This document shows positions 1 through 64,000 of a stretch of 64,000 nt of DNA, one piece after another; position 1 is the first letter of the stretch, and the number at the start of each line of letters is the position of its first letter. The notes beneath the pieces were generated by a model. That model searched no databases, was not told the DNA's origin, and saw only the letters and a list, made by a program, of their open reading frames with translations. Origin of the DNA: a virus; IMG/VR virus record IMGVR_UViG_3300042475_001686, positions 1 to 64,000 of that record; one strand, 5' to 3'. Made by a program: the position numbers and the translations under genes.

Positions 1-146
1 TCCATCTCTGTCATTTCGCCAAACGTATACCAGTCTTTCCAAGGTTTATTGTTTTCATAATACTCAATAATTTCTTCAGGGTTTTTTAATGCATTGTGAA
101 AAACCCAAACAGTATCATGTATTTTTTCAATATTGAAATCAGGCAT
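1..146 (-). CDS. 5' part of a probable further 2OG-Fe(II) oxygenase (runs off the window)
   Basis: ATG at 146 overlaps the upstream stop. MPDFNIEKIHDTVWVFHNALKNPEE..WKDWYTFG resembles the N-terminus of 2299..3189 (IFVYNNVFEDPE..WQDWYIFG). Confidence 0.6.
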   Translation of the reverse strand, partial: MPDFNIEKIHDTVWVFHNALKNPEEIIEYYENNKPWKDWYTFGEMTEM

Positions 147-877
147 TACATGCCTGCGTTTCTGCTCAAATCCATATTATTGTGAATCCAGTGTCCAGGA
201 ACCATATACTTTACCCCAGACTTTACTGTATGTGCTGTATGGAAATATGGTGCATTTGCTGGGAATATAATAACGCTATTTGCCTTTGGCTTTATTCCAA
301 AGTCAATTGCTTTATTTGCAACTGCATCATCATAATCTAAATTTACTGGGGGAGCACCGTGCACCCATCCGTCTTTGCTATTCCAGCCTCCGTCATAATC
401 CTTTAACTGGAAAGATATTTCTCCTCCCTCACAATCATCATTTAAATACATAACTAGAGAGTACCTGAGTGTCTTGTCTCCATCTAATTGATCAAAGTGT
501 GCTCCCATTGCCATTCCAGTGTAATACTTTTTAATATTAAAAGTTGGAAATAGTCTTGGCTCATCAAAATCACCCATAGCCTCTGCATAATCTTTGCATA
601 CATTATAGAGAGTAGTCATTACTGCATCATAAATATATTTAGACTTTTCTCCAACATTACCGCCAAAGTTTGCTATTGAGTTTGGATCAAATGTTTTAGT
701 TTCTCCATATATGAAATCTTTATCATTAGAAGATGTCCACTTTTGCCAAACATTTACCTGAGAAATATCATCAGACTCCATGGTATCTAACTCATTCAGA
801 GTGGACATAAAATTATCAAAATTTTCTATAGCGTCTGTATAGTAATAAACTTTTGGATCTAAAATTTCTCTATTCAT
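146..877 (-). CDS. 2OG-Fe(II) oxygenase, prolyl 4-hydroxylase-like
   Basis: HFD...YLNDDCEGGEI...FHTAH..GVKY facial triad motifs. Confidence 0.85.
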   Translation of the reverse strand: MNREILDPKVYYYTDAIENFDNFMSTLNELDTMESDDISQVNVWQKWTSSNDKDFIYGETKTFDPNSIANFGGNVGEKSKYIYDAVMTTLYNVCKDYAEAMGDFDEPRLFPTFNIKKYYTGMAMGAHFDQLDGDKTLRYSLVMYLNDDCEGGEISFQLKDYDGGWNSKDGWVHGAPPVNLDYDDAVANKAIDFGIKPKANSVIIFPANAPYFHTAHTVKSGVKYMVPGHWIHNNMDLSRNAGM

Positions 878-885
878 TATTTCTC

Positions 886-1545
886 CTAGTATTTGTGTTT
901 TTCATAATGTCTTTTTTCCTTTACAAATCCAACTATAACATATCTTATTGGTCCGTCTTGAACATGCTTTACTCCATGCTCATGCTTACTATCTCCAGGG
1001 AAAAATAACAAATCTCCTGGCTTAGGTCTTAGTTCTAAATCCAGATTTTTAAAAAATAGTTCTCCCTCTGCATAATCATCATTGATATAAATAATTGTTG
1101 CATATCTTATAGAAGGATCAGTATCCTGATCAACATGAGACTTTAGTTGTACTTCTGGCTGCATTCTTTGGATTGTAGCAAGACCACTTAGTTCTAATTC
1201 TGGAAACGAATCAACTATAAGATCTGATAGTCTTTTATAGAAAATATGTTGTTCTTCATGATGCTTAATATTTAAGTTTTTGTCTACCCAATTTTGAGTA
1301 ATTTCAAACTTACCCTCAGCAACAAGATTGTCAACATCATCTCTTCCAAACTTTTCCATGCAAAAGTTTTTTAGGTTGCCCATATATTCAACTTCCCAGT
1401 CTTCTTGAGAAGCAGAATTAATAATACCCCAAACAAAGTCTAACTCTTCTTTTGTTAAGAAATCTTTGATAAGTAAAACCTCATCTGTTATTTCTTCAAA
1501 CTTAAGATTATTGGTAGTTAGGTTTTGTTTGAATTTATCAATCAT
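886..1545 (-). CDS. 2OG-Fe(II) oxygenase, P4H-like
   Basis: HVD, YINDDYAEGELFF, HEHGV..RY. Confidence 0.85.
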   Translation of the reverse strand: MIDKFKQNLTTNNLKFEEITDEVLLIKDFLTKEELDFVWGIINSASQEDWEVEYMGNLKNFCMEKFGRDDVDNLVAEGKFEITQNWVDKNLNIKHHEEQHIFYKRLSDLIVDSFPELELSGLATIQRMQPEVQLKSHVDQDTDPSIRYATIIYINDDYAEGELFFKNLDLELRPKPGDLLFFPGDSKHEHGVKHVQDGPIRYVIVGFVKEKRHYEKHKY

Positions 1546-2302
1546 GAGGAATTACTCCTGTATCATCAACCTTATATTTATTACCATCAGCATCTAACTT
1601 CCAACCTTGCTTTAGCAACTCTTGCCATTCTGCTCTTTCAATCTCTTGTTTTGCTCTGGTTTCTTTCATCTCTTCTGCCCAGGCATCTCTTAGTTCTTGT
1701 GGATAAGCATCTTCTTCTCTATCATCCCAGAATGAGCCAATAGTGTATCTGACTCCTTTGGTTATTAGAGTTACCTCATGCATATTGTTGAATCCTCCGT
1801 CAAAAGCAGCAAGCATTCCAACTTTAGGCTGTATGCTTATCTCTTGATCTGAAAACTGTAGTAGTCCTCCCTCAAAGTCATCATTTAAATACAAAAATGC
1901 AGCATATCTACTTCTTGTAAAAGCACCAGAGTTGCCATGCTCATCTGTATTATCAGAATGTTTTCTTGCATAAGCACCTGGCTCCCACTTCTGAGTATGA
2001 TACCCAATTTGAGAAATTATGTTACGGTCAAGATCATGGACACTTGCAACAGCGTCAATGATGACCTCTTTTATTTGTGAAAAGATATCAGCAGGCAAGC
2101 CTTCAGAAAGAACATGTTCATCATCATCTTGAGGAAGAACAGAAGAATAAGATTCATAAAAAGATATTGGCATCCAACTAATTGTACCGAGTTCTGCATG
2201 CTTATCTAAAACCCTTACAAGTTTTGCAGCAGTATCAGCATCAATAAAGTTTTCATAAAGGACAATGTCCTTTGTCAGTCTATTTTTATTTTCTAGATTC
2301 AT
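1538..2302 (-). CDS. 2OG-Fe(II) oxygenase, P4H-like
   Basis: HSD, YLNDDFEGG, HEVT..GVRY. Confidence 0.85.
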   Translation of the reverse strand: MNLENKNRLTKDIVLYENFIDADTAAKLVRVLDKHAELGTISWMPISFYESYSSVLPQDDDEHVLSEGLPADIFSQIKEVIIDAVASVHDLDRNIISQIGYHTQKWEPGAYARKHSDNTDEHGNSGAFTRSRYAAFLYLNDDFEGGLLQFSDQEISIQPKVGMLAAFDGGFNNMHEVTLITKGVRYTIGSFWDDREEDAYPQELRDAWAEEMKETRAKQEIERAEWQELLKQGWKLDADGNKYKVDDTGVIPHD

Positions 2303-3189
2303 TTTATTCTAATTGCTCCTTCTATGACAGTTCTCTGTGGATGTTCTGTCATATAATCTTCTTGCATTTTTCTAAATACTTCAGGCCATTCTTCTTTGCC
2401 ATACTCTTCTTCCTTCTTTTTCCACTCATCAGAAGCGTCTTCGTAAACCTGCCAGTACATTCTTGTAAAGAACTTTTCATTTTCTTTACAGTTTTCTGCA
2501 GCATGTAGGTATACCTCGTTATCTTTAGTAAGGTAATCAGGATGTCCAGATGGAAAAACCAAGAAATCTCCAGCCTTTGGCTTGTAGTTAATAAGTTTAT
2601 TTCCTATAGCAAAATCTACCCCACCCTTTAAATAGTTATCATTCAAATATGTGGTTGTAGTAAGTACAAACTTATATCCTGGACTCTTTATTGATTCTCT
2701 AATATAATCAGAATGGTATCTCATTGCAAGTTCCCCGCCATTCCACTCTGATCCTTCTGAGTCTACAAAATAACGACATAGGGATGGGCCAGTCCAATTC
2801 CATTTAGGGTGATCTACTCCATAAGAACGAACTGTTTCATTTTTTTCATCTGGTATAGATAGGTTATGCTTTGACATATAGTCATTATTTACCAAATGGA
2901 ATGCTCTAACTAATTCTGTGATAAAGTATCTCTGATCCTCCTGAACCTTACTTGTTGGATCTATATCTTTTAAAATCTTAAGTTCTGTTGCAGTTTTATC
3001 AAAATGAAGTCCGAACTTTTCAATCTTTTTACCGAAGATATACCAATCTTGCCAATTTTCCCATATTGCATCATCATAATCATTAACTGAATCTTTAGCA
3101 ATCTGATACATTCTTTCTGGATCTTCAAATACATTGTTGTAAACAAATATATTTGGATATATCTCTTCTGCTGTAAAGTTTGTACTCAT
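2299..3189 (-). CDS. 2OG-Fe(II) oxygenase, P4H-like
   Basis: HSD, YLNDNYLKGG, FPSG..YLHAA..K. Confidence 0.8.
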   Translation of the reverse strand: MSTNFTAEEIYPNIFVYNNVFEDPERMYQIAKDSVNDYDDAIWENWQDWYIFGKKIEKFGLHFDKTATELKILKDIDPTSKVQEDQRYFITELVRAFHLVNNDYMSKHNLSIPDEKNETVRSYGVDHPKWNWTGPSLCRYFVDSEGSEWNGGELAMRYHSDYIRESIKSPGYKFVLTTTTYLNDNYLKGGVDFAIGNKLINYKPKAGDFLVFPSGHPDYLTKDNEVYLHAAENCKENEKFFTRMYWQVYEDASDEWKKKEEEYGKEEWPEVFRKMQEDYMTEHPQRTVIEGAIRIK

Positions 3190-3191
3190 AA

Positions 3192-3947
3192 TTACATTAT
3201 TCCCCTTCTAGGATCCCACTGTGATGTCTGTTCAGCAGTAGGGAAAATCCTATAATACTCTTTATTAAAATCTGGCTTAATCTCTCCAGTATGTTCTAAA
3301 ATTTCCCAAAAGAATGGGCAAGTATATCTATCTCCACTTATTACTTCTGATACACCGTGTACATAGTTCATATCGCCTGGGAAGAAATATGCAGAACCTC
3401 TTTTTGGCTTAAACTGTATTCCCTGATTTGGGAAATAGAGTTCTCCTCCTACATAGTCATCGTTTATATAGAATAAACTTGCTATGTCGTAATAAGGAAA
3501 GTCATTGGGCTTTCCAGCGTCTGGTCCAGAGTGTAATTCTTTATCTGCATGCGGAAGTTGATAATATCCTGGTGGCCACTTTACAATTGTTTGTCCTGTT
3601 GGTTGAACTTTTACTTTAAAAAAATCTTCAATGATTGGCTGAAGTCTATTAAAAAGTCCTACTATAACAGGAACAATTTCTGGATTATTTTTATTTAATG
3701 ATGGGGCACTAGCAACTCTATCTTTCCAATATCCAGCATCATATATTACAGTACCGTTTTCGTTTTTATGGCTTTCGGTTACATCCCAAACAGTGATGCT
3801 TCTGGCTGCATTATCTAAAAAGTCAACCTCTTCTTGTGTCATAAAGTTTTCTAGTTCAATAATATTTTCAGGACCACTTCCGAAAAACCCTGATGGGGTT
3901 AAGGATGGTTTTCTAACAACCTCTACTGCTTCTTCTGGCATCATCAT
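3192..3947 (-). CDS. 2OG-Fe(II) oxygenase, P4H-like
   Basis: HAD, YINDDYVGGELYF, HGV..GDRY. Confidence 0.85.
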   Translation of the reverse strand: MMMPEEAVEVVRKPSLTPSGFFGSGPENIIELENFMTQEEVDFLDNAARSITVWDVTESHKNENGTVIYDAGYWKDRVASAPSLNKNNPEIVPVIVGLFNRLQPIIEDFFKVKVQPTGQTIVKWPPGYYQLPHADKELHSGPDAGKPNDFPYYDIASLFYINDDYVGGELYFPNQGIQFKPKRGSAYFFPGDMNYVHGVSEVISGDRYTCPFFWEILEHTGEIKPDFNKEYYRIFPTAEQTSQWDPRRGIM

Positions 3948-3956
3948 TATATTATA

Positions 3957-4667
3957 TCACCCTGTTACCGTATTATCTTTTACAGAAAGTCTTAATGTCT
4001 TCACTTCATGAGAACCTAAAGACTCTCCCTTTTCATTTACTGCATCTCTATACCAGTCTGTCCACTGCCCAGATGAATTGACAACCTGTGCTGCCTGCCC
4101 ATAGTCTGACAGAGCCTTAAGCCTTAAGCCACCTTCATCAGTATAATTATTAATCTCGATAGAGGTATTGTTTAAGTGAGTTAGAGAAATAGGAATAATT
4201 GTAGCAATTGGAGTTCCTGCCTTTATTACAGTCTCAACATTTGCCCTTTTTGCCTTAATAGCAAGTGGTAATGGATTATCATAAAATGATGTGCTAATTA
4301 AATTTGATAATGTTTCAAAGTCTTCATTAAAATAATTAACTGGATTAATTGTTAAAATGCTTACATCTGGATCTGTTCTAAATACCAAAGATGTATTGAG
4401 ACTTACTGTAGATTGACCTCTTCCAGCATAGGAACCTTCTGGACTCGTAATAGTTATATGTTGATCTGTTTGATCATTAATACCGTCCCATGTAAATACT
4501 ATATCCTGAGTACAAGAAATATTCCATCCTACGACATTAGCCTGAGTTACTGGAAAACATCTGTATGCATGCTTTTCAGAAGTTACATCCATCCAATCTC
4601 TTTTTATAGACATTGGTTCTATTTTGAAAATTCCACCATGCATTTTTTCTACAGATATATTAAACAT
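3957..4667 (-). CDS. conserved phage protein, DUF6065-like
   Basis: RDWMD..HAYRCFPVTQAN..GW motif, typically found beside phage oxygenase clusters. Confidence 0.55.
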   Translation of the reverse strand: MFNISVEKMHGGIFKIEPMSIKRDWMDVTSEKHAYRCFPVTQANVVGWNISCTQDIVFTWDGINDQTDQHITITSPEGSYAGRGQSTVSLNTSLVFRTDPDVSILTINPVNYFNEDFETLSNLISTSFYDNPLPLAIKAKRANVETVIKAGTPIATIIPISLTHLNNTSIEINNYTDEGGLRLKALSDYGQAAQVVNSSGQWTDWYRDAVNEKGESLGSHEVKTLRLSVKDNTVTG

Positions 4668-5350
4668 TATTCATTTTCCCACTTTGGATCATACATGTCT
4701 GGAGTATGAAACTTTTTGCTATAGTCTAGCATTGTTACAATAGAATATTTTGTTCCAGAGTGAACTGGCATTGCTTGATGTGGATACATAAAGTTAGAAG
4801 GGAAGATATATAAATCTCCTGCCTTTGGTTTAATATTTAAGTCCTGTAATCTAAAATATAACTCTCCGCCATCGTAATCATCATTGATGTATGCTACCAA
4901 AGATACGGTACAGTTATACGAATAACCGTGGTCATGATGTTCCTTGAAGTGCTGACCTGGACCATACTTAATAAAGTTAAATGCTTCCCAATACTTTAGT
5001 GGCATAATGTTGTAATCTCTACGATAGTCATCAACTGCTGGAGCCTGTGCATCATAAACATCCTGCCATATTTTTTGTAACAATAAAGACTCTTCGCTTG
5101 GATCTGACTCAATGTCTGTCTTTTTATACTTAAAATCATAGCAATCACGATAGTCTGGCATTAATTGCTGATACCCAACATATGCTGGTAGCCAGTGATA
5201 TCTTTTTCCTTCTGGAGATAACTCTCCCCAAGGTGCTGGACTGCCCAAGACATCTTCCAATCTATTTATAATATCTAAATTTGGTTTAATAACATTTCTA
5301 TAAACCGTTATTCCATGACCAAGACTTTCTTTTTCTGTCCAAGTTGACAT
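4667..5350 (-). CDS. 2OG-Fe(II) oxygenase, P4H-like
   Basis: HHDH, YINDDYDGGELYF, FPSNFMYPH..GTKY; start moved to MSTW (GGAG RBS). Confidence 0.85.
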   Translation of the reverse strand: MSTWTEKESLGHGITVYRNVIKPNLDIINRLEDVLGSPAPWGELSPEGKRYHWLPAYVGYQQLMPDYRDCYDFKYKKTDIESDPSEESLLLQKIWQDVYDAQAPAVDDYRRDYNIMPLKYWEAFNFIKYGPGQHFKEHHDHGYSYNCTVSLVAYINDDYDGGELYFRLQDLNIKPKAGDLYIFPSNFMYPHQAMPVHSGTKYSIVTMLDYSKKFHTPDMYDPKWENE

Positions 5351-5358
5351 CTTTGCTC

Positions 5359-6135
5359 CTATTTGTATTCTCTTCTTGTCCAAACTTTATCTTTGTATAC
5401 CCCGCCATCTGGCTGGCGATAAAAGTTTGCGTTATCTACCATTTTACCATAGATCTTGCTTGACTCCAAAATGTCAATATCATGTTGCCAATTTTCTCTT
5501 TTAAAAGGCAATACTTGTAAATATGGAGTTCCTGCTGGGATTGTTCCTTCCCAACCATCTACAATAAAAAATGGAAAACTTCCTAATACTTCTACCTTAT
5601 CAGAATCCACTACTCCTGTTGTATTAAGAAATGGTAGATCAAACCTATTCATTGGGGTCATGAATAAAGCACTGTATCCTTCTGGCAGCCTCATTCCCCA
5701 GTCTGGCATCCATGCAAAATGATCTTTATAGTATCCTTTAGGGTGTTCAAATTGTGGCATCTGTGGCCTTGCTGTACAAAAATCTTTATACATTTCATTT
5801 TGAATTTTCATATCTAGAGATCCTCTAGAGTTTTTAGTAAATGTTATATCACAAGGAGTTTTAAAAACATACCCAGTAATAAAAGCATCCATAATTGCTG
5901 GACAGGCTTTCCATGTTGGTATCATTCCATAATCGTCTGTTGTTCCAGGTTTTGGGAATGGACACACCTCTCTTGGTGCTTTATAGTATTCTCCATTTAC
6001 AGGATTTTTAGCAAACCTATCTGCATCCTTATACCATTGTGGTATTTCTTTTTGTGTTGGAGTTGGAGTAGACTTACTTTTTTCTGTTAGCCAAGGCCTG
6101 TATGCCTTAAAAGATACTAAATTGTACTCATCCAT
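5359..6135 (-). CDS. conserved phage protein (KACPA...GTPYLQVLPFKRE family)
   Basis: Long ORF in the operon; CPA motif shared with 25397..26134. Confidence 0.55.
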   Translation of the reverse strand: MDEYNLVSFKAYRPWLTEKSKSTPTPTQKEIPQWYKDADRFAKNPVNGEYYKAPREVCPFPKPGTTDDYGMIPTWKACPAIMDAFITGYVFKTPCDITFTKNSRGSLDMKIQNEMYKDFCTARPQMPQFEHPKGYYKDHFAWMPDWGMRLPEGYSALFMTPMNRFDLPFLNTTGVVDSDKVEVLGSFPFFIVDGWEGTIPAGTPYLQVLPFKRENWQHDIDILESSKIYGKMVDNANFYRQPDGGVYKDKVWTRREYK

Positions 6136-6842
6136 TACTTATGACCTAACTCATTAATATCAGTCATGATTACGACACAATATTTTGTACCGCTCTTCAT
6201 TGGAAGAGATGCATGCTCATAAATGTAGTTAGATGGGAAAACCGCAATATCTCCGACTCTTGGCTTATGAATATATCCATCTAAGCGTGGGAACTGAATT
6301 TCTCCGCCATCATAGTCGTCATTGATATATATAACTGCTGAAACTGTAGCATTGTAGGCTGGTCCATGGTCAGCATGAATATTGAAGTGTTTTCCTTCAC
6401 CTTCATACTTTACAAAATTAAATGCCTCATAATAGACAACACTAATTCCCCAATACGCTGCATAATTATCTATACAAAACTTTAATTTTTGATAAATTTC
6501 TTCATGAAGATCTATTAACTCTCCATTAAATTCATCTCTTGGCCCTAAGTTTTCTTGCTTATATTTAAAGTCTACACAATCTCTTGCTTTCTTGATTGGT
6601 GTTGTTGAATTAGTTACCTGTGCTTCTGACCAAGCATATCTCTTAGTGCCGTCTAAATTTGACTCAAGTGTTTTAATATATCTATCGGCATCATCTTTAC
6701 TAAAAACATTTCTATAAATATTAAGACCAAGGCCAGGATTTTCTACAACTATTCCACTAGGCAGGGTGCTTGTTGGATATCTATTTGATGCGGTCTCAGA
6801 TCTATCTTTTGTAAACCAGTGGTTTTGATTCTCATCATACAT
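6135..6842 (-). CDS. 2OG-Fe(II) oxygenase, P4H-like; paralog of 4667..5350
   Basis: HADH, YINDDYDGGEIQF, FPSNYIYEH..GTKY. Confidence 0.85.
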   Translation of the reverse strand: MYDENQNHWFTKDRSETASNRYPTSTLPSGIVVENPGLGLNIYRNVFSKDDADRYIKTLESNLDGTKRYAWSEAQVTNSTTPIKKARDCVDFKYKQENLGPRDEFNGELIDLHEEIYQKLKFCIDNYAAYWGISVVYYEAFNFVKYEGEGKHFNIHADHGPAYNATVSAVIYINDDYDGGEIQFPRLDGYIHKPRVGDIAVFPSNYIYEHASLPMKSGTKYCVVIMTDINELGHK

Positions 6843-6890
6843 AGTTATTTTTCTCCTTGTTAATATAGTATATCATAAATATGAAAAATT

Positions 6891-7352
6891 TTAATTGCTT
6901 TCTGGTGGGTAAAAATTATTTCCATCCCACAAATAACCCAAAACTACTTCTGGAAAGTCTGTGGCATCTAGGCCTATAACTTTTGATGTCATTGCAGCCT
7001 GCCATTTTTGACTATAAAACTCATCTACCTTTTTTATAAGATGTGCTCCAAAAACAACCTTATCAGTATTTAAAAATGCATAGGATATAAAGTTTTCATG
7101 TACTTCAATTCTATTTATTGTTGTTTTGGGAATAAACTTTGTACCGTCCCAAATTGATCCTATATCAAATGTTTTTGGGGTAGGGTTTAAACTAGAAACA
7201 TCAATAACCTCTACATCATTATTTGAAAATCCTTCAGACCAACGCTTTAAAGGATCTGGATACTGTTCTGTAACAAAAAATATATCAAAAACTTCATATA
7301 TATTTTCAAACTCTTCTAATTTTACAGCAAATACAAATTTTTTTTCAATCAC
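6891..7352 (-). CDS. hypothetical protein with duplicated GxxWDGxxF motif
   Basis: GSIWDGTKF and GYLWDGNNF. Confidence 0.5.
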   Translation of the reverse strand: MIEKKFVFAVKLEEFENIYEVFDIFFVTEQYPDPLKRWSEGFSNNDVEVIDVSSLNPTPKTFDIGSIWDGTKFIPKTTINRIEVHENFISYAFLNTDKVVFGAHLIKKVDEFYSQKWQAAMTSKVIGLDATDFPEVVLGYLWDGNNFYPPESN

Positions 7353-7591
7353 AAAGACTCCTTACTCCAAAAGCCTAAAGGACATTCTGCATTTTTTAAT
7401 TTAGTTTTTGCTACCATAAAACATCCACATTTTGTGCACTGTTTCGTAGCCTGTACTAAATGTGGACAAGCATTACATATAGACATTCTAGATTCAACTA
7501 TTTTTGTATCATTAATTAATTGTTTTGGATCTAATAAATGCCAAGGACGTGAGTCCCCAAGATTTTTTTTCCAATTTGACCAACCACTCAT
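7349..7591 (-). CDS. small Cys-rich protein (CxxC..CxxCGC..CP..W), copy 1
   Basis: Paralog of 16375..16614 and 26177..26380. Confidence 0.7.
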   Translation of the reverse strand: MSGWSNWKKNLGDSRPWHLLDPKQLINDTKIVESRMSICNACPHLVQATKQCTKCGCFMVAKTKLKNAECPLGFWSKESL

Positions 7592-7624
7592 ACTTAATAG
7601 TATATCACATCAGGTTTTGATGTT

Positions 7625-8416
7625 CTATACTACTTGGTCGTAGATTGCTTTATCTATATTGTCAAAAGATTCAATTCTTGCAATTTCATCTGAAGAAAGA
7701 GCGTCAAGAATGTCTGCTGTAGATGAAGGACCAGAAGGTAGTTCTGATGAACCTTCATTTACAACCTTGCTCATATCAAATGTTATATTTACATTATAGT
7801 TTTCATTAAACCATGCTGATATATCTTGACATGTTAAGTTAAGATTATCGTACTTATGCACAGAATAGAATGAAGATAAGTTACTCATAGCATTTTCTAA
7901 ACTAGTATTTTCATTACCAACAAACCAGGAAAATGCTTTTGATGTTGCAAGATCTTTGACTGCCTGAAGTTTATATTTATTTTGAGTAAATAACTCTGCA
8001 TCAAAAATCATAGAATCGGCAGGGTTACATATAAATCTTGCCTGCATATTTTTATGAATTTCAAAATTTGGATCATCAAAAACATAGTGCTTAAATTTAT
8101 CTGTTATTGATTCAAATTTAGTATAATCTGATCTTTTACTAAATACTCTATCATATAAATAAACAAAGATACTTGCTCTTACTTCTACTGGGTTTCTAAC
8201 TACTGACACAACATCTATATCTGGATTAACTGTTATTGGATATGTTCCCCAGTGCCCCGCAAGAAATACTTGTTCTGAAAGATTAACAGTATGAGGAGTA
8301 TATCCATCTCTTGTGTAATATGACAAGGAATTAGCATCTAAAACTGGAGATACAGATTCCTTTATAAAGTTTCCACCTGTTCTTGGTGAATGTAACACAT
8401 ATAGTTGCTTAGTCAT
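7625..8416 (-). CDS. sulfotransferase-family protein
   Basis: N-terminal LHSPRTGG (5'-PSB loop) and VVRNPVE..S (3'-PB) motifs. Confidence 0.65.
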   Translation of the reverse strand: MTKQLYVLHSPRTGGNFIKESVSPVLDANSLSYYTRDGYTPHTVNLSEQVFLAGHWGTYPITVNPDIDVVSVVRNPVEVRASIFVYLYDRVFSKRSDYTKFESITDKFKHYVFDDPNFEIHKNMQARFICNPADSMIFDAELFTQNKYKLQAVKDLATSKAFSWFVGNENTSLENAMSNLSSFYSVHKYDNLNLTCQDISAWFNENYNVNITFDMSKVVNEGSSELPSGPSSTADILDALSSDEIARIESFDNIDKAIYDQVV

Positions 8417-8464
8417 TTTGCTCCTCTACTATCTTTGTTTTAGTTATCATCATATCATATTCCT

Positions 8465-9556
8465 TTAACCCTGGCAGTTTCCACAATTGCTTGAAGAGCA
8501 CCATAGTGATGGTGGGCAACCCCAAGGATTATTGGACTGGTTTCCGCATTCGCCACTGCAGGATGGGGCTGACACGAAAGAAGGTGGGAAGAACGGGAAG
8601 AATGGGAAGAACGGTGGGAAGAACGGGAAGAACGGTGGGAAGAACGGGAAGAATGGGAAGAATGGTGGGAAGAACGGGAAGAACGGTGGGAAGAACGGGA
8701 AGAATGGGAAATAAGGTGGGAAGAACGGGAAGAATGGTGGGAAGAATGGGAAGAACGGGAAGTAAGGTGGGAAGAACGGGAAGTAAGGTGGGAAGAATGG
8801 GAAGAAGGGTGGGAAGAATGGTGGGAAGAATGGGAAGAATGGTGGGAAGAACGGGAAGAATGGTGGGAAGAATGGGAAGAAGGGTGGGAAAAATGGAGGG
8901 AAAAACGGCGGGAAGAATGGAAAGAACGGCGGGGTAGTATTAACAGTTCCAGTTGTAGCACCTGCAGATGATCCATTACCATTAATTGCAACAATAGTAT
9001 ATGTCTGAGATCCTGGTGCTGCTCCTGGGTCATTAGCATCATATGATGTTGCAGCAGCAGAAATACCAGTGTAACTTGATCCATCTGAACCAGTAATTGT
9101 ATAGGAGGTAATTGCTTTACCACCAGTTGCTGGTGCTGTCCATGTTATTCTGTTTGTATTTGCAGACAAAGCAGATCCAGAAGGTGATCCTGGTGTGTTT
9201 GGTACAGTTGTTACTGTAATTGATCCAGTTGTATCTGTTGCTGGGTTTGAGTTTGCTGTACCAGCATTATTCTTACCTCTAACAGTAACTGTATAAGTTC
9301 CAGCAGGAAGTCCAGTTAGTGTATATGAGGTTGAAGATGATCCTGTCTCAACTGTGCTAGTTGCTGGGTTTGTAGTAACTACATAAGTTGTTGCTGCAGG
9401 AGAAGTAGCAGGCAAAGTCCAAGATAAGTTAATCGCACCATTATTCCAACCTCTACCAGTTCCTACATCTGTACCAGTTAGACCTGTTACTGGATCTGGT
9501 TGTAAAAAGTTATCCTGTGCTGATGACTTAATACCTTTTCTTTTGCTTGTTGCCAT
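8465..9556 (-). CDS. virion-associated protein: two FN3-like domains, Pro/Phe repeat, Cys-rich tail
   Basis: LSWT.P..YVV..YTLTGLPAGTYTVTVRGKN FN3 pattern twice; long (PPFF/PFF)n tract; C-terminal CSGECG..CPPSLWC..CGNC. Confidence 0.7.
   Translation of the reverse strand: MATSKRKGIKSSAQDNFLQPDPVTGLTGTDVGTGRGWNNGAINLSWTLPATSPAATTYVVTTNPATSTVETGSSSTSYTLTGLPAGTYTVTVRGKNNAGTANSNPATDTTGSITVTTVPNTPGSPSGSALSANTNRITWTAPATGGKAITSYTITGSDGSSYTGISAAATSYDANDPGAAPGSQTYTIVAINGNGSSAGATTGTVNTTPPFFPFFPPFFPPFFPPFFPFFPPFFPFFPPFFPFFPPFFPPFFPFFPPYFPFFPPYFPFFPFFPPFFPFFPPYFPFFPFFPPFFPFFPPFFPFFPFFPPFFPFFPPFFPFFPFFPPSFVSAPSCSGECGNQSNNPWGCPPSLWCSSSNCGNCQG
8580..8935. repeat. coding minisatellite of 9-nt (GGGAAGAAY) and 12-nt (GGTGGGAAGAAY) units
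   Basis: Directly visible; encodes PFF/PPFF on the minus strand. Confidence 0.95.
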
Positions 9557-9587
9557 GCTATTCTCCTTTTTCTACTATTAAATTTTA

Positions 9588-11555
9588 TTACGCTGAGAGG
9601 TCGCCCATTACTACCCATGTATCTGTTGCTCTCTTGAAAAGAGTTGCAGATGACCACTGAGCACGTAACTTCAAACCTGGTGTAGCATTTACAGTTACAC
9701 CTACTGCTCCAGCAATTGTAATCTGACCTGCGCCAACCTGTAGTAGATCGATAGATGTTCCTACTGGGAAGGCTGTGGTTGAATTTGCTGGAATTGTTAC
9801 AGTAAATCCTGTTGCCTTATTGCATTCAATCATGCTATCTCTCAAGGCTAATCCACCTGTAGAGAGGTTATAGGTATCTGTTACTGTATTGATTGTAGTT
9901 CTTGATGGAACGCCTTCTTTTGTTTGAGTTCCGTCTGAGAAAACCACTCCAGAAGATGGAGTAACTGTGGTAGCCTCAAGTGCTCCTACAGCCAAGGCAT
10001 CTAAAGATCCTTGTGTAAAGTTTACAGTTGTTGTAGGTTCGTCTGTAACACCCTTAAACAACTTCCACTTTCCAGCAGATGAGTCACGAACAATACCTGC
10101 ATGCTGATATGTTCCATCGTTAAAGGATGAAACAATACCAAGGTCAACAAGGTTTCCTGTGTTTCCTTCACCGATATAAATAAGTGGGTCAGAAACCACT
10201 AAGTCTGTAGCAGAAACTGTTGTTGTTGTTCCTTGTACTGTAAGGTTGCCAGTAACAGTAAGTGCTGCTGCCGTAGTAGTTCCAGTAAATGTTGGTCCAG
10301 CGAGATTAGCCTTAAGGTCAAGTGCTGTTTGTGTAGCAGTTGAAACTGGCTTATCTGCATCTGATGTATTGTCTACATTTCCTAATCCAACCATTGTCTT
10401 TGTGATACCTGCAACGGTACCAGTAAATGTTGGTGAAGCAAGTGGAGCCTTTGCAGCAAGATCTGTAGTGAGATCTGCAATCTTAGACTGTGCAATTGCT
10501 GCTGAAGCATTTATGTCAGCATTTACAATTGTGCCATCTGCAATCTTGGCAGAAGTTACTGCACCATCAAGAATTTTAGCAGATGTAACAGCATCTCCAG
10601 CAATCTTGTCTGCAGTTACAGCAGAGTTAACAATCTTATCTGTTGAAACTGTATTATCTGTTGGAGTTCTTGTATCTGAAAGACGAGCATCGTCTGTTAG
10701 AACAAGTGCTGTAGTGTCTGCAATGCCGTGTACGCTTGTTGTATCTGAAGTGTGAGCATTTAGAGCACCTGTTATTTCTGTTCCAACATATGACTGTGTT
10801 GCAAGTTCTGCAGTGTCTACAATTCCGTGTACGTTAGTTGTAACTGCACTGTGAACAGTTGCTGAATCTACATATGCTTGGGTAGCAAGATCTGCTGTAT
10901 TACCAATACCATGTACGTTTGTTGTGTCTGAGTTATGTGCACTTACGGCACCTGATACTGCATTATCTGCATATGTTTGGGTAGCAAGATCTGCTGTATT
11001 TGCAATACCATGAACATTTGTTGTATCATTGTTATGCTCTGCTAAGTCTGCATCAAGAACAATAAGACTTGTGTCTGCAATGCCATGTACGTTTGTGCTA
11101 TCAGAATTATGTGTGCTTACTGCACCATCAGCATATGCTTCAGTAGCAAGGTCTGCTGTATTTACAATTCCATGTACATTTGTTGTAACAGCATTATGTA
11201 CTTCTGCAGCATCTACATATGCCTCAGTGGCAAGGTCTGCTGTATTTGTAATTCCGTGCACATTAGTGGAAAGATTTGTATGAGAAGAGAGATTTGTTGC
11301 TACTGTTATAAAGAAATCTGGATCGTCGCCAAGAGCAGCAGCGAGTTCGTTGAGTGTATTAAGAACACCTGGAGCGCCGTCTAGGATCGCATTTCCATCT
11401 ACATAATAGTTTAGGGCAGACCATAGTGATGATCCATTACCTATCTTAAACTTACCTGTGTCGGTTTCAAAACCGATTTCACCTGCTGCTAAAATTGGGT
11501 TAGCGCCTGACCACTGTGCTGCGGTTCCTCTGCGCTGTTGCATTCTTGTTGCCAT
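9588..11555 (-). CDS. tail fibre protein with His-containing repeats
   Basis: N-terminal RRGTAAQW..NPILAAGEIGFETDTGKFKIGNG fibre domain; 7 H-x5-(N/S)VHGI repeats; VTxAKI repeats. Confidence 0.75.
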   Translation of the reverse strand: MATRMQQRRGTAAQWSGANPILAAGEIGFETDTGKFKIGNGSSLWSALNYYVDGNAILDGAPGVLNTLNELAAALGDDPDFFITVATNLSSHTNLSTNVHGITNTADLATEAYVDAAEVHNAVTTNVHGIVNTADLATEAYADGAVSTHNSDSTNVHGIADTSLIVLDADLAEHNNDTTNVHGIANTADLATQTYADNAVSGAVSAHNSDTTNVHGIGNTADLATQAYVDSATVHSAVTTNVHGIVDTAELATQSYVGTEITGALNAHTSDTTSVHGIADTTALVLTDDARLSDTRTPTDNTVSTDKIVNSAVTADKIAGDAVTSAKILDGAVTSAKIADGTIVNADINASAAIAQSKIADLTTDLAAKAPLASPTFTGTVAGITKTMVGLGNVDNTSDADKPVSTATQTALDLKANLAGPTFTGTTTAAALTVTGNLTVQGTTTTVSATDLVVSDPLIYIGEGNTGNLVDLGIVSSFNDGTYQHAGIVRDSSAGKWKLFKGVTDEPTTTVNFTQGSLDALAVGALEATTVTPSSGVVFSDGTQTKEGVPSRTTINTVTDTYNLSTGGLALRDSMIECNKATGFTVTIPANSTTAFPVGTSIDLLQVGAGQITIAGAVGVTVNATPGLKLRAQWSSATLFKRATDTWVVMGDLSA

Positions 11556-11614
11556 TTATCTCTCCTTGTGGTATTTCTACCGTTTTATTTCTGTGCTAAT
11601 TATAACATCAGTTT

Positions 11615-12079
11615 TTAGTTGAAGTTATCTACTGGGCTACCGCCATCATAAACCATAGTCCATGAGTTGGTATTATAAGATCCACCATCTACTGGAGAAC
11701 CTTGTGGGTCATTAAAACTACCTCCACTTACGAAGGTAGAAACAATAAGTCCTGTTCCATCAATTGCTGTATCATGAATATGTTGTGGCAAGTTCAATGT
11801 ATCATCGATTGTTGCCATTGTTAGCCATGATCCAGAATAATAAACATTAACTCTTGATGTTAATGTGTCAAACCATAAATCACCATTTTCAGGTGAAGAG
11901 GGAGGGGTAGAACCTACTGGAATTCCTCCAGACAATGCGTCAACATATGCCTTAGTTGCAGCGTGAGTACCTAATGTAGGCGTTGCTACATCTACTGTAC
12001 CTCCGAAACTTCCGCCACCAGTGACGATAAGTCCATTTTTAACCTTGAAGTCCTTGTTGACTGTTGCCAAGATTACCAC
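11615..12079 (-). CDS. tail-associated protein
   Basis: KDFKVKNGL N-terminus shared with 12100..14004; PSSPENGDLWFD fibre motif. Confidence 0.6.
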   Translation of the reverse strand: MVILATVNKDFKVKNGLIVTGGGSFGGTVDVATPTLGTHAATKAYVDALSGGIPVGSTPPSSPENGDLWFDTLTSRVNVYYSGSWLTMATIDDTLNLPQHIHDTAIDGTGLIVSTFVSGGSFNDPQGSPVDGGSYNTNSWTMVYDGGSPVDNFN

Positions 12080-12099
12080 TCCCTCTTCTATTTATTTTG

Positions 12100-14004
12100 T
12101 TATGCTAAAAGCGTTCCGATAACAGCAACTGTTGAGGTGTTGTTAGCGGTTGTGACACGAAGACGAACATCGTTGCCAGAAACATCTGCTGAAACTGATC
12201 CAAGAGAACCATTTGTTCCAACCATTGCGTATTCTGTAATAGCGACATTGTCTGAAGTGTCTAGTGTCAAGATAACCTTGGATACATCTGTATGAGATCC
12301 ATTAGCAATCTTAACTAGGAATTCAGCAGAACGATATTCTGCCTTCAACCATGAAACTGCTGTGTTTGTGCTTGCTGTAGCGATAGAAGCGGTTGCTGCT
12401 ACCTGCTTTGCAACTGAGTTGAGTTCAACTGCTGTGAAGTTTGGAACAACTGCTTCAAGAGCAGATACTGCACGAGCATCTGTGAAGTAAAGGTTTGTTG
12501 TACCCTCATCAAGATCATCTGTATCAGAATCTGCAACACCGTTTTCTGCGGTAATAACAAGACCTGAACCATTACCTGTAATTGTGATATTTGTAAGGGT
12601 TGTTCCAGGACCAGTTAAGAGGTCTGCTGCTGAAGTCTTAGCCTTAGCATCTGTAAAGTATTCATTTGTACCTTCTTCGATGTCTGTTGTGCTAAGTGCA
12701 TTGATAGCATTTGTAATTGCATTATTACGATCTGAAACTTCATCAGAAATCTTTCCATCTGTGTAGATATTAGCATTTTGTTCTGCAGTAAGGGCTACGC
12801 CATCAGCGTATCCTTCGTATGCAGTTGTGATTATACCTTCACGAGTATCTGTGTAAGCCTTTGCTGCATTTTCTGCATCTAGTGCTTCAGCAGAAGCAAA
12901 TGCACGAGTTGCAGTTACAGTCTCATCAATTTCAAATGTTGTACCATCAAGAGTTAAACCGTTACCAGCAAGGTATGTACCTTGACCTGAGAACTGTGTC
13001 CAATCCTGACCAGCGAAAGATGATAGATAGTGATCAGCCTGTACCCATGCTGTTGAAGCATAGTTGTTGCCTTCCATTACGAAGACTGCTGCTCCTACCA
13101 ATTCAGAGAAAGCATCTGCATCTGCTGGACGAGATGCTACAAGTGTTGCACCTGATACTGAAAGTTCCCAGATACCATTTTCTGAATCTGTTGTTTGTCC
13201 TGTAAGAAGCAAGCGATATCCACCATCGTTAATATCTAGTGGTGCATGTCCATCGATTACTGCTCCGACAAAATCTCCTGCTACGTTTACGTTAGAAGTT
13301 GCAAGAAGGTTTACTGCTGCCTTCCAGTTAAGACCAGAAGATAGACCATCTGCATATGCCTTAGCATTATTTTCTGCAGTTGTTGCTGCATTGTCTGCGT
13401 ATAACTCATATGCGGTTGTTATTGCAATTTCACGAGCATCTGTGTAATCGTTAGCATCTGAAAGTGCTGCGTTTGCTTTTGTTGTTGCATCTGATGCTGC
13501 ATCTGCAATTGCATCATTCTTAGCAAGAAGAATTGCTGCATCACGAGCAATAACTTCGTCTTGAATTTCTCCATCTGTGTATGTTTCTGCTGCAGCAATT
13601 GCTTGGTTCTTTGCTGTTTCAACTTCTGCATCTGTTGCAAAAGATGAATCCAAGGTTACTGTAATTTGAGCATTTGCAGTGCCATCAAAAGATGCTGAAC
13701 CTGTTGCATCTCCAGTTAATGAAATTGTACGAGAAGTCTCAAGTGCTGTTGCTGTATCTGCATTACCAGTTACATCACCTGTAAGATTTGCTGTAATTGT
13801 ACCCGCAGCAAAGTTGCCATTAGCATCACGCTTTACAACTGTGTTTGGGGTATTTGCTGAAGTGGCTGTGCCACCAATTAAATTGACGATGTAATCTTGA
13901 TCGTCTTGTTTCTTTGTAAGAATGTCATGGTTGTTGATGGTACCTGTTGTGCCTTCAACAATCAGACCATTCTTTACCTTAAAGTCTTTTACGACTGTTG
14001 CCAT
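12100..14004 (-). CDS. long tail fibre-like protein
   Basis: RDANGNFAAGTITA, ATALETSRTISLTGD, WKAAV..RLLLTGQT..ENGIW, TDDLDEGTTNLYFT fibre motifs. Confidence 0.7.
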   Translation of the reverse strand: MATVVKDFKVKNGLIVEGTTGTINNHDILTKKQDDQDYIVNLIGGTATSANTPNTVVKRDANGNFAAGTITANLTGDVTGNADTATALETSRTISLTGDATGSASFDGTANAQITVTLDSSFATDAEVETAKNQAIAAAETYTDGEIQDEVIARDAAILLAKNDAIADAASDATTKANAALSDANDYTDAREIAITTAYELYADNAATTAENNAKAYADGLSSGLNWKAAVNLLATSNVNVAGDFVGAVIDGHAPLDINDGGYRLLLTGQTTDSENGIWELSVSGATLVASRPADADAFSELVGAAVFVMEGNNYASTAWVQADHYLSSFAGQDWTQFSGQGTYLAGNGLTLDGTTFEIDETVTATRAFASAEALDAENAAKAYTDTREGIITTAYEGYADGVALTAEQNANIYTDGKISDEVSDRNNAITNAINALSTTDIEEGTNEYFTDAKAKTSAADLLTGPGTTLTNITITGNGSGLVITAENGVADSDTDDLDEGTTNLYFTDARAVSALEAVVPNFTAVELNSVAKQVAATASIATASTNTAVSWLKAEYRSAEFLVKIANGSHTDVSKVILTLDTSDNVAITEYAMVGTNGSLGSVSADVSGNDVRLRVTTANNTSTVAVIGTLLA

Positions 14005-14020
14005 TTTATTATCTCCTTAG

Positions 14021-14467
14021 TTATGCCTTAAGTCCAATTCGTGCAAAACGAACTGTGACTGGCTTAATCGCAGGGTCTGGAGTAACCGTCAAGGCCACTG
14101 TATTTCCAGTCCTGGAGACGCTAATGGTGCCAATATTCCCATCATTGTCTATTGTGCCATATTCAGAGACGTTTACATTTGTACCGTCTACCAAGATGGT
14201 CAACTCTGTTGCATAGAATTTATTGTCGCCTGCTGTTGTCTTAGCAATAGAAACAATATACTTAACCATACGCCACTCTGTGGCATCAAAGTTATCAATT
14301 ACTGTGGCATTCTCAATACCTGTAATTGTATTTTCATTATTGCCCATTGAGCCAAGGTCCGTAGAACGGGCTGAGGCTGAGTCAATTAAATCTTCATAAT
14401 CTTGTTGCGTGGGGCGATCCCCAGTTTCAAACTTTGTCTTTAGTGTAGGTATGGATATCTTTGCCAT
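14021..14467 (-). CDS. structural protein related to the C-terminus of 12100..14004
   Basis: LKTKFETGDRPTQQDYEDLIDS; VSEYGTI vs ITEYAMV. Confidence 0.55.
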   Translation of the reverse strand: MAKISIPTLKTKFETGDRPTQQDYEDLIDSASARSTDLGSMGNNENTITGIENATVIDNFDATEWRMVKYIVSIAKTTAGDNKFYATELTILVDGTNVNVSEYGTIDNDGNIGTISVSRTGNTVALTVTPDPAIKPVTVRFARIGLKA

Positions 14468-14490
14468 GGTGATATTATAACTCCTTTTTG

Positions 14491-14739
14491 TTACAAAATA
14501 TAATTACTGTATCCAATAATTTGAAGGGGTATTGGGGGTGGATTATTCTTTGAATATCCAAATACACCAACATTAATAAATTGGACACGGAAAGGCAGAA
14601 CTTCTTCTATTTTCGCTTTTGGTTGTATGTGATCAAACCTTACATACCTTTTATCTATTTCTTTGATCTGTGCGTGAGATCTTCTATGTGTTGTGTTAAA
14701 TAGTTCTTGGTTTACTGGTATAAGATTTTGATTAATCAT
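14491..14739 (-). CDS. hypothetical protein
   Basis: ORF within the structural operon. Confidence 0.45.
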   Translation of the reverse strand: MINQNLIPVNQELFNTTHRRSHAQIKEIDKRYVRFDHIQPKAKIEEVLPFRVQFINVGVFGYSKNNPPPIPLQIIGYSNYIL

Positions 14740-15125
14740 TCTGTTACATCTTCAAGGATAACCATTGATCCTTTGGCTACCGTCCAGACTCTTCCCTCAG
14801 ACAAAAGTTCTGTGAGTTGAATGTCAAAGATATCTCCTGTCTCTAAAAGTTCTGATTGTGCAGATGTTAGATTAACTGTAAAACTTCCTTCTGTATCTTG
14901 AAATTCAATTGGCTCTGGAGATAATGAAACAATAATGTTGTCAGTAGATGGACGATAAATGTCCATTTTAATTTCCCAATCCTCTAAGTACAATGGCTCT
15001 CTTACGTCATTGGTTACATAAACTCTAAATGCTGCAGAGTCTCCTCTAACTACCGTCCAACGAATTTCTGGTGGGGCAGCACCTAATGCATAAGAGTCTG
15101 TGGGTTGATTTCGGAAGGTAGCCAT
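14736..15125 (-). CDS. structural/baseplate-like protein
   Basis: WTVVRGDS, paralogous to 22926..23324 (WRVIRGDT); leaderless promoter upstream. Confidence 0.5.
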   Translation of the reverse strand: MATFRNQPTDSYALGAAPPEIRWTVVRGDSAAFRVYVTNDVREPLYLEDWEIKMDIYRPSTDNIIVSLSPEPIEFQDTEGSFTVNLTSAQSELLETGDIFDIQLTELLSEGRVWTVAKGSMVILEDVTE

Positions 15126-15142
15126 GTGTTGATTATATCATA

Positions 15143-15658
15143 TTAGGCTAATCCAGCCTTCAATGCTCCCCATGTTCCATTACCTTTTGCCTGTATAACG
15201 ATTACTCCAGTTGTAGGATTGGCAACGGCAACGATTCCAATTGCTCCTCCATTTACAGTAGTTGTAAGAGCACCAGAAGAATCTACATATAATAATTCTC
15301 CTACAGCAAAACTACTTGTATTAACATTTGTTAAAACACCAGCAACAACAACTTCTCCGCTTGCACCGTCTGCTAATGATGTTTTTGTCAAACCAAGAAA
15401 AGGTTTATTATCTGAAAGACCTGAAGTAAATAATGCAATCTGTGTTTTATTATTTGTGTGACCTACAGCATATACTGGTTTTGCTGCACCTATAGTTGAT
15501 CCTGAATTATTTATTACCTTTACCCGCACATTTGAAGCATCAAGAGAAGATATCGCATCATCAACATCATCTGCTAATTTTTTAATATCATTATGCACAT
15601 TTACAGAGTCTGTTGCCTCTGGATATGTTAGACCATAGTTATTAGTTATTTCAGCCAT
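15143..15658 (-). CDS. structural protein (decoration-like)
   Basis: YGLTYP..D N-terminus; beta-rich GELLYVDSSG. Confidence 0.5.
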   Translation of the reverse strand: MAEITNNYGLTYPEATDSVNVHNDIKKLADDVDDAISSLDASNVRVKVINNSGSTIGAAKPVYAVGHTNNKTQIALFTSGLSDNKPFLGLTKTSLADGASGEVVVAGVLTNVNTSSFAVGELLYVDSSGALTTTVNGGAIGIVAVANPTTGVIVIQAKGNGTWGALKAGLA

Positions 15659-15679
15659 AGAGAATAATTATATCATTAT

Positions 15680-15709
15680 TTGACTACCTTCCCTAAATTG
15701 TGTTATACT
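15680..15709 (+). promoter_or_regulatory. sigmaA-type promoter for the SLT gene
   Basis: TTGACT-N18-TATACT with TG extension. Confidence 0.6.
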
Positions 15710-15763
15710 AAGAAGTAACATGGCACCCCTAAAAAGGTGTCATTCGTTTCTAAGGAGGAAACT

Positions 15764-16324
15764 ATGATTAACTTTATGAATAATAACAGGAACATCATTG
15801 GTACACTCAGCATATTGGCTATGTTTGGCGTTTGGTCAAATGTCGCCAATGCTTCTGAAAACCGATTAGATAGTAAAACTATCGTGCTTGAAGAGACTAT
15901 AGAGGCCACGCAAGTGGCCAAAAGTGTTTCTAGGGCTAAAGAAGATCAGTTAGAAAAATATCAAAACGCTACATCTCTATCTGATAAAGATCTAAAAAAT
16001 CTACTGAAACTAGTAGGTTTTGAAGGTCAAAATCTCAAGGAGGCATGGGCTATTGCTAAAAAAGAAAGTAATGGTCGACCTTTTGCATTTAATGGCAACT
16101 ATGAAACTGGAGACAGTTCTTATGGTATTTTTCAAATAAATATGCTTGGAATGCTTGGTCCTGATCGTCGTACTAAGTATGACTTAGATCATAATGTTGA
16201 CTTGTTTAATCCCGTCATAAATGCTCAAATTGCATTTCATATGTCTAATGGCGGGGAAAACTGGAGTGCCTGGAAAGGTATAACCCCCAGAACAAGGGAA
16301 TTAATGGCAAAATTTCCACATTAA
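15764..16324 (+). CDS. exported SLT/lysozyme-like muramidase (lytic transglycosylase)
   Basis: Hydrophobic N-terminus; AIAKKES (catalytic E), SYGIFQIN, LFNPVINAQIA, NWSAW; AAGGAGG RBS before ATG 15764. Confidence 0.8.
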   Translation: MINFMNNNRNIIGTLSILAMFGVWSNVANASENRLDSKTIVLEETIEATQVAKSVSRAKEDQLEKYQNATSLSDKDLKNLLKLVGFEGQNLKEAWAIAKKESNGRPFAFNGNYETGDSSYGIFQINMLGMLGPDRRTKYDLDHNVDLFNPVINAQIAFHMSNGGENWSAWKGITPRTRELMAKFPH

Positions 16325-16327
16325 TTA

Positions 16328-16376
16328 AATAGGGCTTGATAATAAAATATTTTTATATCAGGCCCTATTTTTTTTT
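16328..16376. terminator. intrinsic terminator between convergent genes
   Basis: AATAGGGCTTGAT...ATCAGGCCCTATT followed by a T-run. Confidence 0.75.
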
Positions 16377-16614
16377 ACCATTTATTAATTGGGCATGAAG
16401 ATTTTTCTAAACTAACTTTCGCATACATTAAACATCCACATTTTTTACATTGTTTTGTAAGTTGAATTAATTCTGGACAACCAAGACATATTTGATATCT
16501 TTTATTTGCATTTTCTATAGTTGTTTTTTCTACGCTTGGATTTAATAAATGCCAAGGTCTTGTTTCACCAAGATTTTCTATATATCTTTTTAATGGTGAC
16601 TTTTTTTCTTCCAT
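16375..16614 (-). CDS. small Cys-rich protein, copy 2
   Basis: RPWHLL..ICLGCP..KQCKKCGC..CPINKW. Confidence 0.7.
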   Translation of the reverse strand: MEEKKSPLKRYIENLGETRPWHLLNPSVEKTTIENANKRYQICLGCPELIQLTKQCKKCGCLMYAKVSLEKSSCPINKW

Positions 16615-16635
16615 TTTATTTTTTCAATCTATAAA

Positions 16636-18009
16636 TTAGAATGTACAGTTACCACATGTAGTAGAGGTACAGTACAGTGAAGGTGGACAGTCATATCCTG
16701 CCCCACCGCCTGCTTGGCTTCCGCATTCTAGTGTACAAGTACTTGTAAATGTTGGTGGGAAGAAAGGACTCTGGAACGTTGGTGGGAAGAATGGTGTAAC
16801 ACTAAACGTTGGTGGGAAGAAAGGACTCTGGAACGTTGGTGGGAAGAATGGCGCCTGGAATGTTGGTGGGAAGAATGGCGCCTGGAATGTTGGTGGGAAG
16901 AATGGCGCCTGGAATGTTGGTGGGAAGAATGGCGCCTGGAAGTTCGGAGGGAAGAATGGATTAACCGTACATGTAGGAGTTCCTGATGCTTGTGTAGGAC
17001 CACAGACCCATCCAATTGGAGGATATCCGTTTGCGTTTTCTTGAGCAGCATATGCATCAGCACAGGACGATGTTGTTGAGAAAGGACCGTTTGGATTGTT
17101 ATTGAAATCACAGTATCCGTAGTAACTTGTTGTAGTCTGTTGGAACGTTGGTGGGAAGAATGGTGACTGGAAAGTTGGTGGGAAGAACGGTGTAAATGTA
17201 GGTGGGAAGAACGGAGGAGTGGTGCAAGATGTTATCGGAGTTGTTGTAACAGAGCCAGTCAATGATGCACTTATTGTGAAACAGAAAGTCTCAGCAGCAT
17301 TAGTTGCCTCTGTTGAGTTTGCAGCAGTAACAGATCCAACAGTATTATCATCGCAGCAGAAGTAGTATGTTGTTGTTCCTGAACTAAAGAATGGTGGGAA
17401 GAATGGAGGGAAGAATGGTGGGAAGAATGGAGTAATGGTGCATTCTGGAGTTCCATTTTGTGCTGTTGGTCCGCAAACCCATCCAATTGGTGGGTATCCA
17501 TTTGCGTTTTCCTGAATAGTATATGCTTCAGCACAGGACAATGTTGTTGAGAAAGGACCAACAGGGTTATTGGCTAAATCACAGTATCCGTAATAATTTA
17601 ATACTTGCTGGAACGTTGGAGGGAAGAACGGTGTAAATGTAGGTGGGAAGAACGGTGACTGGAATGTAGGTGGGAAGAACGGTGACTGGAATGTAGGTGG
17701 GAAGAACGGTGACTGGAATGTAGGTGGGAAGAACGGTGACTGGAATGTAGGTGGGAAGAATGGAGGGGCAACATAAGTATAATAAACAAAGGTTACATCA
17801 GTATCATAATCAACTAATGTGTCTGCTACTGGAACTTGAGAAGCAACCTTATTATCAAGTTGTGAATCTGAAGTAACTATAGAAGAGTCACCAACATTCT
17901 TAAGCCCTGAGTTTGTTATTGTGGTAATTGCTACGTTCTTTAAAAGACCTACAAGTTGCGGGACCTTTACCATTCCCTTTGCTAAAAACGGCCATAATGA
18001 ACTTAGCAT
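16636..18009 (-). CDS. PASTA-domain protein with PFFPPTFQ(S/A) repeats and Cys modules
   Basis: VKVPQLVG..VASQVP.ADTLV PASTA pattern; 27-nt repeats; duplicated YYGYCD..GYPPIGWVCGPT module; C-terminal ECG..CPPSLYC..CGNC. Confidence 0.7.
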   Translation of the reverse strand: MLSSLWPFLAKGMVKVPQLVGLLKNVAITTITNSGLKNVGDSSIVTSDSQLDNKVASQVPVADTLVDYDTDVTFVYYTYVAPPFFPPTFQSPFFPPTFQSPFFPPTFQSPFFPPTFQSPFFPPTFTPFFPPTFQQVLNYYGYCDLANNPVGPFSTTLSCAEAYTIQENANGYPPIGWVCGPTAQNGTPECTITPFFPPFFPPFFPPFFSSGTTTYYFCCDDNTVGSVTAANSTEATNAAETFCFTISASLTGSVTTTPITSCTTPPFFPPTFTPFFPPTFQSPFFPPTFQQTTTSYYGYCDFNNNPNGPFSTTSSCADAYAAQENANGYPPIGWVCGPTQASGTPTCTVNPFFPPNFQAPFFPPTFQAPFFPPTFQAPFFPPTFQAPFFPPTFQSPFFPPTFSVTPFFPPTFQSPFFPPTFTSTCTLECGSQAGGGAGYDCPPSLYCTSTTCGNCTF

Positions 18010-18016
18010 TACGGAC

Positions 18017-18646
18017 CTACGCCATCAAATCGCCAATAAGGACCCAGGTATTCGTATCAGTTTTGATAAGAGTTGCGCCAGAATACCTTGCAGCAATTTT
18101 CTTGTTTGAATTTTTGCTATTAATTGTTACACCAACTGTAGCAGCAAAAGTTACGTTGCCAGTATTTAATCTTATTACATCAAGTCTCTGCCCTATAGCG
18201 AACGGTACAGAAGAATTCAGTGGAACTGTAATTGTTCTATCAGTAGCAGAATCAATTAATAATGTTTGTCCTGCATCTGCAAGGCCTAAAGTATAGTCAT
18301 TAGTCTTTGTAGCAAGATAGGCAGTATCCAACATACCAACCCAAGAAGTTCCATTATAAATTTGAACTTGGTTAATATCTGTTCCACCATCTGTTTGCTC
18401 AATAAAACAAACAGTTCCCTTAACGGGTGATGCAATTACAGCATTTCTTGAACTAGGGTTTTGAAATCTATTTACTCCAGCCTTGGCACGAATAACATCA
18501 TTTACAGTTACTACTGCGCCAAAGTTATGTACTTGAGTCCAAGTGTAAGGAACATTTGTATTAGCAACGCCAGCGATTGCATACCAAGTTTCGGATGCAG
18601 CATCATACATATATGCAACTTTGCTATCTGAACTAATATGTGCCAT
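18017..18646 (-). CDS. tail fibre-like structural protein
   Basis: C-terminus (TITVPLNSSVPFAIG..ATLIKTDTNTWVLIGDL) homologous to that of 9588..11555. Confidence 0.65.
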   Translation of the reverse strand: MAHISSDSKVAYMYDAASETWYAIAGVANTNVPYTWTQVHNFGAVVTVNDVIRAKAGVNRFQNPSSRNAVIASPVKGTVCFIEQTDGGTDINQVQIYNGTSWVGMLDTAYLATKTNDYTLGLADAGQTLLIDSATDRTITVPLNSSVPFAIGQRLDVIRLNTGNVTFAATVGVTINSKNSNKKIAARYSGATLIKTDTNTWVLIGDLMA

Positions 18647-18861
18647 TAAAATTTCACCGCCCTTAGATCAGACTCTGTTAGTCCTAATGCAACAAGTTTA
18701 GCAATTGCAATTTCTTTTGCTACAGTAGCATCTTTTTCTGATTGAATTAATACAGATGCTTCTTGGGTTACTTTCTTATATGATTCAAATTCTTCATTTG
18801 TCATATTACGCTCAATGCCATTTTCAACAATCTTAGTTGTTATATTAGGTGACTTAGCCAT
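18646..18861 (-). CDS. small fibre-associated protein
   Basis: ERNMTNEE..AIAKLVALGLTE pattern; follows a fibre gene. Confidence 0.5.
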   Translation of the reverse strand: MAKSPNITTKIVENGIERNMTNEEFESYKKVTQEASVLIQSEKDATVAKEIAIAKLVALGLTESDLRAVKF

Positions 18862-19874
18862 TATTCGTAACTCCAAACTTGATATGTTCCATTGTCAAAC
18901 TGACCCAATGGAGAAAGTGTTATTTGTATAGAAGATATTGGAGTAGTGTCTCTAAAATATCCGAAGTATTGACCAGAAGAGTTGTCTGCAATTGTAGATA
19001 CTGGCTTAAGAATTGAAGATGTGTTTGCAAGATCAACATATATTGTTATATCATGAGTTGAAGAATCATTAAATGCTGGAGAGTGTAATGCACTCGCAGT
19101 TAAAAGTCCTCCAGTATTTATATAGTTAGGGCCAGTGTTATTATTAAAATTTATAGAAAGCATTGCGCTATCTGTTGCATCATCATGACTCCAGTCATGC
19201 AAAACAACAAATAGTTTTTCTCCATTTAATCCAGATACGCTAATGCTTGATCCAGATAATGTTCCAGATGATTTTTGTACCCATGATTTTTGTTGATTAT
19301 CTTGCCATGAAGGTAGACCAGACGACACTGTTAGTAGTTGTCCCTCTAGCCCAATAGGCAATCTAGAAATTAAATCATTTCCAGTTCCATAAATAATATC
19401 TCCAGATGCATCTATAACGCTTTGAATATTATCAATAATATCCCAAGTTTCTGCAGACTCATTATAAATGTATGCTCTTCTTGGCGAAGCATCTTTATCT
19501 ACCCAAACCATTCCATCAACTAAGTTTTCTGTTGGTGCATCATTTTGATATAAGGCTGTTGCATATGTTGTTATTATTGATCCGCCAGTTGAAGTTGAAT
19601 CCATAGCGATAAAACCATCAGTTGGAGATGATAAATTTTCTATCTCTGTACTGGTTAAATAGTCTGATCCAATTCCTCTTTCATCTACGGTTGTTAAGTC
19701 TTGTCTAATACTTTTTAAATGTTGTGCTATACCGCCACTTACTTGTGCAAGAGTTGCTGGTGGGGTTCCTTCTGCTCCGTATAAAAATAACTTTAGGGCA
19801 GCCTGTATGTCTGCGGTATCGTCATAACCTGGTTGCTTAGTGGTATAAATTCCACCAATATCTTCTGCTGCCAT
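18861..19874 (-). CDS. tail fibre/minor tail protein
   Basis: DGMVWVD, GDIIYGTG..RLPIG..GQLLTVSSGLPSW fibre motifs. Confidence 0.6.
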   Translation of the reverse strand: MAAEDIGGIYTTKQPGYDDTADIQAALKLFLYGAEGTPPATLAQVSGGIAQHLKSIRQDLTTVDERGIGSDYLTSTEIENLSSPTDGFIAMDSTSTGGSIITTYATALYQNDAPTENLVDGMVWVDKDASPRRAYIYNESAETWDIIDNIQSVIDASGDIIYGTGNDLISRLPIGLEGQLLTVSSGLPSWQDNQQKSWVQKSSGTLSGSSISVSGLNGEKLFVVLHDWSHDDATDSAMLSINFNNNTGPNYINTGGLLTASALHSPAFNDSSTHDITIYVDLANTSSILKPVSTIADNSSGQYFGYFRDTTPISSIQITLSPLGQFDNGTYQVWSYE

Positions 19875-19892
19875 CCTAAATCACCCCTTAGA

Positions 19893-20471
19893 TTATACCA
19901 CCGAAATGTGAAGGTTGGCCGTCCTGGATCCAGATATGTCTGACCAGTTGGTTCCATCAAATTCCTTGGCATAAAATGTTATTTTTAATCTTTCTGGATC
20001 TACTAAGTTTGCTTCTATCTTTTCTGTTTTAATTGAACTAACTATTGGATATCCTGCTGATGTTGCAAATGTAACTTGTACACTAAAATTAGATGCGTCT
20101 GTTGATCCGATATAGGATGGATCTACAATATCTGAAATTGGAATATAGCAATAGTTTTGAGTTGTAAAATCTATACTTTTATTTGTTACATATGTATTAG
20201 GAATTAATTTAGTTAATGTTTGCCATTGTAATGTTCCAAGTACATCTACGTACTGGTATAACATTAAATATTCATCATCTGTTGTAAGTAAATTTACATA
20301 GAGATCAAAAATATTAGGATCTTGTCCTATATCAACTACATTTGGTTTTCCATTACCTACAAATATTAAACTGCCACGATCTCCTTGCGGACCAAAATCT
20401 ACTTCAACATTTATTGTATCTGGTCCACCTAAAACAACTAAGTCTTCGGTACTTAAAACTACCTCTGCCAT
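19893..20471 (-). CDS. structural protein
   Basis: In the structural operon; GPQGDRGS. Confidence 0.5.
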   Translation of the reverse strand: MAEVVLSTEDLVVLGGPDTINVEVDFGPQGDRGSLIFVGNGKPNVVDIGQDPNIFDLYVNLLTTDDEYLMLYQYVDVLGTLQWQTLTKLIPNTYVTNKSIDFTTQNYCYIPISDIVDPSYIGSTDASNFSVQVTFATSAGYPIVSSIKTEKIEANLVDPERLKITFYAKEFDGTNWSDISGSRTANLHISVV

Positions 20472-20473
20472 CT

Positions 20474-20908
20474 TTATCCTATGTTATCAGGAACTACTAC
20501 CTGACCCGTTACTGTTATGTTTCCAGTCATTAGTGTTATAACTGTTTTGTAGTCTGCACCGCCAGCGTGTCTACTTATTTGTACATCATATACATATGTT
20601 TTTGTTGGATCTAAATACTGTGCATCATCTGGTCTTATTGCACATGTAACATATGTTCTATCGTCAGAAATTTTTGCATAACATTCATGATATCCAGCAG
20701 GGTCTGGTGTTGTTGGACCGCCTGAAGCACGTTCTTCTGCAAAAGCAAAAACAGCACTATCAAAATCTACAGTTGCTGGATTGTTATCATCATCGTATAC
20801 GAATGGAGATAAAGAGTACGCATCTCCATTTGCTGTTTTTGGATATACACGAAACTCATAAGTGTCACCTATGTAGTAGTTTATATTATAAGTTCCTGGA
20901 AATGCCAT
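20474..20908 (-). CDS. structural/baseplate-like protein
   Basis: GTYNINYYIGDT..YVYDVQI..TLMTGNITV. Confidence 0.5.
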   Translation of the reverse strand: MAFPGTYNINYYIGDTYEFRVYPKTANGDAYSLSPFVYDDDNNPATVDFDSAVFAFAEERASGGPTTPDPAGYHECYAKISDDRTYVTCAIRPDDAQYLDPTKTYVYDVQISRHAGGADYKTVITLMTGNITVTGQVVVPDNIG

Positions 20909-20924
20909 GATCCCTCCGTGTTAA

Positions 20925-21647
20925 TTATATCACAGATACATATATAGAATTCATTATTACTGAGGAGTCGTAATCGGTTCTGATTTGAGGTACTGCCCCA
21001 GAACTCCACATGGAGTTATTTTCTATAAAGAAATGTTGTGTTACGTACATATTGTAGACATATTGGTATTTTAAAGATGCTACAAACTGTGAAATTTCGG
21101 TGGTAGATTTAGGGAAAAATGTTCTCATCCAAACCTCTGTATTATTAGAGTTAGTAGTTAACTCAAAGTTATAAGTGACAATTACTTGCGATCCTATTTT
21201 TAGGCCGTGTAGATTAAGCATTCTTTGTTCTGCATTCCATAGGCTTGTGCATCCTTCTGGCAGATATTTCTCGTTTGTATTACTGCCCTTCGAATCTACC
21301 CAAACATTTACCCAGCCATCTTCTCCACGATCAATGCCAAGGCTTACTGGTTTTCTGTTATCGTTAAAATATGCTGCCCATCCTGCTTGTTGTCCAGACG
21401 AAGATAAGGAACTTAGACCGTCTTTACCAGGTGTGCCTCTTTCGCCTTTGGGGCCTGGTGTGCCGTCTTTTCCAGCAGGTCCTTGAGGTCCAGGTAGGCC
21501 CTGTGGTCCTTGAGGCCCCTGTGGCCCAGGAACGGGTACATAGTTGATTAATACATCTGCATTTGTTGTTTGTGTTTGAACTACTTGTGCAGCATAACTA
21601 GATTTTTTGCTGCTATTTGGAAAGTCCATGGATTTAGAAACTGGCAT
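20925..21647 (-). CDS. collagen-like (Gly-X-Y) fibre protein
   Basis: [37 protein letters not shown]. Confidence 0.75.
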
Positions 21648-21664
21648 GGAGTTATTATCCCATA

Positions 21665-22375
21665 TTATTCACAAATATAAGAAAAAGACATATGGAATCT
21701 ATCAGTAGTTTCTAAAATAAATGGGGAGTTATGGTCAAATGGTTGATCTTGTGCAGAACTACCAATGTTCCAAACTGTCATTGTTGAACTTGCTGGAGAC
21801 AAATGCCCCTTAAGACTGTAATGATCAATACCCTGGTTTGTTATATTATGAATTGATCCGCCATAGACATCTGTATGATATTTAGATGGTAGTGGTATAG
21901 TAAGAGAATATTGTCCAGTTCCAAAATTAGTAACTGTTGAAAATAAAACATCTATTTGAACTATCACAAGATTACCAATTTTAATATATGATCCAGTAGC
22001 AGGAGTATTGGTATATGCTAATCCTGTACCGCTCCAAACTGGATTGTAAGAATTAATTGTTGTTGTTCCAGTGTCTAAGTTTGCATCTTGACCGTCTGCA
22101 CCGTCTTGACCTGGTTCTGCAATTGTTGTCCAATAAGATGTTCCTGGTGGATATCCTGGATTTGGTTCTCCGACTCTGTAATAAGTTCCTCCAGCGTATG
22201 TAACTACATCGCCAATATTATAATCTGCTCCGTTATTATATTCACCAACAAAATTCCATAATGCGTCTGCACCATTAGCGCCTGCAGGACCTGGTTCTCC
22301 TTGTGGTCCTGGATCTCCTTGTGGTCCAGTTCCTCCAGAACCCCCACCAATACCAGGGTGTGTAAACCGTGCCAT
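21665..22375 (-). CDS. collagen-like fibre protein with a small carbohydrate-binding-like module
   Basis: [16 protein letters not shown]; [14 protein letters not shown]. Confidence 0.65.
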
Positions 22376-22656
22376 TAGTTTTGGCTCTCCAAACCAGTCT
22401 GCATTACTGCCAAGTTCATTGTTGTTGAGCCAATTGCATATAATGCATCGGCGCTTGGAAGTTCAAAAGATATTGAGTGGTTTGGCATAATTCTAAAACC
22501 ATAATCGGTTGAAGAAACTGTGTCATTTCCACCAATATAGATATATCCAGTGTCATTAATATTTTGAAGCGTTATGTCCATACCACCATGCTTACCATTT
22601 GGAGTAAGTCTTACTGGTGTCGAGTTTGTTAGTGCTACGATTGAGTGTTGTGCCAT
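22375..22656 (-). CDS. small structural protein
   Basis: ORF in the operon. Confidence 0.5.
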   Translation of the reverse strand: MAQHSIVALTNSTPVRLTPNGKHGGMDITLQNINDTGYIYIGGNDTVSSTDYGFRIMPNHSISFELPSADALYAIGSTTMNLAVMQTGLESQN

Positions 22657-22668
22657 TGTTTTCTCCTT

Positions 22669-22926
22669 TTACCAGATAGAACTTTCCCAAGGAATTCTTT
22701 TCCAAATGTGAACATTTCCATCTTCGTAATCTTCTATGCAAAAATAAAGATGATCTGATGAGTAAGCAATATATCCAGCCTTATCTCCGATCTTGCCTAA
22801 TGATGATGAAGGCATATCTGTTAAAACAAAATATGTATCTCCTGCTGGACCTTGTGGACCCGTTAATCCAGGATCTCCTTTGTCGCCCTTTGCACCTGGC
22901 ATAGGGACAATCTTAATAACTGCCAT
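22669..22926 (-). CDS. short collagen-like protein
   Basis: GAKGDKGDPGLTGPQGPAG. Confidence 0.6.
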   Translation of the reverse strand: MAVIKIVPMPGAKGDKGDPGLTGPQGPAGDTYFVLTDMPSSSLGKIGDKAGYIAYSSDHLYFCIEDYEDGNVHIWKRIPWESSIW

Positions 22927-23324
22927 TATAAAGTACCTCCTGGTGTTACGTCACCTATAACATAAATTGTTCCAACAACTGGTGTCCAAATAATATCTTC
23001 AATTTCTTCTGGAATAATTACCTGTACATCAAAAGGCAATTCTGCGACGGTAGCCTTATAGCCACTTCCCCAGTTTTTAGTAACTGAAGCATAAGCAGTA
23101 ATATCTACAAATCCTTCGCCTGGTTCGCAATCTAAAGCATCTAATACATTGCCAGATTGATCATACGCTGTGCAACGATAAATCCATCCTTCTGTATTAT
23201 AAGATGAAGCCTCATCATCTTCTTTAAATTCTACTCTTAATGTTGCTGTATCTCCACGAATAACTCTCCATTGAATGGTTGCTGGATCAGCACCAAAAAT
23301 TTCGGGAGCACAGAGATTAGCCAT
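22926..23324 (-). CDS. structural/baseplate-like protein
   Basis: Paralog of 14736..15125. Confidence 0.5.
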   Translation of the reverse strand: MANLCAPEIFGADPATIQWRVIRGDTATLRVEFKEDDEASSYNTEGWIYRCTAYDQSGNVLDALDCEPGEGFVDITAYASVTKNWGSGYKATVAELPFDVQVIIPEEIEDIIWTPVVGTIYVIGDVTPGGTL

Positions 23325-23352
23325 AATACAAGATTATACCATGAAATATGGA

Positions 23353-23397
23353 CTTACCCCAGGATCGGTGGGTATGAGAGACAGATCAAGGGGTAAG
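23353..23397 (-). ncRNA. candidate small hairpin RNA
   Basis: CTTACCCC/GGGGTAAG and GATC/GATC stems; TGATATACT -10 just upstream on the minus strand. Confidence 0.4.
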
Positions 23398-23453
23398 CAA
23401 TTAAAGTATATCATAGTGGTACAAAACGGACATAATCAGTATATAATACACTT

Positions 23454-24155
23454 ATGATTCCAAAAATAATTTGGCAAACTCACAACTATGAATATGAGAA
23501 TATTCCAGAACATTTAAAAAAGTGCATGCTTAGTTGGAAAATGGCAAACCCAGACTGGGATCACAGGTATGTGGATCATAATGAAAGGGAAACTTTCATA
23601 AAAGAAAAATACCCAGAACTACAAGATATATATAGAAGAAAAAAGAATATGTTTCAGGCTGACATATGGAGAATTGCAGTAGTTCATGAGTTTGGCGGGG
23701 TATACGTAGATATGGACTCTTGGTGTAAAAAACCACTAAGTTATATGATGCAAGATGAAAACTATAACTTTCTTATTACTGAGCCATACGATAACAACCC
23801 TGGTGATAGTCTTCACATAAATAATGCAATGTTTGCGGCACCGAAAGGATCTGAGTCTTTAAAAAATATGATAGATGAAATTGTAAGTCAATATAAAAAT
23901 TTTGATTTACAACGCAAGCATATTTCTGAACAAATACATATGAATAGTATCGACATACATACCATATTTGTTAACGAGGCAATGAAGAATTACAAACCAT
24001 TTTTTAGTGCTGGCAATCATGGTAAAAGTTATAAAACTGGAATGTCAGATTTTGAAGTAGAAAAAATAGACTATTACGGCAATGTAATGAGTTATAGAGA
24101 TTACCTTAAAAAAATACTTAATTTAGATGATGAAAGCATTAATTCTCTAATGTAA
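23454..24155 (+). CDS. glycosyltransferase, GT32/OCH1-like (DXD)
   Basis: IPKIIWQT..ADIWR..GGVYVDMD. Confidence 0.85.
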   Translation: MIPKIIWQTHNYEYENIPEHLKKCMLSWKMANPDWDHRYVDHNERETFIKEKYPELQDIYRRKKNMFQADIWRIAVVHEFGGVYVDMDSWCKKPLSYMMQDENYNFLITEPYDNNPGDSLHINNAMFAAPKGSESLKNMIDEIVSQYKNFDLQRKHISEQIHMNSIDIHTIFVNEAMKNYKPFFSAGNHGKSYKTGMSDFEVEKIDYYGNVMSYRDYLKKILNLDDESINSLM

Positions 24156-24307
24156 ACATCAAAAAAGTTTTTATGGTATAGTGGTTATCGGGTTTGTAGG
24201 GGCTTTGCACTAGAGATGCAGTCTTTCTTCCACCATTAGATGTAATAAAAAATCTATGGGGGGAGGGGGGGCTTTCCCTAAGAGATACTATTTATATATA
24301 ATATATA

Positions 24308-24595
24308 TTACTTTTTATTGTTTGCTACAAAATCTAAAAGAATCTCATACATATGATCGAGTTTTTTTTGCATATTGCTTTGCTCGAGTTCTTCTTTTAA
24401 CATATGATCTTTAAGATGAGTCACGTCTCTTTCTAGTCTATTAACGGCATCTTTTAAACTTGATCCGCCATTAGGTTTGAACTCTGCTCTTATCTCATCA
24501 AAATAATGTTTTGTCAACCACTTGATTCCACCAGCAACTAGTGCTACAATTGATAGAACTGTAAGAATTAATCCTGACCATTCTTGTACTGACAT
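24308..24595 (-). CDS. membrane-anchored protein of actinophage type
   Basis: N-terminal TM helix then KPNGGSSLKDAVNRLE coiled coil. Confidence 0.55.
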   Translation of the reverse strand: MSVQEWSGLILTVLSIVALVAGGIKWLTKHYFDEIRAEFKPNGGSSLKDAVNRLERDVTHLKDHMLKEELEQSNMQKKLDHMYEILLDFVANNKK

Positions 24596-24628
24596 GATGG
24601 GAAAATTATAACACGGAGTTTTAATAAA

Positions 24629-25396
24629 ATGAAAACTGAAATACTAAAGACGATAGAGCATTCTACAAATTTAATAATTTCGCCAGATATGGATGGTTTC
24701 ATTTCGGCGCAGTTACTAAATAGATATAACGGCTCTAAAGTAGTTGGCACGTATGACAAGAACATATTATGTTTGGCAAGCGGGATTAGTCCTAGAGATT
24801 GTTTGTTCGTCGATTGTGACATGAATCACCCAGACTATGTTTCGGTTGGCAATCACATGCGCTTATTAAATGATAATATGTCGGCGAAAAGTTTTAACCC
24901 AAATGTTCACTTTGGCATTACAAAATACAGCGACAAGTTTCCATTCGCAACCGCATTTTTAATTGCGTTCGCAACAGAGATCGAAACATCGGCAGCAGAA
25001 ATAATACGCATGGCCTACGCTGACTCCACACTACGCAATATGGAATCTTACAGCGATAACATGCGAACATGGTCTGATAGGATGAAATGTCCTGCAGTAG
25101 AATATGTGATCCAAAACACAGATATTGCCAAAGGTGTGGATGAGGAATTTCGGACGGTATATCCAATACAATCCTTTACATCCAAGCGGTATGGCAAAGA
25201 GCGGTATATGCAAACCATTAATGAGGCATTTGTCCAAGAGAAGGTTTCACATGAAACATTGACACATGGTTTGAAGTATATGTCGGATAAAGTTGGTTTG
25301 ACGACCATGAAGAAATATATGTGTGATATTTTCTCATATGCCGAAGTGTTTGGTGGAGAGTATTCTGTTACTTATTATGACAAGATGGATTGGTAG
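24629..25396 (+). CDS. hypothetical protein, possibly DHH-like phosphoesterase
   Basis: SPDMDG and LFVDCD acidic motifs; no clear DHH triplet. Confidence 0.4.
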   Translation: MKTEILKTIEHSTNLIISPDMDGFISAQLLNRYNGSKVVGTYDKNILCLASGISPRDCLFVDCDMNHPDYVSVGNHMRLLNDNMSAKSFNPNVHFGITKYSDKFPFATAFLIAFATEIETSAAEIIRMAYADSTLRNMESYSDNMRTWSDRMKCPAVEYVIQNTDIAKGVDEEFRTVYPIQSFTSKRYGKERYMQTINEAFVQEKVSHETLTHGLKYMSDKVGLTTMKKYMCDIFSYAEVFGGEYSVTYYDKMDW

Positions 25397-26134
25397 TTAG
25401 TCTATTACGGTTTTTTTAATTTCGTCAAGAATTTGTTGTTGTATGTTTTTACCCTCGGCAAGTTGGTATCTGGATTCCAATTTAAGTCCCCGCCCTTCTT
25501 GTCCCATTAACCAAGTTAAAAATCTAATTTGATCGTTTGGTACAAACCTTTTAAAAACTATTTTTTCATCTGTTAATGCCTGAGCGTAGAATAGCCCATC
25601 TCCTTCATTTATAACAAACTCAGTATTGTCTAATGGGACAAACCAGTTAAGCACAGCAGGTCTAAACCATCTGCCAAAATCAAATTCACCACTAGTAAAC
25701 ATTGCACTATTAGATGGAGCAGAAGGTGGATAACTTGGAGATGAGAGTCTTATCTTTAATGGCTTGTCTGCAAACATTACAAAGTTTATTGAATAGATTA
25801 AATCTATATACCCGCTTATTGCTGACTTGCGTTCTTGGATTATTGGTATTTTATTATTGAAGCCATCTAACTTACCTAACTTTGTATTTACTATTTCAGA
25901 TAGATATCCTTCAGGCCAATCGCATCTATCGCTTAGGTTTGATTTAAATACAAATAGATTTTTAAAAAATGCTGCTGATGCAGGACAGTTAAATATGCTT
26001 GTCCTTGGGTCTTCTGTTATATTTTTATTCAAAAAATAATTTACTACAGGCTCTGGATTTTTTAATGGCCATTGGTCTATTTGAGATTGATTATCTAGAT
26101 TAGATGACCAGTATATGGTAGTAGTCTCTTTCAT
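25397..26134 (-). CDS. conserved phage protein related to 5359..6135
   Basis: NCPA..GEFDFGRWFRP; leaderless promoter. Confidence 0.5.
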   Translation of the reverse strand: MKETTTIYWSSNLDNQSQIDQWPLKNPEPVVNYFLNKNITEDPRTSIFNCPASAAFFKNLFVFKSNLSDRCDWPEGYLSEIVNTKLGKLDGFNNKIPIIQERKSAISGYIDLIYSINFVMFADKPLKIRLSSPSYPPSAPSNSAMFTSGEFDFGRWFRPAVLNWFVPLDNTEFVINEGDGLFYAQALTDEKIVFKRFVPNDQIRFLTWLMGQEGRGLKLESRYQLAEGKNIQQQILDEIKKTVID

Positions 26135-26176
26135 TTATTCATTATAGCATTGCTGATTGTTTTATGATAGAATGTA

Positions 26177-26380
26177 ATGGTGGGAGACGATGTTAAGTTT
26201 AGTGATCTATTTGATCCTAGTCAGCCAAGAAGCGATAGAGATTTAATTGAGTCCCGCCTTGAAATATGCAATACGTGCGAACACTTTAATCGTCGTATGG
26301 TAAAATGTAAGAAGTGTGGTTGTTTTATGAAACTTAAGACAACACTAAGAAGCGCAAAATGTCCTATAGGAAAGTGGTGA
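26177..26380 (+). CDS. small Cys-rich protein, copy 3
   Basis: RLEICNTC..KCKKCGCFM..KCPIGKW. Confidence 0.7.
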   Translation: MVGDDVKFSDLFDPSQPRSDRDLIESRLEICNTCEHFNRRMVKCKKCGCFMKLKTTLRSAKCPIGKW

Positions 26381-26384
26381 AAAA

Positions 26385-26570
26385 ATGGAAAAAGATGAAG
26401 TAATTTACATGATGCTTCAGAGCGTGAATAACGACAATAGAGAATTAGGTAAGAAGTCTGGTATGGCAGATGCTGACGTTGAGTCACAAATTCAACAAAG
26501 CCAGCCAAGCCTAACTTTTATCCTAAGTAACGTATATGAAAAACTAAAGGAGGCTGGTTTACTTGTCTAA
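26385..26570 (+). CDS. hypothetical protein
   Basis: ORF in a + strand mini-operon. Confidence 0.5.
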   Translation: MEKDEVIYMMLQSVNNDNRELGKKSGMADADVESQIQQSQPSLTFILSNVYEKLKEAGLLV

Positions 26571-26748
26571 ATATACTTTTAAACTAGATAACGAAAAGTG
26601 GAATGAGCATCTTAAAGAAATAGATGCACCTGCTCTACCTCGTGATCTAAATATTGTAATTGTAGTTGAAGCAGAAACTCAAGAGGCTGCCGTCAACGAT
26701 TTGGGCTGTATTATTAATCGTAGTACACTCGACTATGTAGCAGAATAA
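26563..26748 (+). CDS. hypothetical protein
   Basis: Overlapping ORF with GGAGG RBS. Confidence 0.45.
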   Translation: MSKYTFKLDNEKWNEHLKEIDAPALPRDLNIVIVVEAETQEAAVNDLGCIINRSTLDYVAE

Positions 26749-26766
26749 AACGTTTATATATATAAA

Positions 26767-26809
26767 AAAATACTCTAGCGATGTCTAAAAAACAAGGCTA
26801 GAGTATTTT
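26767..26809. terminator. bidirectional terminator-like hairpin
   Basis: AAAATACTCTAGC...GCTAGAGTATTTT between convergent genes. Confidence 0.65.
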
Positions 26810-26813
26810 ACTT

Positions 26814-27665
26814 TTATATGCTAAGTGATGGTTCCTTAATGCTAGAAGCATCTGAAGGAGCAACCAAGTTATTTACTGGATTAATAATAGACTTGCGTCC
26901 CATCATTAATTCTTCAATATTCTGACATACAACTGTCCACTCTTCTTCAAATATTTTCTTAGAGCGTCCCATGCCGATGTCGATCTGATCTGATCTTCCT
27001 TCCTTTGCTGCCATTTCTTTTACTGTCTTTTCAGAGTCCCAGTTAAGAATTGTGCATTGGAAATGCTTATCAACATATCCATCCTTGTCGACAAGATACT
27101 TTTCAAAGTTTCCACCCATGTATAGTCCATCATAGAAACCACGATTTAACCACCAGGAGAAGTATTTATCTCTAAACATTTCTCTGTGATCCATTCCAGT
27201 ATTGTTTACTTTTTCTTTAGCAGCAATCTGGTGCTTTCTGATTTCTAGATATAACTCGTGTGGTTCACCAAAAGGTTGTCCAAGTCCGTTATGTCCTGGC
27301 TCTACTCCTAACTGCTGGCTTACGCCTGAACCTGGAATTGAAGATACCATTTGTGAGAATTGAAAAGTTGTTCCATAAACATCTTTTCCGTAATTTGCTG
27401 AGTCTGCTCCACAAGTAATACCTTCTGACCATTTACCGTGTGTGATTCCAGGACCACAATAGTCATTGGTTGGAATAGCAACTATCTGAAAGTGCTCTCC
27501 ACCGTACTTATCTTGTAGCCATTGTAAAACTTCCATTTGATTTGCGTTACCGCATCCAACCGTAGTGTTAACAACTAGGGTTACTTTTCCTCTAAATTGC
27601 TCTAGGAAGTTGGTCTGCCCGTCGGCAGAATCTAATGATATATCGTATATAGATTTAAGTGTCAT
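26814..27665 (-). CDS. glutathione peroxidase-like protein
   Basis: GKVTLVVNTTVGCG..LQDKY..IVAIPTNDY..NFEKYLVDKDG. Confidence 0.75.
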   Translation of the reverse strand: MTLKSIYDISLDSADGQTNFLEQFRGKVTLVVNTTVGCGNANQMEVLQWLQDKYGGEHFQIVAIPTNDYCGPGITHGKWSEGITCGADSANYGKDVYGTTFQFSQMVSSIPGSGVSQQLGVEPGHNGLGQPFGEPHELYLEIRKHQIAAKEKVNNTGMDHREMFRDKYFSWWLNRGFYDGLYMGGNFEKYLVDKDGYVDKHFQCTILNWDSEKTVKEMAAKEGRSDQIDIGMGRSKKIFEEEWTVVCQNIEELMMGRKSIINPVNNLVAPSDASSIKEPSLSI

Positions 27666-27843
27666 ATATGACCTCCTTGAGGTAATTATACGACAGGTTT
27701 TTAATTTTTACAAGAACACTCTGAACAGCACTGATCTTTGAATAATTTAAGTGCTAGACCGTCGTTTTCTGCTCTACCCAGATCTTCCCAAAACTTTTCA
27801 CGACCCATATTGTCGTTTTCTGAAATTTTTTGTGATTCGGACA

Positions 27844-28233
27844 TTAGCGTTCCTTTGACATGTAGATGTCTTCTACTACGAAACCATTTTCTCTATCATA
27901 GATAACCCAGTCAATAGCCTTTATATCAAACCTTTCATTCAGTGCATTAAGTACTGTGAACTTATCTAGGCTACCACAGGTGTATAGATCGAATTGCAGT
28001 AATCCTGGATCTACCTCGTCCCAAATGTGAAATGCTATATGGCTTGTTTCAATCATAACAATTGCTGTCAAACCTTTATTGCCAGGAGCATCTACATATG
28101 ATGCAAATGGTCCCTTAATTATTTTCATATCTACCCTGCGAACTAGGTCTTTTAAGAACTCTACCGCCTCATCTTCTGATCTGATGGGGTTAGACACCTT
28201 TGCGTTTACTAACATGTGCTTATGTAATATCAT
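27844..28233 (-). CDS. speD: S-adenosylmethionine decarboxylase proenzyme
   Basis: GLTAIVMIETSHIAFHIW..QFDLYTCG; start placed at MILHKH after TGGTATAAT. Confidence 0.8.
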   Translation of the reverse strand: MILHKHMLVNAKVSNPIRSEDEAVEFLKDLVRRVDMKIIKGPFASYVDAPGNKGLTAIVMIETSHIAFHIWDEVDPGLLQFDLYTCGSLDKFTVLNALNERFDIKAIDWVIYDRENGFVVEDIYMSKER

Positions 28234-28356
28234 GGATCCATTATACCAAAAATCTGAATTTTTTGCTGAAATGTATGATACGGGAAATAATAATAAAAAA
28301 GCAAAAAAAATAGTGAGCACATAGCCCACCACTTCTTTTATTTATAGATCCGCTAC

Positions 28357-28560
28357 TTAGTCAATAAGTTGTTCCACTGCCTGCTTTTCCCCGACAATCC
28401 ACCCGTTGTGAATTCCGATAAGTGGTGCGTCAATACAAACCGCAACACCTTTTGGCAACTGTGCTGGAAAGAAACCTATAAAATTTTCTACTGCTTGTTT
28501 ATTGTAAAACGGAATAGTCTTAGACTCTCCGCTAACTGTTGTTAGTTTTACTTGTATCAT
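28357..28560 (-). CDS. hypothetical protein
   Basis: AGGAG RBS. Confidence 0.5.
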   Translation of the reverse strand: MIQVKLTTVSGESKTIPFYNKQAVENFIGFFPAQLPKGVAVCIDAPLIGIHNGWIVGEKQAVEQLID

Positions 28561-28680
28561 TGTTATTTTCTCCTAATTCTATTTTATCATGTAAGTAATG
28601 TGAGCGGTCATAATTTGCTAATGTCCCGCCATTTTCTAAGTGTGCTTTTCTGCGTAATTGTTCTACGCTATACCCTGCCA

Positions 28681-28791
28681 CTATAACACGCACTCGCAAG
28701 GCTCAATGGCGTAATCCTCGTTATCACCATAAAAGATGTGCCCTCTGCCTGAGCATGTATCGCAATCTATTGTTTGAACTGAGTTTATCAT
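28681..28791 (-). CDS. 36-aa zinc-finger-like peptide (not in the ORF track)
   Basis: MINSVQTIDCDTCSGRGHIFYGDNEDYAIEPCECVL; AAAGGA RBS; resembles 31833..32045. Confidence 0.55.
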   Translation of the reverse strand: MINSVQTIDCDTCSGRGHIFYGDNEDYAIEPCECVL

Positions 28792-28847
28792 TTATTTATC
28801 CTTTTCTTTTTTGTTGATGTAATTCTATCAGGGGGCACTGACAAGGA

Positions 28848-29033
28848 CTAACCTTGCCAATGTGGAGAATAATCTCCGTCTGTAATCTCTGTTGAGAGAA
28901 TATCATAACCACTTGATACAAGAGTATCTAATAGGTCATTTATTTGACGCTCACTAACCATGAGGCGATTTGATACAGAAACGAGAGTATCCTCTTTCTG
29001 TGCTGTATAACTTAGGTTTAGCATATTTGCCAC
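28848..29033 (-). CDS. hypothetical early protein
   Basis: AGAAAGG RBS, own promoter. Confidence 0.5.
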   Translation of the reverse strand: MANMLNLSYTAQKEDTLVSVSNRLMVSERQINDLLDTLVSSGYDILSTEITDGDYSPHWQG

Positions 29034-29116
29034 CTAACCTTTCTTTTTTCTAATACTGTTATTCTATACCCTGCCACTGACATTTTGGGGGGTGTCTGTG
29101 GTGTCCCCCGTGTGAT

Positions 29117-29224
29117 TTATCTCACACTATTTAGCGAATCTACACAATTCGGACATATCGCAGGGATACTGCGCTTAGAGACATAAGTGGTCTGACCACA
29201 CAACATACATTTTTTCTTACTCAT
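29117..29224 (-). CDS. 35-aa zinc-ribbon peptide (not in the ORF track)
   Basis: MSKKKCMLCGQ..ICPNC; AAAGAAAGG RBS. Confidence 0.5.
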   Translation of the reverse strand: MSKKKCMLCGQTTYVSKRSIPAICPNCVDSLNSVR

Positions 29225-29494
29225 AACTAACCTTTCTTTATAGGAGAATAATAACATAGAACACTGACAAAGTCAACACGACACGCCGATAAAATAAAAA
29301 ATATTTTGTGTTCTGTATCACATGTCCTAAATGTCCGATTTTCCTAGGCAACCTAGGGGGTTATCCACAGGCTGTGTATAAGTTATGTGTCTAAGGTCAC
29401 AAAAATAGTTTCCCGACACGCCCGAAAAACAGGCTAATTTGTCAGTCCCCCCTGATAGGATACCAGTATAACAAAAAGAAAGGTAGGTCAGAAA

Positions 29495-29692
29495 ATGACT
29501 ACACTAAATAGAAATGAAGTAGTAGATTTGTTAATTGAAATGGATTTCTGCTTAACAGATAAAATCTGCGTATTTTGCTCATCACTAACAGATGGTTGGA
29601 ACGCTATCTGCTACTCTTGCCGTGACTATAAAGGCATGATGAACATTGTTGAAGCCGTAGAATACTACGGAACAGATATTCTCCCTGTGTGA
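29495..29692 (+). CDS. small Cys-rich early protein
   Basis: CVFC..CYSC; RBS. Confidence 0.55.
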   Translation: MTTLNRNEVVDLLIEMDFCLTDKICVFCSSLTDGWNAICYSCRDYKGMMNIVEAVEYYGTDILPV

Positions 29693-29777
29693 GGTAAATC
29701 ACACCCACGCTACGGCGTGTCGAATTGACATTTTTACAAAAGTATGAAATAATAAAATTATAAAGAAAGGTCGAAAA

Positions 29778-29924
29778 ATGACTACATTTGATAGAATACT
29801 AAAGGCTCAACAAGAGCAACGCAAAATCCAAGCGATAAAGGATAAAGCCGTGGTTGAGAGTTTATTCTCTAATAATCCACGCCCTCTCAATAATGCCTAC
29901 CTACTAAAACAGGCTGAGAGATAA
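29778..29924 (+). CDS. 48-aa hypothetical protein (not in the ORF track)
   Basis: TAAAGAAAGG RBS, TTGACA promoter. Confidence 0.5.
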   Translation: MTTFDRILKAQQEQRKIQAIKDKAVVESLFSNNPRPLNNAYLLKQAER

Positions 29925-30005
29925 ATCACAAAAACTAACGGCGTGTCGATTTGATTTCTACGCCAAAATATGAAATAATAGGATACATAAAGAAAGGTAA
30001 AAACT

Positions 30006-30218
30006 ATGAAAACTTATTCAATTGAAGATTTGCTGGTAGATACTTACTACGCACCTCGTTCTCTACGCCGTCGTTTCAATGGCGGAATTATCAACCACGC
30101 AGAAAAGCGTGAGGATATTTATTTATCAGAAGGCTATGAGGCTTTCGCTATTCGCTACCGCCCAACAGGTCGTTTCAATGACGAATGGGCTACTGTCGCC
30201 GTAAAGGTGGCAGACTAA
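30006..30218 (+). CDS. hypothetical early protein
   Basis: AGAAAGG RBS. Confidence 0.55.
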   Translation: MKTYSIEDLLVDTYYAPRSLRRRFNGGIINHAEKREDIYLSEGYEAFAIRYRPTGRFNDEWATVAVKVAD

Positions 30219-30330
30219 TGAAACTTGATGAATTCAAGGCTTATATTGAAGCACAGCGCAAAGCGCAACAATTGACAAACTCAGAGAAAATCGCTAAAAT
30301 TGTATCAACAACTAAGAAAGGCAATAACTA

Positions 30331-30591
30331 ATGACTACAACAACTTATACAGATTACCCATTTACCGCTCAAGGTGTAAAATTTATTTCAAGAGTATATA
30401 ATAATTCACCAATGGCAAATCAAATTGCTATGCTTCCCGCAGGCGTATTTACTCAAATGAATCTTCAAGCAATTACAGACTTGTTAGGTGATGCTTCAAT
30501 TCTAACTCATACAGAATTAGTAAATGAATTAGAAAAAATCAACGAAGGTGGCTCAACTGCTTTCATTCTATTAGATGAGGAAAATAAATAA
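30331..30591 (+). CDS. hypothetical early protein
   Basis: AGAAAGG RBS. Confidence 0.55.
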   Translation: MTTTTYTDYPFTAQGVKFISRVYNNSPMANQIAMLPAGVFTQMNLQAITDLLGDASILTHTELVNELEKINEGGSTAFILLDEENK

Positions 30592-30785
30592 TGTCACTAA
30601 CTAAATCACACTTCAAGGCTATCGCCTCAATTCTAAATGATGTCAAAGATGAAATTCACCCGCAGGTCTATGAAGACCTCGTGGAAAGTTTCGCAGTTTA
30701 TTTCTCAACTAAAAACGAAATGTTCGACAAAGCAAAATTTGAAACTGCTTGCGGTGTTGATGAGATAGGACTAATTCCAGTATGA
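30591..30785 (+). CDS. conserved small phage protein
   Basis: TKSHFKAIA..FDKAKFETAC. Confidence 0.55.
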   Translation: MSLTKSHFKAIASILNDVKDEIHPQVYEDLVESFAVYFSTKNEMFDKAKFETACGVDEIGLIPV

Positions 30786-31263
30786 TGAGAATTCTAACTA
30801 CACTTGTTCAAATTGGTTTAGTGCTTTCAATTTATTTTATAATTAGAAATGCCACGAAAGAAAACTAAATTTAGTAAATGCGAAATCTGCGGTAGAATTT
30901 TTATCGCAGATCTAAAGTGTTTTGTGTGCGCTGCTAAAAATGCTTGAACTTTCAACTAAAATCGCCTAGGGGGTTTTCCACAGGTTTATCCACAATGTGA
31001 ATTACGTTACAATGTGAATTTCCCCACAGATTTATCGGCGTGTCGGATTGAAAATGTCAGTAGAAAATGATAGGCTGGAAGCCTGAAAATAAAGAAAGGA
31101 TAACTAATGAAAAAAAATGTTCTAATTAGTTTTGTTACTGAAGCAGACTCAGATTTATCTGCTGTATTTGCTCTAAATAAAACTTTTCTAAATTTGCCTG
31201 AAAACGAATTAGCAAAGTTTGATGTGTTTGATGTTGTCGATGTTGTAGAGGAGGCTCAATAAA

Positions 31264-31761
31264 ATGGGTTTGGATATGTATCTCCACGCTAAAAAGTATG
31301 TGGAAAAAGTAAATTGGCAGGCGTTACAGGATAATGATGAATTGTCTTATGACTCTCCTGAAGTGGTATTCCCTTTGTGGAATAATATTGTTGAAACAGC
31401 AGGAATGAAAGATGTTGCTGTTGATATCTATGGCGTTCATGTTGAAGTAACTTGTGCTTATTGGCGCAAGGCTAATCAGATACACGCTTGGTTTGTAAAG
31501 AATGTTCAGGGTGGAGAAGATAATTGTGGAGAATACTATGTATCCCATGAGAAATTGAAATCTCTACTTGATCTTGTGAATAAGGCTTTGGCAGAGCGTA
31601 ATCCTAACTTGTTACCCCCACAAGCAGGATTTTTCTTTGGCGGTACTGATATCGATGAATGGTATTGGCAAGACCTAAAGAATACTAAGGCTAAATTGGA
31701 CAGAGTATTTGCTCTACCCGAAATGTCCAAATTGTCCTTTTACTACACTTCTTCGTGGTAA
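31264..31761 (+). CDS. conserved phage protein
   Basis: MGLDMYL..YWRKANQIHAWF..GFFFG..YYTSSW. Confidence 0.65.
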   Translation: MGLDMYLHAKKYVEKVNWQALQDNDELSYDSPEVVFPLWNNIVETAGMKDVAVDIYGVHVEVTCAYWRKANQIHAWFVKNVQGGEDNCGEYYVSHEKLKSLLDLVNKALAERNPNLLPPQAGFFFGGTDIDEWYWQDLKNTKAKLDRVFALPEMSKLSFYYTSSW

Positions 31762-31832
31762 AGGGCGTGGGGGATTTGATTTTGTCAGTCCCCCATGATA
31801 AGGTTAGATTATTGAAAGAAAGGAAATAAAAA

Positions 31833-32045
31833 ATGGATAAATTGGAATACGCACTACGGACTATTGCTAACTGCGACCTATGCTACGGCAAGGGTTATCA
31901 TGGATTTGCTAATGGCGAGGACTACGACATGGAGGACTGCGAGTGTAATATCTACGGGCTAATCCTTGACGAAGACGGCTCAGTATTATTTGACAATGGC
32001 TTACTAAGTGAGCCTCAATTATTTACAACACAGGAGGCTTACTAA
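31833..32045 (+). CDS. zinc-finger-like protein
   Basis: CDLCYGKG..DCECN. Confidence 0.55.
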   Translation: MDKLEYALRTIANCDLCYGKGYHGFANGEDYDMEDCECNIYGLILDEDGSVLFDNGLLSEPQLFTTQEAY

Positions 32046-32046
32046 T

Positions 32047-32328
32047 ATGGGAAGTAATTTCGCACACGATTTAGCGTTGTTTGATGATATGGCTATTGAG
32101 AAGCAGATTAGAATTCACTTGTCTGCTAATCACTACCCACCCGTTCCACCTATCATGGTTCAACCTTGTGTTGAAGCCATTGACGCTGTGAATGACGCAG
32201 GACTTTGGGATTTAGAAATTCCTATGCCTGAAGGTGTAAGTTATAAAGGTTTGACTACTGCTCCTGCTTGGGCTATTATTGAACAACACCACCTTGATGC
32301 GTGGCTTATTGAAAGAGAGGAAGTCTAA
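32047..32328 (+). CDS. hypothetical phage protein
   Basis: HLSANHYPPVP..AIIEQHHL; start at MGSNF after GGAGG. Confidence 0.55.
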   Translation: MGSNFAHDLALFDDMAIEKQIRIHLSANHYPPVPPIMVQPCVEAIDAVNDAGLWDLEIPMPEGVSYKGLTTAPAWAIIEQHHLDAWLIEREEV

Positions 32329-32469
32329 TGAAATTTGATGAAATGGTAGTAAAGGTTCTTGACCTATTCCCTGAAGCGTTCTTCCATGAAGGAGAAGATG
32401 GCGAGGTAGTAATCTCAACAGGCTTCAGACTTGTAAATGACGAACTAATAGCGATGGAGGAAATCTAAA

Positions 32470-32679
32470 ATGGAATACACTTACTCACTTACTACTTCCT
32501 ATGACGGAAGCCTTGTAAATACCCTGCGAGTATCAGACATGCTTGAAGCCGTAAATGTGTGGGATAAATGCGTAGACTTTGGAGATGCTAAGGAATACGC
32601 AACCTACAACCTATCAGACCCAACAGGTAAAATGTATACAAAAACCTTTTATCGTAATGGAGAGGTATCCATTCGCTAA
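32470..32679 (+). CDS. hypothetical protein
   Basis: GGAGG RBS. Confidence 0.5.
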   Translation: MEYTYSLTTSYDGSLVNTLRVSDMLEAVNVWDKCVDFGDAKEYATYNLSDPTGKMYTKTFYRNGEVSIR

Positions 32680-32913
32680 ATGTCTGATACAATGATTCGT
32701 ATGGAAGAAGACTTTCGCTTGGTAGATATTCTCAACGCAGACCAATTAGAAGTAGGAGATCTAATTGGTTTGAATGATGAAGTTGTTAGAGTAATTGAAA
32801 TTGCCCCAGCAAAATTTGGTTATGTTGTCACCTATGAAAATGAATTTGGTGAAAAAGAAATTTCAGATATAACTGATGATGAACGTTTTGAATTATTTAT
32901 AGAAAACTTCTAA
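32680..32913 (+). CDS. hypothetical small beta-barrel-like protein
   Basis: ADQLEVGDLI. Confidence 0.45.
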   Translation: MSDTMIRMEEDFRLVDILNADQLEVGDLIGLNDEVVRVIEIAPAKFGYVVTYENEFGEKEISDITDDERFELFIENF

Positions 32914-33145
32914 AAACCGCCTAGGCGATTCGGACAATTCGGACATTTGCATTTTTGTTATTTTTATGATAAGATTATTACATGATGAAAAAAACGGCTG
33001 AGGAATTACGCAGACTTATGGAATTACGCAGATCTAATGCTGCAACTCCATTAAGGAATAAAAAATCCTACTCCCGCAAAGTTAAACACAAAAAATTTGA
33101 CTTATCAAAATAAAAATGTTATAATAAAAATAAAGAAAGGAACCC

Positions 33146-33865
33146 ATGAAACTAAAACGTAGCATGGACAGAAAGGTAACTAATGCCGTCTCACCCAATG
33201 GAAAAACCCCAACAATTGCCAACACTTTTGGATTGCCTGCTGGAAAGGCTTTCTCGTGCCCTGGTGCCACCAATACTTGTGAAAGTGTTTGTTACGCAGG
33301 AAAACTTGAAAGAGTATACAAAGGAGTAAAGGCTGTACTCCTGCACAATTGGGAATTACTAAAAGACGCAGACCATGACACTATGGAAAACCTGCTGCAG
33401 GAAATGATTGAAGACTTTAGAAAAGATTGTGAAAAGAAAGACGCTCCTCTGCTATTCCGCATTCACTGGGACGGGGACTTCTTTTCTGATGAGTACGCAT
33501 TCGCATGGAAACACGTTATTCTAAATAACCCTGATATCAAATTCTGGGTTTATACACGTGTAGCCTCTGCTGCTAATATGCTAAAGAATATAGATAACTT
33601 ATCTCTATACTATTCAACAGATAAAGATAACAAAGAGATTGCTATTAGTCTAAATAAGGAAAAGGGCATTCGATTGGCATACCTTGCGGATACCTTCGCA
33701 ATTGGGCAGGCAGACCTAAAGGCAATGATAGGCAAGCCTGGTGCTAAGTGTCCTGAGAATAAAAAGGCTATTCCCCTAATCTCACAGGCAGGCAGCGCAT
33801 GCGTGTCTTGTGGCTTGTGTATTGACGAGAAATCTGATATAGTATTTAGCGCAAAGAAAAAGTAA
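33146..33865 (+). CDS. mycobacteriophage gp88-like protein
   Basis: SCPGATNTCESVCYA, FRIHWDGDF, WVYTR, C-terminal CVSCGLC. Confidence 0.65.
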   Translation: MKLKRSMDRKVTNAVSPNGKTPTIANTFGLPAGKAFSCPGATNTCESVCYAGKLERVYKGVKAVLLHNWELLKDADHDTMENLLQEMIEDFRKDCEKKDAPLLFRIHWDGDFFSDEYAFAWKHVILNNPDIKFWVYTRVASAANMLKNIDNLSLYYSTDKDNKEIAISLNKEKGIRLAYLADTFAIGQADLKAMIGKPGAKCPENKKAIPLISQAGSACVSCGLCIDEKSDIVFSAKKK

Positions 33866-34051
33866 GGGACAGATGAAAATAATACTATTATTAGGGTGGG
33901 CTATGCTCCTATGGGTGCTTTTCTATCCCCCCCTAAAGTGACCTATCTCACAATCTCAAAATGTGAGAAATGTCAGAAATAACTTGACACAGCAAAAAAT
34001 AAATGTCATAATAATAACAAGTAAGAAAACAACTAACAAAGGAGAAAGAAA

Positions 34052-34219
34052 ATGGCAGTAGCAACAGCAACCTACAAGGTAGGCGACCTATACACCTCAC
34101 AGAAGTCAAAGGTTACAGGCACTATCACAGAAATCAAGCCAAACAAGGACGGCTCAACTGTTCGTGTCAAACTTGATGTCAATGGCACACCTCGCTGGAC
34201 AACTTGGACAGCAAAGTAA
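34052..34219 (+). CDS. 55-aa SH3/KOW-like protein (not in the ORF track)
   Basis: YKVGDLYTSQKSKVTGTI..VRVKLDVNGTPRW; AGGAG RBS. Confidence 0.6.
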   Translation: MAVATATYKVGDLYTSQKSKVTGTITEIKPNKDGSTVRVKLDVNGTPRWTTWTAK

Positions 34220-34235
34220 TTCCTAATACAGGAAA

Positions 34236-34264
34236 AGTCCTGAGCATGACTACTAAAACTGCTC
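34236..34264 (+). ncRNA. 3'-UTR H-type pseudoknot motif, copy 1
   Basis: AGTC-CTGAGCAT-GACT-ACTAAAAC-TGCTC. Confidence 0.7.
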
Positions 34265-34331
34265 ACTTGACTTTCTAACTGAAAAATGTTAGACTATAAA
34301 TAACCCAAAACCCATAAGAAAGGAAAACAAA

Positions 34332-34754
34332 ATGGCAAGAAGCCAAAAAGCAATTAGCGTGAAAATCGCTACGACTAAAGTTATCAAGGCTTTAGAAACT
34401 AAGTTAGCACAAATCCAAAAGGATAAGGCTAATCAAGCAACTAACGAGGAGAAGTTCAACAAGGCTCACGAAAAGTGGTCTAAAGATGTTGCTAAACTTT
34501 CTCTCAACGCTATCAACAAGGCAGAGGACTTATCTGCTAATCTAAGATACAATGGCATGGTTCATGTTTCTTTTGATTTGCCTAAAGGTTCTATTGACCT
34601 ACCTGCTCAACCTGAAAAGGATTTTGACACTTATCATGAGTGGCAATACAAAGAAATGGTAGATGAAATTGAGAACGCTATTCGTATTCTCAAGATGACA
34701 GATGAGGAAGTAGTTTCTACCTCAACTTACAACGCTATCGCCCGATACTTGTAA
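34332..34754 (+). CDS. hypothetical coiled-coil protein
   Basis: TTGACT..TAGACT promoter, AGAAAGGA RBS. Confidence 0.6.
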   Translation: MARSQKAISVKIATTKVIKALETKLAQIQKDKANQATNEEKFNKAHEKWSKDVAKLSLNAINKAEDLSANLRYNGMVHVSFDLPKGSIDLPAQPEKDFDTYHEWQYKEMVDEIENAIRILKMTDEEVVSTSTYNAIARYL

Positions 34755-34759
34755 TTCAC

Positions 34760-34786
34760 TCTCCTGAGCATGAGATAAAACTGCTC
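34760..34786 (+). ncRNA. pseudoknot motif, copy 2
   Basis: TCTC-CTGAGCAT-GAGA-TAAAAC-TGCTC. Confidence 0.7.
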
Positions 34787-34815
34787 ACTAACAAAATAGA
34801 CAGAAAGGAAAACAA

Positions 34816-34983
34816 ATGACACTCGGAGGCTACACTTATCAGGTAGGAGATTTATTTACTACCAGCAAGACAGGCGTTACAGGACGAATTGAAAAGTTTG
34901 TTCCACAAAGTAAAAATGTAACTCGTGTAATGCTTCGTTTGGCAAATGGTCAGCAACGATTTGCTATGGTAAAGACTTACTAA
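34816..34983 (+). CDS. 55-aa paralog of 34052..34219 (not in the ORF track)
   Basis: YQVGDLFTTSKTGVTGRI..TRVMLRLANGQQRF. Confidence 0.6.
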   Translation: MTLGGYTYQVGDLFTTSKTGVTGRIEKFVPQSKNVTRVMLRLANGQQRFAMVKTY

Positions 34984-35068
34984 TAAAATTGTTACTCTGT
35001 GTTCAAGGCAGACTGCGACACAAAATCGAATTGTGTTGATCTTTCTGCGAAAGTCCCTTGAGTAACCT

Positions 35069-35096
35069 TACTCCTGAGCATGAGTATAAACTGCTC
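35069..35096 (+). ncRNA. pseudoknot motif, copy 3
   Basis: TACTC-CTGAGCAT-GAGTA-TAAAC-TGCTC. Confidence 0.7.
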
Positions 35097-35224
35097 CCCT
35101 CTCAAAAAATCGCCTAGGCAATGTGATTTAAAACACAGTCCACTATGTGAGATAGTTTACGTTCTCGATTTGATTTCCCCTCTAAAAAATGTTATGATTA
35201 TATTATCTAAGAAAGGATAAATAA

Positions 35225-35488
35225 ATGATTAGCACCGCAATAGCAATACAAATGGCAACGCAGGACGCAGTTCATGACGAGAGTGTTATGGATTTGGCTT
35301 CTGCTCTTTATCATCACAGAAATGAAATGAGCGACGAGGACTTTGCTAAAGCAATGTTTATGTATTCTGCTCATCTATCAGCAATGACCGCTACTTTAGT
35401 TACTCATGCCTGCTTGACTGAAAGCCAACTAAATGATATGCTTGAAACAATAAAGGAAATGGATTCCATGGGAAAGGATATTGAATAA
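35225..35488 (+). CDS. hypothetical protein
   Basis: AGAAAGGA RBS. Confidence 0.55.
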   Translation: MISTAIAIQMATQDAVHDESVMDLASALYHHRNEMSDEDFAKAMFMYSAHLSAMTATLVTHACLTESQLNDMLETIKEMDSMGKDIE

Positions 35489-35928
35489 TGGAAACAACAG
35501 AAACCGTAGTACCCGAACACTACAACTCCAATCAACTCGTAACTTATAAGGTTATTGAGAATGGTGCCGCTACATATCCAACCGTAAAGGTTGTGGACCT
35601 TGAGTGGGACCTGTATCAGAATCGTTCTAATGCAGCCAGTCTGTCTCAATACATTAATAAAGTAAATCAGTTAGAGAATCGTCTTCCTGATTATCTTGAT
35701 ATGGATTCAGAAGATATTGTCTCTGATATCTGCAGCATTTTTGGATTCAACCCAACTAAGGAAATTGAATTCGAGGCAACAGCCACAATTACTGGTCGTG
35801 TACTTGTACCACTTAGTGATTTAGCAAACTTTGATATCGACGACATAGACTTAACCGTTTATGCAGATTCACATTCACACGACGTTGAAGTTGATGTAGA
35901 AGTTGACCACATCTCTCGTGTAGACTAA
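35488..35928 (+). CDS. acidic hypothetical protein
   Basis: Translationally coupled to the upstream gene. Confidence 0.55.
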   Translation: METTETVVPEHYNSNQLVTYKVIENGAATYPTVKVVDLEWDLYQNRSNAASLSQYINKVNQLENRLPDYLDMDSEDIVSDICSIFGFNPTKEIEFEATATITGRVLVPLSDLANFDIDDIDLTVYADSHSHDVEVDVEVDHISRVD

Positions 35929-36009
35929 TAAATTTCTTGGCCTTCATGAAAGGGGCCAAGATCTGCAAGCATTGCTCCTCTTTCATCCTTTCTTTAGGGA
36001 GCATGCAAG

Positions 36010-36038
36010 GGACCTGAGCACGTCCACGTAAACTGCTC
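36010..36038 (+). ncRNA. pseudoknot motif, copy 4
   Basis: GGAC-CTGAGCAC-GTCC-ACGTAAAC-TGCTC. Confidence 0.7.
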
Positions 36039-36173
36039 TTTAAAAATTGCCTAGCCCGCAAAATCTTATTTTGTCAAATTTACGGCGTGTCGGGACATTT
36101 ACGTACCAGGATTTGCAATTGTCAGAGGGTTATGCTAAGATTGATAAATCACTTACAGAAAGGACAAAAAATA

Positions 36174-37190
36174 ATGGCGCATGAATTAGAAACGCAAAAT
36201 GGCGTTGCTTCTTTCGCATCATTCCGTGAACCTGCTTGGCATGGTCTTGGCACAGTATTCACGGAAGAAAAAACAACAGCAGAAATGTTATCTGCTGCTA
36301 ATCTAAACAATTGGAATGTTCGTCTTGAGGACGTAAATGTTCCATCTCACTTATCGTCAGATAAATCTTATCAATATGTTGTTCGCACTAACCCTACGGA
36401 TAACACACAGACCGATATTCTCGGTGTTGTTGGTGAGCGTTATCATGTTTTACAGAATGAAGATTTATTCTCATTCGGTGATAATATTCTTGACGGCGGA
36501 GGTCGTTGGGAAACTGCTGGCTCTATTCGTGGAGGTCGTGTTGTATTCGGTTCTCTTGCTCTTGAGCGTGAAACTGTATTAGACCCAAATGGTGTTGCGG
36601 ATAAGGTCAAAACTTATCTTCTCATCAATACATCACATGACGGCTCTATTGCTATTCAAGCAAGTATAACACCTGTTCGTGTTGTATGCGCTAACACTCT
36701 AAACCTTGCTCTTGGCTCTAAGCGTGGGCGTAATGCTATCAAGCAATCTTTCAAGATTCGCCACACACAGACCGCTAATGGTAAAGTTCAAATTGCTCGT
36801 GAGGCTCTTGGTCTTGCTAATGCTTACATGGACGCTTTCGACATCATGGCTAAACAAATGATTGAGAAAGAAATCACAGCGCAACAGTTCAATGATATTG
36901 TTCTCGCTGCGTATCCTAAGCCTGATGAAGAAAAGAAGGGCGCACTTACTCGTTGGACTAACAAGGTTGATGTTATCAATGACATCTACACAGGTGAGTT
37001 CAATGGCATGATTGCTGGCAATGCGTGGGGTGCTTTCAATGCTCTTACTGAACGCCTTGATTGGCATCGTTCTGCTCGTGGTGGAAATACTGAGGCAATG
37101 CTCGCTGCTGCTTCTGGTTTTGACGCAACAATTACAGCAGAAAAAAATCGCTTGCTAACTGTTGTAAAAAATACTTTGCAACTCGCATAG
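36174..37190 (+). CDS. DUF932-family phage/plasmid protein
   Basis: MAHELE..PAWHGLG..ETAGSIRGGRVVF..NTSHDGS..TPVRVVCANTL. Confidence 0.8.
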   Translation: MAHELETQNGVASFASFREPAWHGLGTVFTEEKTTAEMLSAANLNNWNVRLEDVNVPSHLSSDKSYQYVVRTNPTDNTQTDILGVVGERYHVLQNEDLFSFGDNILDGGGRWETAGSIRGGRVVFGSLALERETVLDPNGVADKVKTYLLINTSHDGSIAIQASITPVRVVCANTLNLALGSKRGRNAIKQSFKIRHTQTANGKVQIAREALGLANAYMDAFDIMAKQMIEKEITAQQFNDIVLAAYPKPDEEKKGALTRWTNKVDVINDIYTGEFNGMIAGNAWGAFNALTERLDWHRSARGGNTEAMLAAASGFDATITAEKNRLLTVVKNTLQLA

Positions 37191-37194
37191 CAAA

Positions 37195-37222
37195 ATTTCC
37201 TGAGCATGAAATAAAACTGCTC
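37195..37222 (+). ncRNA. pseudoknot motif, copy 5
   Basis: ATTTC-CTGAGCAT-GAAAT-AAAAC-TGCTC. Confidence 0.7.
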
Positions 37223-37336
37223 AATTTTTATTTTTCAATTTGCAGATCATAACAAAAAATGCCTAGCAAAACCGACAAATCGGACATTGTATTTTTGTAA
37301 ATATTTTATTACGTAGCACTTGCTTTTTTTGCTGGA

Positions 37337-37552
37337 TTGTGGGATAATAAATATATGACAATAGACGAACTAACAACCCACATATTTAAAATGCGTAATG
37401 GTTTGGAAGAAGACCTACGCAATCTTGCTGATGAAATGGAAGCACTTGACCCTGCTGCTAAAGACTTTGCTGACCTTGACTTTGAATATAATTTTATTAA
37501 TGGACAGGTAGCGGCATTCAATTACGTACTTACTAAGATAGGCCTACAATGA
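37337..37552 (+). CDS. hypothetical protein (real start probably MTIDEL)
   Basis: ORF follows a TTGCTT..GATAAT promoter. Confidence 0.45.
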   Translation: MWDNKYMTIDELTTHIFKMRNGLEEDLRNLADEMEALDPAAKDFADLDFEYNFINGQVAAFNYVLTKIGLQ

Positions 37553-37752
37553 GCAGACTGTACACCATTGATGAATTAGTTACAGAGATCTATGAAGATA
37601 ACCTATCTCATTTTGATGACAGAGACACATCGGATGACTGTGATTGTCAGATCCATACTACCATTAGGACTATTGTGCAATATTGGGAGTAACTTGACAT
37701 ACCCCTGACATTTTGCTAAAATTGCATTACGAACCCAACAGAAAGGACCCCA

Positions 37753-38487
37753 ATGCCCAATTGGTGCTACAACTATCTTGACATATCAGGTGACGAAACC
37801 CTGATTGCAGATATCAAACGACAACTCAACAAACCATTTGTAAAAGACCATGATTCATGGAATGCTACAACTGGACAAATGGAAGTATCTCAAACTACTT
37901 ACCCTAATCCTGTGTTTGCATTTCATAATATATATAATCATAGACAAGACGGTATTTCAGACGAGGAATATATCAAGCAACCTGACCATACCCTGCCTTT
38001 AGAGGAATCTCTTATGTTCAAGGGTAATCATTGGTACGACTGGAATGTTCGCAATTGGGGAACCAAATGGGACGTTGCTGTTCACGATAACGATAAGTAT
38101 CCTGATACTGAGTTATATGAGGAGAGCACTACAGTTCTTGGATATAAATTCAATACCGCTTGGTCTCCACCTATTCAGGCTATAACTAAACTATCAGAAC
38201 AATATCCTACTCTCAACTTCAATCTATCTTATGAAGAAGAAACAGGTTGGGGTGGGGAAGTTACATTGCTTAATGGTTTTATCACTACCGTTGAGGAATA
38301 CGAGAACAAGTGTCGTGACTGTGATGAACTTAACAGTCTTGAGTATTGTGAGAATGACTGCGGTGAGATATGTAATGTATGTCACTATATGGGCGAGGCT
38401 GACCTTGACTGTGTTGCAGAATGTCAGGACCACAAGGTATACTTGGATGAAAAGCATGTACCCGACTATAGATTGGAAAAGGCATAA
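37753..38487 (+). CDS. DUF1281/YubB-like phage protein with Cys-rich tail
   Basis: MPNWCYN..WYDWNVRNWGTKWD..FNTAWSPP. Confidence 0.7.
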   Translation: MPNWCYNYLDISGDETLIADIKRQLNKPFVKDHDSWNATTGQMEVSQTTYPNPVFAFHNIYNHRQDGISDEEYIKQPDHTLPLEESLMFKGNHWYDWNVRNWGTKWDVAVHDNDKYPDTELYEESTTVLGYKFNTAWSPPIQAITKLSEQYPTLNFNLSYEEETGWGGEVTLLNGFITTVEEYENKCRDCDELNSLEYCENDCGEICNVCHYMGEADLDCVAECQDHKVYLDEKHVPDYRLEKA

Positions 38488-38771
38488 TGGAAATATCACC
38501 TACCGTGCTCGATGAGCGTTTACAAAAGTTAGTTAATCTTGGTGTTGAAGGTATCGACATCATGCACGGACAACTAAAGAATATGATGTATGAGGCTGAA
38601 GCAGAACTACGCATGGCCCAAGAGGTAGAGGAAGAAAACGACTATTCCGACGCCATGGAATCAATGGAACGTAAATATTGGGAGGGATATACAGACGCAC
38701 TTGCACTTTGCTACGGTTTGACGTATGATATATCTTTCGCTATTAAACAAAAGGAGACAGACAATGCTTAA
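38487..38771 (+). CDS. hypothetical protein
   Basis: Coupled ORF. Confidence 0.5.
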   Translation: MEISPTVLDERLQKLVNLGVEGIDIMHGQLKNMMYEAEAELRMAQEVEEENDYSDAMESMERKYWEGYTDALALCYGLTYDISFAIKQKETDNA

Positions 38772-39099
38772 GACAGATAAGTTAATACTAATAGGACAGT
38801 TTGCAGTAGACAGTGGTCAAGCCATTATTGGAGACCCATGCTATTTAGATGAGTGGAAAAACTGGGACAGAGAAGTAGATAACTTTGACGACCATGTTAA
38901 TAGAGTTGGTGAGTATGGCTACCTCGGTGCTTGCAACGCTACCATTACCAAGGGCTTTGGTGAATTAGGAAATCAAGCAGTAGCATTTTCTACTGGCTAT
39001 GGTGACGGTTTATATCCAGTTTATGCCCATATTAATGAGGACGGCAGAGTTGGAATGGTTGTAATCGATTTTACAGGAGAGTATCTTGATGATGAATGA
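38764..39099 (+). CDS. DUF4241-like protein
   Basis: VDSGQAIIGDPCY..STGYGDGLYPVY. Confidence 0.6.
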   Translation: MLKTDKLILIGQFAVDSGQAIIGDPCYLDEWKNWDREVDNFDDHVNRVGEYGYLGACNATITKGFGELGNQAVAFSTGYGDGLYPVYAHINEDGRVGMVVIDFTGEYLDDE

Positions 39100-39170
39100 T
39101 TGGATCCAATTGACATTGCCGCTGGAATTTGATACCATTAACATAAACCCTACTACAGAAAGGACTCCTA

Positions 39171-39530
39171 ATGGGAGCACGTTGTAATTTCGTATTTAAA
39201 CAATCAGAGGACCAGGCTGTAACCCTATACAGTCACTGGGACGAAAGCCATATGTATGAACTGCTGGCAGCAGCGCTTGGACATGCAATGCCACGTATTG
39301 AAATGGGTGATATCCCGTATGCGACTCGAATGGCTATTAGTTATATTATTAAAGAATCTATTCTGGATGAGACAGGATATGGAATTTATGCCATGGACCC
39401 GTCAGACCAAGGATTCTTGGACCATCCAATCACCATTGATTTCACTGACATGACAGTTGGTGAGGGTGAGGCCTGGCATTCCATTAATGATTTTATTAAC
39501 TACAATCTTGTGACGACGGTCACTAAATAA
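39171..39530 (+). CDS. conserved phage protein
   Basis: MGARCN..LYSHW; AGAAAGGA RBS. Confidence 0.55.
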   Translation: MGARCNFVFKQSEDQAVTLYSHWDESHMYELLAAALGHAMPRIEMGDIPYATRMAISYIIKESILDETGYGIYAMDPSDQGFLDHPITIDFTDMTVGEGEAWHSINDFINYNLVTTVTK

Positions 39531-39609
39531 AGCGAAGACTGGGTACCTTCGCTTGTTGCCAGGGGGGCAGGTTCGACTGTCTACGGACTTGCCTCCCACA
39601 TCTTTTTTT
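39530..39609 (+). terminator. tandem hairpins ending in a T-run
   Basis: AAGCGAAG/CTTCGCTT, then GGGGGGCAGGTTCG/CGGACTTGCCTCCC, then T7. Confidence 0.55.
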
Positions 39610-39632
39610 GATACAATCTATAAGGAGGAACT

Positions 39633-39878
39633 ATGGCTTACAGTGTTAGACGAGCACCACAGAATACCAAAGAAATACAAGTAGCACAGAGAATAGCAAA
39701 GATAATCAACGAAGACATGGGTCTAAACCTTGAGGCTGTTGGCTATCATTTGGTGAGAAACCACCCACCAATTGTATGGCACCGCCTTGAAGTTCTTGCC
39801 TTGACAGCAGGGGAAGAACATGATAAACTTATGTCAGACTATTTAGGAGAACAACATGTCGGTACCCTTTTCGGATAA
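39633..39878 (+). CDS. hypothetical protein
   Basis: AAGGAGG RBS. Confidence 0.5.
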   Translation: MAYSVRRAPQNTKEIQVAQRIAKIINEDMGLNLEAVGYHLVRNHPPIVWHRLEVLALTAGEEHDKLMSDYLGEQHVGTLFG

Positions 39879-40146
39879 GTGCGGGATTTTAGGTCAGTTC
39901 TGGTTTGAATACAGAGATGACGAAAAACTCAAAGAGTTCATTTCTTATAATGACATTGGATTGCCTTTGTCATGGTTTATTGCTACGGGAGTGGTAACAC
40001 CAAACCCTATGGCAGAGGACTATGTAAATGAAACTTTCAATCTATTCTTGGCAGCATTAGAATTGTCAGAGGAAGAAATTGAGGGTTTGGATAGCCTAAA
40101 CGAAATCCTTGAAATCGTAGAAGCCAAGCAAGAGGACGAAGACTAA
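39856..40146 (+). CDS. hypothetical acidic protein
   Basis: AGGAG RBS. Confidence 0.5.
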   Translation: MSVPFSDKCGILGQFWFEYRDDEKLKEFISYNDIGLPLSWFIATGVVTPNPMAEDYVNETFNLFLAALELSEEEIEGLDSLNEILEIVEAKQEDED

Positions 40147-40189
40147 AAATCTAAGTCCCCCTTGCGGGGCCGCCTAGGTAGATATCTAG

Positions 40190-41083
40190 AAACCATATCA
40201 AACCACAAACCATAAAACCATTTTACGAATGTATTACGAACCATTGTAAATTTTTCCCAGAAAGATTACGATCCAAACCATATTTTCCCCAAACCATATA
40301 GCATAATATTTTTGGTTTGTCAAACCTTCAAGCCATAGTGTATGATTGTTTGTATAGTACTAGGGGTATTACGATGTCTTTTATATACCCCGCCGTTTTT
40401 TAAAGACATTACGAACGCCGATTTCTTCCCCCCTCCAGAAAGTTTGGCGGGAATAAACGGGAGTATAATAATTATATGAGTCCCCGTCACTTTTCAAAGA
40501 TGTATCAAAACAAAAGTCAACACAGACATGATCAGCAATCTGACTGGGACTCTTTTACAAAAGACATGACGGTTTTGACTGGTATGTTATACTCAATTGC
40601 AAAGGCACCTCTCAAACCATTCATCCCTGCCTTCTACAAAACGGCGGGAGAAGTTAAAAAAGATTACGAACCTCTCTATAATCCCCCTATAAAGGAATAA
40701 CAAACCATATTTCCTGGTTTTAAAACATTTTAAAAAGTATTACGAACTTATTGGAATTTTTCCTGGATATTTGGCAATTTTCATCCAAAATAGATTACGA
40801 ACCCTATTGACAAACCATGGTTTTGGATGTATAATGCCCAAACCTTATATGATGGTTTGACAATATCGGGCATATATGGTATGAGGGTTTGTGAGGTTTG
40901 AAGATATTGGGTGTGAGGGTTTGTGAGGTTTGGGATTACGAACGCCATCTATAAAAACGTTCCATTCACCACTATCCTCCACTTCACTCCACTTTAACCC
41001 TATCCAATAATATAATCAGTAAGATTTATCTGTGGATAACTTGTGGATAACTAATGTCAAACCGATGATAACCCTGTGGATAA
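40190..41083. repeat. iteron-like TTACGA and AAACC repeats plus three DnaA boxes (origin candidate)
   Basis: Nine TTACGA copies at 40223-40936; TGTGGATAA at 41031, 41042 and 41075. Confidence 0.6.
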
Positions 41084-41203
41084 CTCTGTCTTTTCCCATC
41101 CACAAACAGTACAAAAATAGATTATCTTGGTGTCATCTGCATGGGTACTAAATCTATGTAAATGCATTGGGTAATTATAAAACCATTATTTGCGACGGTA
41201 TAT

Positions 41204-41722
41204 TTAATAAGATGTTATTTTTGAGCGGGGTATATAATTAACGTTAATAACCTGTCTCATTGGTCCCATATGTGGTGTACACCATGAATGTTTAGAACCA
41301 TCAAACAAGATAGCAGCACCACGTTTGGGTGATATTGAGTGAACTATCTCCAAACCATCATAGATCAAGGTGTCTCCGTATGCATCATTAACGTAATATA
41401 GAAAAACCAGGTGATATGCGGACATGTCTGTATGTGGGGTTGATACTATAGTCTTTGTATTAGGGGGTGTCATGTTGAATTTGACTCTACTCACTATACC
41501 CTCGCCAATTTGGTATTTGTTTAGCATTTTATTTAGGATAAACCTTGTAGCCTTATATTCTGGTGTATTTTCTTCATGGTCTGAGGTAAAGTATTTGATG
41601 TTACCTTCATCATCGACCTTATCTAAAATATTACAATATTGCCATTTATAAACAGAATTGAATATAGTATCTATATCATCTATTTCCTGGTCGCTTAGGA
41701 AATTATCATCATATATGAACAT
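41204..41722 (-). CDS. 2OG-Fe(II) oxygenase
   Basis: PHTD..YYVNDAYGDT..FDGSKH..RQVIN. Confidence 0.75.
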   Translation of the reverse strand: MFIYDDNFLSDQEIDDIDTIFNSVYKWQYCNILDKVDDEGNIKYFTSDHEENTPEYKATRFILNKMLNKYQIGEGIVSRVKFNMTPPNTKTIVSTPHTDMSAYHLVFLYYVNDAYGDTLIYDGLEIVHSISPKRGAAILFDGSKHSWCTPHMGPMRQVINVNYIPRSKITSY

Positions 41723-41844
41723 ACAAACCCTATCTGTAGAGTTTAATTATAACATAGGCCATATTAGAGATATTAACCCCTATTGCTCGTTTAGAGCATA
41801 AGAGGGTTTGTTATTCTATTTTCCGCCGAACTTGAAAGATGATA

Positions 41845-42642
41845 TTATTTTTTATATCTTTGTGCTTTAATATCAAGCAATATATGATCTGTTACACCTT
41901 TGTGCTCTAATATTGCCTCATTCATTAGATGATATTCTTCACCCAACGCCGAAGAATAACCAAATTCAGAATGTATGACCATAAAAATATAATATTTTTC
42001 ACCATCAGTAACTTCTTCAGCAACATGCACTGTTGTACAAGGAAATATTAACGCACTTCCAGCAGATGGTTTTATTTTAATATCTAAATCTGGGAACAGT
42101 ATCTCTCCCCCAGAATAGTTATCATTGAGATAAAATAAAACTGACCAATCCATTGTATTTAATGGATTGTCTACATTTTTGTCAACATGTGGACCTATTT
42201 TACCTCCTACTTTATACTTTCTGAGAAAATAGTTTTTAGATATATACTCTAAATCTTTATTGCCAGTTTTTTCAGACCAAATTTTTATAATTTCTTTGTA
42301 CGGCTTATCTATAAGATCAATAGTTTTTTCTACAGTTTTGTGTGCATAATCTTCAAACACATATTCTGGTCTTGGCCAAAATAAATTATAGTTACTGGCA
42401 GATCTATCCCAATCAAATAATTTTTGTTTGCCTTTTGAATATGTATCTATCTGCATTTTCCAGTCATTTTCTGAGCCACTGCCTTTTACTGGACGACTAT
42501 CTCTCCAGTCTTCCCACGGCGGTATGACTGAGTGTGTTAATTCGTCAAGATCATATTTCTCTATTTGCTGTATAAAGTATTCTGATTCAGGAAGGGCATC
42601 TTCTATATAAAGTATGCCCATGGGAAGTTCTGTAATTTTCAT
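41845..42642 (-). CDS. 2OG-Fe(II) oxygenase, P4H-like
   Basis: PHVD..YLNDNYSGGEILF..HVAEEVTDGEKY. Confidence 0.85.
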   Translation of the reverse strand: MKITELPMGILYIEDALPESEYFIQQIEKYDLDELTHSVIPPWEDWRDSRPVKGSGSENDWKMQIDTYSKGKQKLFDWDRSASNYNLFWPRPEYVFEDYAHKTVEKTIDLIDKPYKEIIKIWSEKTGNKDLEYISKNYFLRKYKVGGKIGPHVDKNVDNPLNTMDWSVLFYLNDNYSGGEILFPDLDIKIKPSAGSALIFPCTTVHVAEEVTDGEKYYIFMVIHSEFGYSSALGEEYHLMNEAILEHKGVTDHILLDIKAQRYKK

Positions 42643-42696
42643 TTACATATTATAGCACTAAAAATAATATATTTTATACTATGATATAATCTTTGT

Positions 42697-43485
42697 ATGC
42701 CTAATTACGATTTATTAGAAGTTAAAGATCCACAAAAACTGCAAACCCTGAAGGATATCTGGGAGCCACGCAAAGAGTTCATCGAAAAAGATCTTTGGGT
42801 TATTCGTAACTTTTTGAGTGAAGAAGAACTTGAATGGCTAAATAAAGAAGCAATTGATCCAAACGGATGGTATCCAACTATGCGCTCCCCATATGGTGGA
42901 AATATTAGAAATAAGTTTCTTGGCTATGTTCCTGAGTATGGCGAAGATGGCATTTTAATTCCACCTCATCCAAAAAATAATCCAGTATTTGTTCCAGTAC
43001 CATTTCTTAATGATATTGAGGATAGATTAGAGTCTGTTTTGCCAAAATACTTTGCTGGTGCTGGAGCACTGCAATCATTTTTTGAAGTTTCAGAAGATGA
43101 ACCTCTTGTTTACAATCCAGATCAAAAAGTGAAAGATGTTGATTGGGCCATGGGTTGGCACTACGAGAGAGATGACGAAGATACAAAAGAAAAACAATTT
43201 ACAATAGTCGCTGAATCATCTAATAAGGCTGCAGTTATGTCAGAAACAATTATATCTGCATCATTTAATGTTTATATTAATGATAATTTTAATGGTGGTA
43301 TTTTAGAATTTAAAAACAAGGATTACTCCATCAAACCAGAACCAGGTATGCTAATTAACATTCCATTATATAAGGAGTTTGAGCATCGTGTTACTAAGGT
43401 AACTAAAGGTAATAGACATACTCTTTATGGAAGATGTTGGGAAGATATCAATAAATCTTTTTTATCTTCAAGAGAAGACTGTTAA
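42697..43485 (+). CDS. 2OG-Fe(II) oxygenase
   Basis: WHYE..YINDNFNGGILEF..HRVTKVTKGNR. Confidence 0.75.
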   Translation: MPNYDLLEVKDPQKLQTLKDIWEPRKEFIEKDLWVIRNFLSEEELEWLNKEAIDPNGWYPTMRSPYGGNIRNKFLGYVPEYGEDGILIPPHPKNNPVFVPVPFLNDIEDRLESVLPKYFAGAGALQSFFEVSEDEPLVYNPDQKVKDVDWAMGWHYERDDEDTKEKQFTIVAESSNKAAVMSETIISASFNVYINDNFNGGILEFKNKDYSIKPEPGMLINIPLYKEFEHRVTKVTKGNRHTLYGRCWEDINKSFLSSREDC

Positions 43486-43504
43486 GTTTACTTGGGTTCT
43501 ATAA

Positions 43505-44044
43505 GTGATTAAAGAATTTATTGAATGTAAAAGAAGTGGAACTACCAAAGTATTTAAAGGTTTCCATAATAACGTATTAACTTGGGATGAGTTTGCTAAT
43601 ATAGTATATTCAGAATCAAAAGAAAAGTCGAAAATAAAAGAGTTAGGAGATTATGATAAGTCTCTTGGTGGAAAACTACACGGAAATATCATAGTAAAAC
43701 AAGACTTATACTTATATGTGATGCAAACCACAGCACCTCAAAAATGCATTGAAGTAATTGATAAGTTTAAAGAGTATGATGTGGTCTTGGGTTTATCAAA
43801 CTACTATGTAAATCTTTCAAATAGTATAAGCAATATTCCATCTCATAATGATCCATTAGATAATTTTTACTGGCAGTGTCAAGGTAGTGTACAATGGGTA
43901 GCCAATGGAGGTCAGACTTATATGGTTGAGCCTGGAGACTTAGTTTATATACCTGCCAAAACTAACCATGGGGTAAACTTTTTAGATAATCCAAGAGGAG
44001 CAGTAGGTTTTGCTGCAGATTTGAGTGAATATGTCCAAGCGTAA
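43505..44044 (+). CDS. JmjC/cupin-type oxygenase
   Basis: HNDPLDNFYWQCQG..W..PGDLVYIP..H. Confidence 0.7.
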   Translation: MIKEFIECKRSGTTKVFKGFHNNVLTWDEFANIVYSESKEKSKIKELGDYDKSLGGKLHGNIIVKQDLYLYVMQTTAPQKCIEVIDKFKEYDVVLGLSNYYVNLSNSISNIPSHNDPLDNFYWQCQGSVQWVANGGQTYMVEPGDLVYIPAKTNHGVNFLDNPRGAVGFAADLSEYVQA

Positions 44045-44264
44045 ACTATTAGATGGTACAGAGGTAGATAATTACGATCACCCAATTGATCTTATTATTC
44101 ATACCAGAGCACCAGGTAAGTGGAAGTTGATTGATATGGAAACAGGAGAAGAGTATCTTGGCTCTATGATGGAACATCCCGACTACGGAGAAAAACTGAG
44201 GGCTAAGGTTATGATCTGTAAAATAGGCTCATGGGTAAAAACAAAAATGTCAGGTAAAAAATGA
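44025..44264 (+). CDS. hypothetical protein
   Basis: TRAPGKWKLIDMETGEEY; related to 45218..45382. Confidence 0.5.
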   Translation: MNMSKRKLLDGTEVDNYDHPIDLIIHTRAPGKWKLIDMETGEEYLGSMMEHPDYGEKLRAKVMICKIGSWVKTKMSGKK

Positions 44265-45217
44265 AACAATCAAATGAGTCAAAATCTCAGGCTGGTCAAA
44301 AAAGATACAGCAAAAATATCAATCGTGTAGCAGATAAGCCTAAATTATCTAAACACGAGAAGTGGGAAATGCGAGAAAGGGCCAGGATCATAGTTGAGGC
44401 CTTGACAAAAGACCAACTATAATTGCTTTATTATGCTATCCCACGAATCCCTTGTACAAACCATTTCTGATATTATTTATGATAGCCTTAAGGGTAAACA
44501 TAAAGATAAACTGGCCAAAGAATTAGCAGAACAAATTATTGAAGTTTTAGAGTTAGACGAACCAGAGACATGGACAAATTGATTCTTAATATATTATGCT
44601 ATAACTGCGGGGTTATGTATACTGCTTCTGTAAATACCCCGAATCTTATCCAAAGTTGTCCAAGATGCTATAATGAGAATATGGAAACAACAAAGTGCTT
44701 TTATTGTGATGAAGAAGCAAAGTATACTCAGCCAGGACAAAAGACTGGCAAGATTATAGACGTTTGCGAAAAGCACTTTACATTCAAGTATTGGGGGTAG
44801 TCGTGGCAATTGAAATGAAAGAATGGTCTAAAGAAACAAAGAGATCTATTTTATTAAGTGTAATTGTAATTGTTGGGGCTGTTATATTTTTTAGTTTAAT
44901 CTAATAAAATATTAAACTTTACAAACTGATACCTTTACTGTATAATTAATATATGACAAGTAAAGTTGTAATTTGCCCTATTTGCAAAAAAGAGACCGAA
45001 GTCCGTTGGGGTATATTTGCCCATGATACACTTAATAGACACCTTAAGGAGCATAAGTGAAAAGATATAGTTTTCCAGATCCAGATAATGAAGGATACGA
45101 AATTGTTATACCAACTGAAGTAATTAAAGATATTACTATCGCATATATGAGAACTACTTTTTATTGGTCTGTAGGCTTATTTAGTTTTCTAATAGGTATT
45201 TTGATTGGAGTAAGTAT

Positions 45218-45382
45218 ATGAGGAAACAAGTTGAATTTACAGAAATGTCTGAAGAGACTGTGATTACATTAAGAACTAACTGTCCTGAAAAATATTTACT
45301 CGTTGATAGAGAGACTGGAAATGTTTTTGTTGCAAGAGAAACTGGAGAATGGGAGTTGATTCGTAATGGATCTATTCGATGA
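45218..45382 (+). CDS. 54-aa paralog of 44025..44264 (not in the ORF track)
   Basis: TNCPEKYLLVDRETGNVF. Confidence 0.45.
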   Translation: MRKQVEFTEMSEETVITLRTNCPEKYLLVDRETGNVFVARETGEWELIRNGSIR

Positions 45383-45707
45383 TTCTATTGTAGAGCATAA
45401 GTCTTTGCCACCATTGCGATGGATTGCAAATTTTTCTGGATCTATTGCATCCAGAGGTTTGTTGGAGATTTCTTATATGGAAGATGCAGGCTACACTGGC
45501 TGGAAATATAAACTAAATTGTTTTCTATGGGATAAATTTTGGCCGTTATATGCAAAATATGGTACAACATATAGACTAAGGATGGACTTGTCTGGCAAAG
45601 GTTGGGATGATTACGATGAAGATGGTGTCCCATATTGGGAGAAGTGGGATCTTTGGGATTATGAAGATGAAGAAACAGGCGACGGCTTTAGGATTATTAA
45701 AAAATGA
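45366..45707 (+). CDS. hypothetical protein
   Basis: ORF with GGGAG RBS. Confidence 0.45.
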   Translation: MDLFDDSIVEHKSLPPLRWIANFSGSIASRGLLEISYMEDAGYTGWKYKLNCFLWDKFWPLYAKYGTTYRLRMDLSGKGWDDYDEDGVPYWEKWDLWDYEDEETGDGFRIIKK

Positions 45708-45734
45708 AAACAACAATAAAGGAGAATAAATAAT

Positions 45735-45926
45735 ATGCAATGTGGATGTGGCTTTTCAACTGAATATCCTACATGTAATGGAACTCATAAAGTTATAAAG
45801 AGTGTTAAAGATAAAATTATTTCTGAAATAGAACAAATACCTCTTGAAAGCAACGGAATGCAGTTAAATGCATTAGGCATGAGAATGCTTGTAATTGATA
45901 TTATTAAAAAGGTTAAAGGTGTCTAA
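45735..45926 (+). CDS. CDGSH iron-sulfur domain protein
   Basis: CGCGFSTEYPTCNGTH. Confidence 0.65.
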   Translation: MQCGCGFSTEYPTCNGTHKVIKSVKDKIISEIEQIPLESNGMQLNALGMRMLVIDIIKKVKGV

Positions 45927-46176
45927 CTGGGTCTGTCCCTGTAATGGCTGTAAGAAGGCACAGAAGGTCATTATAGACCAGATCGTAGAGGAGTATAGGT
46001 CTTGTCCTAACCTTGTAGAGTCTGAAGATAAACTGTTTTGTTATACATGGTGGAGACACGATGATTGCGAAAGACTAAGACAGTTATTATATAAGATTAC
46101 GAAGAATGATCGATATACCCTGCCAGAAATAAAACCATCAAATGATACAATTGATATATCAAAAGGATTGGAGTAA
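45895..46176 (+). CDS. Cys-rich hypothetical protein
   Basis: WVCPCNGC; start uncertain. Confidence 0.4.
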   Translation: MILLKRLKVSNWVCPCNGCKKAQKVIIDQIVEEYRSCPNLVESEDKLFCYTWWRHDDCERLRQLLYKITKNDRYTLPEIKPSNDTIDISKGLE

Positions 46177-46182
46177 AGTATA

Positions 46183-46842
46183 ATGTCAGCATTTCCAAAA
46201 ATAATTTGGCAAACCCATAAATGGGATTACGAAGATCTTCCAGATATCTACAAAAATACAAGCAAAACCTGGCAAGTTATGAATCCTGATTGGGAATATA
46301 GATATGTTCCTAATAGTCAGATGAGATCATATATTGAAAAACTTAATAACAAACAAATATTAAACTTTTTTGATAGAAATAACTCTCCATTAAATCAAGC
46401 AGATGTGTGGAGAGAGGTAATGGTTTATGAACATGGTGGAATATGGGCAGATATGGATTCTGTATGCTTGTTTCCAATTGATAAGGTTATTGAAAAGAAT
46501 CCAGATAAAGAAATGATTTGTATGTCTCCCGTCGTAAAATTTAGAATGGATGAAGACAATAACTATCAACCAATAGGGGTTGAGGATGGCATACAAAGAC
46601 TTATATCTGGAAAGGAATATGGTTATTGGATATCTAATGCAGCCTTTCTTGGTAAAAAACATAATAAAGTTTCAACTGAAATATTTAAAGCAATGACTGA
46701 GTTTTGGGGATTTAGAGAGTCTTCGTTTATGGGTATGAGAGCAGAACTATATGATAAATATCATGATGATATGTCATTAGATTTAATATGTGCCTTTCAT
46801 GATGGCATGTTTAATGATAGAAATTATCAATCTAAACAATAA
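46183..46842 (+). CDS. glycosyltransferase, GT32/OCH1-like (DXD); paralog of 23454..24155
   Basis: FPKIIWQTH..QADVWR..GGIWADMD. Confidence 0.85.
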   Translation: MSAFPKIIWQTHKWDYEDLPDIYKNTSKTWQVMNPDWEYRYVPNSQMRSYIEKLNNKQILNFFDRNNSPLNQADVWREVMVYEHGGIWADMDSVCLFPIDKVIEKNPDKEMICMSPVVKFRMDEDNNYQPIGVEDGIQRLISGKEYGYWISNAAFLGKKHNKVSTEIFKAMTEFWGFRESSFMGMRAELYDKYHDDMSLDLICAFHDGMFNDRNYQSKQ

Positions 46843-46922
46843 TACGGCGGTACTTGACAATCTGCCTTGCCTTGTTCTATAATTAGTATGTAAGCAAACA
46901 ACTCAAACAGAAAGACTTTACA

Positions 46923-47735
46923 ATGAAAAAACTTATCGCTATTATTTTTGCAATCGTTTTTACTGCAACCCCTATATCTCATGCAGATATTATTCCAGAA
47001 AAACCAATTTTTGACCCTTCGGAACATTGTGTCGTCGACCCCTTAACAGAAACTGTAATTAGCGTTGATAAAAAGTTTGATAATGGAAGTCTTTTAAAAA
47101 AATACGGAATAAAGATTTTATATCCTGGAGTTCAAAAAATACTCACAACAGATATTTTAAAATATCAGCAAGCATTACAAGAATATTCTACTTGGAGTTC
47201 AAACTTTGTAATTCAGTTTAAAATTTTGCTGCCAGAAAATATTTATGAAAATAATCAATGTGGTATGGAAAAATATAGATATGAACAGTCTATTGTAGAG
47301 TACAACACACCAGACGGAACCTGTACTAATTTTTGGTTATATCCAAATAAAACAAAATATAAGTATGAGGTAGTTGGTGAGTCTCACAGACTTATCACAA
47401 CAAGAAAATTGCTAGAGTCTAACTCTAAATTAAATGCTATAGGAGAAAGAGAGTTTTATCCAAATGCTATACTAAAACTTGAGCCTAATAATAAGTTTGA
47501 TAGATATGCTGTCATGGTTTTAATTAACAATAAGCATGTAGGATATGTTCCAGCAGACTTTGCTAAATATATGACACAATATATAAAGTCTACTAAAAAA
47601 AGTCAAATTACTGTCCCAGCCTGTATGGGTTCTGCGGGTGGTTGGCCTCAAGTAAATCTTAATATGGATCCATTTTTAAAATCTATTAAAAAAACAATTA
47701 TTGCATGGAGAGATGGTACAAGAACAGATAGATAA
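46923..47735 (+). CDS. signal-peptide protein with C-terminal HIRAN-like domain
   Basis: VVGESH..LKLEPNNKFDRYAVMV..VGYVP. Confidence 0.6.
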   Translation: MKKLIAIIFAIVFTATPISHADIIPEKPIFDPSEHCVVDPLTETVISVDKKFDNGSLLKKYGIKILYPGVQKILTTDILKYQQALQEYSTWSSNFVIQFKILLPENIYENNQCGMEKYRYEQSIVEYNTPDGTCTNFWLYPNKTKYKYEVVGESHRLITTRKLLESNSKLNAIGEREFYPNAILKLEPNNKFDRYAVMVLINNKHVGYVPADFAKYMTQYIKSTKKSQITVPACMGSAGGWPQVNLNMDPFLKSIKKTIIAWRDGTRTDR

Positions 47736-47744
47736 TAGGTTTAA

Positions 47745-47818
47745 GGAGCAGTAGCCAAGTTGGTCAAGGCCCCGAACTCATAATTCGGTTATCGTAGGTT
47801 CAAGTCCTACCTGCTCTA
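47745..47818 (+). tRNA. tRNA with CAT anticodon (elongator Met or Ile2)
   Basis: Cloverleaf; CCGAA-CT-CAT-AA-TTCGG; lacks initiator features. Confidence 0.85.
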
Positions 47819-47822
47819 CTTT

Positions 47823-47895
47823 GCCCTTGTAGCCCAGTGGTAGAGGCACACGACTTAAAATCGTGCAAGCGTTGGTTCGAATCCAACCAGGGGCA
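47823..47895 (+). tRNA. tRNA-Leu(TAA), short variable loop
   Basis: CACGA-CT-TAA-AA-TCGTG; GGTTCGAATCC. Confidence 0.85.
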
Positions 47896-47899
47896 CTAA

Positions 47900-47972
47900 A
47901 CCTCTGTAACTCAGTGGATAGAGTAGCGGACTTCTAATCCGTTTGTCGTTGGTTCAAATCCAATCAGAGGTG
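47900..47972 (+). tRNA. tRNA-Arg(TCT)
   Basis: GCGGA-CT-TCT-AA-TCCGT. Confidence 0.9.
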
Positions 47973-47987
47973 CTACAATAGTAATAT

Positions 47988-48060
47988 TGATCTGTAGTTC
48001 AGTTGGTAGAACACTCGACTGTTAATCGAGATGTCGCAGGATCGAGACCTGCCAGATCAG
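47988..48060 (+). tRNA. tRNA-Asn(GTT)
   Basis: CTCGA-CT-GTT-AA-TCGAG; atypical T-loop ATCGAGA. Confidence 0.8.
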
Positions 48061-48115
48061 CGATACAGACACGGTAGGAATGGGAATAGGAAGACCTATC
48101 GTGTCTGTATCATAT

Positions 48116-48189
48116 GGTCCGTTAGTTCAGTTGGTTAGAACGCTACCCTGTCACGGTAGAGGTCGTCGGTTCAAGTCCGATACGGATCG
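48116..48189 (+). tRNA. tRNA-Asp(GTC)
   Basis: CTACC-CT-GTC-AC-GGTAG. Confidence 0.9.
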
Positions 48190-48193
48190 CATT

Positions 48194-48265
48194 GGCTCCA
48201 TCGTCTATCGGTTAGGACATCAGATTTTCAATCTGGGAAGACGGGTTCGATTCCCGTTGGGGCTA
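48194..48265 (+). tRNA. tRNA-Glu(TTC)
   Basis: TCAGA-TT-TTC-AA-TCTGG. Confidence 0.9.
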
Positions 48266-48308
48266 CGAGTTTGATATAATGGAATAACTACTAGTAGAAG
48301 GAAATGTA

Positions 48309-50393
48309 ATGTCAGAAGCAAAGTGCCCATTTACGGGTAACAGTTTAAATAATGAAGGAACATATAATAAAGATTGGTGGCCAAACCAATTAGACTTGTC
48401 TCCTTTAAGAAAGAATTCATCTAAGTCAGATCCAATGGGAGAAGACTTTGATTATGCTGAAGAGTTTAATAGTTTAGATCTTGATGCAGTCAAGAAGGAT
48501 ATTGATACACTTCTAACTACCTCGCAAGATTGGTGGCCTGCTGATTACGGCAACTATGGACCACTATTCATTCGCATGGCATGGCATAGCGCAGGAACAT
48601 ATAGAACAACTGATGGTCGTGGTGGTGCTGGAGAAGGTCTACATAGATTTGCCCCACAAAACTCATGGCCAGATAATGGTAATTTAGATAAGGCTCGTAG
48701 ACTTTTATGGCCTATCAAACAAAAATATGGAAAGAAGATTTCATGGGCAGACCTCATGATTCTTGCTGGTAATGTTGCTCTTGAAAACATGGGCTTTAAA
48801 ACTTTCGGTTTTGGTGGAGGTCGTGTAGATGTTTGGGAAGCAGACGATACATATTGGGGTAGCGAAAAGGAATGGCTTGCAGACAACCGTTATAGCGGTG
48901 ATCGTGAGTTAGAGAATCCTCTTGCTGCTGTACAAATGGGTTTGATTTATGTCAACCCTGAAGGACCAAACGGTAATCCAGATCCATTGTTATCTGCACG
49001 AGATATCCGTGAGACATTCGCAAGAATGGCAATGAATGATGAAGAGACCGTTGCTCTTATTGCTGGTGGACATGCATTCGGTAAAGCACATGGTGCTGGA
49101 GATCCCAAGAATGTTGGACCAGAACCAGAAGGCGCATCTATTGAAGAGCAGGGCCTTGGCTGGAAGAATTCATTTGGTAAGGGTAATGCAGAAGATACCA
49201 TTACAAGTGGTATTGAAGGTGCATGGACTCCTACACCAACTAAGTGGGATAACTCCTACTTAAAGATTCTATTTAAGTATGATTGGAAGCAGGTAAAGTC
49301 TCCTGCTGGTGCGACACAATGGATTCCTACAGATGAATCTGCTGTTAATTTAGTACCAGATGCACATGTTGAAGGAAAGTTTCATGCTCCAGTGATGACA
49401 ACAGCAGATTTGGCTCTCAAGTTTGATCCAGAATACGAAAAGATTTCAAGAAGATTCTTAGAAGACTTTGACTATTTCTCAGATCAATTTGCTCGTGCTT
49501 GGTTTAAACTAACACACAGAGATATGGGTCCTGTTGCTCGTTATCTTGGCAAAGAAGTTCCTACAGAAGAACTAATTTGGCAAGATCCAGTACCAAGCAA
49601 TGTTAATATGAATATTGATGTAGAGTCTATCAAGAAGGCTATTAAGTCTTCTGGTATACCACTATATTATTTCGTATATACTGCGTGGTCTTCTGCATCT
49701 ACTTTCCGTAAAACAGATAAGCGTGGTGGAGCAAATGGTGCACGTATTCGCTTGGAACCTCAAATAAGTTGGGACTCCAACAATAAAGAAGTTATCTCCA
49801 CTGTAATTAATTATTTAGAAACATTGCAGAAGGAATACTCAGCATCATTAGCAGACTTAATTGTTCTTGCTGGATGCGCTGCTATCGAAAAGGTATCTGA
49901 AGAAAAGGTTGTAGTACCATTTACACCTGGAAGAACAGATGCAACACAAGAACAAACAGATGTGGAATCATTTAGTGTTCTTGAACCGATTGCAGATGGC
50001 TTTAAGAATTATTTAAAAGATGGAGTTATAACTCCTTCAGAAGTTCTTTTAGTTGAAAAGGCAAATATGCTAAACCTAACACCAGTAGAGATGGTTGTTC
50101 TATTGAGTGGAATGAGAACATTAATGACAAACAGACTAAGCAATGGTTATTTGATCAGTTTGTTATCTGGACAAATTACCTGGAAACAAACATCTATCAA
50201 TAATTTTGAAGGATATGTTGGTGGTGATCTTATAGGTAACGCAAGTCGTGTTGATCTTATTTTCGGATCTAATTCAGAACTTCGTGCTATTGCAGAAGTC
50301 TATGCTTCTGACGATGCAGAACAAAAGTTTATGGATGATTTTGCTCAGGCATGGAATAAGGTAATGATGCTTGATAGATTTGATGTAAGATAG
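48309..50393 (+). CDS. katG: catalase-peroxidase
   Basis: [43 protein letters not shown]; two-domain architecture. Confidence 0.97.
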
Positions 50394-50401
50394 TAGGGGT
50401 T

Positions 50402-50473
50402 GCCTCCTTAACTCAGGGGTAGAGTACCCGCCTTGTAAGCGGGTTGTCGTAGGTTCAAATCCTACAGGAGGCT
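50402..50473 (+). tRNA. tRNA-Thr(TGT)
   Basis: CCCGC-CT-TGT-AA-GCGGG. Confidence 0.9.
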
Positions 50474-50489
50474 CTGATATAATTTGGTT

Positions 50490-50645
50490 ATGGATTTAGA
50501 AAAAGAAATTAAAGATATATTATTTAATATTGGTAAAGAAATTCAGATCCATAAATTAGTTGATGGTAATCTTATTATAGAAATAGATTATGATAAGTAT
50601 ACTATTGAAATGATGGAACTAATGAAAAAGTATTTATCTAATTAG
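50490..50645 (+). CDS. 51-aa hypothetical protein (leaderless; not in the ORF track)
   Basis: TGATATAAT 6 nt upstream of ATG. Confidence 0.45.
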   Translation: MDLEKEIKDILFNIGKEIQIHKLVDGNLIIEIDYDKYTIEMMELMKKYLSN

Positions 50646-50764
50646 ACTTATTCTTTTTGCTGTACTCGCCATATTTACCAAGTACTGCTTTGACTGTTCC
50701 ATCTTTTCTTAGACGAACAATATTTCCATCTTTAATTTGTATTGGATTAAATTTATCGCTTCTT

Positions 50765-51913
50765 TTATACTTGCCAGAAGACATTGCCACTACCACGCTT
50801 TCTATTACTTTGTTTTTGAATAGGATTAAGTATATCTGAAAATACTTTTTTATCTTTTTCAGAGTTTACTATTCTCCTTGACCAAGAATAGCCAGCATCC
50901 CCACCCCATGCTAACCACATAATGTACCCATTAGAAGGATTAGATTGATTTGCCCAATCTTTACCCTTTTTATCTACCTCGTGACGAGAAAAATAAGAAT
51001 ACATTCTTTTAACTGTGCTTAGTGATAATGTTTCTCCTCGTGCTAATTGACCTGCACGAGTCCAACCTACTGATGTACCTGCACCTTTTGCTTTACCTTG
51101 TTCTTTAAATCTAATTGCTTTACGTGCTGCTGCACGAGCACCTGCTGGCGGAGAATATCCCTCAGCCTTCGATACCGAATCTGTTTCATAAACAACAGTA
51201 TCATCATCTTCCCAAAGATCATCAGCCTTTTCAGCAGGAACACAGTTAGGAACTGGTCTTCCATTTGCTCCTGGTTTCATACCACGCTGTACATAGCCAT
51301 CCCAACATGGTGCCTGTTTGTTTACATTTGCACAACAATCTGATTTCATTTCACCAGATTGACATTGTGGGCATTGATCACATGTTACATCTAATTCTTT
51401 GCACATAGGGCAACCGCAGCCTTCGTATGCTTTTTTAACATCATCTTCTTCATCGTCTTCTTCATCATCATTTGAAGAGTTGCCAGAAATTGACTTATCC
51501 ATTTCATCATCTGACATCGTATCTGGCAGAATCATTACATCTGCTGCTTTTGCACCAACGAAGTATTCCGTCTCTTCTAATTCGCCCTCTTCCATTTCAA
51601 ACAGTTGAATTAAAATAGCAGGCTCTTCTGCACTTGCTTCAAGAGCATATTCAGATCCTGGAGTTCCAAGCATTCCCTCTGTCATAACGTGAACAACACG
51701 ACCAACATACATTTCTTCTTCATGTGGAGCCATAACCATATCGCCTTCTTTAACCATTGCCTTGCCTATATTGCCCTCAGAACGGTTTATAGCGTAAATC
51801 TGTGCTGCAGCCTCAGAACGAGTCTTATGGCAGCCCATAACCTCTCCTGTGTCCTTTAAAGCGGGGTATCCAGAACAACCATTGGACCCTTTAGCACCTA
51901 TACGATATGGCAT
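50765..51913 (-). CDS. multi-module probable head-associated protein
   Basis: GCHKTRSEAAAQIYAI, CWDGYVQRGMK..PNCVP, TVKRMYSYFSRHE..WLAWGGDAG modules. Confidence 0.55.
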   Translation of the reverse strand: MPYRIGAKGSNGCSGYPALKDTGEVMGCHKTRSEAAAQIYAINRSEGNIGKAMVKEGDMVMAPHEEEMYVGRVVHVMTEGMLGTPGSEYALEASAEEPAILIQLFEMEEGELEETEYFVGAKAADVMILPDTMSDDEMDKSISGNSSNDDEEDDEEDDVKKAYEGCGCPMCKELDVTCDQCPQCQSGEMKSDCCANVNKQAPCWDGYVQRGMKPGANGRPVPNCVPAEKADDLWEDDDTVVYETDSVSKAEGYSPPAGARAAARKAIRFKEQGKAKGAGTSVGWTRAGQLARGETLSLSTVKRMYSYFSRHEVDKKGKDWANQSNPSNGYIMWLAWGGDAGYSWSRRIVNSEKDKKVFSDILNPIQKQSNRKRGSGNVFWQV

Positions 51914-51951
51914 AATAAATAGTATACCATATTTTATGGTAAAATTAAGGC

Positions 51952-52131
51952 ATGAATCAACAACTAACTTCAGAACAGCAAGCAGAGATTATCGCCAATC
52001 AGATAATTCAGGCTACAAAAAATAGTATTATTAATAGACTACAGCCAGCATTTAACAAACTTGCTGAAGGTCATCATCATTTTGATCAGGCTCTTGCTGA
52101 CGCTATCATTACTGACATTAAAAACGCATAA
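51952..52131 (+). CDS. 59-aa hypothetical protein (leaderless; not in the ORF track)
   Basis: TGGTAAAAT 6 nt before ATG. Confidence 0.45.
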   Translation: MNQQLTSEQQAEIIANQIIQATKNSIINRLQPAFNKLAEGHHHFDQALADAIITDIKNA

Positions 52132-52136
52132 TAAAA

Positions 52137-52163
52137 GAGCAGTTTCTCCACATGCTCAGGTGG
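52137..52163 (-). ncRNA. pseudoknot motif, copy 6 (3' of hsp20)
   Basis: Minus strand CCAC-CTGAGCAT-GTGG-AGAAAC-TGCTC. Confidence 0.7.
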
Positions 52164-52184
52164 TCAGTATGACAATACTGTTAC

Positions 52185-52604
52185 TTACTTGATTTTGATA
52201 GTTTTTGGTTTCTTTTCTTCTGGGATGTTTCTTTCCACAAAGACGCTAAGAATACCGTCTGCCATTTCAGCACGATCAACCTCCATATACTCTCCAAGAG
52301 CAAAGGTGCGTGTGAATTTTCTGGTTGCGATACCCTTATGAAGTACCTCAGAAGAGGACTCTTCGGTTTTCTCACCCTTGATAATTAGACTTCCATTATC
52401 CACAGAAACCTCTACCTCACTCTTGCTAAATCCAGCAAGGGCTAAAGATAGTTTGTAAGTGTCCTCATCAAGTTTAACCACATCATATGGTGGGTAGGAT
52501 TGACGAGTTGCCTCACGATGGATATTTGAAAGACGGTCCAACTCTCTGTTGAAACCGATAAAAAAAGGATCTTTGAAAAGATCCAATGACCATGTACTTA
52601 CCAT
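52185..52604 (-). CDS. small heat shock protein (Hsp20/IbpA family)
   Basis: SYPPYDVVK..LALAGF..HKGIATRKFTRTFAL..DGILSV. Confidence 0.95.
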   Translation of the reverse strand: MVSTWSLDLFKDPFFIGFNRELDRLSNIHREATRQSYPPYDVVKLDEDTYKLSLALAGFSKSEVEVSVDNGSLIIKGEKTEESSSEVLHKGIATRKFTRTFALGEYMEVDRAEMADGILSVFVERNIPEEKKPKTIKIK

Positions 52605-52669
52605 TTTTTCCTCCTTGTTAAGCGAGTCATTTTAAGTACCCCCCTTTGGGCAGGTACCTTTATATTATA

Positions 52670-53737
52670 TCACAAACTTTCAGGGTAATTAATTTTCTTT
52701 TTTGCTTCATCAAGAGATTTTTGATCTGGTGCACCCCAATATCCAAAATATTTTCCTGTTATCATTTTATTAAAAAATAAATGTGCATTATTGTTTAAAT
52801 AGTTTATATAACAATTATCTCTTTGCGAAGTAACCCTTGCAACTCTCCAATCATCTTGATCTAAAAAGATGTCTGTATTTTTAAAATTATTATCGATTTG
52901 CTCTATTTTAAATTTATTTAATGTTGAAATTAAAGGGGCCTTTGGACTAAATATTTTATATCCTCTTGATAATAATCTAATAGAATAATTTGACTGGTCT
53001 CCATTAAAGGGGTCAAGTGCGTCGTGTAAAATTTCTCTGATTATATTTGCTTTTGAAAATACAAAAGAAGCATGAACACAATTAGTTTCTTCATAATCTT
53101 TTTCCCCACGACCCCCATGTTTTCCATAAACTATTGGAAAGTCTACATAGGCATCGATAGTTATGTCTCCTTGCTTTCCATTATAAACAATTTCTGGAAT
53201 AGTTAAATCTTTTGTATTTATAAGTGGATAAGACTCTTCTAAATTATATGGATCAATTTTTACAAAAGTATTTTTTATAAAATCTGGCATAAGAATTTCT
53301 TCAATGTTATTTGGGTTATAGGTCCAAGAAATAGGGCATATTGAAGATAAAACGAGTTTGTCTTCATCAATTTGATTTTCATCTTTAATTTTATTAAAAA
53401 CTGAAATAATTTTTTCATCCCAGTCTTTAGTAAATATTGTATGAGCATCTATTTGAAACATGTAATCAAAACTATAAAATTGTAATAAAGAGGCATTTGC
53501 TCTACCAAAACCTACACCTAAAGGAATTGGACTAAGTATTTCTGTATAAAATATTTGATCATTTTTAGTCATAAACTCATCATCAAGCAAAGAATTTTTT
53601 TTGTCAAGTATATTATTAAATACTCCAAAATATATTTCGGATGGATTTTTTGCTGCCGATAATGCACTCTGTATTGTTTGTTTTATAAATTTTTCTTCAC
53701 ATGCAGCAATTGGTATAAATATAGATTTTGTATTCAT
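52670..53737 (-). CDS. GT60/Gnt1-like GlcNAc transferase
   Basis: IFIPIAA..TIQSALSAAKNP..GVGFGR..YMFQIDAHTIF..WD, matching the Skp1-Hyp GlcNAc-transferase family pattern. Confidence 0.65.
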   Translation of the reverse strand: MNTKSIFIPIAACEEKFIKQTIQSALSAAKNPSEIYFGVFNNILDKKNSLLDDEFMTKNDQIFYTEILSPIPLGVGFGRANASLLQFYSFDYMFQIDAHTIFTKDWDEKIISVFNKIKDENQIDEDKLVLSSICPISWTYNPNNIEEILMPDFIKNTFVKIDPYNLEESYPLINTKDLTIPEIVYNGKQGDITIDAYVDFPIVYGKHGGRGEKDYEETNCVHASFVFSKANIIREILHDALDPFNGDQSNYSIRLLSRGYKIFSPKAPLISTLNKFKIEQIDNNFKNTDIFLDQDDWRVARVTSQRDNCYINYLNNNAHLFFNKMITGKYFGYWGAPDQKSLDEAKKKINYPESL

Positions 53738-53813
53738 ATAATTTTATTATAGCATAAAAAATGGAGATGCTAAATTAATAACACCTCCAAATTTTATTTA
53801 TATTCTATCTAAA

Positions 53814-54089
53814 TTAATTAGACTTCTTTGCTGGTGCTTTCTTTTTTGAAGCAACCTTCTTTTCTAATTTCTTAAGTTCTGTATCAACTACAGTTGCTAC
53901 CAAACCAAATGTTGGATCCTTCTTGTCGATTGCTCTAATTGCTGGTCCTGCTACTGCAATTAAACCTGCCAACAAAAGACCTTCTACTCCAAGATCTGAA
54001 CCTGGTGCTGTGTATGCTGCACCAACTGCTACGACATACGATCTAGCATAAGACTTTAGAATATCTTTATGTTTCTTTGTTAGTTTCAT
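53814..54089 (-). CDS. holin-like membrane protein
   Basis: SYARS..hydrophobic helices..basic C-terminus. Confidence 0.45.
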   Translation of the reverse strand: MKLTKKHKDILKSYARSYVVAVGAAYTAPGSDLGVEGLLLAGLIAVAGPAIRAIDKKDPTFGLVATVVDTELKKLEKKVASKKKAPAKKSN

Positions 54090-54098
54090 TTTTTCCTC

Positions 54099-54257
54099 CT
54101 AGGATATGAATCTACTTATGGCATCGTAACCGAGCCATAAACCAATTATACCAGCAACTCCAGCAAACACTGGTGGGGCTGGAACTGGTAGTTTGAATGC
54201 TGCAAAAACCACACCACAGCCAAAGCCTGTAAGTATTGAAAATATAATCTCTTTCAT
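54099..54257 (-). CDS. XapX/DUF1427-like membrane peptide (not in the ORF track)
   Basis: GVVFAAFKLPVPAPPVFAGVAGIIGLWLG. Confidence 0.65.
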   Translation of the reverse strand: MKEIIFSILTGFGCGVVFAAFKLPVPAPPVFAGVAGIIGLWLGYDAISRFIS

Positions 54258-54517
54258 AATTCATTCTCCTTTATTTTATCTAATGGTGTTGGTAATGTTA
54301 TTAATGTGCCACATTCCCTACAACTACCGTCTAAAAAATATAGCCCTATTTCGTAGTCTGTGGGGTCAAACTGAACAACTGCATTAAAATATACGCAACC
54401 ACATTCTGGACATTTGCATGTAGGTATACCTCTTGCATTAATCATTTGGTACGTCCTTCGGATATATTTCCTGTAATTTGTCAAATGCTTTTCTAAATCT
54501 ATGAATAGACAGATCAC
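54254..54517 (-). CDS. zinc-ribbon protein (real start probably MINARG)
   Basis: CPECG..CRECG..PTP. Confidence 0.55.
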   Translation of the reverse strand: MICLFIDLEKHLTNYRKYIRRTYQMINARGIPTCKCPECGCVYFNAVVQFDPTDYEIGLYFLDGSCRECGTLITLPTPLDKIKENEL

Positions 54518-54821
54518 TTGGATTTTCTAAATCATACTCAATCTCTGCTTTGTACTCTAATAATGCAATATGAACATCTTCAATATATTTATATGCGATA
54601 TCACGAGTCTCATTTAAAAATGCAAGTAAATGTTCTTTTTCTATAGACTCATTATTATTGTTAAATCTTGCACTAACATATTCTATATCTCTAATTGACT
54701 GATCTATTGCAACAATAAGTTGTGTATTAAGATTTTTTAATCTTATAATCATTACTGATAAAGAAACTACAATTATGAATACTACTAAAAAAATAATAAA
54801 CTCAAGCATTTCGATCCTCAT
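54438..54821 (-). CDS. membrane-anchored hypothetical protein
   Basis: N-terminal TM helix. Confidence 0.5.
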   Translation of the reverse strand: MRIEMLEFIIFLVVFIIVVSLSVMIIRLKNLNTQLIVAIDQSIRDIEYVSARFNNNNESIEKEHLLAFLNETRDIAYKYIEDVHIALLEYKAEIEYDLENPSDLSIHRFRKAFDKLQEIYPKDVPND

Positions 54822-55287
54822 GAGTTACCCAGTAATACTTACATGTAGAGCAGCATGGCTGATTATATAAACTATGCTTGGCATAACTAAACTTAGAATA
54901 GTACATGGGGTCTTTATCAAATAGACTTGCTTTATGTGTAGTAACTACACGCATTAATTTATTATTGTCAGTCCAGAACGACGGTCTATTATTTCCCCAC
55001 TGATTCCAGCACTGATCTTTAAGTCTATTAAGATTAGCCTCGTTATTTTCTGTTTTGATGCCACGATACTTTGCTTCTATAATCATAGCCTGTACATATG
55101 TCCATAGACCACGCTCATAACCTTTCCACATAAGAACAGCAGGATGATTACGCCAGCCACCAGTAGGAGACTTGCCAGACAGTACGTTAAGTATCTGATA
55201 ACATTCAAGTATCTGTTTATTAAGACGTTTGCTATCAAGCATACGGGCAGCCGTTACTGGGTTAGCAGATGGTAAAAATGTTTGCAT
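54802..55287 (-). CDS. pyrimidine-dimer DNA glycosylase-like protein
   Basis: MQTFLP..LDSKRLNKQILECYQI..GWRNHPAVLMWKGY. Confidence 0.8.
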   Translation of the reverse strand: MQTFLPSANPVTAARMLDSKRLNKQILECYQILNVLSGKSPTGGWRNHPAVLMWKGYERGLWTYVQAMIIEAKYRGIKTENNEANLNRLKDQCWNQWGNNRPSFWTDNNKLMRVVTTHKASLFDKDPMYYSKFSYAKHSLYNQPCCSTCKYYWVTHEDRNA

Positions 55288-55295
55288 TATTCTCC

Positions 55296-55580
55296 TTATA
55301 GCCAATACTTTAGTATAGCAGTTAAAGCAAGAATTGTCCAGAGGATGTTGAACCAAATAATTGTGGGCAATGTCTTGACAGTTGATGACCAGATTAATGC
55401 TAAACTAGTTATTAAAGCAATTATATAAAGCCACCAAATCTGTGTATTGAATAAAAGCCCTGGAATAATAATTGCTGCCTTGGTCATAAATGCAAAGAAC
55501 TCAACAGTATTAGGTTTATTCCAATACTCTTTATGCCCCATAGTTTTTAAAGCGTTTATCCATTCTGTTTTAAAGTTCAT
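55296..55580 (-). CDS. small membrane protein
   Basis: Three hydrophobic segments. Confidence 0.5.
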   Translation of the reverse strand: MNFKTEWINALKTMGHKEYWNKPNTVEFFAFMTKAAIIIPGLLFNTQIWWLYIIALITSLALIWSSTVKTLPTIIWFNILWTILALTAILKYWL

Positions 55581-57121
55581 TTTAGTGAGTCCAAAAACTT
55601 TCTATGATCAGTACACTCTGAAACCTTATAGTTCTGATAATTAACAAAATAGTCATACATCTCTAATCCAGCCTTATAATCTTTTGATAGTTCTAAGTAA
55701 TTTTTTGCTATGCTCTTGTTTATTGTATTTTGTTCCGCTCCAATTTGGAACCAACTAGCACTAGCCCATGCTTTCCCTACATCAGACTTTGCTGGCAATC
55801 TATGTTGCCATACATTAATTTTTTCTTTAAGTCTTGCTGGAGCATTTTCATAAGAAAATTTTTCCCAGAACTTAGTATCTTTTCTTAAAGTCATATAATG
55901 AAAATAAATAAAGTCAGATATGTCATCGTTCATCTCTAACATAGTTTTATTGAATTCATCTCTTCTTGCCTGGGAGTTATCAAAAAGCCATGCTGGATTA
56001 TTAAAAATGTTTGTAAGTTCTGTAACACTTACCCAGATAGAAGTTGCTTCCAAAGGCTCAATAAAGTTAGCAGCAAGACCTACTGCGATGCAGTTATTTA
56101 TCCATAACTCCTCATAAGATCCAGCACTAAACCTAAATCCACCCTTATCTTTTCTTGGATACTTTGGCTCATATCCTAAAAATTCTTCTATTTCTTTTAC
56201 TGCTTCTTCTTCTGATATTAAAGAAGAGTCATATACATACCCGCATCCAAATCTATCCTGTAATGGAATCTTCCATATCCAACCATATTTCATTGCTATT
56301 GCCTCTGTGTACGGTGGTATATCTTCTGTCATTTCAATAAAAAATGGAACAGCAGAGTCTTCTGGCAAAAAGTCTTTATAACTTTTCCATTTTGCATTAA
56401 AGACTTTTCCTATAATTAATCTATGAAAACCACTACAATCAAAAATAAAATCACAATAAATCTTTTCATTATTTTCTAATGTTAAACTTTCTACATTATT
56501 ATTTTCATCTAAAGATACATTAATAATTGTTCCTTCAATAAGTTTAATTCCACGAATCAGTCCTATTTCTTTTAACTTATTTGCAAGTTTAACGGCATTA
56601 AAGTGAATTGATATAGCACCTATCTGATTATATTTGTTAATGCCTTCTTTTTCTTGGGAAAATCCAAATGACTGTTTTGTATCTTTAAGAATAAAAGGAA
56701 CCTTATTATTTTCTGAAACTTTTTCCATAAAATTGATTTCTTTAAGACTATCATTTTTTGATAATCCTGCTACCATAAAAGAACTAGTAGATAGATATGG
56801 TTCAGATGCTGGCTCAAAACCTAAAGACCTATCAGACAAAGCAAATGCATGATAAAAAAATTCATTATCATTATTCCAATTAGTAAATTTAATTCCATTT
56901 TTGATAGTTGCATCACAGTGTAAAATTAATTCTGATAATGGAATTTCTAAATGATTTAAAAAATCTGTTAAGAATGGTGTAGATCCCTCTCCAGCACCTA
57001 AAATTCCTATATCGTTTGATTCTATAACTGTTACTTCTAAGTCTGGGTATGATCTTTTGGCTTTGAGTGCTGTTAACCAGCCAGCAGTGCCTCCACCTAC
57101 TACAACTACCTTTTTAATCAT
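55577..57121 (-). CDS. flavin-dependent tryptophan halogenase-like protein
   Basis: GGGTAGW, GAGEGST, ATIKNGIKFTNW, DCSGF, GWIWKIP (WxWxIP), FIEPLEATS. Confidence 0.85.
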   Translation of the reverse strand: MIKKVVVVGGGTAGWLTALKAKRSYPDLEVTVIESNDIGILGAGEGSTPFLTDFLNHLEIPLSELILHCDATIKNGIKFTNWNNDNEFFYHAFALSDRSLGFEPASEPYLSTSSFMVAGLSKNDSLKEINFMEKVSENNKVPFILKDTKQSFGFSQEKEGINKYNQIGAISIHFNAVKLANKLKEIGLIRGIKLIEGTIINVSLDENNNVESLTLENNEKIYCDFIFDCSGFHRLIIGKVFNAKWKSYKDFLPEDSAVPFFIEMTEDIPPYTEAIAMKYGWIWKIPLQDRFGCGYVYDSSLISEEEAVKEIEEFLGYEPKYPRKDKGGFRFSAGSYEELWINNCIAVGLAANFIEPLEATSIWVSVTELTNIFNNPAWLFDNSQARRDEFNKTMLEMNDDISDFIYFHYMTLRKDTKFWEKFSYENAPARLKEKINVWQHRLPAKSDVGKAWASASWFQIGAEQNTINKSIAKNYLELSKDYKAGLEMYDYFVNYQNYKVSECTDHRKFLDSLK

Positions 57122-57363
57122 TGTTCCTTGCCACCTTCACGAACTAATAAAACTATTGCCCCATTGTCTTCCAAGGCCTTCTTAACCCTTACCATATATT
57201 CTACAGCACGTCTTTTGTCTTCGTCTGGAAGACGCATAAAAAGATCTTCCTTAGCCTTTACGGTAATAAAATGTTCATTATCTATCAACTCTAAATGAAA
57301 TCCTTTAGGAGCAAAATTGTCAAGAGATCTAAAGGCTCTACGCATAACATCTGTATACATCAA
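57118..57363 (-). CDS. hypothetical protein
   Basis: ORF in the operon. Confidence 0.5.
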   Translation of the reverse strand: MMYTDVMRRAFRSLDNFAPKGFHLELIDNEHFITVKAKEDLFMRLPDEDKRRAVEYMVRVKKALEDNGAIVLLVREGGKEQ

Positions 57364-57659
57364 AGCATTTCCTCTGGTTGCTTTCTAGCAGTAGTAATAA
57401 TTGCTTTTGTGCCTTCCCATCTTACACGACCCCTGCAACCGACATTATACTTTGTGTCTCCTTCATATTGTGAAGAAACAGCATAGGCATACCCATGCAA
57501 CTCAAAATCACTGGCCAAAGTTTGATTGCCATTTATAAATATTCTCCACACCATAGGATCTTCTGGACCAGCCTTTGTGTTAAATCTTAAAATAATATCA
57601 TCATAAGGCCTAAGCCATCTATCCTTAACTATGGCCCAAATATAATTTATTTTGTTCAT
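57360..57659 (-). CDS. hypothetical protein
   Basis: LRFNTK..WRIF. Confidence 0.5.
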   Translation of the reverse strand: MNKINYIWAIVKDRWLRPYDDIILRFNTKAGPEDPMVWRIFINGNQTLASDFELHGYAYAVSSQYEGDTKYNVGCRGRVRWEGTKAIITTARKQPEEML

Positions 57660-58417
57660 AACCCCATCTCTTTTCTTTTTTGTGTAGCAGAGATAGCCTG
57701 AATATCTGCAGGTAATTCAACCTGTTCAATCTTATACCCTACATCACGACCATAAACAATATTAGTAATGTTTGGCAATCTTAGAACCATTGCCCTATCC
57801 ATAAATTCATCTTTAGCGATATACTCTTTTACCTGATCAAATTTAAGAGGATCTTTGTCACTTGTATTATATGTATTACGAACACCAAGTAGTACCTGAT
57901 TTGTACGCTTACCTGCTTCAACATATAAAGCGTGATGCCCTTCATGCCATGGCTGGTATCTACCAAGCATTAAAGTTGTAGGTGCAGACCAATCATGTAA
58001 TTTAAACTGTTTAATTATCTCAGTTGCTTTTTCATTTGCATTCCATTCATGACTAATAAAGGCCATATCAAAATCTTCAAGCACTTCAAACATTTTGTTA
58101 GTGTCCTCGTATCTACCTTCTTCGATTGTCTCCATGTATATTAGTATGTCTGGTCTACCGAAGGCAGATCTTGTTTCTTTTGTAGGGCAAACAAAATCTA
58201 CGATAACTGGAGCAACACCCTGTCTGGCAATAAGTCTTGCCATTTCTCCCATACGTCTTGCCTGCTCAACCCTATCCTCATGACTAAACCCAAGATCAGA
58301 GTTTACTGTGGATCTTACCTCATCAGCATTGAGATGAATTGCATTAATACGTTCTTTAAGTGCTTTTGCTAATTCAGTTTTACCAGATCCAGGCAAACCT
58401 ATGATTTGTATAATCAT
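57656..58417 (-). CDS. adenylylsulfate (APS) kinase-like domain fused to a nucleotidyltransferase domain
   Basis: GLPGSGKT, ADEVR..DLGFSHEDRVEQARR; C-terminal GRYQPWHEGH (HxGH). Confidence 0.75.
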   Translation of the reverse strand: MIIQIIGLPGSGKTELAKALKERINAIHLNADEVRSTVNSDLGFSHEDRVEQARRMGEMARLIARQGVAPVIVDFVCPTKETRSAFGRPDILIYMETIEEGRYEDTNKMFEVLEDFDMAFISHEWNANEKATEIIKQFKLHDWSAPTTLMLGRYQPWHEGHHALYVEAGKRTNQVLLGVRNTYNTSDKDPLKFDQVKEYIAKDEFMDRAMVLRLPNITNIVYGRDVGYKIEQVELPADIQAISATQKRKEMGL

Positions 58418-58586
58418 AATATATCTTCCTCTATTTCATCCAGGGATCTACTATCATGATTCTTGCATACTGGCCTAATAGCATAGCCATCAGCAATAAT
58501 ATTAATAGCAAAACCGTCACAATAATAACACTTAGACATAATATCTTTATTCTTTTGTCTTAAGAAGTCTAAGTATTGTTTGTTGT

Positions 58587-58880
58587 TCATTTTTGATCCT
58601 CATCAAGCGTTAAATTCTTCCATGTATTACCCCAGTCAGATTCTGTCTTATGGCTGTTAAACTCTTTAGATATGGCTCCAGATTCTAAATAAATACCGCC
58701 CCATACTCCATACTCTTTGCTTGATACACCTACAGCAAAACAAGTTTTAACAACTGGACATTGCATACATAGCGCATCAATTGCTGGTCTTAATAACTCA
58801 TCCTCTTCATATTTATCAAAGAATAAGTTAGTATCATAATCCAAGCAAGTCGCTGCGTCTTTCCATTTAAGTTTGTGCAT
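58587..58880 (-). CDS. whiB: WhiB-family transcription factor
   Basis: WKDAATC..FF..CMQCPVVKTC..YGVWGG. Confidence 0.9.
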   Translation of the reverse strand: MHKLKWKDAATCLDYDTNLFFDKYEEDELLRPAIDALCMQCPVVKTCFAVGVSSKEYGVWGGIYLESGAISKEFNSHKTESDWGNTWKNLTLDEDQK

Positions 58881-59091
58881 ATCCAGGAACAAACCTTTCT
58901 GGAATATCCCAACCATTTCTATCAGGCTCAAACCTTTTAGTCATATACCAACCGTTTTTAATAAACATCCCATACTTTGATGTTTTAGCCTTATCAGACT
59001 TATACTTACTGACAACAGTCCAGCCATCCCAAAACAAAGAACTGTTACTTGCTACGATTGATTCCATTTCTTCTAACGATGTTACTTTCAT
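58867..59091 (-). CDS. hypothetical protein
   Basis: WDGWTVV; precedes whiB. Confidence 0.5.
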   Translation of the reverse strand: MKVTSLEEMESIVASNSSLFWDGWTVVSKYKSDKAKTSKYGMFIKNGWYMTKRFEPDRNGWDIPERFVPGYAQT

Positions 59092-59098
59092 TATTCTC

Positions 59099-59452
59099 CT
59101 AGTATTGAAAGATTCCTACTTCGACATTATTTAATTGTGCTTGTGCAACTAACTTTGATGCGCTTTCATTTGGTTTTGATAAATATACAAAATAATTAAT
59201 ATCTAATATATTTTCTGATAACCAAGATGGAGCAACCTTAAACATCTTAATTTTCTTGCCACGAGACTTCATGCCCTTCTCAGAAACATTTACAAATTCC
59301 ATAACCATTTTATTAATGTTTGCTGGACCAGCAGTGTATATATAGAAGTACTCGTCTTCGGCAGGCATGCTTGATAGAGCAACGCCCATGGCACGAAGAA
59401 AAACTTGGTAGTCACTAAAACTACTAGTTCCCTGCACCCCAACGATCATCAA
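59099..59452 (-). CDS. hypothetical protein (SLOG-like)
   Basis: VGVQGTSSFSDY. Confidence 0.4.
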   Translation of the reverse strand: MMIVGVQGTSSFSDYQVFLRAMGVALSSMPAEDEYFYIYTAGPANINKMVMEFVNVSEKGMKSRGKKIKMFKVAPSWLSENILDINYFVYLSKPNESASKLVAQAQLNNVEVGIFQY

Positions 59453-59846
59453 AAGCCTCTTCTCTTAATCTATCTATGATGAATATCATCTTATCTAATT
59501 GTACCTTATTCATAGTCATTGTGTCAACTACTCTGGTAGTTTCCTTATCAACATTTCCATGGCTCATATCGGCCATATAAAAGGTATTGTCTTTAATCCA
59601 ATATGCCTGGTCATCCATTATAATAACCTTAATATTAATATTTTTATCATGTCTATTAGATTGGCTATCTCTTTTTTTAGTTTTAACCAAATTAAAACTT
59701 TGTGCTGCACCAACCATAGTATGCCTTGTGCTTTGAGAAGATCTGGCAAGTTTTATATTTTCTTTTAGCACATCATACCGATATTGAATTTGTATAAATA
59801 AAAATACAAAAACGAAGGCAGATAAAAATCCTATAATATATTCCAT
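59424..59846 (-). CDS. membrane-anchored hypothetical protein
   Basis: N-terminal TM helix. Confidence 0.5.
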   Translation of the reverse strand: MEYIIGFLSAFVFVFLFIQIQYRYDVLKENIKLARSSQSTRHTMVGAAQSFNLVKTKKRDSQSNRHDKNINIKVIIMDDQAYWIKDNTFYMADMSHGNVDKETTRVVDTMTMNKVQLDKMIFIIDRLREEAFDDRWGAGN

Positions 59847-59867
59847 AGAATCACCAGGATAATTATA

Positions 59868-60182
59868 CTACTCTCTTATAAGGTTTCTTTTAATCTCCTG
59901 AAGAGTATATTTTTCGTCTTCATCTAGTTTAGACAGAAATACTGGATGAAATGCTTTTTTGGTTAGCCTAACTATTGGATTCTCGGATGTAATATCCATG
60001 TCAATCATATCCAACTCCCATAGCCTTGTAACATGTGAATTAAACATATTATTTACTTCTCTGTGAAGAGTTGGGCTAACATCCTTAAGTTTGTCAGTAA
60101 AACTATATAGCATTTCTCCTGTTTCAGGATCAATTCCTGCTACCTCTACGGCACCGCTTAAAATTAAATCTTCTATCTCCAT
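59868..60182 (-). CDS. hypothetical protein, paralog of 60184..60408
   Basis: GAVEVAGIDPETGEMLYSFTDKLK. Confidence 0.55.
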   Translation of the reverse strand: MEIEDLILSGAVEVAGIDPETGEMLYSFTDKLKDVSPTLHREVNNMFNSHVTRLWELDMIDMDITSENPIVRLTKKAFHPVFLSKLDEDEKYTLQEIKRNLIRE

Positions 60183-60183
60183 G

Positions 60184-60408
60184 TTAATTCCTTATTCTCC
60201 AAGTCATTGACTTTGGTCCTATTTTATTAAGAACAAACAGATGATGCTTAAATTGATCTTCTAAGTCCTGATAAAGTTCAGGGTAAATTTCTTTAAGTTT
60301 ATCTGTTATATTATAGTAAGTTTCACCAGTTTCGAGATTTATATCTGCTATCTCAATACCGCCCTGTAAAACTAAATGCTCTATTAAAGCATCAGTCTTA
60401 GCGTCCAT
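60184..60408 (-). CDS. hypothetical protein
   Basis: GGIEIADINLETGETYYNITDKLK. Confidence 0.55.
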   Translation of the reverse strand: MDAKTDALIEHLVLQGGIEIADINLETGETYYNITDKLKEIYPELYQDLEDQFKHHLFVLNKIGPKSMTWRIRN

Positions 60409-60825
60409 TTATTTTGCTTTCTTTTTTGCGATTTCCCTTTGCTGGGCAAGAGCAGCAAAATCTTTTACCTTGGTATCTCCAAGATAGCCCCAAGCATAAC
60501 CATCTTCAATCATACGGTCATTAATAGAAATCGTATCACCGTCAACATATAGCCAGCCTAAAATGCGACCATATTTTTCAGAAGAGTCTGGCTTTTCTGT
60601 TTTTATAACTACAAGTTTGGCATCTTTTAGTTTAGACTTTAAGTATTCTTTTGCTTCAATCCCAAGACTTTTTTCAAACTTATCCGTGGTCCGTGATTCT
60701 GGAGTGTCAATACCAGCAAGGCGTACTCGTTGGGAGAAGGAAACATTGAAACCAAGATCAATGTCCACGTCAATAGTGTCTCCATCTACTACCCCCGTTA
60801 CCTTTTTTACTCTATACTCGTACAT
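60409..60825 (-). CDS. thermonuclease (SNase-like)
   Basis: VVDGDT..RVRLAGIDTPES..KYGRIL. Confidence 0.9.
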   Translation of the reverse strand: MYEYRVKKVTGVVDGDTIDVDIDLGFNVSFSQRVRLAGIDTPESRTTDKFEKSLGIEAKEYLKSKLKDAKLVVIKTEKPDSSEKYGRILGWLYVDGDTISINDRMIEDGYAWGYLGDTKVKDFAALAQQREIAKKKAK

Positions 60826-61082
60826 TAGTTTTCGCTCCCTACTAATCGGTTCTCCACAAGTCGTTCTCTTTCATCAATAACTTCTAATGCAAACTTCATC
60901 ATATTATCATACCCAATTGCATTATCCATTGCCTTATTGTAGTGATGACCACAAAACAAAAGAGAAGATCCTGACTTACCAATTACCTTCACATATGCTT
61001 GGGCAGAGCAACGATCACAACGATCTGTTGCGTCTAGAAGCCATACCTTTTCTTCTGGTTTGTTCTTCAACATACTAAACAT
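60825..61082 (-). CDS. small Cys/His actinobacterial-type protein
   Basis: DRCDRCSAQAYV..LLFCGHH. Confidence 0.6.
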   Translation of the reverse strand: MFSMLKNKPEEKVWLLDATDRCDRCSAQAYVKVIGKSGSSLLFCGHHYNKAMDNAIGYDNMMKFALEVIDERERLVENRLVGSEN

Positions 61083-61083
61083 A

Positions 61084-61269
61084 TTATACCCTTCTATTAT
61101 CAGTTGTATAGAATCCAGAGCCATTGAATGTGACTCCTACATTAGAGTATACACGAACTAAAGGCTTATTGCAAGTATCGCAGTCATACCCTGGATCATT
61201 ATCAGACATTGATCTAATCTTTGTATATCTTATGGCACAAGACATACAGTCATATTCATATGATGGCAC
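61084..61269 (-). CDS. FmdB-family zinc-ribbon protein
   Basis: GTG start; PSYEYDC..C..CDTC..FNGSGFYTTD. Confidence 0.8.
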   Translation of the reverse strand: MPSYEYDCMSCAIRYTKIRSMSDNDPGYDCDTCNKPLVRVYSNVGVTFNGSGFYTTDNRRV

Positions 61270-61369
61270 TACTTTTTCTTTCGCAACTGCCAAACAGGTA
61301 TCCCACGAGGGGCGGTACTAAGTTCATAGCCAAGGACTTTCGCTACAAATCTTATAATTTTTATACGCA

Positions 61370-61588
61370 TTATTTTACCTTCCTTCCAAACCTAGCCCAT
61401 ACTCTTTCATGCAAATAAAAAAATGTCATCTCTAATGAAAGATACATAAGTCCATATAGACCAACATACTCCCACTCTGCTTCTCCAGTAAAATATTTTA
61501 ATACAAAGTAGATTATGCCAGCAACAAATGTAAAATGTACAAATGGCCAACTAATAGTTTTTAATAAACTTTTCTTTTTTGACTCCAT
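61370..61588 (-). CDS. DUF2061-like membrane protein
   Basis: SLLKTISW..YLHERVW. Confidence 0.7.
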   Translation of the reverse strand: MESKKKSLLKTISWPFVHFTFVAGIIYFVLKYFTGEAEWEYVGLYGLMYLSLEMTFFYLHERVWARFGRKVK

Positions 61589-61630
61589 GGTATTTCTCCT
61601 TTATCTTATTATATCATCTTTGAAATTAGA

Positions 61631-63100
61631 TTATTGTTTGGTAACAACAATCTTATCAAAACTACCCTGCTTAATAACCTCAATGGTTAATCCACCAAAA
61701 CTTACTTTATCACCTTCATAAAGTAAAACATCTAAACTAGAATTTGACAAACTTCCATTGCATATTGTTGTTTCCATGTTATTTCTATTATTAGGAATAA
61801 CAGGAACCAAAAAATCTTGACCATGTCCCAGGGTTAAATCTAAAACATAGACTAACACGCCATCCCTTGGTTTTTTTGTAGTGCAAGAAAATTTATTAAC
61901 TCTTCTTGATTCAACAATTAAGGCCTTTGTTTCTGACAGTGGAAGTATTGCTAATTTAATTCCAGAGTCTTGGCTACTAAGTGGGACCAAGTCTATTTCT
62001 ACTTTAGTTATAGACTTAGAGTCTTTACAGTATACCTTTTCATCGGACATCCATCTTATCAAAAATTGAAGCCAGCCACTTAATTCTCTGGTACTCCCGT
62101 CTTGGTTTCCCATAACATCCCAATCCCAAAAAGGAGAATACCCTGTATTTCCTCCGACATGTGGAAGTCCTATCGAATGTCCAAACTCATGTACCCAATA
62201 ATTCCAAAGTGACTTATTATCTTTCGTTTGATACTTACCAGCAATTGAAAATGATGATATACGTCCTTCGTTTGTTATATAGTCTTTAACGTGTTGCTCC
62301 CAAGGAAAGCCATTCTCTCCTTCGTTGGCAATATTTTGATTTGCAGGTAGTATGAAAATGACAGTCTGAATATTAGTAAAATCAAATGTTGGATCTGCAG
62401 TGGCCATTGCAGTTCTAAAAAATTTAACTCCACCAGGTGTGCTATTGACTCCTTTGGTCAAAGTATAATCTGTAGATACGCCAGGTAAAGTTATCCATTT
62501 ATCTGATACTACCCATTCGACTTTAAACTTTCCCTCGCTGGTATTATAAAACCATTCAGATAACAGATTCATTTGTATATCCATGCTAGATCTAAAGTTC
62601 TTTTCTCCTGGCATATCTGAGAAATCCACGGGGATGAATGCCCATTTTACAGTTCCAGTTTTTTGGGTTAGAGGTTGTAAATTAGGAAAACCAGCCCAAG
62701 TGAAACCTCTTCTTTGGCTTGACTCTATTAACTTACAACGTTCAATGCTATCACCCGCTACAGATGGTGGTGCATATTGAACTGTAGTTTTAGTTGGTGT
62801 CGGTGTCGGAGTCGGAGTCGGTGTTGGTGTTGGAGTTGGTGTTGGAGTTGGTGTTACAGTAGGTCTTGGGGTAGGACTAACGCTTGGAACTGGTATTGGT
62901 GTAACAGTTTTTTTAACTGCCCACCTATAAAATCTACCATCTTTTAGACAAATACGATTGTTCTCAATCTTATTTACCTTTGATTTTGGGCAGGCTGCTC
63001 TGGTAATTGTATATTCACTTACATTATTTTGTGCAACTGGAGTTGGAGTTGGAGCAATTAATGATGCTATAGTTACCGCAGAAACGCATACAACGCACAT
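61631..63100 (-). CDS. exported M6-like zinc metalloprotease with Pro-Thr linker
   Basis: HEFGHSIGLPH, WDVMG; (PT)n linker. Confidence 0.75.
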   Translation of the reverse strand: MCVVCVSAVTIASLIAPTPTPVAQNNVSEYTITRAACPKSKVNKIENNRICLKDGRFYRWAVKKTVTPIPVPSVSPTPRPTVTPTPTPTPTPTPTPTPTPTPTKTTVQYAPPSVAGDSIERCKLIESSQRRGFTWAGFPNLQPLTQKTGTVKWAFIPVDFSDMPGEKNFRSSMDIQMNLLSEWFYNTSEGKFKVEWVVSDKWITLPGVSTDYTLTKGVNSTPGGVKFFRTAMATADPTFDFTNIQTVIFILPANQNIANEGENGFPWEQHVKDYITNEGRISSFSIAGKYQTKDNKSLWNYWVHEFGHSIGLPHVGGNTGYSPFWDWDVMGNQDGSTRELSGWLQFLIRWMSDEKVYCKDSKSITKVEIDLVPLSSQDSGIKLAILPLSETKALIVESRRVNKFSCTTKKPRDGVLVYVLDLTLGHGQDFLVPVIPNNRNNMETTICNGSLSNSSLDVLLYEGDKVSFGGLTIEVIKQGSFDKIVVTKQ

Positions 63101-63101
63101 T

Positions 63102-63305
63102 TTAAATAAATATCCTTACTACATGTTCGCATGGGTCGCCTCCTGCTTCCCATTCTTCTACTTCTTCTTCACTCATATACTGATAACCACCGTCATGGGT
63201 GTGGCAATATGGATCACTAATCCAGCCTCTTTCAATGCCGTTTTGTAACCAAATACCAAACTCTTGTTCCTCTACAGACAAGCCATCTTCATTCATATGA
63301 TTCAT
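63102..63305 (-). CDS. hypothetical protein
   Basis: CHTHDG..GGDPCEHV. Confidence 0.5.
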   Translation of the reverse strand: MNHMNEDGLSVEEQEFGIWLQNGIERGWISDPYCHTHDGGYQYMSEEEVEEWEAGGDPCEHVVRIFI

Positions 63306-63320
63306 ATATTTAGTATATAC

Positions 63321-63854
63321 CTAAATGCTTAGAATGTCAATAGGGCCTTTACAAGATGTTGAATGATTTATAGCAGCATTGACTGCAAGTACCGCCCTTT
63401 TCCTTGCGTCTTTTTGTTTTTGTGTTGAGTATAATGAACCAAGTGCTAAATCTCCACCAGATCCCATTGCTAAATAGTCTTGTTCATATTGTGTTAGTGA
63501 CATATCTGCTGCATTATGTTCATATATTTTTCCACGTACACAAATAATCATGCCGAAATCTGATGATGTTGATGTATCAACCCACCAACCTTCATAAAAA
63601 TTACGTAATGCTTTTAGGAATTTGCTATACATAAACTTATCAATACTGCCACGACCTTCAAATGCTGGAGGTACAAATAAATGTCTTATTCTATCTCCAT
63701 CCATAGATCCAGCATACCCAAACATGTATCCTTCTTTTTTCCATATCTTAGGACTAGAAGATACATTAACTGTATTTTCATCTGAGATAGCACGATCACC
63801 AGCCATCCATATTTTATTATTTACTTTATCACGAACGACTGCTATGCAAGTCAT
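63321..63854 (-). CDS. Ntn-hydrolase (HslV/proteasome beta-like) protein
   Basis: N-terminal MTCI, AGD, AMGSGGDLALG. Confidence 0.7.
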   Translation of the reverse strand: MTCIAVVRDKVNNKIWMAGDRAISDENTVNVSSSPKIWKKEGYMFGYAGSMDGDRIRHLFVPPAFEGRGSIDKFMYSKFLKALRNFYEGWWVDTSTSSDFGMIICVRGKIYEHNAADMSLTQYEQDYLAMGSGGDLALGSLYSTQKQKDARKRAVLAVNAAINHSTSCKGPIDILSI

Positions 63855-64000
63855 TTAAATACCCTTCTATGTTTAGAATTTAGTATAGCATTGAACTAAA
63901 AATATGTCAATTAGTTGACAGTTTGTCCACATTCTGGACATGTTTTAGGTTTCTTAGCAGTCTTATTAGGCTTTGTAGGTTCATCAGATTTCTTTACTGC

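Follow-up and report, generated by a model that had tools for sequence, protein, structure and literature searches.

A Pro/Phe tract and an adjacent P4H-type oxygenase array that switch together in related phages: a candidate case of tract hydroxylation

Why would a phage encode a row of oxygenases directly behind a protein with a long proline/phenylalanine tract? This question is raised by a 64,000-nucleotide stretch of DNA (the window), from an uncultured lake phage whose host is probably an actinobacterium. A tail fibre gene opens a single minus-strand run that extends to the last oxygenase gene, and neighboring genes in it overlap slightly or lie no more than 48 nt apart. In order, the run includes the tail fibre gene, a gene for an FN3 Pro/Phe protein, a sulfotransferase-fold gene, a gene for a six-Cys mini-protein, and seven complete P4H-type 2OG-Fe(II) oxygenase genes plus one partial one. 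Our best reading, to which we give a probability of about one half, is that the Pro/Phe tract would be modified post-translationally by the enzymes encoded directly behind it, namely by hydroxylation. Gene content, folds, catalytic motifs, synteny and co-variation were established directly, and the members of the run are as follows.

9588–11555, minus: tail fibre protein (Mtd_N head), heads the run (PF18454, 58.6 bits; tail PHROGs)
8465–9556, minus: FN3 protein with a (PFF/PPFF)n tract of 119 residues and a Cys-rich tail, candidate substrate (PF00041, 44.4 bits; repeat analysis)
7625–8416, minus: sulfotransferase-fold protein (model and Foldseek)
7349–7591, minus: DUF6171-like mini-protein, six invariant Cys (phrog_13558; 35-row alignment)
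6891–7352, minus: unknown protein, 153 residues (travels with the Cys mini-protein)
6135–6842, minus: P4H-type 2OG-Fe(II) oxygenase "6135" (PF13640, 42.3 bits)
5359–6135, minus: phrog_7084/DUF6065-like, predicted dUTPase/dCTP-deaminase fold (model pLDDT 94.6)
4667–5383, minus: P4H-type 2OG-Fe(II) oxygenase "4667", the array's core member (PF13640, 59.1 bits)
3957–4667, minus: DUF6065 protein, paralog of 5359–6135, without the G-I-I-D-x-D motif (PF19541, 99.7 bits; phrog_7084)
3192–3947, minus: P4H-type 2OG-Fe(II) oxygenase "3192" (PF13640, 32.1 bits; triad kept)
2299–3189, minus: divergent oxygenase "2299" (PF13640, 22.2 bits, below cut-off; triad kept)
1538–2302, minus: P4H-type 2OG-Fe(II) oxygenase "1538" (PF13640, 39.2 bits)
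886–1545, minus: P4H-type 2OG-Fe(II) oxygenase "886" (PF13640, 43.4 bits; triad kept)
146–877, minus: P4H-type 2OG-Fe(II) oxygenase "146" (PF13640, 37.8 bits; triad kept; position matches related arrays)
3–146, minus: oxygenase N-terminus, 48 residues, gene cut by the contig end (probable remainder at contig 116822–117490)

Every gene that an earlier sequence-only reading had named in this run lies where it was placed. Its gene list nonetheless overlooked two DUF6065 (dUTPase-fold) genes, at 3957–4667 and 5359–6135 (the latter a phrog_7084 gene), and the unknown gene at 6891–7352.

The Pro/Phe tract of the FN3 protein

A Pfam profile search places the fn3 domain in the 8465–9556 product. The tract spans residues 209–327 and consists of 51 Pro, 64 Phe, 3 Tyr and 1 Ser, arranged as 17 PFF, 13 PPFF, 3 PPYF and 1 PPSF units; a 36-residue tail with seven Cys follows. 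The sequence-only claim of more than 100 residues of PPFF/PFF is thus borne out, and Tandem Repeats Finder reports the corresponding array at 8578–8933 (periods 21, 30 and 51). Since 424 database proteins match the FN3 repeat protein at E ≤ 1e-3, and all 14 of the matching proteins inspected contain a Pro/aromatic tract, the tract is not a chance frame. Its gene neighborhood suggests that the protein belongs to the tail fibre module, and it may be part of the virion.

Short, repeated and hypervariable units would also suit a RiPP-like precursor, in which the tract is a multi-core whose hydroxylation precedes its cleavage into small Pro/Phe peptides, with the FN3 head as leader and a Hint or Cys end as release module. 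Many homologs do carry a terminal Hint/intein-like domain, which might cut where the tract ends (among nine FN3-repeat homologs tested, one matched PT-HINT at 29.9 bits, above the 27.7-bit cut-off, six had weak Hint/intein matches and two had none), and plant cyclic peptides with a Pro-Pro-Phe-Phe core are known. However, the phage's own FN3 protein has no Hint/intein-type end, terminating instead in the Cys tail, and there are no cleavage sites between units. The gene lies in a tail fibre module and encodes an Ig-like domain typical of virion decoration, and no protease, cyclase, leader-recognition or export gene occurs in the run, where 0/14 proteins matched RiPP families (leader/core precursor, protease, cyclase, export) in Pfam or PHROG. 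We therefore consider a RiPP-like precursor very improbable.

An array of P4H-type oxygenases

The predicted set of seven complete and one partial HxD..H 2OG-Fe(II) oxygenases held up, with the triad kept and PF13640 matching seven of the ten proteins searched in the 146–7352 interval. Six of the seven complete enzymes score above the 27-bit cut-off (32.1–59.1 bits), the 2299–3189 product falling below it. The probable remainder of the partial gene, at the far end of the contig, matches PF13640 at 48.5 bits, although closing the contig as a simple circle would leave them one base out of frame. In an alignment of 11 paralogs, His149 and His202 of the iron triad are invariant and Asp151 occurs in 10 rows, with Glu in the other; a K/R stands at +10 from the distal His202, and a "Y.ND.Y.GGEL.F" block is present.

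Among solved structures, "4667" best matches the Bacillus anthracis P4H (4.4e-5), with LH3 next, and "1538" best matches P3H1 (2.7e-6) and the B. anthracis P4H (1.4e-4). These similarities suggest that the oxygenases are P4H-type, with prolyl and lysyl hydroxylases as their nearest solved relatives. The array paralogs are 22–47% identical in local alignments (41.6% for 6135–6842 versus 4667–5383; 37% for 2299–3189 versus the paralog at 116822), and related loci conserve the order 6135, d5359, 4667, d3957, 3192, 2299, 1538, 886, 146. Such divergence points to old and distinct paralogs. Two metatranscriptome runs contain fragments that match oxygenase, sulfotransferase-like, FN3 and fibre genes with full identity, a weak hint only in favor of hydroxylation.

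Would these enzymes act on a protein at all? Alternatively, the dioxygenases, the dUTPase-fold proteins, a short-chain dehydrogenase (SDR) and a methyltransferase-like gene beside ribonucleotide reductase (RNR) could make or modify a metabolite or nucleotide. The array adjoins RNR, and it resumes at the opposite contig end with the SDR, a further oxygenase and the methyltransferase-like gene. The model of the 5359–6135 product supports a dUTPase/dCTP-deaminase fold for the DUF6065 genes (the top 22 VIA rows all belong to the dUTPase superfamily, with Z 9.3 to 5.5 and 93–130 residues aligned), and two of three DUF6065 paralog types, 3957–4667 being the exception, carry a G-I-I-D-x-D block. Two or three such genes in the array beside RNR point towards nucleotides. 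A tryptophan halogenase is also encoded in the genome (352 bits), and the phage-array passages of Iyer et al. 2010 (PMC2938197) propose secondary-metabolite synthesis for cyanophage arrays of tandem dioxygenases and halogenases, with 10 tandem dioxygenases described in Synechococcus phage Syn9. Yet the closest relatives of the oxygenases with solved structures hydroxylate proteins and are not TET/JBP or AlkB enzymes, with a single, weak Tet_JBP match (E 0.0059); 46 kb separate the halogenase from the array; and low-Pro loci that have no oxygenases can likewise contain dUTPase-fold genes. Nor would a small-molecule or nucleotide pathway lead one to expect the correspondence of array and tract type described below, and we regard it as quite unlikely.

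Tract type and oxygenase array across related phages

Four scans yielded 305 related loci. Retaining a single gene for each locus left 188 loci, in which tracts of FSFxP or PFGFT type were classed as low-Pro and an array was scored as at least three oxygenases downstream. Pro-rich tracts were followed by an array in 111 of 120 loci and low-Pro tracts in 0 of 68 (table 111 / 9 / 0 / 68). The nine Pro-rich loci with fewer than three oxygenases downstream count against the pairing; in the one Pro-rich locus with RNR directly downstream, the array is relocated upstream. Counting 192 informative non-identical FN3-repeat proteins instead gave 114/123 against 1/69, the lone low-Pro exception being a short PFF tract mis-binned by the threshold.

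In a quick FN3-domain tree, built without a mixture model, eight independent contrasts on starred branches comprised 6.8 concordant, 0 discordant and 1.2 showing no difference (median p 0.0156). The same test on an equally quick neighboring-gene tree, likewise without a mixture model, yielded six pairs, of which 3.8 were concordant, 0 discordant and 2.2 without difference (p = 0.125). FN3 heads 74–80% identical to the head of a low-Pro protein bear PFF tracts and seven oxygenases; it is thus the array, and not the head, with which the tract moves. Breakpoints recur within the gene, between FN3 head and tract, rather than between gene and array. As judged from these genomes, tract type and oxygenase row switch together across related phages.

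A second repeat family appears to follow the same pattern. Its two features in the window are:

16636–18009, minus: second repeat protein; it has a PASTA-like head, Cys modules and 19 PFFPP units of the PFFPPTFQS type, and shares the Cys tail motif of the FN3 protein (repeat/domain analysis)
16375–16614, minus: second DUF6171-like mini-protein, directly downstream of the second repeat protein (Cys-pattern alignment)

Six of 13 loci with the PASTA-headed family have an oxygenase downstream, and in one relative a P4H-type gene immediately follows a PASTA-headed PPV-repeat protein.

Because tract and array are physically adjacent, a single recombination can move both, and their co-variation shows linkage, not necessarily function. 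They could thus be co-inherited as neighbors, or as a host-clade adaptation, while the targets of the oxygenases lie elsewhere: among the collagen-like proteins of the fibre module, among other proteins of the virion, or among envelope or translation proteins of the host. Adjacency alone predicts co-transfer, the neighboring-gene tree reaches only the p value given above, and the fibre module encodes three collagen-like Gly-X-Y proteins with X-Pro-Gly sites (20925–22926). Low-Pro relatives, moreover, retain 1, 5 and 6 scattered PF13640 genes; together with oxygenases at 41–44 kb in our phage, far from any Pro-rich gene, these indicate that such enzymes also have other targets. Against a merely linked cassette stand the repeated breakpoints between FN3 head and tract, the absence of arrays behind all 68 low-Pro tracts, and the presence of collagen-like genes in low-Pro genomes that have no array. 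On balance, we think a different target for the array unlikely. Since the array follows Pro-rich and not low-Pro tracts in related phages, hydroxylation of the phage's own tract is the best reading.

Other genes of the run and of the window

The sequence-only reading had also woven sulfation and glycosylation into the system. Its sulfotransferase-like gene behind the repeat gene is confirmed at the level of fold from a predicted model: the 7625–8416 product had no Pfam (E ≤ 0.01), PHROG or PDB sequence match, whereas its model (pLDDT 73.3, built from a 9-row alignment) returned sulfotransferase-fold chains in 37 of the 37 Foldseek rows listed (best 4ndz_A, E 2.4e-4, TM 0.54). T13, G15, R74, P76, R80 and S82 are invariant across nine homologs, a set that may resemble the P-K/R-T-G-G (5'-phosphosulfate loop) and R-N-P-x4-R-x-S (3'-phosphate) motifs of sulfotransferases. 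Such a gene lies directly downstream of the repeat gene in only 13 of 204 loci, and in 8 of those 13 the tract upstream is low-Pro and no oxygenase lies downstream. This distribution speaks against sulfation of hydroxyproline as a necessary step, and the gene appears to be independent of the oxygenases.

The idea of an APS kinase feeding the sulfotransferase is likewise not supported. The gene at 57656 does have a partial APS_kinase match (61.8 bits, residues 2–85 of 253; residues 2–87 align to APS kinases such as 2yvu, E 5.7e-11), while residues 148–203 match a nucleotidyltransferase. The fusion gene is kept in 4 of 5 relatives at 58–86% identity, two of which have no sulfotransferase-like gene. 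The GT60/Gnt1-like transferase at 52670 is genuine (PF11397, 79.6 bits), but GT60 as a part of the system is not upheld: none of five near-complete relatives, two of them with full arrays, gave a match in a search of unproven sensitivity that also had no match in control genomes, and GT60 was the best label in only a handful of the first 156 loci. Both GT32 enzymes (23454 and 46183) were recovered with PF04488 (52.7 and 44.3 bits). Of four further oxygenases proposed at 41204–44044, 41845–42642 is solid (47.7 bits), two score weakly (21.6 and 22.0 bits), and 43505–44044, outside the array, has only a weak cupin/JmjC-type match.

The mini-protein at 7349–7591 matches phrog_13558 (7.9e-17) and resembles DUF6171, with 25.2 bits against a cut-off of 27; its pattern is C-x2-C-x9-C-x2-C-x-C-x12-C-P. 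It lies downstream of 29 of 52 Cys-tailed forms and of 1 of 152 other forms, a pairing that may repeat the logic of tract and array at a second level. The gene at 6891–7352 adjoins the mini-protein gene in related loci, and its product matched no Pfam family and gave no usable lead from Atlas.

A model for tract hydroxylation

Similarity to prolyl and lysyl hydroxylases, together with co-variation with Pro-rich tracts, makes peptidyl-proline hydroxylation the candidate activity and the Pro/Phe tract a testable candidate substrate. In our model, an ordered set of distinct P4H-type 2OG-Fe(II) oxygenases would hydroxylate the tract, with proline the likely target and other positions possible. The six-Cys mini-protein would serve the Cys-rich tail, and the sulfotransferase-fold protein would be an optional tailoring enzyme for the FN3 protein, independent of hydroxylation. 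What we infer is that the enzymes act on the tract, which residue they attack and how the fibre is affected, perhaps through a stiffer or stickier polyproline-like stalk. The model assigns no role to the array's two dUTPase-fold genes and does not account for 7–10 different enzymes for a two-letter polymer.

Comparison with known systems

Collagen prolyl and lysyl hydroxylases and bacterial P4H (3itq, LH3, P3H1) are the best solved-structure sequence matches, and the phage enzymes keep their HxD...H triad and basic +10 residue. The similarity is confined to the catalytic core, at E values of only 1e-4 to 1e-6; the phage enzymes have no recognised peptide-binding domain, and their candidate substrate contains no Gly.

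Among viruses, Eriksson and colleagues in 1999 reportedly described a prolyl 4-hydroxylase in chlorovirus PBCV-1, along with proline-rich repeat proteins. The Pro-rich repeats of PBCV-1 are of another kind than the phage tract. Like our phage, PBCV-1 thus combines a P4H-type enzyme with Pro-rich repeat proteins in one virus, although it is a eukaryotic virus with one enzyme rather than 7–10. An unpublished note cited in a chlorovirus review states that no hydroxyproline was detected in PBCV-1 virions, which, as a viral precedent, would count by analogy against tract hydroxylation. Synthetic Pro-Phe-Phe tripeptides share the unit of the phage tract, and one Pro hydroxyl alters the packing and mechanics of their helical, aromatic-zipper fibres; this is an analogy only, as those are free tripeptides in crystals or fibrils and ours is a 119-residue polymer.

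The closest published idea appears, from the relevant passages, to be that of Iyer et al. 2010 (PMC2938197), who describe bacterial operons combining a predicted hydroxylase and a sulfotransferase with collagen-like or tail-collar proteins, and propose that the low-complexity structural proteins encoded alongside undergo hydroxylation followed by sulfation. In those operons the candidate substrates are Gly-rich collagen-like or tail-collar proteins, whereas here the candidate is a Pro/Phe polymer on an FN3 protein and the sulfotransferase-like gene appears independent of the oxygenases. The phage arrays in the same passages are interpreted as metabolite synthesis, not virion modification. Like Syn9-type arrays as described there, our phage has a tandem series of classical 2OG-Fe(II) dioxygenases, distant from one another in sequence, and a tryptophan halogenase in the genome. 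Unlike them, it has no JOR/JmjC member in the array and keeps the halogenase at a distance, and its array is joined to a tail fibre module in a phage whose host is probably an actinobacterium.

The Pro/Phe-tract protein and the gene run behind it

The genes listed by the sequence-only reading, a Pro/Phe-repeat protein followed by a sulfotransferase-like gene, a Cys mini-protein and a series of P4H-like oxygenases, are all present at the locus. They form a same-strand run in which neighboring genes either overlap briefly or lie no more than 48 nt apart, as follows.

8465-9556, minus strand: FN3 protein, with an fn3 domain (44.4 bits), a Pro/Phe tract and a Cys tail
7625-8416, minus strand: sulfotransferase-like gene
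7349-7591, minus strand: mini-protein, DUF6171-like, with six invariant Cys
6891-7352, minus strand: gene for which an ESM Atlas query (top score 0.87) returned no family
146-6842, minus strand: seven complete PF13640 oxygenase genes, with two DUF6065-type genes interspersed
Contig edge: 48-residue start of an eighth oxygenase

The tract of the FN3 protein (residues 209-327) contains 51 Pro, 64 Phe, 3 Tyr and 1 Ser, and is followed by a 36-residue tail with seven Cys. The DNA that encodes it is a tandem repeat with periods of 21, 30 and 51. Variants from lake samples inside this repeat DNA were exclusively 3-nt insertions (5 of 5 rows), so that the reading frame is kept; those within 8602-8852, in lake metagenome contigs, each add one Pro codon on the coding strand.

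The oxygenases share an HxD...H triad, a Y.ND.Y.GGEL.F block and a K/R at +10 in our alignment, and their closest solved structures are the Bacillus anthracis P4H, collagen lysyl hydroxylase LH3 and prolyl 3-hydroxylase 1 (E values of 1e-4 to 1e-6). With 22-47% identity in local alignments, and 41.6% over 214 residues for the top pair, the alignments indicate that they are old paralogs and not recent copies. We also considered TET/JBP or AlkB-like DNA modifiers, and rejected them on the basis of a single weak Tet_JBP match (E 0.0059) against consistent matches to P4H and lysyl hydroxylases. The remainder of the eighth oxygenase probably lies at the opposite contig end, which also carries a short-chain dehydrogenase, one further oxygenase, a methyltransferase-like gene, a third DUF6065-type gene and the ribonucleotide reductase; the window thus shows just part of the actual cluster.

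The sulfotransferase-like product of 7625-8416 has eight relatives besides itself, all without an assigned family. Its structural model (pLDDT 73.3) matched sulfotransferase-fold chains exclusively, and its invariant residues resemble the two PAPS-binding motifs. The model of 5359-6135 (pLDDT 94.6) is a barrel of the dUTPase/dCTP-deaminase type, and its top 22 structural matches all belong to that superfamily; a G-I-I-D-x-D block is kept in this protein and lost in its paralog at 3957-4667. Relatives in phrog_7084 are present in haloarchaeal viruses, where they are annotated as hypothetical only. These dUTPase-fold proteins have no evident role in a protein-modification model, and we count them in favor of the rival explanation that the gene cluster has a nucleotide-related role.

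Two metatranscriptome runs contained contigs identical to parts of two to three oxygenase genes and of the sulfotransferase-like, FN3 and fibre genes. This gives a weak hint that the run is expressed, and a weak hint only, because DNA is possible in such libraries and the contigs come without strand or level; uncovered parts of the run are uninformative, and the high depth at 8401-9200 reflects cross-matching of repeats. A promoter and terminator scan of 1-19000 gave counts as in shuffled sequence (69 versus 65.4, and 15 versus 12.0).

Tract type and oxygenase array vary together

Hydroxylation of the phage's own Pro-rich protein, as proposed by the sequence-only reading, pointed to a comparison of repeat genes with oxygenase number across related phages. 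Four different members of the FN3 family served as starting points for one scan each of the viral collection, and the four scans yielded 305 loci with up to 10 kb per side. Identical proteins and tracts shorter than 15 residues were left out before counting, as were loci with less than 5 kb downstream in which the RNR was not reached (less than 3 kb for mini-protein and sulfotransferase counts). The array count comprised the oxygenases between the repeat gene and the reductase or the locus end.

Gene order is conserved among these loci (fibre genes, FN3-repeat gene, optionally the unknown gene and mini-protein, array, reductase), and oxygenase orthologs occur in one fixed order. The tracts themselves fall into a Pro-rich class (PFF/PPFF, PPHF, PPGFF and PFFPxFC; 28-50% Pro) and a low-Pro class (FSFxP, PFGFT and PYSFT; 6-23% Pro). 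Among 192 informative, non-identical proteins, at least three oxygenases lay downstream of 114 of the 123 Pro-rich tracts versus 1 of the 69 low-Pro tracts, and the sole low-Pro exception is a short PFF tract that falls under the classification threshold. When extra FN3 genes of a locus were left out, as they also were for the trees, and the short PFF case was re-binned, at least three oxygenases were found at 111 of 120 Pro-rich loci (9 with fewer) versus 0 of 68 low-Pro loci (68 with fewer). One of the nine Pro-rich exceptions, locus L289, has its array relocated upstream of the fibre genes, and the others mostly have one or two oxygenases.

Since related sequences share labels, we counted independent contrasts. 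Well-supported branches of a tree of FN3 heads gave eight contrasts, of which about 6.8 were concordant, none was discordant and 1.2 showed no difference (median p 0.0156, range to 0.0625). A tree of the upstream neighbor gene gave six, of which 3.8 were concordant, none was discordant and 2.2 showed no difference (p 0.125). Earlier, smaller trees of 65, 101 and 59 rows held too few contrasts (p 0.25, 0.25 and 0.125); the FN3 tree reached its present value after two more scans were added, and the neighbor-gene value was unchanged. The starred branches are less safe than usual, because both trees were quick ones built without a mixture model. FN3 heads 74-80% identical to the head of a low-Pro protein bear PFF tracts and seven oxygenases, which places breakpoints between head and tract.

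Because tract and array are adjacent, one recombination event could move both; the pattern proves co-inheritance, not an enzyme-substrate pairing. Comparison of whole relatives weakens exclusivity: three low-Pro genomes still have 1, 5 and 6 PF13640 genes in scattered positions, versus 11 and 8 for two Pro-rich ones and 10 for the present record. The low-Pro genomes also encode Pro-rich proteins of other kinds, among them collagen-like fibres and proteins with PEPT or PPV repeats.

Cys tails, mini-proteins and Hint-type ends

The mini-protein gene lies behind 29 of 52 Cys-tailed forms of the repeat protein versus 1 of 152 other forms, and the window holds two Cys-tailed repeat proteins, each with its own mini-protein copy. 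A complex prediction for mini-protein and Cys tail scored 0.01 against a mark of 0.32, which speaks neither for nor against binding. In the second, PASTA-headed repeat family (16636-18009, minus strand, in the window), a mini-protein gene lies behind the repeat gene at 10 of the 13 loci, and an oxygenase gene does so at 6. The repeat unit of this family varies widely among relatives (PFFPPTFQS, SPVG, PVT, PPV(T/S), PPSF and PT). One member, within 9944-13404 of locus L169 from the low-Pro relative G002, combines a PASTA head, PPV(T/V/E) repeats, Cys modules and a Hint end; its immediate downstream neighbor is of P4H type, with two more unknown genes after that.

Of the FN3-repeat proteins, about half (98 of 204) carry a long Hint/intein-like end of some 150-170 residues, the first Cys of which adjoins the tract; examples are the homologs P0016, P0025, P0030, P0043 and P0132 and the loci L011, L027 and L063. 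Its position and similarity suggest self-cleavage or ligation at the end of the tract.

Proposed sulfation and glycosylation, and other genes of the window

At 13 of the 204 loci counted, a sulfotransferase-like gene comes right behind the repeat gene or behind its mini-protein. If its product acts on the repeat protein, hydroxyproline is not needed, as 8 of these 13 genes lie behind low-Pro tracts with no oxygenase. The sequence-only reading had added glycosylation by a GT60 enzyme, PAPS supplied by an APS kinase and, as an alternative, processing of the repeat as a RiPP-like precursor. Five near-complete relatives yielded no GT60, in a search of unproven sensitivity whose control for the family gave no signal, and the APS-kinase-like gene is kept in 4 of the 5 regardless of the sulfotransferase-like gene; these two observations leave glycosylation and PAPS supply unsupported, and the RiPP proposal is likewise not supported. 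The APS-kinase-like gene (57656-58417, minus strand; 58-86% identity in those four relatives) encodes an APS-kinase-like P-loop domain (residues 2-87) fused to a nucleotidyltransferase-like domain with a G-x-x-x-P-x-H-x-G-H-type motif, and its product may be a compact enzyme with a PAPS- or NAD-related role.

Several other genes of the window were noted. The fibre module includes three collagen-like Gly-X-Y proteins with X-Pro-Gly sites (20925-21647, 21665-22375 and 22669-22926, minus strand), one of which scores 30.6 bits on PF01391; such proteins are in principle classical P4H substrates. Between the two fibre/repeat modules, on the opposite strand, lies a lysozyme-like transglycosylase with a hydrophobic N-terminus (15737-16324, plus strand; SLT_3, 54.4 bits). 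A full-length catalase-peroxidase, KatG, is encoded at 48309-50393 (plus strand); solved KatG chains match its residues 2-693 (E 2.6e-287), and the gene matched no PHROG family. At 55577-57121 (minus strand) is a tryptophan halogenase-type flavin enzyme (PF04820, 352 bits), with its closest phage copies in Pelagibacter phage HTVC008M and cyanophages (26-38% identity). Long Pro/Thr or Pro/Glu linkers occur in the proteins of 61631-63100 (minus strand), which has a weak Peptidase_M66 match slightly below the cut-off (20.2 bits), and of contig 65382-66878 (minus strand).

The virus and its distribution

The source record (117,492 bp, of which the window is the first 64 kb) is rated complete by CheckV and has linear ends. 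One oxygenase gene is apparently split over window positions 1-2 and contig end 117491-117492, with frames one base apart, so this is probably a nearly closed, permuted genome whose junction carries a small assembly defect. Its genes include those for a portal, a prohead protease, a DnaE-type polymerase, a DnaB-type helicase and a class II-like ribonucleotide reductase. A WhiB gene (PF02467, 45 bits) and the 55% identity of the polymerase to those of Streptomyces phages together make an actinobacterial host likely. Near-identical DNA was found in lake and freshwater metagenomes from at least 15 studies. Among isolated phages, the DNA of 1-9600 had no match and neither the sulfotransferase-like protein nor the FN3 protein had a protein match, which leaves no cultured relative usable for comparison.

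Wider reading and known systems

In the best-supported reading, to which we would give about even odds (roughly 0.5), the phage's Pro-rich fibre-module protein is hydroxylated by enzymes of the phage itself. Synteny, co-variation with natural negative controls and the enzyme family argue for this part of the original scheme; its glycosylation, PAPS-supply and RiPP parts are not supported. More tentatively, and less likely than not, a large group of lake phages might use a modular tailoring code that pairs a hypervariable low-complexity tract of the fibre module with a dedicated cassette. P4H-type arrays would go with Pro/Phe tracts and the six-Cys helper with Cys tips, the sulfotransferase being optional, and the cassette would act on a polymer of two letters to yield a hydroxylated stalk, stiff or sticky, that resembles Hyp-Phe-Phe. 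If true, bacteriophages would have their first known case of a structural polymer tailored by enzymes, and the phage oxygenase arrays, long without an explanation, would gain a substrate.

Genes for 2OG-Fe(II) oxygenases are numerous in aquatic phages, and guesses at what they do, going back to 2010 or earlier, include DNA repair, drawdown of 2OG and metabolite synthesis. Iyer et al. 2010 (PMC2938197) describe ten tandem dioxygenases in phage Syn9, for which metabolite synthesis was suggested, and bacterial operons in which collagen-like or tail-collar proteins were predicted to be hydroxylated and then sulfated. Sullivan et al. 2010 (PMC3037559) tied cyanophage 2OG oxygenases to 2OG and nitrogen stress or to DNA repair. 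Searches of the openly accessible literature, main articles only, listed no paper on a Pro/Phe-tract phage protein beside an oxygenase array; arrays of this kind may be included in the supplement to Iyer et al. 2010. The present system offers a concrete candidate substrate encoded beside the enzymes, together with natural controls in the form of low-Pro relatives without the array.

The viral precedent is reportedly the prolyl hydroxylase of PBCV-1, and no hydroxyproline is said to have been detected in PBCV-1 particles, according to an entry in the reference list of a chlorovirus review. In Hyp-Phe-Phe versus Pro-Phe-Phe tripeptides, a single hydroxyl alters the packing of units (PMC8113556); the likeness of the phage tract to these peptides is an analogy only, and a Pro-Phe-Phe polymer would be of materials interest. 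Hydroxylation of the tract, if it occurs, would place phages beside animals, plants and giant viruses as builders of extracellular fibres by prolyl hydroxylation.

Follow-up and report, generated by a model that had tools for sequence, protein, structure and literature searches.

Predicted promoters with a PafBC-like -26 element in a family of uncultured low-GC actinophages

The DNA analysed here (the window, 64 kb in length) is the first part of a complete phage genome of 117,492 bp with a GC content of 36.7%. The genome encodes WhiB, and its portal protein shares 47% identity with the portals of Streptomyces phages. By sequence, the phage is an actinophage. It is uncultured and low in GC, and its host is not a mycobacterium. 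No cultured phage gave a megablast match to the 28-40 kb segment. When the phage RecA was used as a query against genome contigs in search of the host, nine loci were returned, all on phage-like contigs in MAGs with unrelated labels. The six-tRNA cluster, taken as a further host clue, was 75-90% identical to all of the genomes tested (10/10) and did not discriminate between them. Four contig-level sequencing runs, one an aquatic metatranscriptome and the other three probably DNA, contained contigs of relatives at shares of at most 0.06; these contigs carried no signal of transcript starts, strand or level.

Two putative promoters, P3 and P4, diverge from a control region at 29.27-29.44 kb. The original prediction had placed seven sites of the form TGTCAG-N10-TANNNT in the window, and all were confirmed at the following coordinates and strands; three further matches to the same motif are given after them.

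P1, 28822..28843, minus strand: TGTCAGTGCCCCCTGATAGAAT; no -35, extended -10 TG present; downstream, a leftward block opens with a 34-aa Cys-rich ORF (ATG 28791) and extends to SpeD-like and glutathione-peroxidase-like genes.
P2, 29061..29082, minus strand: TGTCAGTGGCAGGGTATAGAAT; CCCAAA in the -35 place, hence no -35, and no extended -10 TG; downstream is a 61-aa ORF, 28848-29033.
P3, 29248..29269, minus strand: TGTCAGTGTTCTATGTTATTAT; -35 TTGACT at 17-nt spacing, abutted by a second element, CGGCGTGTCG; downstream is a 35-aa Cys-rich ORF, 29117-29224.
P4, 29440..29461, plus strand: TGTCAGTCCCCCCTGATAGGAT; no -35, extended -10 TG present; downstream is a 65-aa ORF, 29495-29692.
P5, 31055..31076, plus strand: TGTCAGTAGAAAATGATAGGCT; -35 TTGAAA, with CGGCGTGTCG upstream; downstream are ORFs 31107-31262 and 31264-31761.
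P6, 31783..31804, plus strand: TGTCAGTCCCCCATGATAAGGT; -35 TTGATT; downstream is ORF 31833-32045, then small ORFs up to 32913.
P7, 36120..36141, plus strand: TGTCAGAGGGTTATGCTAAGAT; -35 TTGCAA; downstream is a DUF932 gene, ATG 36174 to 37190.
Possible eighth site, 38422..38443, plus strand: TGTCAGGACCACAAGGTATACT; in the last codons of ORF 37753-38487.
Match at 60092, plus strand: antisense within a minus-strand gene.
Match at 68120, plus strand: antisense within a minus-strand gene.

P1 to P7 are all intergenic, in a genome whose intergenic share is 5.2% by our ORF call, and each is followed 23-36 nt 3' by an ATG that is preceded by a AAAGAAAGG-type ribosome-binding site. The seven predicted promoters head blocks of small genes that are probably early or middle.

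The enrichment implied by these sites held against shuffled sequence and against other spacers alike. The window contains nine exact matches to TGTCAG-N10-TANNNT where 0.86 were expected (s.d. 0.93, largest 3) from 100 dinucleotide-preserving shuffles, none of which attained nine. When spacings from N4 to N20 were scanned across the whole 117,492-bp genome, N10 gave 10 matches and each other spacing 0-2. The hexamer by itself was not enriched (34 copies in the window versus 31.6 expected), and the signal therefore lies in its pairing with the -10 box. Genome-wide, TGTCAG was the top-enriched hexamer 10 nt 5' of TANNNT (10 of 47 copies, 7.9-fold). The matches at 60092 and 68120 fit the approximately one chance match expected. 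The site at 38422-38443, which stands 44 nt 5' of an ATG at 38487 and has a TTG at 18-nt spacing, may be an eighth promoter, indistinguishable as it is from that one chance match.

Several of the sites had also been predicted to carry a TTG -35, and this proved correct for four of the seven. The -35 hexamers of P3, P5, P6 and P7 each lie exactly 1 nt 5' of TGTCAG, which amounts to a 17-nt spacer; P1, P2 and P4 have none. An extended -10 TG is common to six of the seven. Related sites in the wider family behaved similarly, with a TTG at 16-18 nt in 151 of 311 (background 11%) and an extended -10 TG in 249 of 311. An extended -10 (TGnTAnnnT) serves the housekeeping sigma factor and could alone make a -35 dispensable. 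The presence of a -35 in 4/7 sites and an extended -10 in 6/7 therefore means that an activator is not strictly needed. However, extended -10 promoters need no conserved hexamer 10 nt upstream, whereas the phage class conserves one.

The second promoter-associated element, CGGCGTGTCG, has six genomic copies, all within 29279..36092:

29279-86, minus strand: CGGCGTGTCG copy.
29414-21, minus strand: CGGCGTGTCG copy.
29715-22, plus strand: CGGCGTGTCG copy.
29941-48, plus strand: CGGCGTGTCG copy.
31038-45, plus strand: CGGCGTGTCG copy.
36085-92, plus strand: CGGCGTGTCG copy.

Four of the six abut a -35 hexamer, in promoters with and without TGTCAG. The same region interleaves two promoter classes, one TGTCAG-type and one -35-type.

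Relatives of the phage preserve both the element and its spacing. Among 80 related contigs, TGTCAG gave 500 matches at N10 versus 3-91 at 16 other spacings, and TGTCGG gave 45 versus at most 16. The bases after the hexamer were left free in the motif search, and the family logo built from 433 distinct sites reads TGTCAG-T-S-S: a T follows TGTCAG (position 6) in 58%, and the next two bases (positions 7-8) are G/C in 83% and 82%, against a background of 38% GC. The base before TGTCAG is T in about half of the family sites and A in the other half. At the orthologous DUF932 promoter (P7) the exact motif was found in 36 of 49 distinct relatives; eight more vary only at positions 5-6, so that TGTC is retained in 44 of the 49. 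The Streptomyces phage Annadreamy, the only cultured distant relative tested, had one match versus two control matches in 125.7 kb. Streptomyces, its host genus, is expected to have PafBC. As judged from sequence, the seven sites represent a real promoter class that is shared by a large family of uncultured low-GC actinophages.

In Mycobacterium and other Actinobacteria the motif goes by the name RecA-NDp and has the form tTGTCRgtg-N8-TAnnnT. To our knowledge, PafBC promoters have been described only for DNA-repair genes of the host, whereas the phage sites head small genes of unassigned function. In PMC8635444, the PafBC consensus is tGTCgg(N10)tA(N3)T, whose 5' part spans -23 to -28 and contains a near-invariant GTC triplet; lowercase letters denote conservation of 50% or less and cover hexamer positions 5-6. 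PafBC and phage promoters are both 22-nt bipartite elements with a GTC core, an N10 spacer and a SigA-type TANNNT, and the position of the phage element, inferred from the -10 box alone, corresponds to -23 to -28. The likeness extends beyond the hexamer, since PafBC-type host recA boxes (TGTCRG-T-G-G/C) and phage sites (TGTCAG-T-S-S) both continue with a T and then G/C-rich bases. Three of nine host recA boxes read TGTCAGTGGCAG... and one more also has TGTCAG, which brings TGTCAG to 4/9. The variants at the DUF932 promoter fall at the lowercase consensus positions 5-6, in favour of a PafBC reading.

There are also differences. At position 5 of the phage sites A is about 10 times as frequent as G, whereas the consensus has a lowercase g, and at positions 7-8 the phage sites favour C-C where hosts have G-G/C. 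The same paper describes PafBC promoters as having no -35 element and terms the mode of action of PafBC with RNA polymerase 'sigma adaptation' (PMC8635444). In contrast, a -35 at 17 nt is present in about half of the phage sites and an extended -10 TG in about 80%. The absence of a -35 that marks published PafBC promoters, as hybrid promoters which RNAP-SigA by itself does not recognize, is thus not a feature of this class, in which 4/7 sites here and 151/311 across the family have one. With a -35 and an extended -10 in many sites, the phage promoters are therefore not of the -35-less, activator-obligate PafBC type. Among the papers listed by full-text searching, none linked PafBC boxes to phage promoters.

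We then considered what might read the element. A six-frame search of the phage gave no WYL match at E<=1, and no HTH or sigma family was detected among 68+37+54 ORFs (Pfam) or 60 ORFs (PHROGs). Host PafB/PafC-like proteins, compared with all phage ORFs of at least 30 aa, reached a best E value of 0.33. WhiB was the only transcription-factor family found in the phage by Pfam and PHROGs; it was set aside as the reader, as no WhiB-type protein is known to read a specific hexamer. No phage PafB was detectable by these searches. As the element equals the site of a host activator, the reader is probably host-encoded.

Candidate hosts were sought among small actinobacterial genomes. Three small genomes (G001, G239 and G022) have tandem WYL genes. 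WYL was not found in 7 of 11 genomes of 1.3-1.9 Mb (G150, G284, G007, G295, G109, G021 and G066), which in incomplete assemblies does not imply absence. The WYL protein of G239 matches PDB 7p5x chain AY (E 4e-12), and this PafB retains equivalents of K5, R8, S40, E42, A43, R46, R50 and K52, the DNA contacts named in PMC8635444. NCBIfam assigned no family to five host WYL proteins. Searching with a single PafB protein was insensitive, finding 7 of 31 genomes and missing G324 despite its clear regulon.

Boxes near repair genes were present in some low-GC genomes. Small relatives of G001 have them directly 5' of genes for RadA-like, YqaJ-exonuclease, GyrB and DnaQ-like exonuclease proteins; the box of the DnaQ-like exonuclease gene differs between two genomes at orthologous sites, with TGTCAG in the first and TGTCGG in the second. 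At a 34% GC locus of G022, a phage-like TGTCAG-N7-TGaTAAAAT stands 12 nt 5' of an AddB_N helicase-nuclease ORF. At recA, the classic PafBC target, a box was found in only 1 of 20 small genomes (within ~700 nt upstream) versus 9 of 20 larger ones (within ~800 nt). Whole-genome counts in small genomes were close to those of a reversed-pattern control, at 10 versus 7 in 13 genomes and 21 versus 20 in 30 genomes with G324 set aside, and loose TGTCRG-N10-TANNNT matches in low-GC genomes were indistinguishable from the control.

Our preferred reading, to which we give a probability of roughly 55%, is that these are SigA-type promoters with a -26 element that would be read by host PafBC activated by single-stranded DNA. 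The original prediction had the phage early genes wired to the host's LexA-independent DNA-damage response, with the incoming DNA itself as a possible trigger. The motif, its geometry, the T-S-S extension, the actinophage identity and the lack of a detectable phage reader speak for such wiring, and PafBC dependence of the promoters is likely. The prediction does not carry over in that the host cannot be a mycobacterium, that 7 of 11 small genomes gave no WYL hit and that, with a -35 in 4/7 sites and an extended -10 in 6/7, the promoters are not activator-obligate; early timing and a trigger by the incoming DNA would be further assumptions. The scarcity of recA boxes in small genomes, the near-control whole-genome counts, the C-C preference at positions 7-8 and the result for Annadreamy also speak against the PafBC reading.

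A phage activator of novel fold might instead read TGTCAG at -26 and bridge to sigma region 4 in the manner of T4 MotA/AsiA, the -35-type promoters then being an immediate-early class that makes the activator. A T4 middle promoter consists of a MotA box at -30 plus a -10. As in the phage class, the spacer holds an element that takes the place of the -35 or adds to it, amid ordinary early promoters, and PMC8635444 compares this MotA/AsiA mode, 'sigma appropriation', with that of PafBC. The interleaving of two promoter classes matches the classic early/middle arrangement, many small ORFs of the region belong to no family, the Streptomyces relative is without the motif and many candidate host genomes gave no WYL hit. 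Nevertheless, the MotA box differs in sequence from TGTCAG, and searches of the ORFs, Pfam and PHROGs scans included, turned up no MotA-like activator, AsiA-like anti-sigma, HTH, sigma or PafB-like protein, although novel folds could escape such scans. A coincidental match to the PafBC element over 6-9 positions with exact spacing would also be needed, and we regard this alternative as unlikely.

Less probable still is that TGTCAGTSS is a repressor operator in the spacer of self-sufficient SigA promoters, serving shut-off after the early phase. Half of the sites, with a good -35 at 17 nt and an extended -10, should be strong unaided, and repressors commonly bind between the -35 and the -10. 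An operator, however, has no need of single-base-exact spacing, yet 500 family sites are rigid. The other half of the sites are without a -35 and have the element at the position expected for an activator; furthermore, the site is asymmetric, no repressor-like gene was found and chance would again have to account for the likeness to the PafBC box.

Site density in relatives reaches 12 per 15-17 kb, and in mycobacteria, according to work cited in PMC12848934, PafBC 'directly regulates phage resistance'. Both observations would suit boxes that act mainly as decoys, dozens of them on each replicating phage genome soaking up activated PafBC to blunt the host DNA-damage or defence response, with transcription secondary. 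Such a sponge would have no need of the -10, the ribosome-binding site and the correctly oriented gene that accompany every site, which makes this very improbable. Tandem SigA promoters, in which TTGTCA is a second overlapping -35 with its own -10 just downstream, are the least credible alternative: about half of the sites have a T before TGTCAG, and 29% of 446 sites have a second TANNNT at offset 21-22 (36% with the preceding T versus 22%), but the A of the other half abolishes the TTG, a second -10 is missing in 71%, and the G at position 6 and the T-S-S are left unexplained.

Under the PafBC reading, each promoter would combine a housekeeping-sigma -10, usually extended by TG, with an (a/t)TGTCAG-T-S-S element at -26, exactly 10 nt upstream, that would be the site for the PafB HTH in the PafBC-RNA polymerase complex. 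Single-stranded DNA arising in infection would activate host PafBC, which would dock on the -26 element and recruit or stabilize RNAP-SigA. Promoters that also have a -35, about half, would be dual-mode, able to fire with SigA by itself and also, or still, once PafBC has been activated.

That a very abundant lake actinophage family took the host's ssDNA-alarm promoter type as a main promoter class is a tentative proposal, to which we give slightly less than even odds. If true, it would mark the first case of a virus using sigma adaptation, and PafBC would be functional in streamlined low-GC actinobacteria that themselves have next to no regulon. The natural variants, with the -35 present or absent and A or G at position 5, would be useful to dissect the competition between sigma adaptation and ordinary -35 recognition; if the reader is not PafBC, the family hides a new -26-element activator. 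The family-wide box before phage genes suggests a new type of virus timing programme, run through the host's single-stranded-DNA sensor. The cell's signal of DNA trouble would then be the phage's ignition, and with hybrid -35/-26 promoters the same genes could be switched on both before and after the alarm.

The seven predicted promoters lie at the following positions.

28822..28843, minus strand, promoter P1
29061..29082, minus strand, promoter P2
29248..29269, minus strand, promoter P3
29440..29461, plus strand, promoter P4
31055..31076, plus strand, promoter P5
31783..31804, plus strand, promoter P6
36120..36141, plus strand, promoter P7

All seven were recovered where the original prediction had placed them. 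Each is intergenic and faces a gene whose ATG lies 23-36 nt off, with a AAAGAAAGG-type ribosome-binding site in between. P1-P3 fire leftward and P4-P7 rightward, out of a divergent control region at ~29.3 kb. The downstream genes are mostly small and without family match, the exception being a DUF932 protein after P7. The motif TGTCAG-N10-TANNNT occurs nine times in the window against 0.86 expected, a count reached by 0 of 100 shuffles; TGTCAG alone is at chance (34 versus 31.6 expected). The exact spacing also held in a whole-genome scan of N4-N20, with 10 matches at N10 versus 0-2 elsewhere. The products of several box-headed first genes (28690-28791, 29117-29224 and 31833-32045) are very short peptides rich in Cys (CxxC...CxC) that belong to no known family. 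Ribosome-binding sites of the small-gene block (28.8-47 kb) are AAAGAAAGG-type versus AGGAG for the minus-strand structural or late-looking genes, upstream of which are TATAAT-rich stretches with no -35.

An extended -10 TG is present in six of the seven sites. As predicted, several carry a TTG -35: TTGACT, TTGAAA, TTGATT or TTGCAA lies one base 5' of TGTCAG in four, giving a 17-nt spacer, and is absent from P1, P2 and P4. Since the same region also contains -35/-10 promoters lacking TGTCAG (those 5' of 34332, 37753 and 39171, among others), two promoter classes are interleaved here. A second element, CGGCGTGTCG, contains TGTCG(G); its six copies in the 117-kb genome are confined to 29.2-36.1 kb (29279-29286, 29414-29421, 29715-29722, 29941-29948, 31038-31045 and 36085-36092). 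Four adjoin a -35 hexamer, some in promoters that have TGTCAG and some in promoters that lack it, and another regulator may bind at CGGCGTGTCG.

Other elements were noted in the region. Of eight exact DnaA boxes (TTATCCACA) in the genome, three cluster at 41039-41091 within a 255-nt gap (40949-41203) that may be a phage origin, and single or paired boxes lie just 5' of the regions that hold P4 and P5 (29361-29369 and 30974-30994). Perfect TGAGCA...TGCTCA hairpins, each with CC just before, occur at 34241-34265, 34765-34787 and 37201-37223, the latter two directly after gene ends. Weaker copies are found at 35073 and at 36013. A role in termination or transcript processing within the small-gene block is possible. 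Around a 140-aa ORF of no family (34332-34754), depth over 33958-34950 was by a wide margin the highest, 574-1990 versus mostly <150 elsewhere, a hint only, as summed contig depth from one RNA run is a poor measure. In this stretch a relative's contig has a TGTCAG box where the phage reads TTGACT-N17-TAGACT.

Conservation was assessed in viral contigs encoding the GP88-family protein (33146-33865), the best 80 of 593 relatives being analysed (1.09 Mb, 37.9% GC). In these 80 loci TGTCAG-Nk-TANNNT occurred 500 times at k=10 versus 3-91 times at 16 other spacings, and TGTCGG 45 times at k=10 versus at most 16 elsewhere. A logo of 433 distinct sites reads (a/t)TGTCAG, T (58%), two positions of 83% and 82% G/C, and an extended -10 T (77%) G (80%) followed by TAnnnT. 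A census of -10/RBS/ATG arrangements in the family gave 311 of box type, 249 with extended -10 TG and 151 with TTG at 16-18 nt (background 11%); sites lacking a -35 tend to have CCnAAA(A/T) 5' of the box. At the orthologous DUF932 promoter the exact motif was present in 36 of 49 distinct upstream regions, eight kept TGTC (as TGTCAC, TGTCAT or TGTCTG) and five had an unrelated spacer, with the -35 and extended -10 nearly always kept. Together with the family counts this variation argues that the box is under selection, yet can vanish while the promoter stays. Streptomyces phage Annadreamy was the only distant relative in culture to be tested, and it does not have the box (1 match versus 2 in controls). 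CGGCGTGTCG occurs 308 times in 80 related loci, and in 72 cases its distance to TGnTAnnnT is a constant 30 nt.

The original prediction had called the architecture PafBC-type. Excerpts of PMC8635444 give the in vivo PafBC consensus as tGTCgg(N10)tA(N3)T, 22 nt, with its 5' part at -23 to -28; R46 and R50 of the PafB HTH read the GTC triplet, E42 and A43 surround the thymine methyl, and sigma domain 4 is touched by the HTH of PafC. In length, spacing and core the element of the phage is the same, and to that extent the comparison stands. The two differ at the -35, which PafBC promoters lack (excerpts of PMC8635444) and which many of the phage promoters carry alongside an extended -10. As a positive control, recA upstream regions were sampled evenly across the phylum: nine of 20 larger genomes have a box, 59-168 nt ahead of the RecA match. 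Of these boxes three begin TGTCAGTGGCAG... and five TGTCGGTG(G/C)C..., and the remaining one has TGTCAG too. A at position 5, then T and G/C-rich bases, are therefore natural host features; neither was required in building the phage logo.

The phage is a single contig of 117,492 bp (36.7% GC, 0 N; the window is its first 64 kb), rated 100% complete and 'linear'. It encodes a portal, prohead protease, 2,988-aa tape measure, DnaE-type polymerase, RecA, DnaB, primase, class II ribonucleotide reductase, seven tRNAs and a WhiB-family protein (58587-58931, minus strand). Over its full length the portal shares 46-47% identity with those of 125-133-kb Streptomyces phages, and the WhiB protein matches phages only (Streptomyces, 127 records; Rhodococcus, 9; Mycobacterium, 2), which marks the phage as an actinophage of very low GC. 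Megablast with 28-40 kb found no close cultured relative. Twelve 2OG-Fe(II) oxygenase paralogues, eight above the Pfam cut-off (146-6842, 41204-43485; genome 115585-117436), include seven of nine consecutive left-end genes and two at the right contig end, so the array probably spans the ends. A KatG-type catalase-peroxidase (694 aa, 48309-50393; local GC higher, 0.416) flanked by tRNA genes, a glutathione-peroxidase-like gene (26814-27665) and an Hsp20 gene (52185-52604) look like a phage-borne oxidative-stress set. A tryptophan-halogenase-family gene (E 6e-105) near an APS-kinase-like gene (55577-58417) forms a pair unusual in a phage.

In a phage RecA scan for the host every hit was a phage contig that had been binned into an unrelated MAG, and the phage tRNAs gave no signal; according to excerpts of PMC6802176, most hosts of such whiB phages have yet to be pinpointed, the proposed ones being acI, acIV and Luna lineages. 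Among draft actinobacterial assemblies, G001, G239 and G022 have WYL genes in tandem, arranged like pafB-pafC, and G176 has two on separate contigs; none were found in G150, G284, G007, G295, G109, G021 or G066. The G239 protein (recA locus 38% GC) matches PDB 7p5x chain AY and 9fnd chain X (E 4e-12) and retains equivalents of K5, R8, S40, E42, A43, R46, R50 and K52. The recA box was present in one of 20 small genomes (0 of 10 with locus GC <0.50). TGTCRGTSS-N7-TANNNT gave 16, 33, 8 and 13 matches versus 0 in controls in large G001 relatives, and 10 versus 7 in 13 small ones pooled, nine of the 10 reading TGTCRGTG. ORFs were called downstream of nine of these 10, five encoding RadA-like, YqaJ exonuclease, GyrB and, in two genomes, DnaQ-like exonuclease proteins; the orthologous DnaQ-like site reads TGTCAG in one genome and TGTCGG in the other. 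In five genomes of G239's order, TGTCAG-N7-TGnTAnnnT had four matches versus 0 in controls, one 12 nt 5' of an AddB_N helicase-nuclease ORF (34% GC locus).

The leading alternative, a -26 reader encoded by the phage, is improbable. No WYL domain was detected in six frames (E<=1), none of the phage ORFs scanned matched an HTH, sigma, MotA or AsiA family, and PafB/PafC-like queries from three actinobacterial genomes reached no better than E 0.33 in a search of every phage ORF of at least 30 aa. WhiB was the sole transcription-factor family found; a phage reader of novel fold is conceivable. An operator in the promoter spacer, where the box sits at sites with a -35, is less credible still. A PafBC decoy at sites that each face a gene is very doubtful, and tandem promoters are more so.

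That a 6-9-base element should agree, at base-exact spacing, with the site of a known activator from the host phylum is hard to put down to chance. As no phage PafB was detected, a host reader is the simplest account. Counting against it are the numerous small genomes in which WYL genes were not found, the tiny host regulons, the extended -10 and the frequent -35. Full-text literature searches listed no paper that connects PafBC boxes with promoters of phages; PMC12848934 refers to work from 2025 on pafBC and resistance to mycobacteriophages. Because of the -35 and this counter-evidence, the promoters are best filed as a variant that would work like PafBC promoters, probably in dual mode (probability about 0.55). 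Single-stranded DNA would serve as the signal for activation (PMC11804915, PMC8635444).

Follow-up and report, generated by a model that had tools for sequence, protein, structure and literature searches.

A nine-base box resembling mycobacterial WhiA sites at predicted early promoters of a family of lake actinophages

The window, i.e., the whole stretch of DNA that was analysed (64,000 nt, positions 1–64,000 of IMGVR_UViG_3300042475_001686, a virus record of 117,492 bp in full), contains a control region in which six copies of one 9-mer stand near predicted promoters, the last of them in front of a DUF932 gene, and, further along, a WhiB-like (Wbl) gene on the minus strand (Table 1). Its source is an uncultured lake phage of actinobacteria, whose large family comprises freshwater phages of roughly 115–120 kb. 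The presence of the Wbl gene in all six complete genomes of this family was counted toward an actinobacterial host, and the DUF932 protein matched 555 phage records, at least 473 of which were Mycobacterium, Streptomyces, Microbacterium, Arthrobacter, Gordonia or Rhodococcus phages. A KatG-like gene of the phage was set aside as uninformative about the host, being 60–65% identical to proteins of many phyla.

These phages are common in lakes, with 418 related contigs recovered and most of the stretch present in 16 lake-water runs. The segment 28800–30915, which holds four of the boxes, was found identical in contigs of two lake-water DNA runs, among which may be the sample from which the window was assembled, and megablast of 28500–32500 against cultured phages gave no match. 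One RNA-labelled run yielded contigs 90–99% alike over coding parts of 30.2–37.0 kb; it was rejected as evidence of promoter use, since these contigs derive from relatives and cannot give starts, strands or levels, and DNA carry-over is possible. Finally, Streptomyces phage NootNoot has a DUF932 gene in common with the window phage and only two copies of the 9-mer, one per terminal repeat. The copy that was located sits within the annotated gene gp006; NootNoot was set aside as a parallel and counts against the reading, given below, of the box as a site of host WhiA.

The first-pass annotation had listed six identical copies of the 9-mer CGACACGCC (read as GGCGTGTCG on the minus strand), and all six were confirmed. 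Dinucleotide shuffles predicted 0.04 copies in the window, and none of 100 shuffles reached six. No one-mismatch copies were present in the window, and neither a further copy nor the reversed control word occurred anywhere in the 117,492-bp record. On the ORF map all six boxes were intergenic relative to credible genes. It had also been stated that three boxes lie 2 nt before a TTGA; the count rises to four (boxes 1, 3, 4 and 5) once strand is taken into account.

Table 1. Boxes, predicted promoters and other features (coordinates of the window).
Feature	Position	Strand	Description
Box 1	29279–29287	−	Direct register; −35 of the leftward promoter lies 2 nt downstream
Leftward promoter	29248–29276	−	TTGACT, 17-nt spacer with TGTCAG, TGt, TATTAT; downstream AAAGAAAGG, then ATG at 29224
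Box 2	29414–29422	+	Inverted register; −35 position of the first rightward promoter lies 10 nt downstream
First rightward promoter	29433–29461	+	Weak non-consensus −35 GCTAAT; TGTCAG at 29440–29445; TGa and TAGGAT, the latter at 29456–29461; ATG 29495
Box 3	29714–29722	+	2 nt upstream of −35; direct register
Box 3 promoter	29725–29753	+	TTGACA, 17 nt, TGa, AATAAT; 11/12 matches, TG present; ATG 29778
Box 4	29940–29948	+	2 nt upstream of −35; direct register
Box 4 promoter	29951–29979	+	TTGATT, 17 nt, TGa, AATAAT; ATG 30006
Box 5	31037–31045	+	2 nt upstream of −35; direct register
Box 5 promoter	31048–31076	+	TTGAAA, spacer with TGTCAG at 31055, TGa, TAGGCT; ATG 31107
Box 6	36084–36092	+	Minor direct register; −35 of the DUF932 gene promoter lies 19–20 nt downstream
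DUF932 gene promoter	36112–36141	+	TTTGCA/TTGCAA, TGTCAG at 36120, TGc, TAAGAT; ATG 36174
Palindrome TGTGA-N6-TCACA	29688–29703		10 nt upstream of box 3; centre near −64.5 of the box 3 promoter
TGTGA-N6-TCACA, second copy	29111–29126		
Wbl gene	58587–58880	−	97 aa, four Cys, GVWGG turn, aromatic patch residues

The box is found throughout the family in invariant form, and only within the early control region. In 80 related loci (1.33 Mb) it occurred 224 times against about 2.0 expected, its one-mismatch variants (0–25 each) being far rarer than the exact word, and all 51 related loci whose upstream flank reached 8 kb or more contained it. The ACAC positions were the least variable, with 1–12 one-mismatch variants each versus 16–39 at flanking positions. 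Not one of the 224 copies lay downstream of the DUF932 start, and in the five other complete genomes all boxes (2–6 per genome) fell inside at most 7.3 kb, with no copy of the reversed control. GTGTC/GACAC alone was not enriched in the family (1412 seen vs. 1693 expected).

The box is also locked to predicted sigma-A-type promoters in two registers. When 194 contexts from the family were counted with the extended −10 pattern TGnTAnnnT as anchor, the −10 hexamer started 24–26 nt past the box in direct orientation in 56 contexts (exactly 25 nt in 46) and 33–34 nt past it in inverted orientation in 48 (exactly 33 nt in 46), every other offset being seen in at most seven contexts. Direct-register boxes cover roughly −46 to −38, abutting the −35, and have GACAC on the template strand; inverted-register boxes cover roughly −54 to −46, leave 10 nt before the −35 and carry GACAC on the non-template strand. 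The GACAC cores are thus centred near −41 and −51, one helical turn apart on the same face of the helix. Both register classes also have a conserved GTGR-N6-YCAC palindrome, whose centre falls near −64.5 of the promoter in each.

This geometry bears on two explanations in which transcription would be absent or secondary. The boxes might serve as replication-origin iterons or as packaging signals, or might belong to RNA hairpins or terminators, as DnaA-box-like TTATCCACA words in the same region, and beside boxes in relatives, could suggest; yet box and −10 keep a base-pair-exact spacing and the tightest DnaA-box cluster lies elsewhere (41039–41083), making such a role extremely improbable. A terminator-like hairpin that a simple scan had called over box 2 was likewise rejected, as 21 relatives showed no covariation (consensus energy −0.61 kcal/mol, 0/6 pairs compensatory). 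Alternatively, replicating genomes carrying 2–6 perfect sites each could drain WhiA, whose targets include division and replication genes, from the host's promoters for those genes. Such titration would accord with perfect consensus copies in the phage as against few or none in the small bacterial genomes sampled, and with the 78/194 contexts in relatives that lack an extended −10 in the registers. Nevertheless, four exact promoter registers hold 116/194 contexts, which a simple sink would not need, and some complete relatives have only two boxes, so that titration as the main role appears very improbable.

The first-pass annotation had called the boxes WhiA-like on the basis of their GACAC, a 5-bp word without enrichment here, and this label now finds better support in the full 9-mer, which is that of the extended mycobacterial consensus. 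In Mycobacterium tuberculosis, PMC13473873 gives the WhiA motif as GACACGCC by ChIP-seq and in-vitro pull-down (IDAP-seq), and as CGACACGCCGn in an earlier data set, with the same motif from WhiB2 ChIP-seq; for M. smegmatis, PMC9040748 gives cGACACGc. The phage box agrees with the extended consensus (GACACGCC or CGACACGCCGn) at nine of nine positions, and the match to the published site extends to ten bases where the base after the box is G (121/195 distinct contexts). In Streptomyces venezuelae only GACAC is conserved among WhiA sites, so a 9-bp specificity like that in mycobacteria must be assumed for the phage's host, which counts against the host-WhiA reading. All six boxes contain the asymmetric GACAC core, and they resemble WhiA sites of Streptomyces and mycobacteria in their identity over 8–10 bases, their asymmetry, their two orientations and their placement in promoter regions. 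They differ in that every copy is perfect and the registers are fixed, published sites in bacteria being degenerate and of variable spacing, and in being predicted sites on a phage genome rather than sites on host genomes. A literature search found no paper reporting WhiA sites on a phage genome. Since no HTH_WhiA domain was detected in the phage at E ≤ 1, a WhiA that binds the boxes would have to be the host's.

Taken together, the sequence comparisons point, with somewhat better than even chances, to the 9-mer as a cis-regulatory box on the family's early promoters, most likely bound by host WhiA, such that early expression would follow the host's WhiA/WhiB. WhiA is a monomer that binds in either orientation and with variable spacing via a linker-tethered helix-turn-helix. 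Monomeric host WhiA would bind the box through its C-terminal helix-turn-helix, and the flexible linker would allow the rest of the protein to reach RNA polymerase from either orientation. With sigma-A region 4 occupied by a WhiB-type partner, WhiA could then raise (or gate) transcription of the first phage genes, and early phage expression would track the WhiA/WhiB state of the host.

A sequence-specific protein of the phage itself might instead bind the box and activate or shut off the early promoters, its WhiA likeness being mimicry or coincidence. Small helix-turn-helix proteins that could bind DNA are indeed encoded by the phage, which counts against host WhiA, and the genes downstream of the boxes encode small proteins without a family match. 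Pfam and PHROGs searches of 20 proteins encoded near the boxes revealed none of a DNA-binding family. Candidates would be these unannotated small early proteins or a 51-aa protein (genome positions 70964–71119, minus strand) with a generic helix-turn-helix, a sub-threshold Sigma70_r4_2 match (20–22 bits vs. a cut-off of 25.7) and a further match, to phrog_9759 (‘DNA binding protein’). The nine constrained positions, exceeding the 5-bp core known from Streptomyces, would also fit a phage binder. However, the 51-aa protein has no link to the box and resembles the DNA-binding ends of homing endonucleases. Moreover, a 9/9 (often 10/10) match to the independently determined site of a host factor is very unlikely to arise by chance, and two orientations one helical turn apart suit a tethered monomer such as WhiA. 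A phage-encoded binder is therefore considered unlikely.

Searches on the host side speak against host WhiA and in favour of a phage binder, as the genomes sampled yielded no regulon of the 9-mer. Among 401 sampled genomes of the phylum, none contained the composite pattern of a direct-register promoter. In 12 of 17 small genomes the 9-mer occurred 0–4 times, no more commonly than the reversed control, and 16 sites inspected in seven genomes of low count (six from this set of twelve, and G370, which has five copies) were mostly inside open frames. Many actinobacterial genomes, on the other hand, contained the 9-mer at 2–8-fold over the reversed word (one survey covered 301 genomes). As a sign of a host regulon this excess was rejected, since in G308 (103 copies vs. 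12) it proved to be an effect of codon usage: its 83 sites with full flanks showed 71% G+C and three-base periodicity, and TAnnnT within 70 nt was found at 0/83 sites in direct and 1/83 in inverted orientation.

Some other host component could also read the box: another regulator, or RNA polymerase recognizing, through its alpha C-terminal domain or through sigma region 4, an unusual G+C-rich upstream element. Indeed, the direct-register box at −46 to −38 coincides with the position of a proximal UP element, and GACA is read alike by the helix-turn-helix of WhiA and by sigma region 4. Nevertheless, UP elements are A/T-rich, an element read by polymerase would hardly work inverted and 8–10 bp further upstream, and we know of no other published actinobacterial factor whose motif matches the box. 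We thus regard this alternative as quite improbable.

If host WhiA is the reader, its known complex with WhiB at the S. venezuelae sepX promoter offers a comparison. According to the cryo-EM study (PMC10243135), WhiB there fills 7 bp of minor groove that separate the WhiA motif from the −35, and the phage promoters resemble sepX in the succession of an upstream A/T or alpha-CTD region, a WhiA motif and a −35. The inverted-register boxes are like sepX in having GACAC on the non-template strand and a gap before the −35 (10 nt from the box, 13 nt from GACAC). At the four of six boxes in the direct register the gap to the −35 is just 2 bp, which counts against the host-WhiA reading. Most phage promoters also differ from sepX in having a near-consensus −35 and an extended −10, and with both elements the direct-register promoters look self-sufficient, which counts against activation by WhiA.

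The phage encodes one WhiB-like protein, with its cluster and sigma-binding motifs intact. The gene at 58587, previously noted as whiB, was borne out by Pfam PF02467 (E 1e-11, 45.6 bits vs. a cut-off of 23.6), and its product has the hallmarks of the Wbl family, i.e., four cluster-binding cysteines, a G[VI]WGG turn and an aromatic patch for sigma-A4. Residues C12, C38, C41, C47, W6, F20, F21 and W60 were invariant in the Wbl of 6/6 family members, and W6, F20–F21 and W60 align with the sigma-A4-binding aromatic patch of WhiB1. Among solved structures, the protein is nearer to WhiB1 (E 1.5e-6) than to S. venezuelae WhiB (E 1.1e-3), so that in this comparison the WhiB/WhiB2 subfamily, the partner of WhiA, is not its closest match. 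A complex predicted from the phage Wbl, a 4Fe–4S cluster and the WhiA N-terminal domain of S. coelicolor scored 0.00, a value obtained without controls that bears neither way. In the whole genome no box lies near the phage whiB, leaving no sign of feedback on that gene. The proposal of the first-pass annotation that the phage WhiB acts with host WhiA at the box promoters, and so couples infection to host cell division, is a hypothesis. More speculatively, the phage Wbl, expressed from a different transcription block, might replace host WhiB2 or compete for sigma-A, and such competition might switch off the box promoters and host division genes later in infection. The protein resembles WhiBTM4 of mycobacteriophage TM4, reportedly a WhiB2 inhibitor, in being a Wbl that a phage encodes and in having both the cluster ligands and the residues for binding sigma-A4. 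The TM4 work concerned the effect of a Wbl on the host; what is new here is a set of predicted sites in cis, located at promoters of the phage itself.

WhiA and WhiB2 are essential actinobacterial regulators of division and replication. Should host WhiA indeed bind the boxes, the phage would read the cell-cycle state of its host via the operator of the host's own factor, and there would be a concrete reason for whiB genes in so many actinophages. The effect of WhiA-site orientation and spacing on activation is a question raised by the authors of the structure paper (PMC10243135), and perfect sites in two exact registers offer compact natural promoters for testing such rules.

A broader and rather doubtful reading is that the early promoters take several inputs through borrowed host words, namely the palindrome at −64.5 as a CRP-like site, the WhiA box at −41/−51 and a PafBC-type element at −26, with the phage Wbl later taking over sigma-A region 4 and thereby silencing both these promoters and the division genes of the host. 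If so, the first phage genes would fire according to nutritional, cell-cycle and DNA-status signals of the host, and the two exact registers would amount to natural design rules for the orientations and spacings that WhiA/WhiB activation tolerates. PafBC-dependent (RecA-NDp) promoters follow tGTCgg(N10)tA(N3)T, with a −26 element and no −35. Four of the six box promoters carry TGTCAG-N10-TAnnnT with identical spacing, a link by sequence only, and they deviate from PafBC promoters in lying one base off the stated consensus and in that most box promoters possess a −35. In M. tuberculosis, a WhiA peak was mapped 42 bp ahead of P1, the recA promoter that is independent of LexA (PMC13473873). TGTCAG-N10/11-TAnnnT occurred 10 times against 2.9 expected, with seven of these occurrences in the control region.

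The virus record is 117,492 bp long and rated complete, the window (G+C of ~36%) being its first 64 kb. Here, the 9-mer CGACACGCC (the box) occurred six times versus 0.04 expected from shuffles, a one-mismatch search for CGACACGCC yielded zero extra sites, and no further CGACACGCC copies were found in the remainder of the genome, confirming the six copies listed by the first-pass annotation. At the four sites where the box is read as GGCGTGTCG, 2 bases separate the box from TTGAnn; a 17-nt spacer with TGn at its end leads to a –10-like hexamer, after which come AAAGAAAGG and an ATG. For the first rightward gene, the promoter combines a weak –35 (GCTAAT) with an extended –10 (TGaTAGGAT). Five of the six box-tied promoters have their box at most 30 nt upstream; box 2 serves the sixth, the weak-(–35) one at 29433. 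Two arms diverge at the boxed region, a rightward one made up of small genes over 21 kb and a long leftward one, and the genes that follow the box promoters are small and lack annotation. The genome holds ~21 strong promoter-like sites in non-coding sequence, and as only 6 of these have an associated box, the box marks a subset of promoters.

Coordinates of the features
Feature	Position	Strand	Detail
Box read as GGCGTGTCG	29279	minus	2 bases, then TTGAnn promoter
Box read as GGCGTGTCG	29714	plus	2 bases, then TTGAnn promoter
Box read as GGCGTGTCG	29940	plus	2 bases, then TTGAnn promoter
Box read as GGCGTGTCG	31037	plus	2 bases, then TTGAnn promoter
Box 2, read as CGACACGCC	29414	plus	10 nt before –35 position, first rightward gene's promoter
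Sixth box	36084		19–20 nt before –35 of DUF932 gene promoter
TGTCAG	29264–29269	minus	
TGTCAG	29440–29445		
TGTCAG	31055–31060		
TGTCAG	31783–31788		
TGTCAG	36120–36125		
TGTCAG	28843	minus	
TGTCAG	29082	minus	
TGTGA-N6-TCACA palindrome	29111–29126		
TGTGA-N6-TCACA palindrome	29688–29703		
TGTGA-N6-TCACA palindrome	29915–29930		imperfect copy
DnaA-box-like words	41039–41083	minus	three within 45 bp, non-coding gap
DnaA-box-like word	29361		
DnaA-box-like word	30974		
DnaA-box-like word	30986		
KatG-like catalase-peroxidase	48309–50393	plus	694 aa, two peroxidase domains, Pfam E 4e-66
Seven tRNA genes (Met, Leu, Arg, Asn, Asp, Glu, Thr)	47745–48266 and 50402–50474		around KatG-like gene
Four leftward-arm ORFs	27844–28332, 26814–27665, 16636–18009, 9588–11555	minus	

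Via the DUF932 protein, 418 related IMG/VR stretches were identified, of which 80 loci (1.33 Mb) were retained. These contained 224 exact boxes versus 2.0 expected from composition, and each of the 27 one-mismatch variants occurred 0–25 times; the pentamer GTGTC was not enriched in the 80 loci (1412 vs. 1693 expected). Of 195 distinct contexts, 121 had C and 64 had G immediately before GGCGTGTCG. The box was present in 51/51 loci whose upstream flank spans 8 kb or more, and 0/224 boxes lay downstream of the DUF932 start, the majority being located 3–8 kb upstream. Five other complete genomes (114–120 kb) carried 2–6 boxes each, all within at most 7.3 kb and none elsewhere.

Box-to-promoter geometry was measured in 194 distinct contexts with the extended –10 (TGnTAnnnT) as anchor, distances being taken from the box to the start of the –10 hexamer. 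This hexamer followed 24–26 nt after the box in direct orientation (56 contexts, 46 at exactly 25) or 33–34 nt after it in inverted orientation (48 contexts, 46 at exactly 33), with minor peaks at 42–43 nt (direct, 7 contexts) and 44 nt (inverted, 4 contexts; 5 in the 43–45 nt range assigned to this register), and 78 contexts had no such –10 in these registers. When the contexts were scored independently from the –35, both classes reappeared, with a 2-nt gap in 61 contexts and a 10-nt gap in 30. Placing the –10 at –12 to –7 puts the centre of the GACAC core at either ~–41 on the template strand or ~–51 on the non-template strand, i.e., 10 bp apart. A GTGR-N6-YCAC palindrome was conserved as well, ending 11 nt before the box in 11/56 direct-register promoters (9–12 nt in 15/56), and starting 3 nt beyond it in 24/48 and 12–14 nt beyond it in 22/48 inverted-register ones. 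Both classes thus have this palindrome at ~–64.5 or one helical turn upstream of that, which supports a shared promoter frame. The box is a real, conserved and promoter-locked element. In this genome, TGTGA-N6-TCACA palindromes, CRP/GlxR-like by sequence, were found at 2 sites (4 strand counts) versus 0.3 expected; it is this palindrome that keeps to the ~–64.5 coordinate throughout the family.

A further element, TGTCAG, was located exactly 10–11 nt before a TAnnnT –10 in 10 cases in the genome versus 2.9 expected, 7/10 of them in the control region. It shares its spacing with the PafBC (RecA-NDp) motif tGTCgg(N10)tA(N3)T and is near-identical in sequence. In the relatives, TGTCAG occupied spacer position 1 in 17/56 direct-register and 25/48 inverted-register promoters.

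The first-pass annotation had read the boxes as WhiA-like. In Mycobacterium tuberculosis, the reported WhiA ChIP-seq motif is GACACGCC (in 48% of 149 peaks), a motif also obtained by in vitro IDAP-seq with pure WhiA and by WhiB2 ChIP-seq, and CGACACGCCGn had come out of an earlier data set (PMC13473873); cGACACGc is reported as the motif through which M. smegmatis WhiB2 acts (PMC9040748). Because these published motifs match, the phage box is, at the sequence level, an exact copy of the extended (mycobacterial) WhiA motif. In Streptomyces venezuelae, conservation of WhiA sites is described as limited to GACAC, and WhiA as a monomer on DNA that accepts both site orientations and can activate or repress (PMC3781837). 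The cryo-EM complex on sepX shows GACAC read by the tethered C-terminal helix-turn-helix of WhiA, and WhiB linking WhiA to sigma-A region 4 and contacting a 7-bp minor-groove stretch immediately upstream of the –35; its authors proposed that the long WhiA linker permits either orientation and variable distance (PMC10243135). The use of two box orientations one turn apart fits such a tethered monomer. In the library searched, no publication was found that reports WhiA sites at promoters of a phage.

WhiA is the best-supported candidate binder of the box, an assignment that we consider slightly better than even. That a phage-encoded factor binds the box instead of host WhiA is a less likely alternative, kept in play by a 51-aa generic helix-turn-helix protein encoded elsewhere in the phage genome. 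No HTH_WhiA domain was detected in the phage at E ≤ 1. One gene for a WhiB-like protein (Wbl) is present here and in 5/5 other complete genomes, and the six proteins have in common four Cys, GVWGG, W6, F20–F21, W60 and an acidic Trp-containing tail. The aromatic residues among these line up with the WhiB1 patch that binds sigma-A4 (as defined in PMC13013590). Since the Wbl of this phage is, among solved structures, nearer to WhiB1 than to Streptomyces WhiB, a Wbl–WhiA pairing is without sequence support.

On the host side, Wbl proteins are described in the literature as restricted to actinobacteria and their phages, and of the 555 records of cultured phages that matched the DUF932 protein, at least 473 were actinophages. 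Sixteen lake-water runs contained 75–97% of the sampled words of 28800–37300. The full direct-register promoter pattern occurred in 0/401 sampled genomes of the phylum, 12/17 small genomes had 0–4 copies of the 9-mer (similar to the control), and the 16 sites read in small genomes were mostly within open frames. As no host-side use was found in the sampled genomes, the WhiA link rests on the published motif and not on a host regulon. In many actinobacterial genomes the 9-mer outnumbers its reversed form; this was considered as evidence for a host regulon and rejected, the excess being a codon effect in the one genome inspected (G308). One of the 16 sites (L256, G592:C70:3490-4064) lies in a contig of 4 kb that was binned with a small actinobacterial genome of low GC, and is followed by the same T-run and GTGA words as in the phage control region. 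This contig probably represents part of a related phage in that bin, and offers a weak lead to the host.

DnaA-box-like words (TTATCCACA / TTWTCCACA) numbered 8 exact versus 1.8 expected, and their cluster at ~41.04–41.08 kb may be a replication origin; relatives often have such a word directly after a box. A tandem CGGACA(A/T)TT repeat (32920–32946) abuts the –35 (TTGCAT at 32947) of a promoter without WhiA box, and the CGGACAT word, found again beside boxes in relatives, may be another operator. As a phage auxiliary gene, the KatG-like gene, flanked by tRNA genes, is unusual, and its product shares 60–65% identity with proteins of many phyla. Products of the leftward arm are S-adenosylmethionine decarboxylase-like (PHROG E 3e-16), glutathione-peroxidase-domain, PASTA-domain and Mtd_N tropism-determinant-domain proteins.
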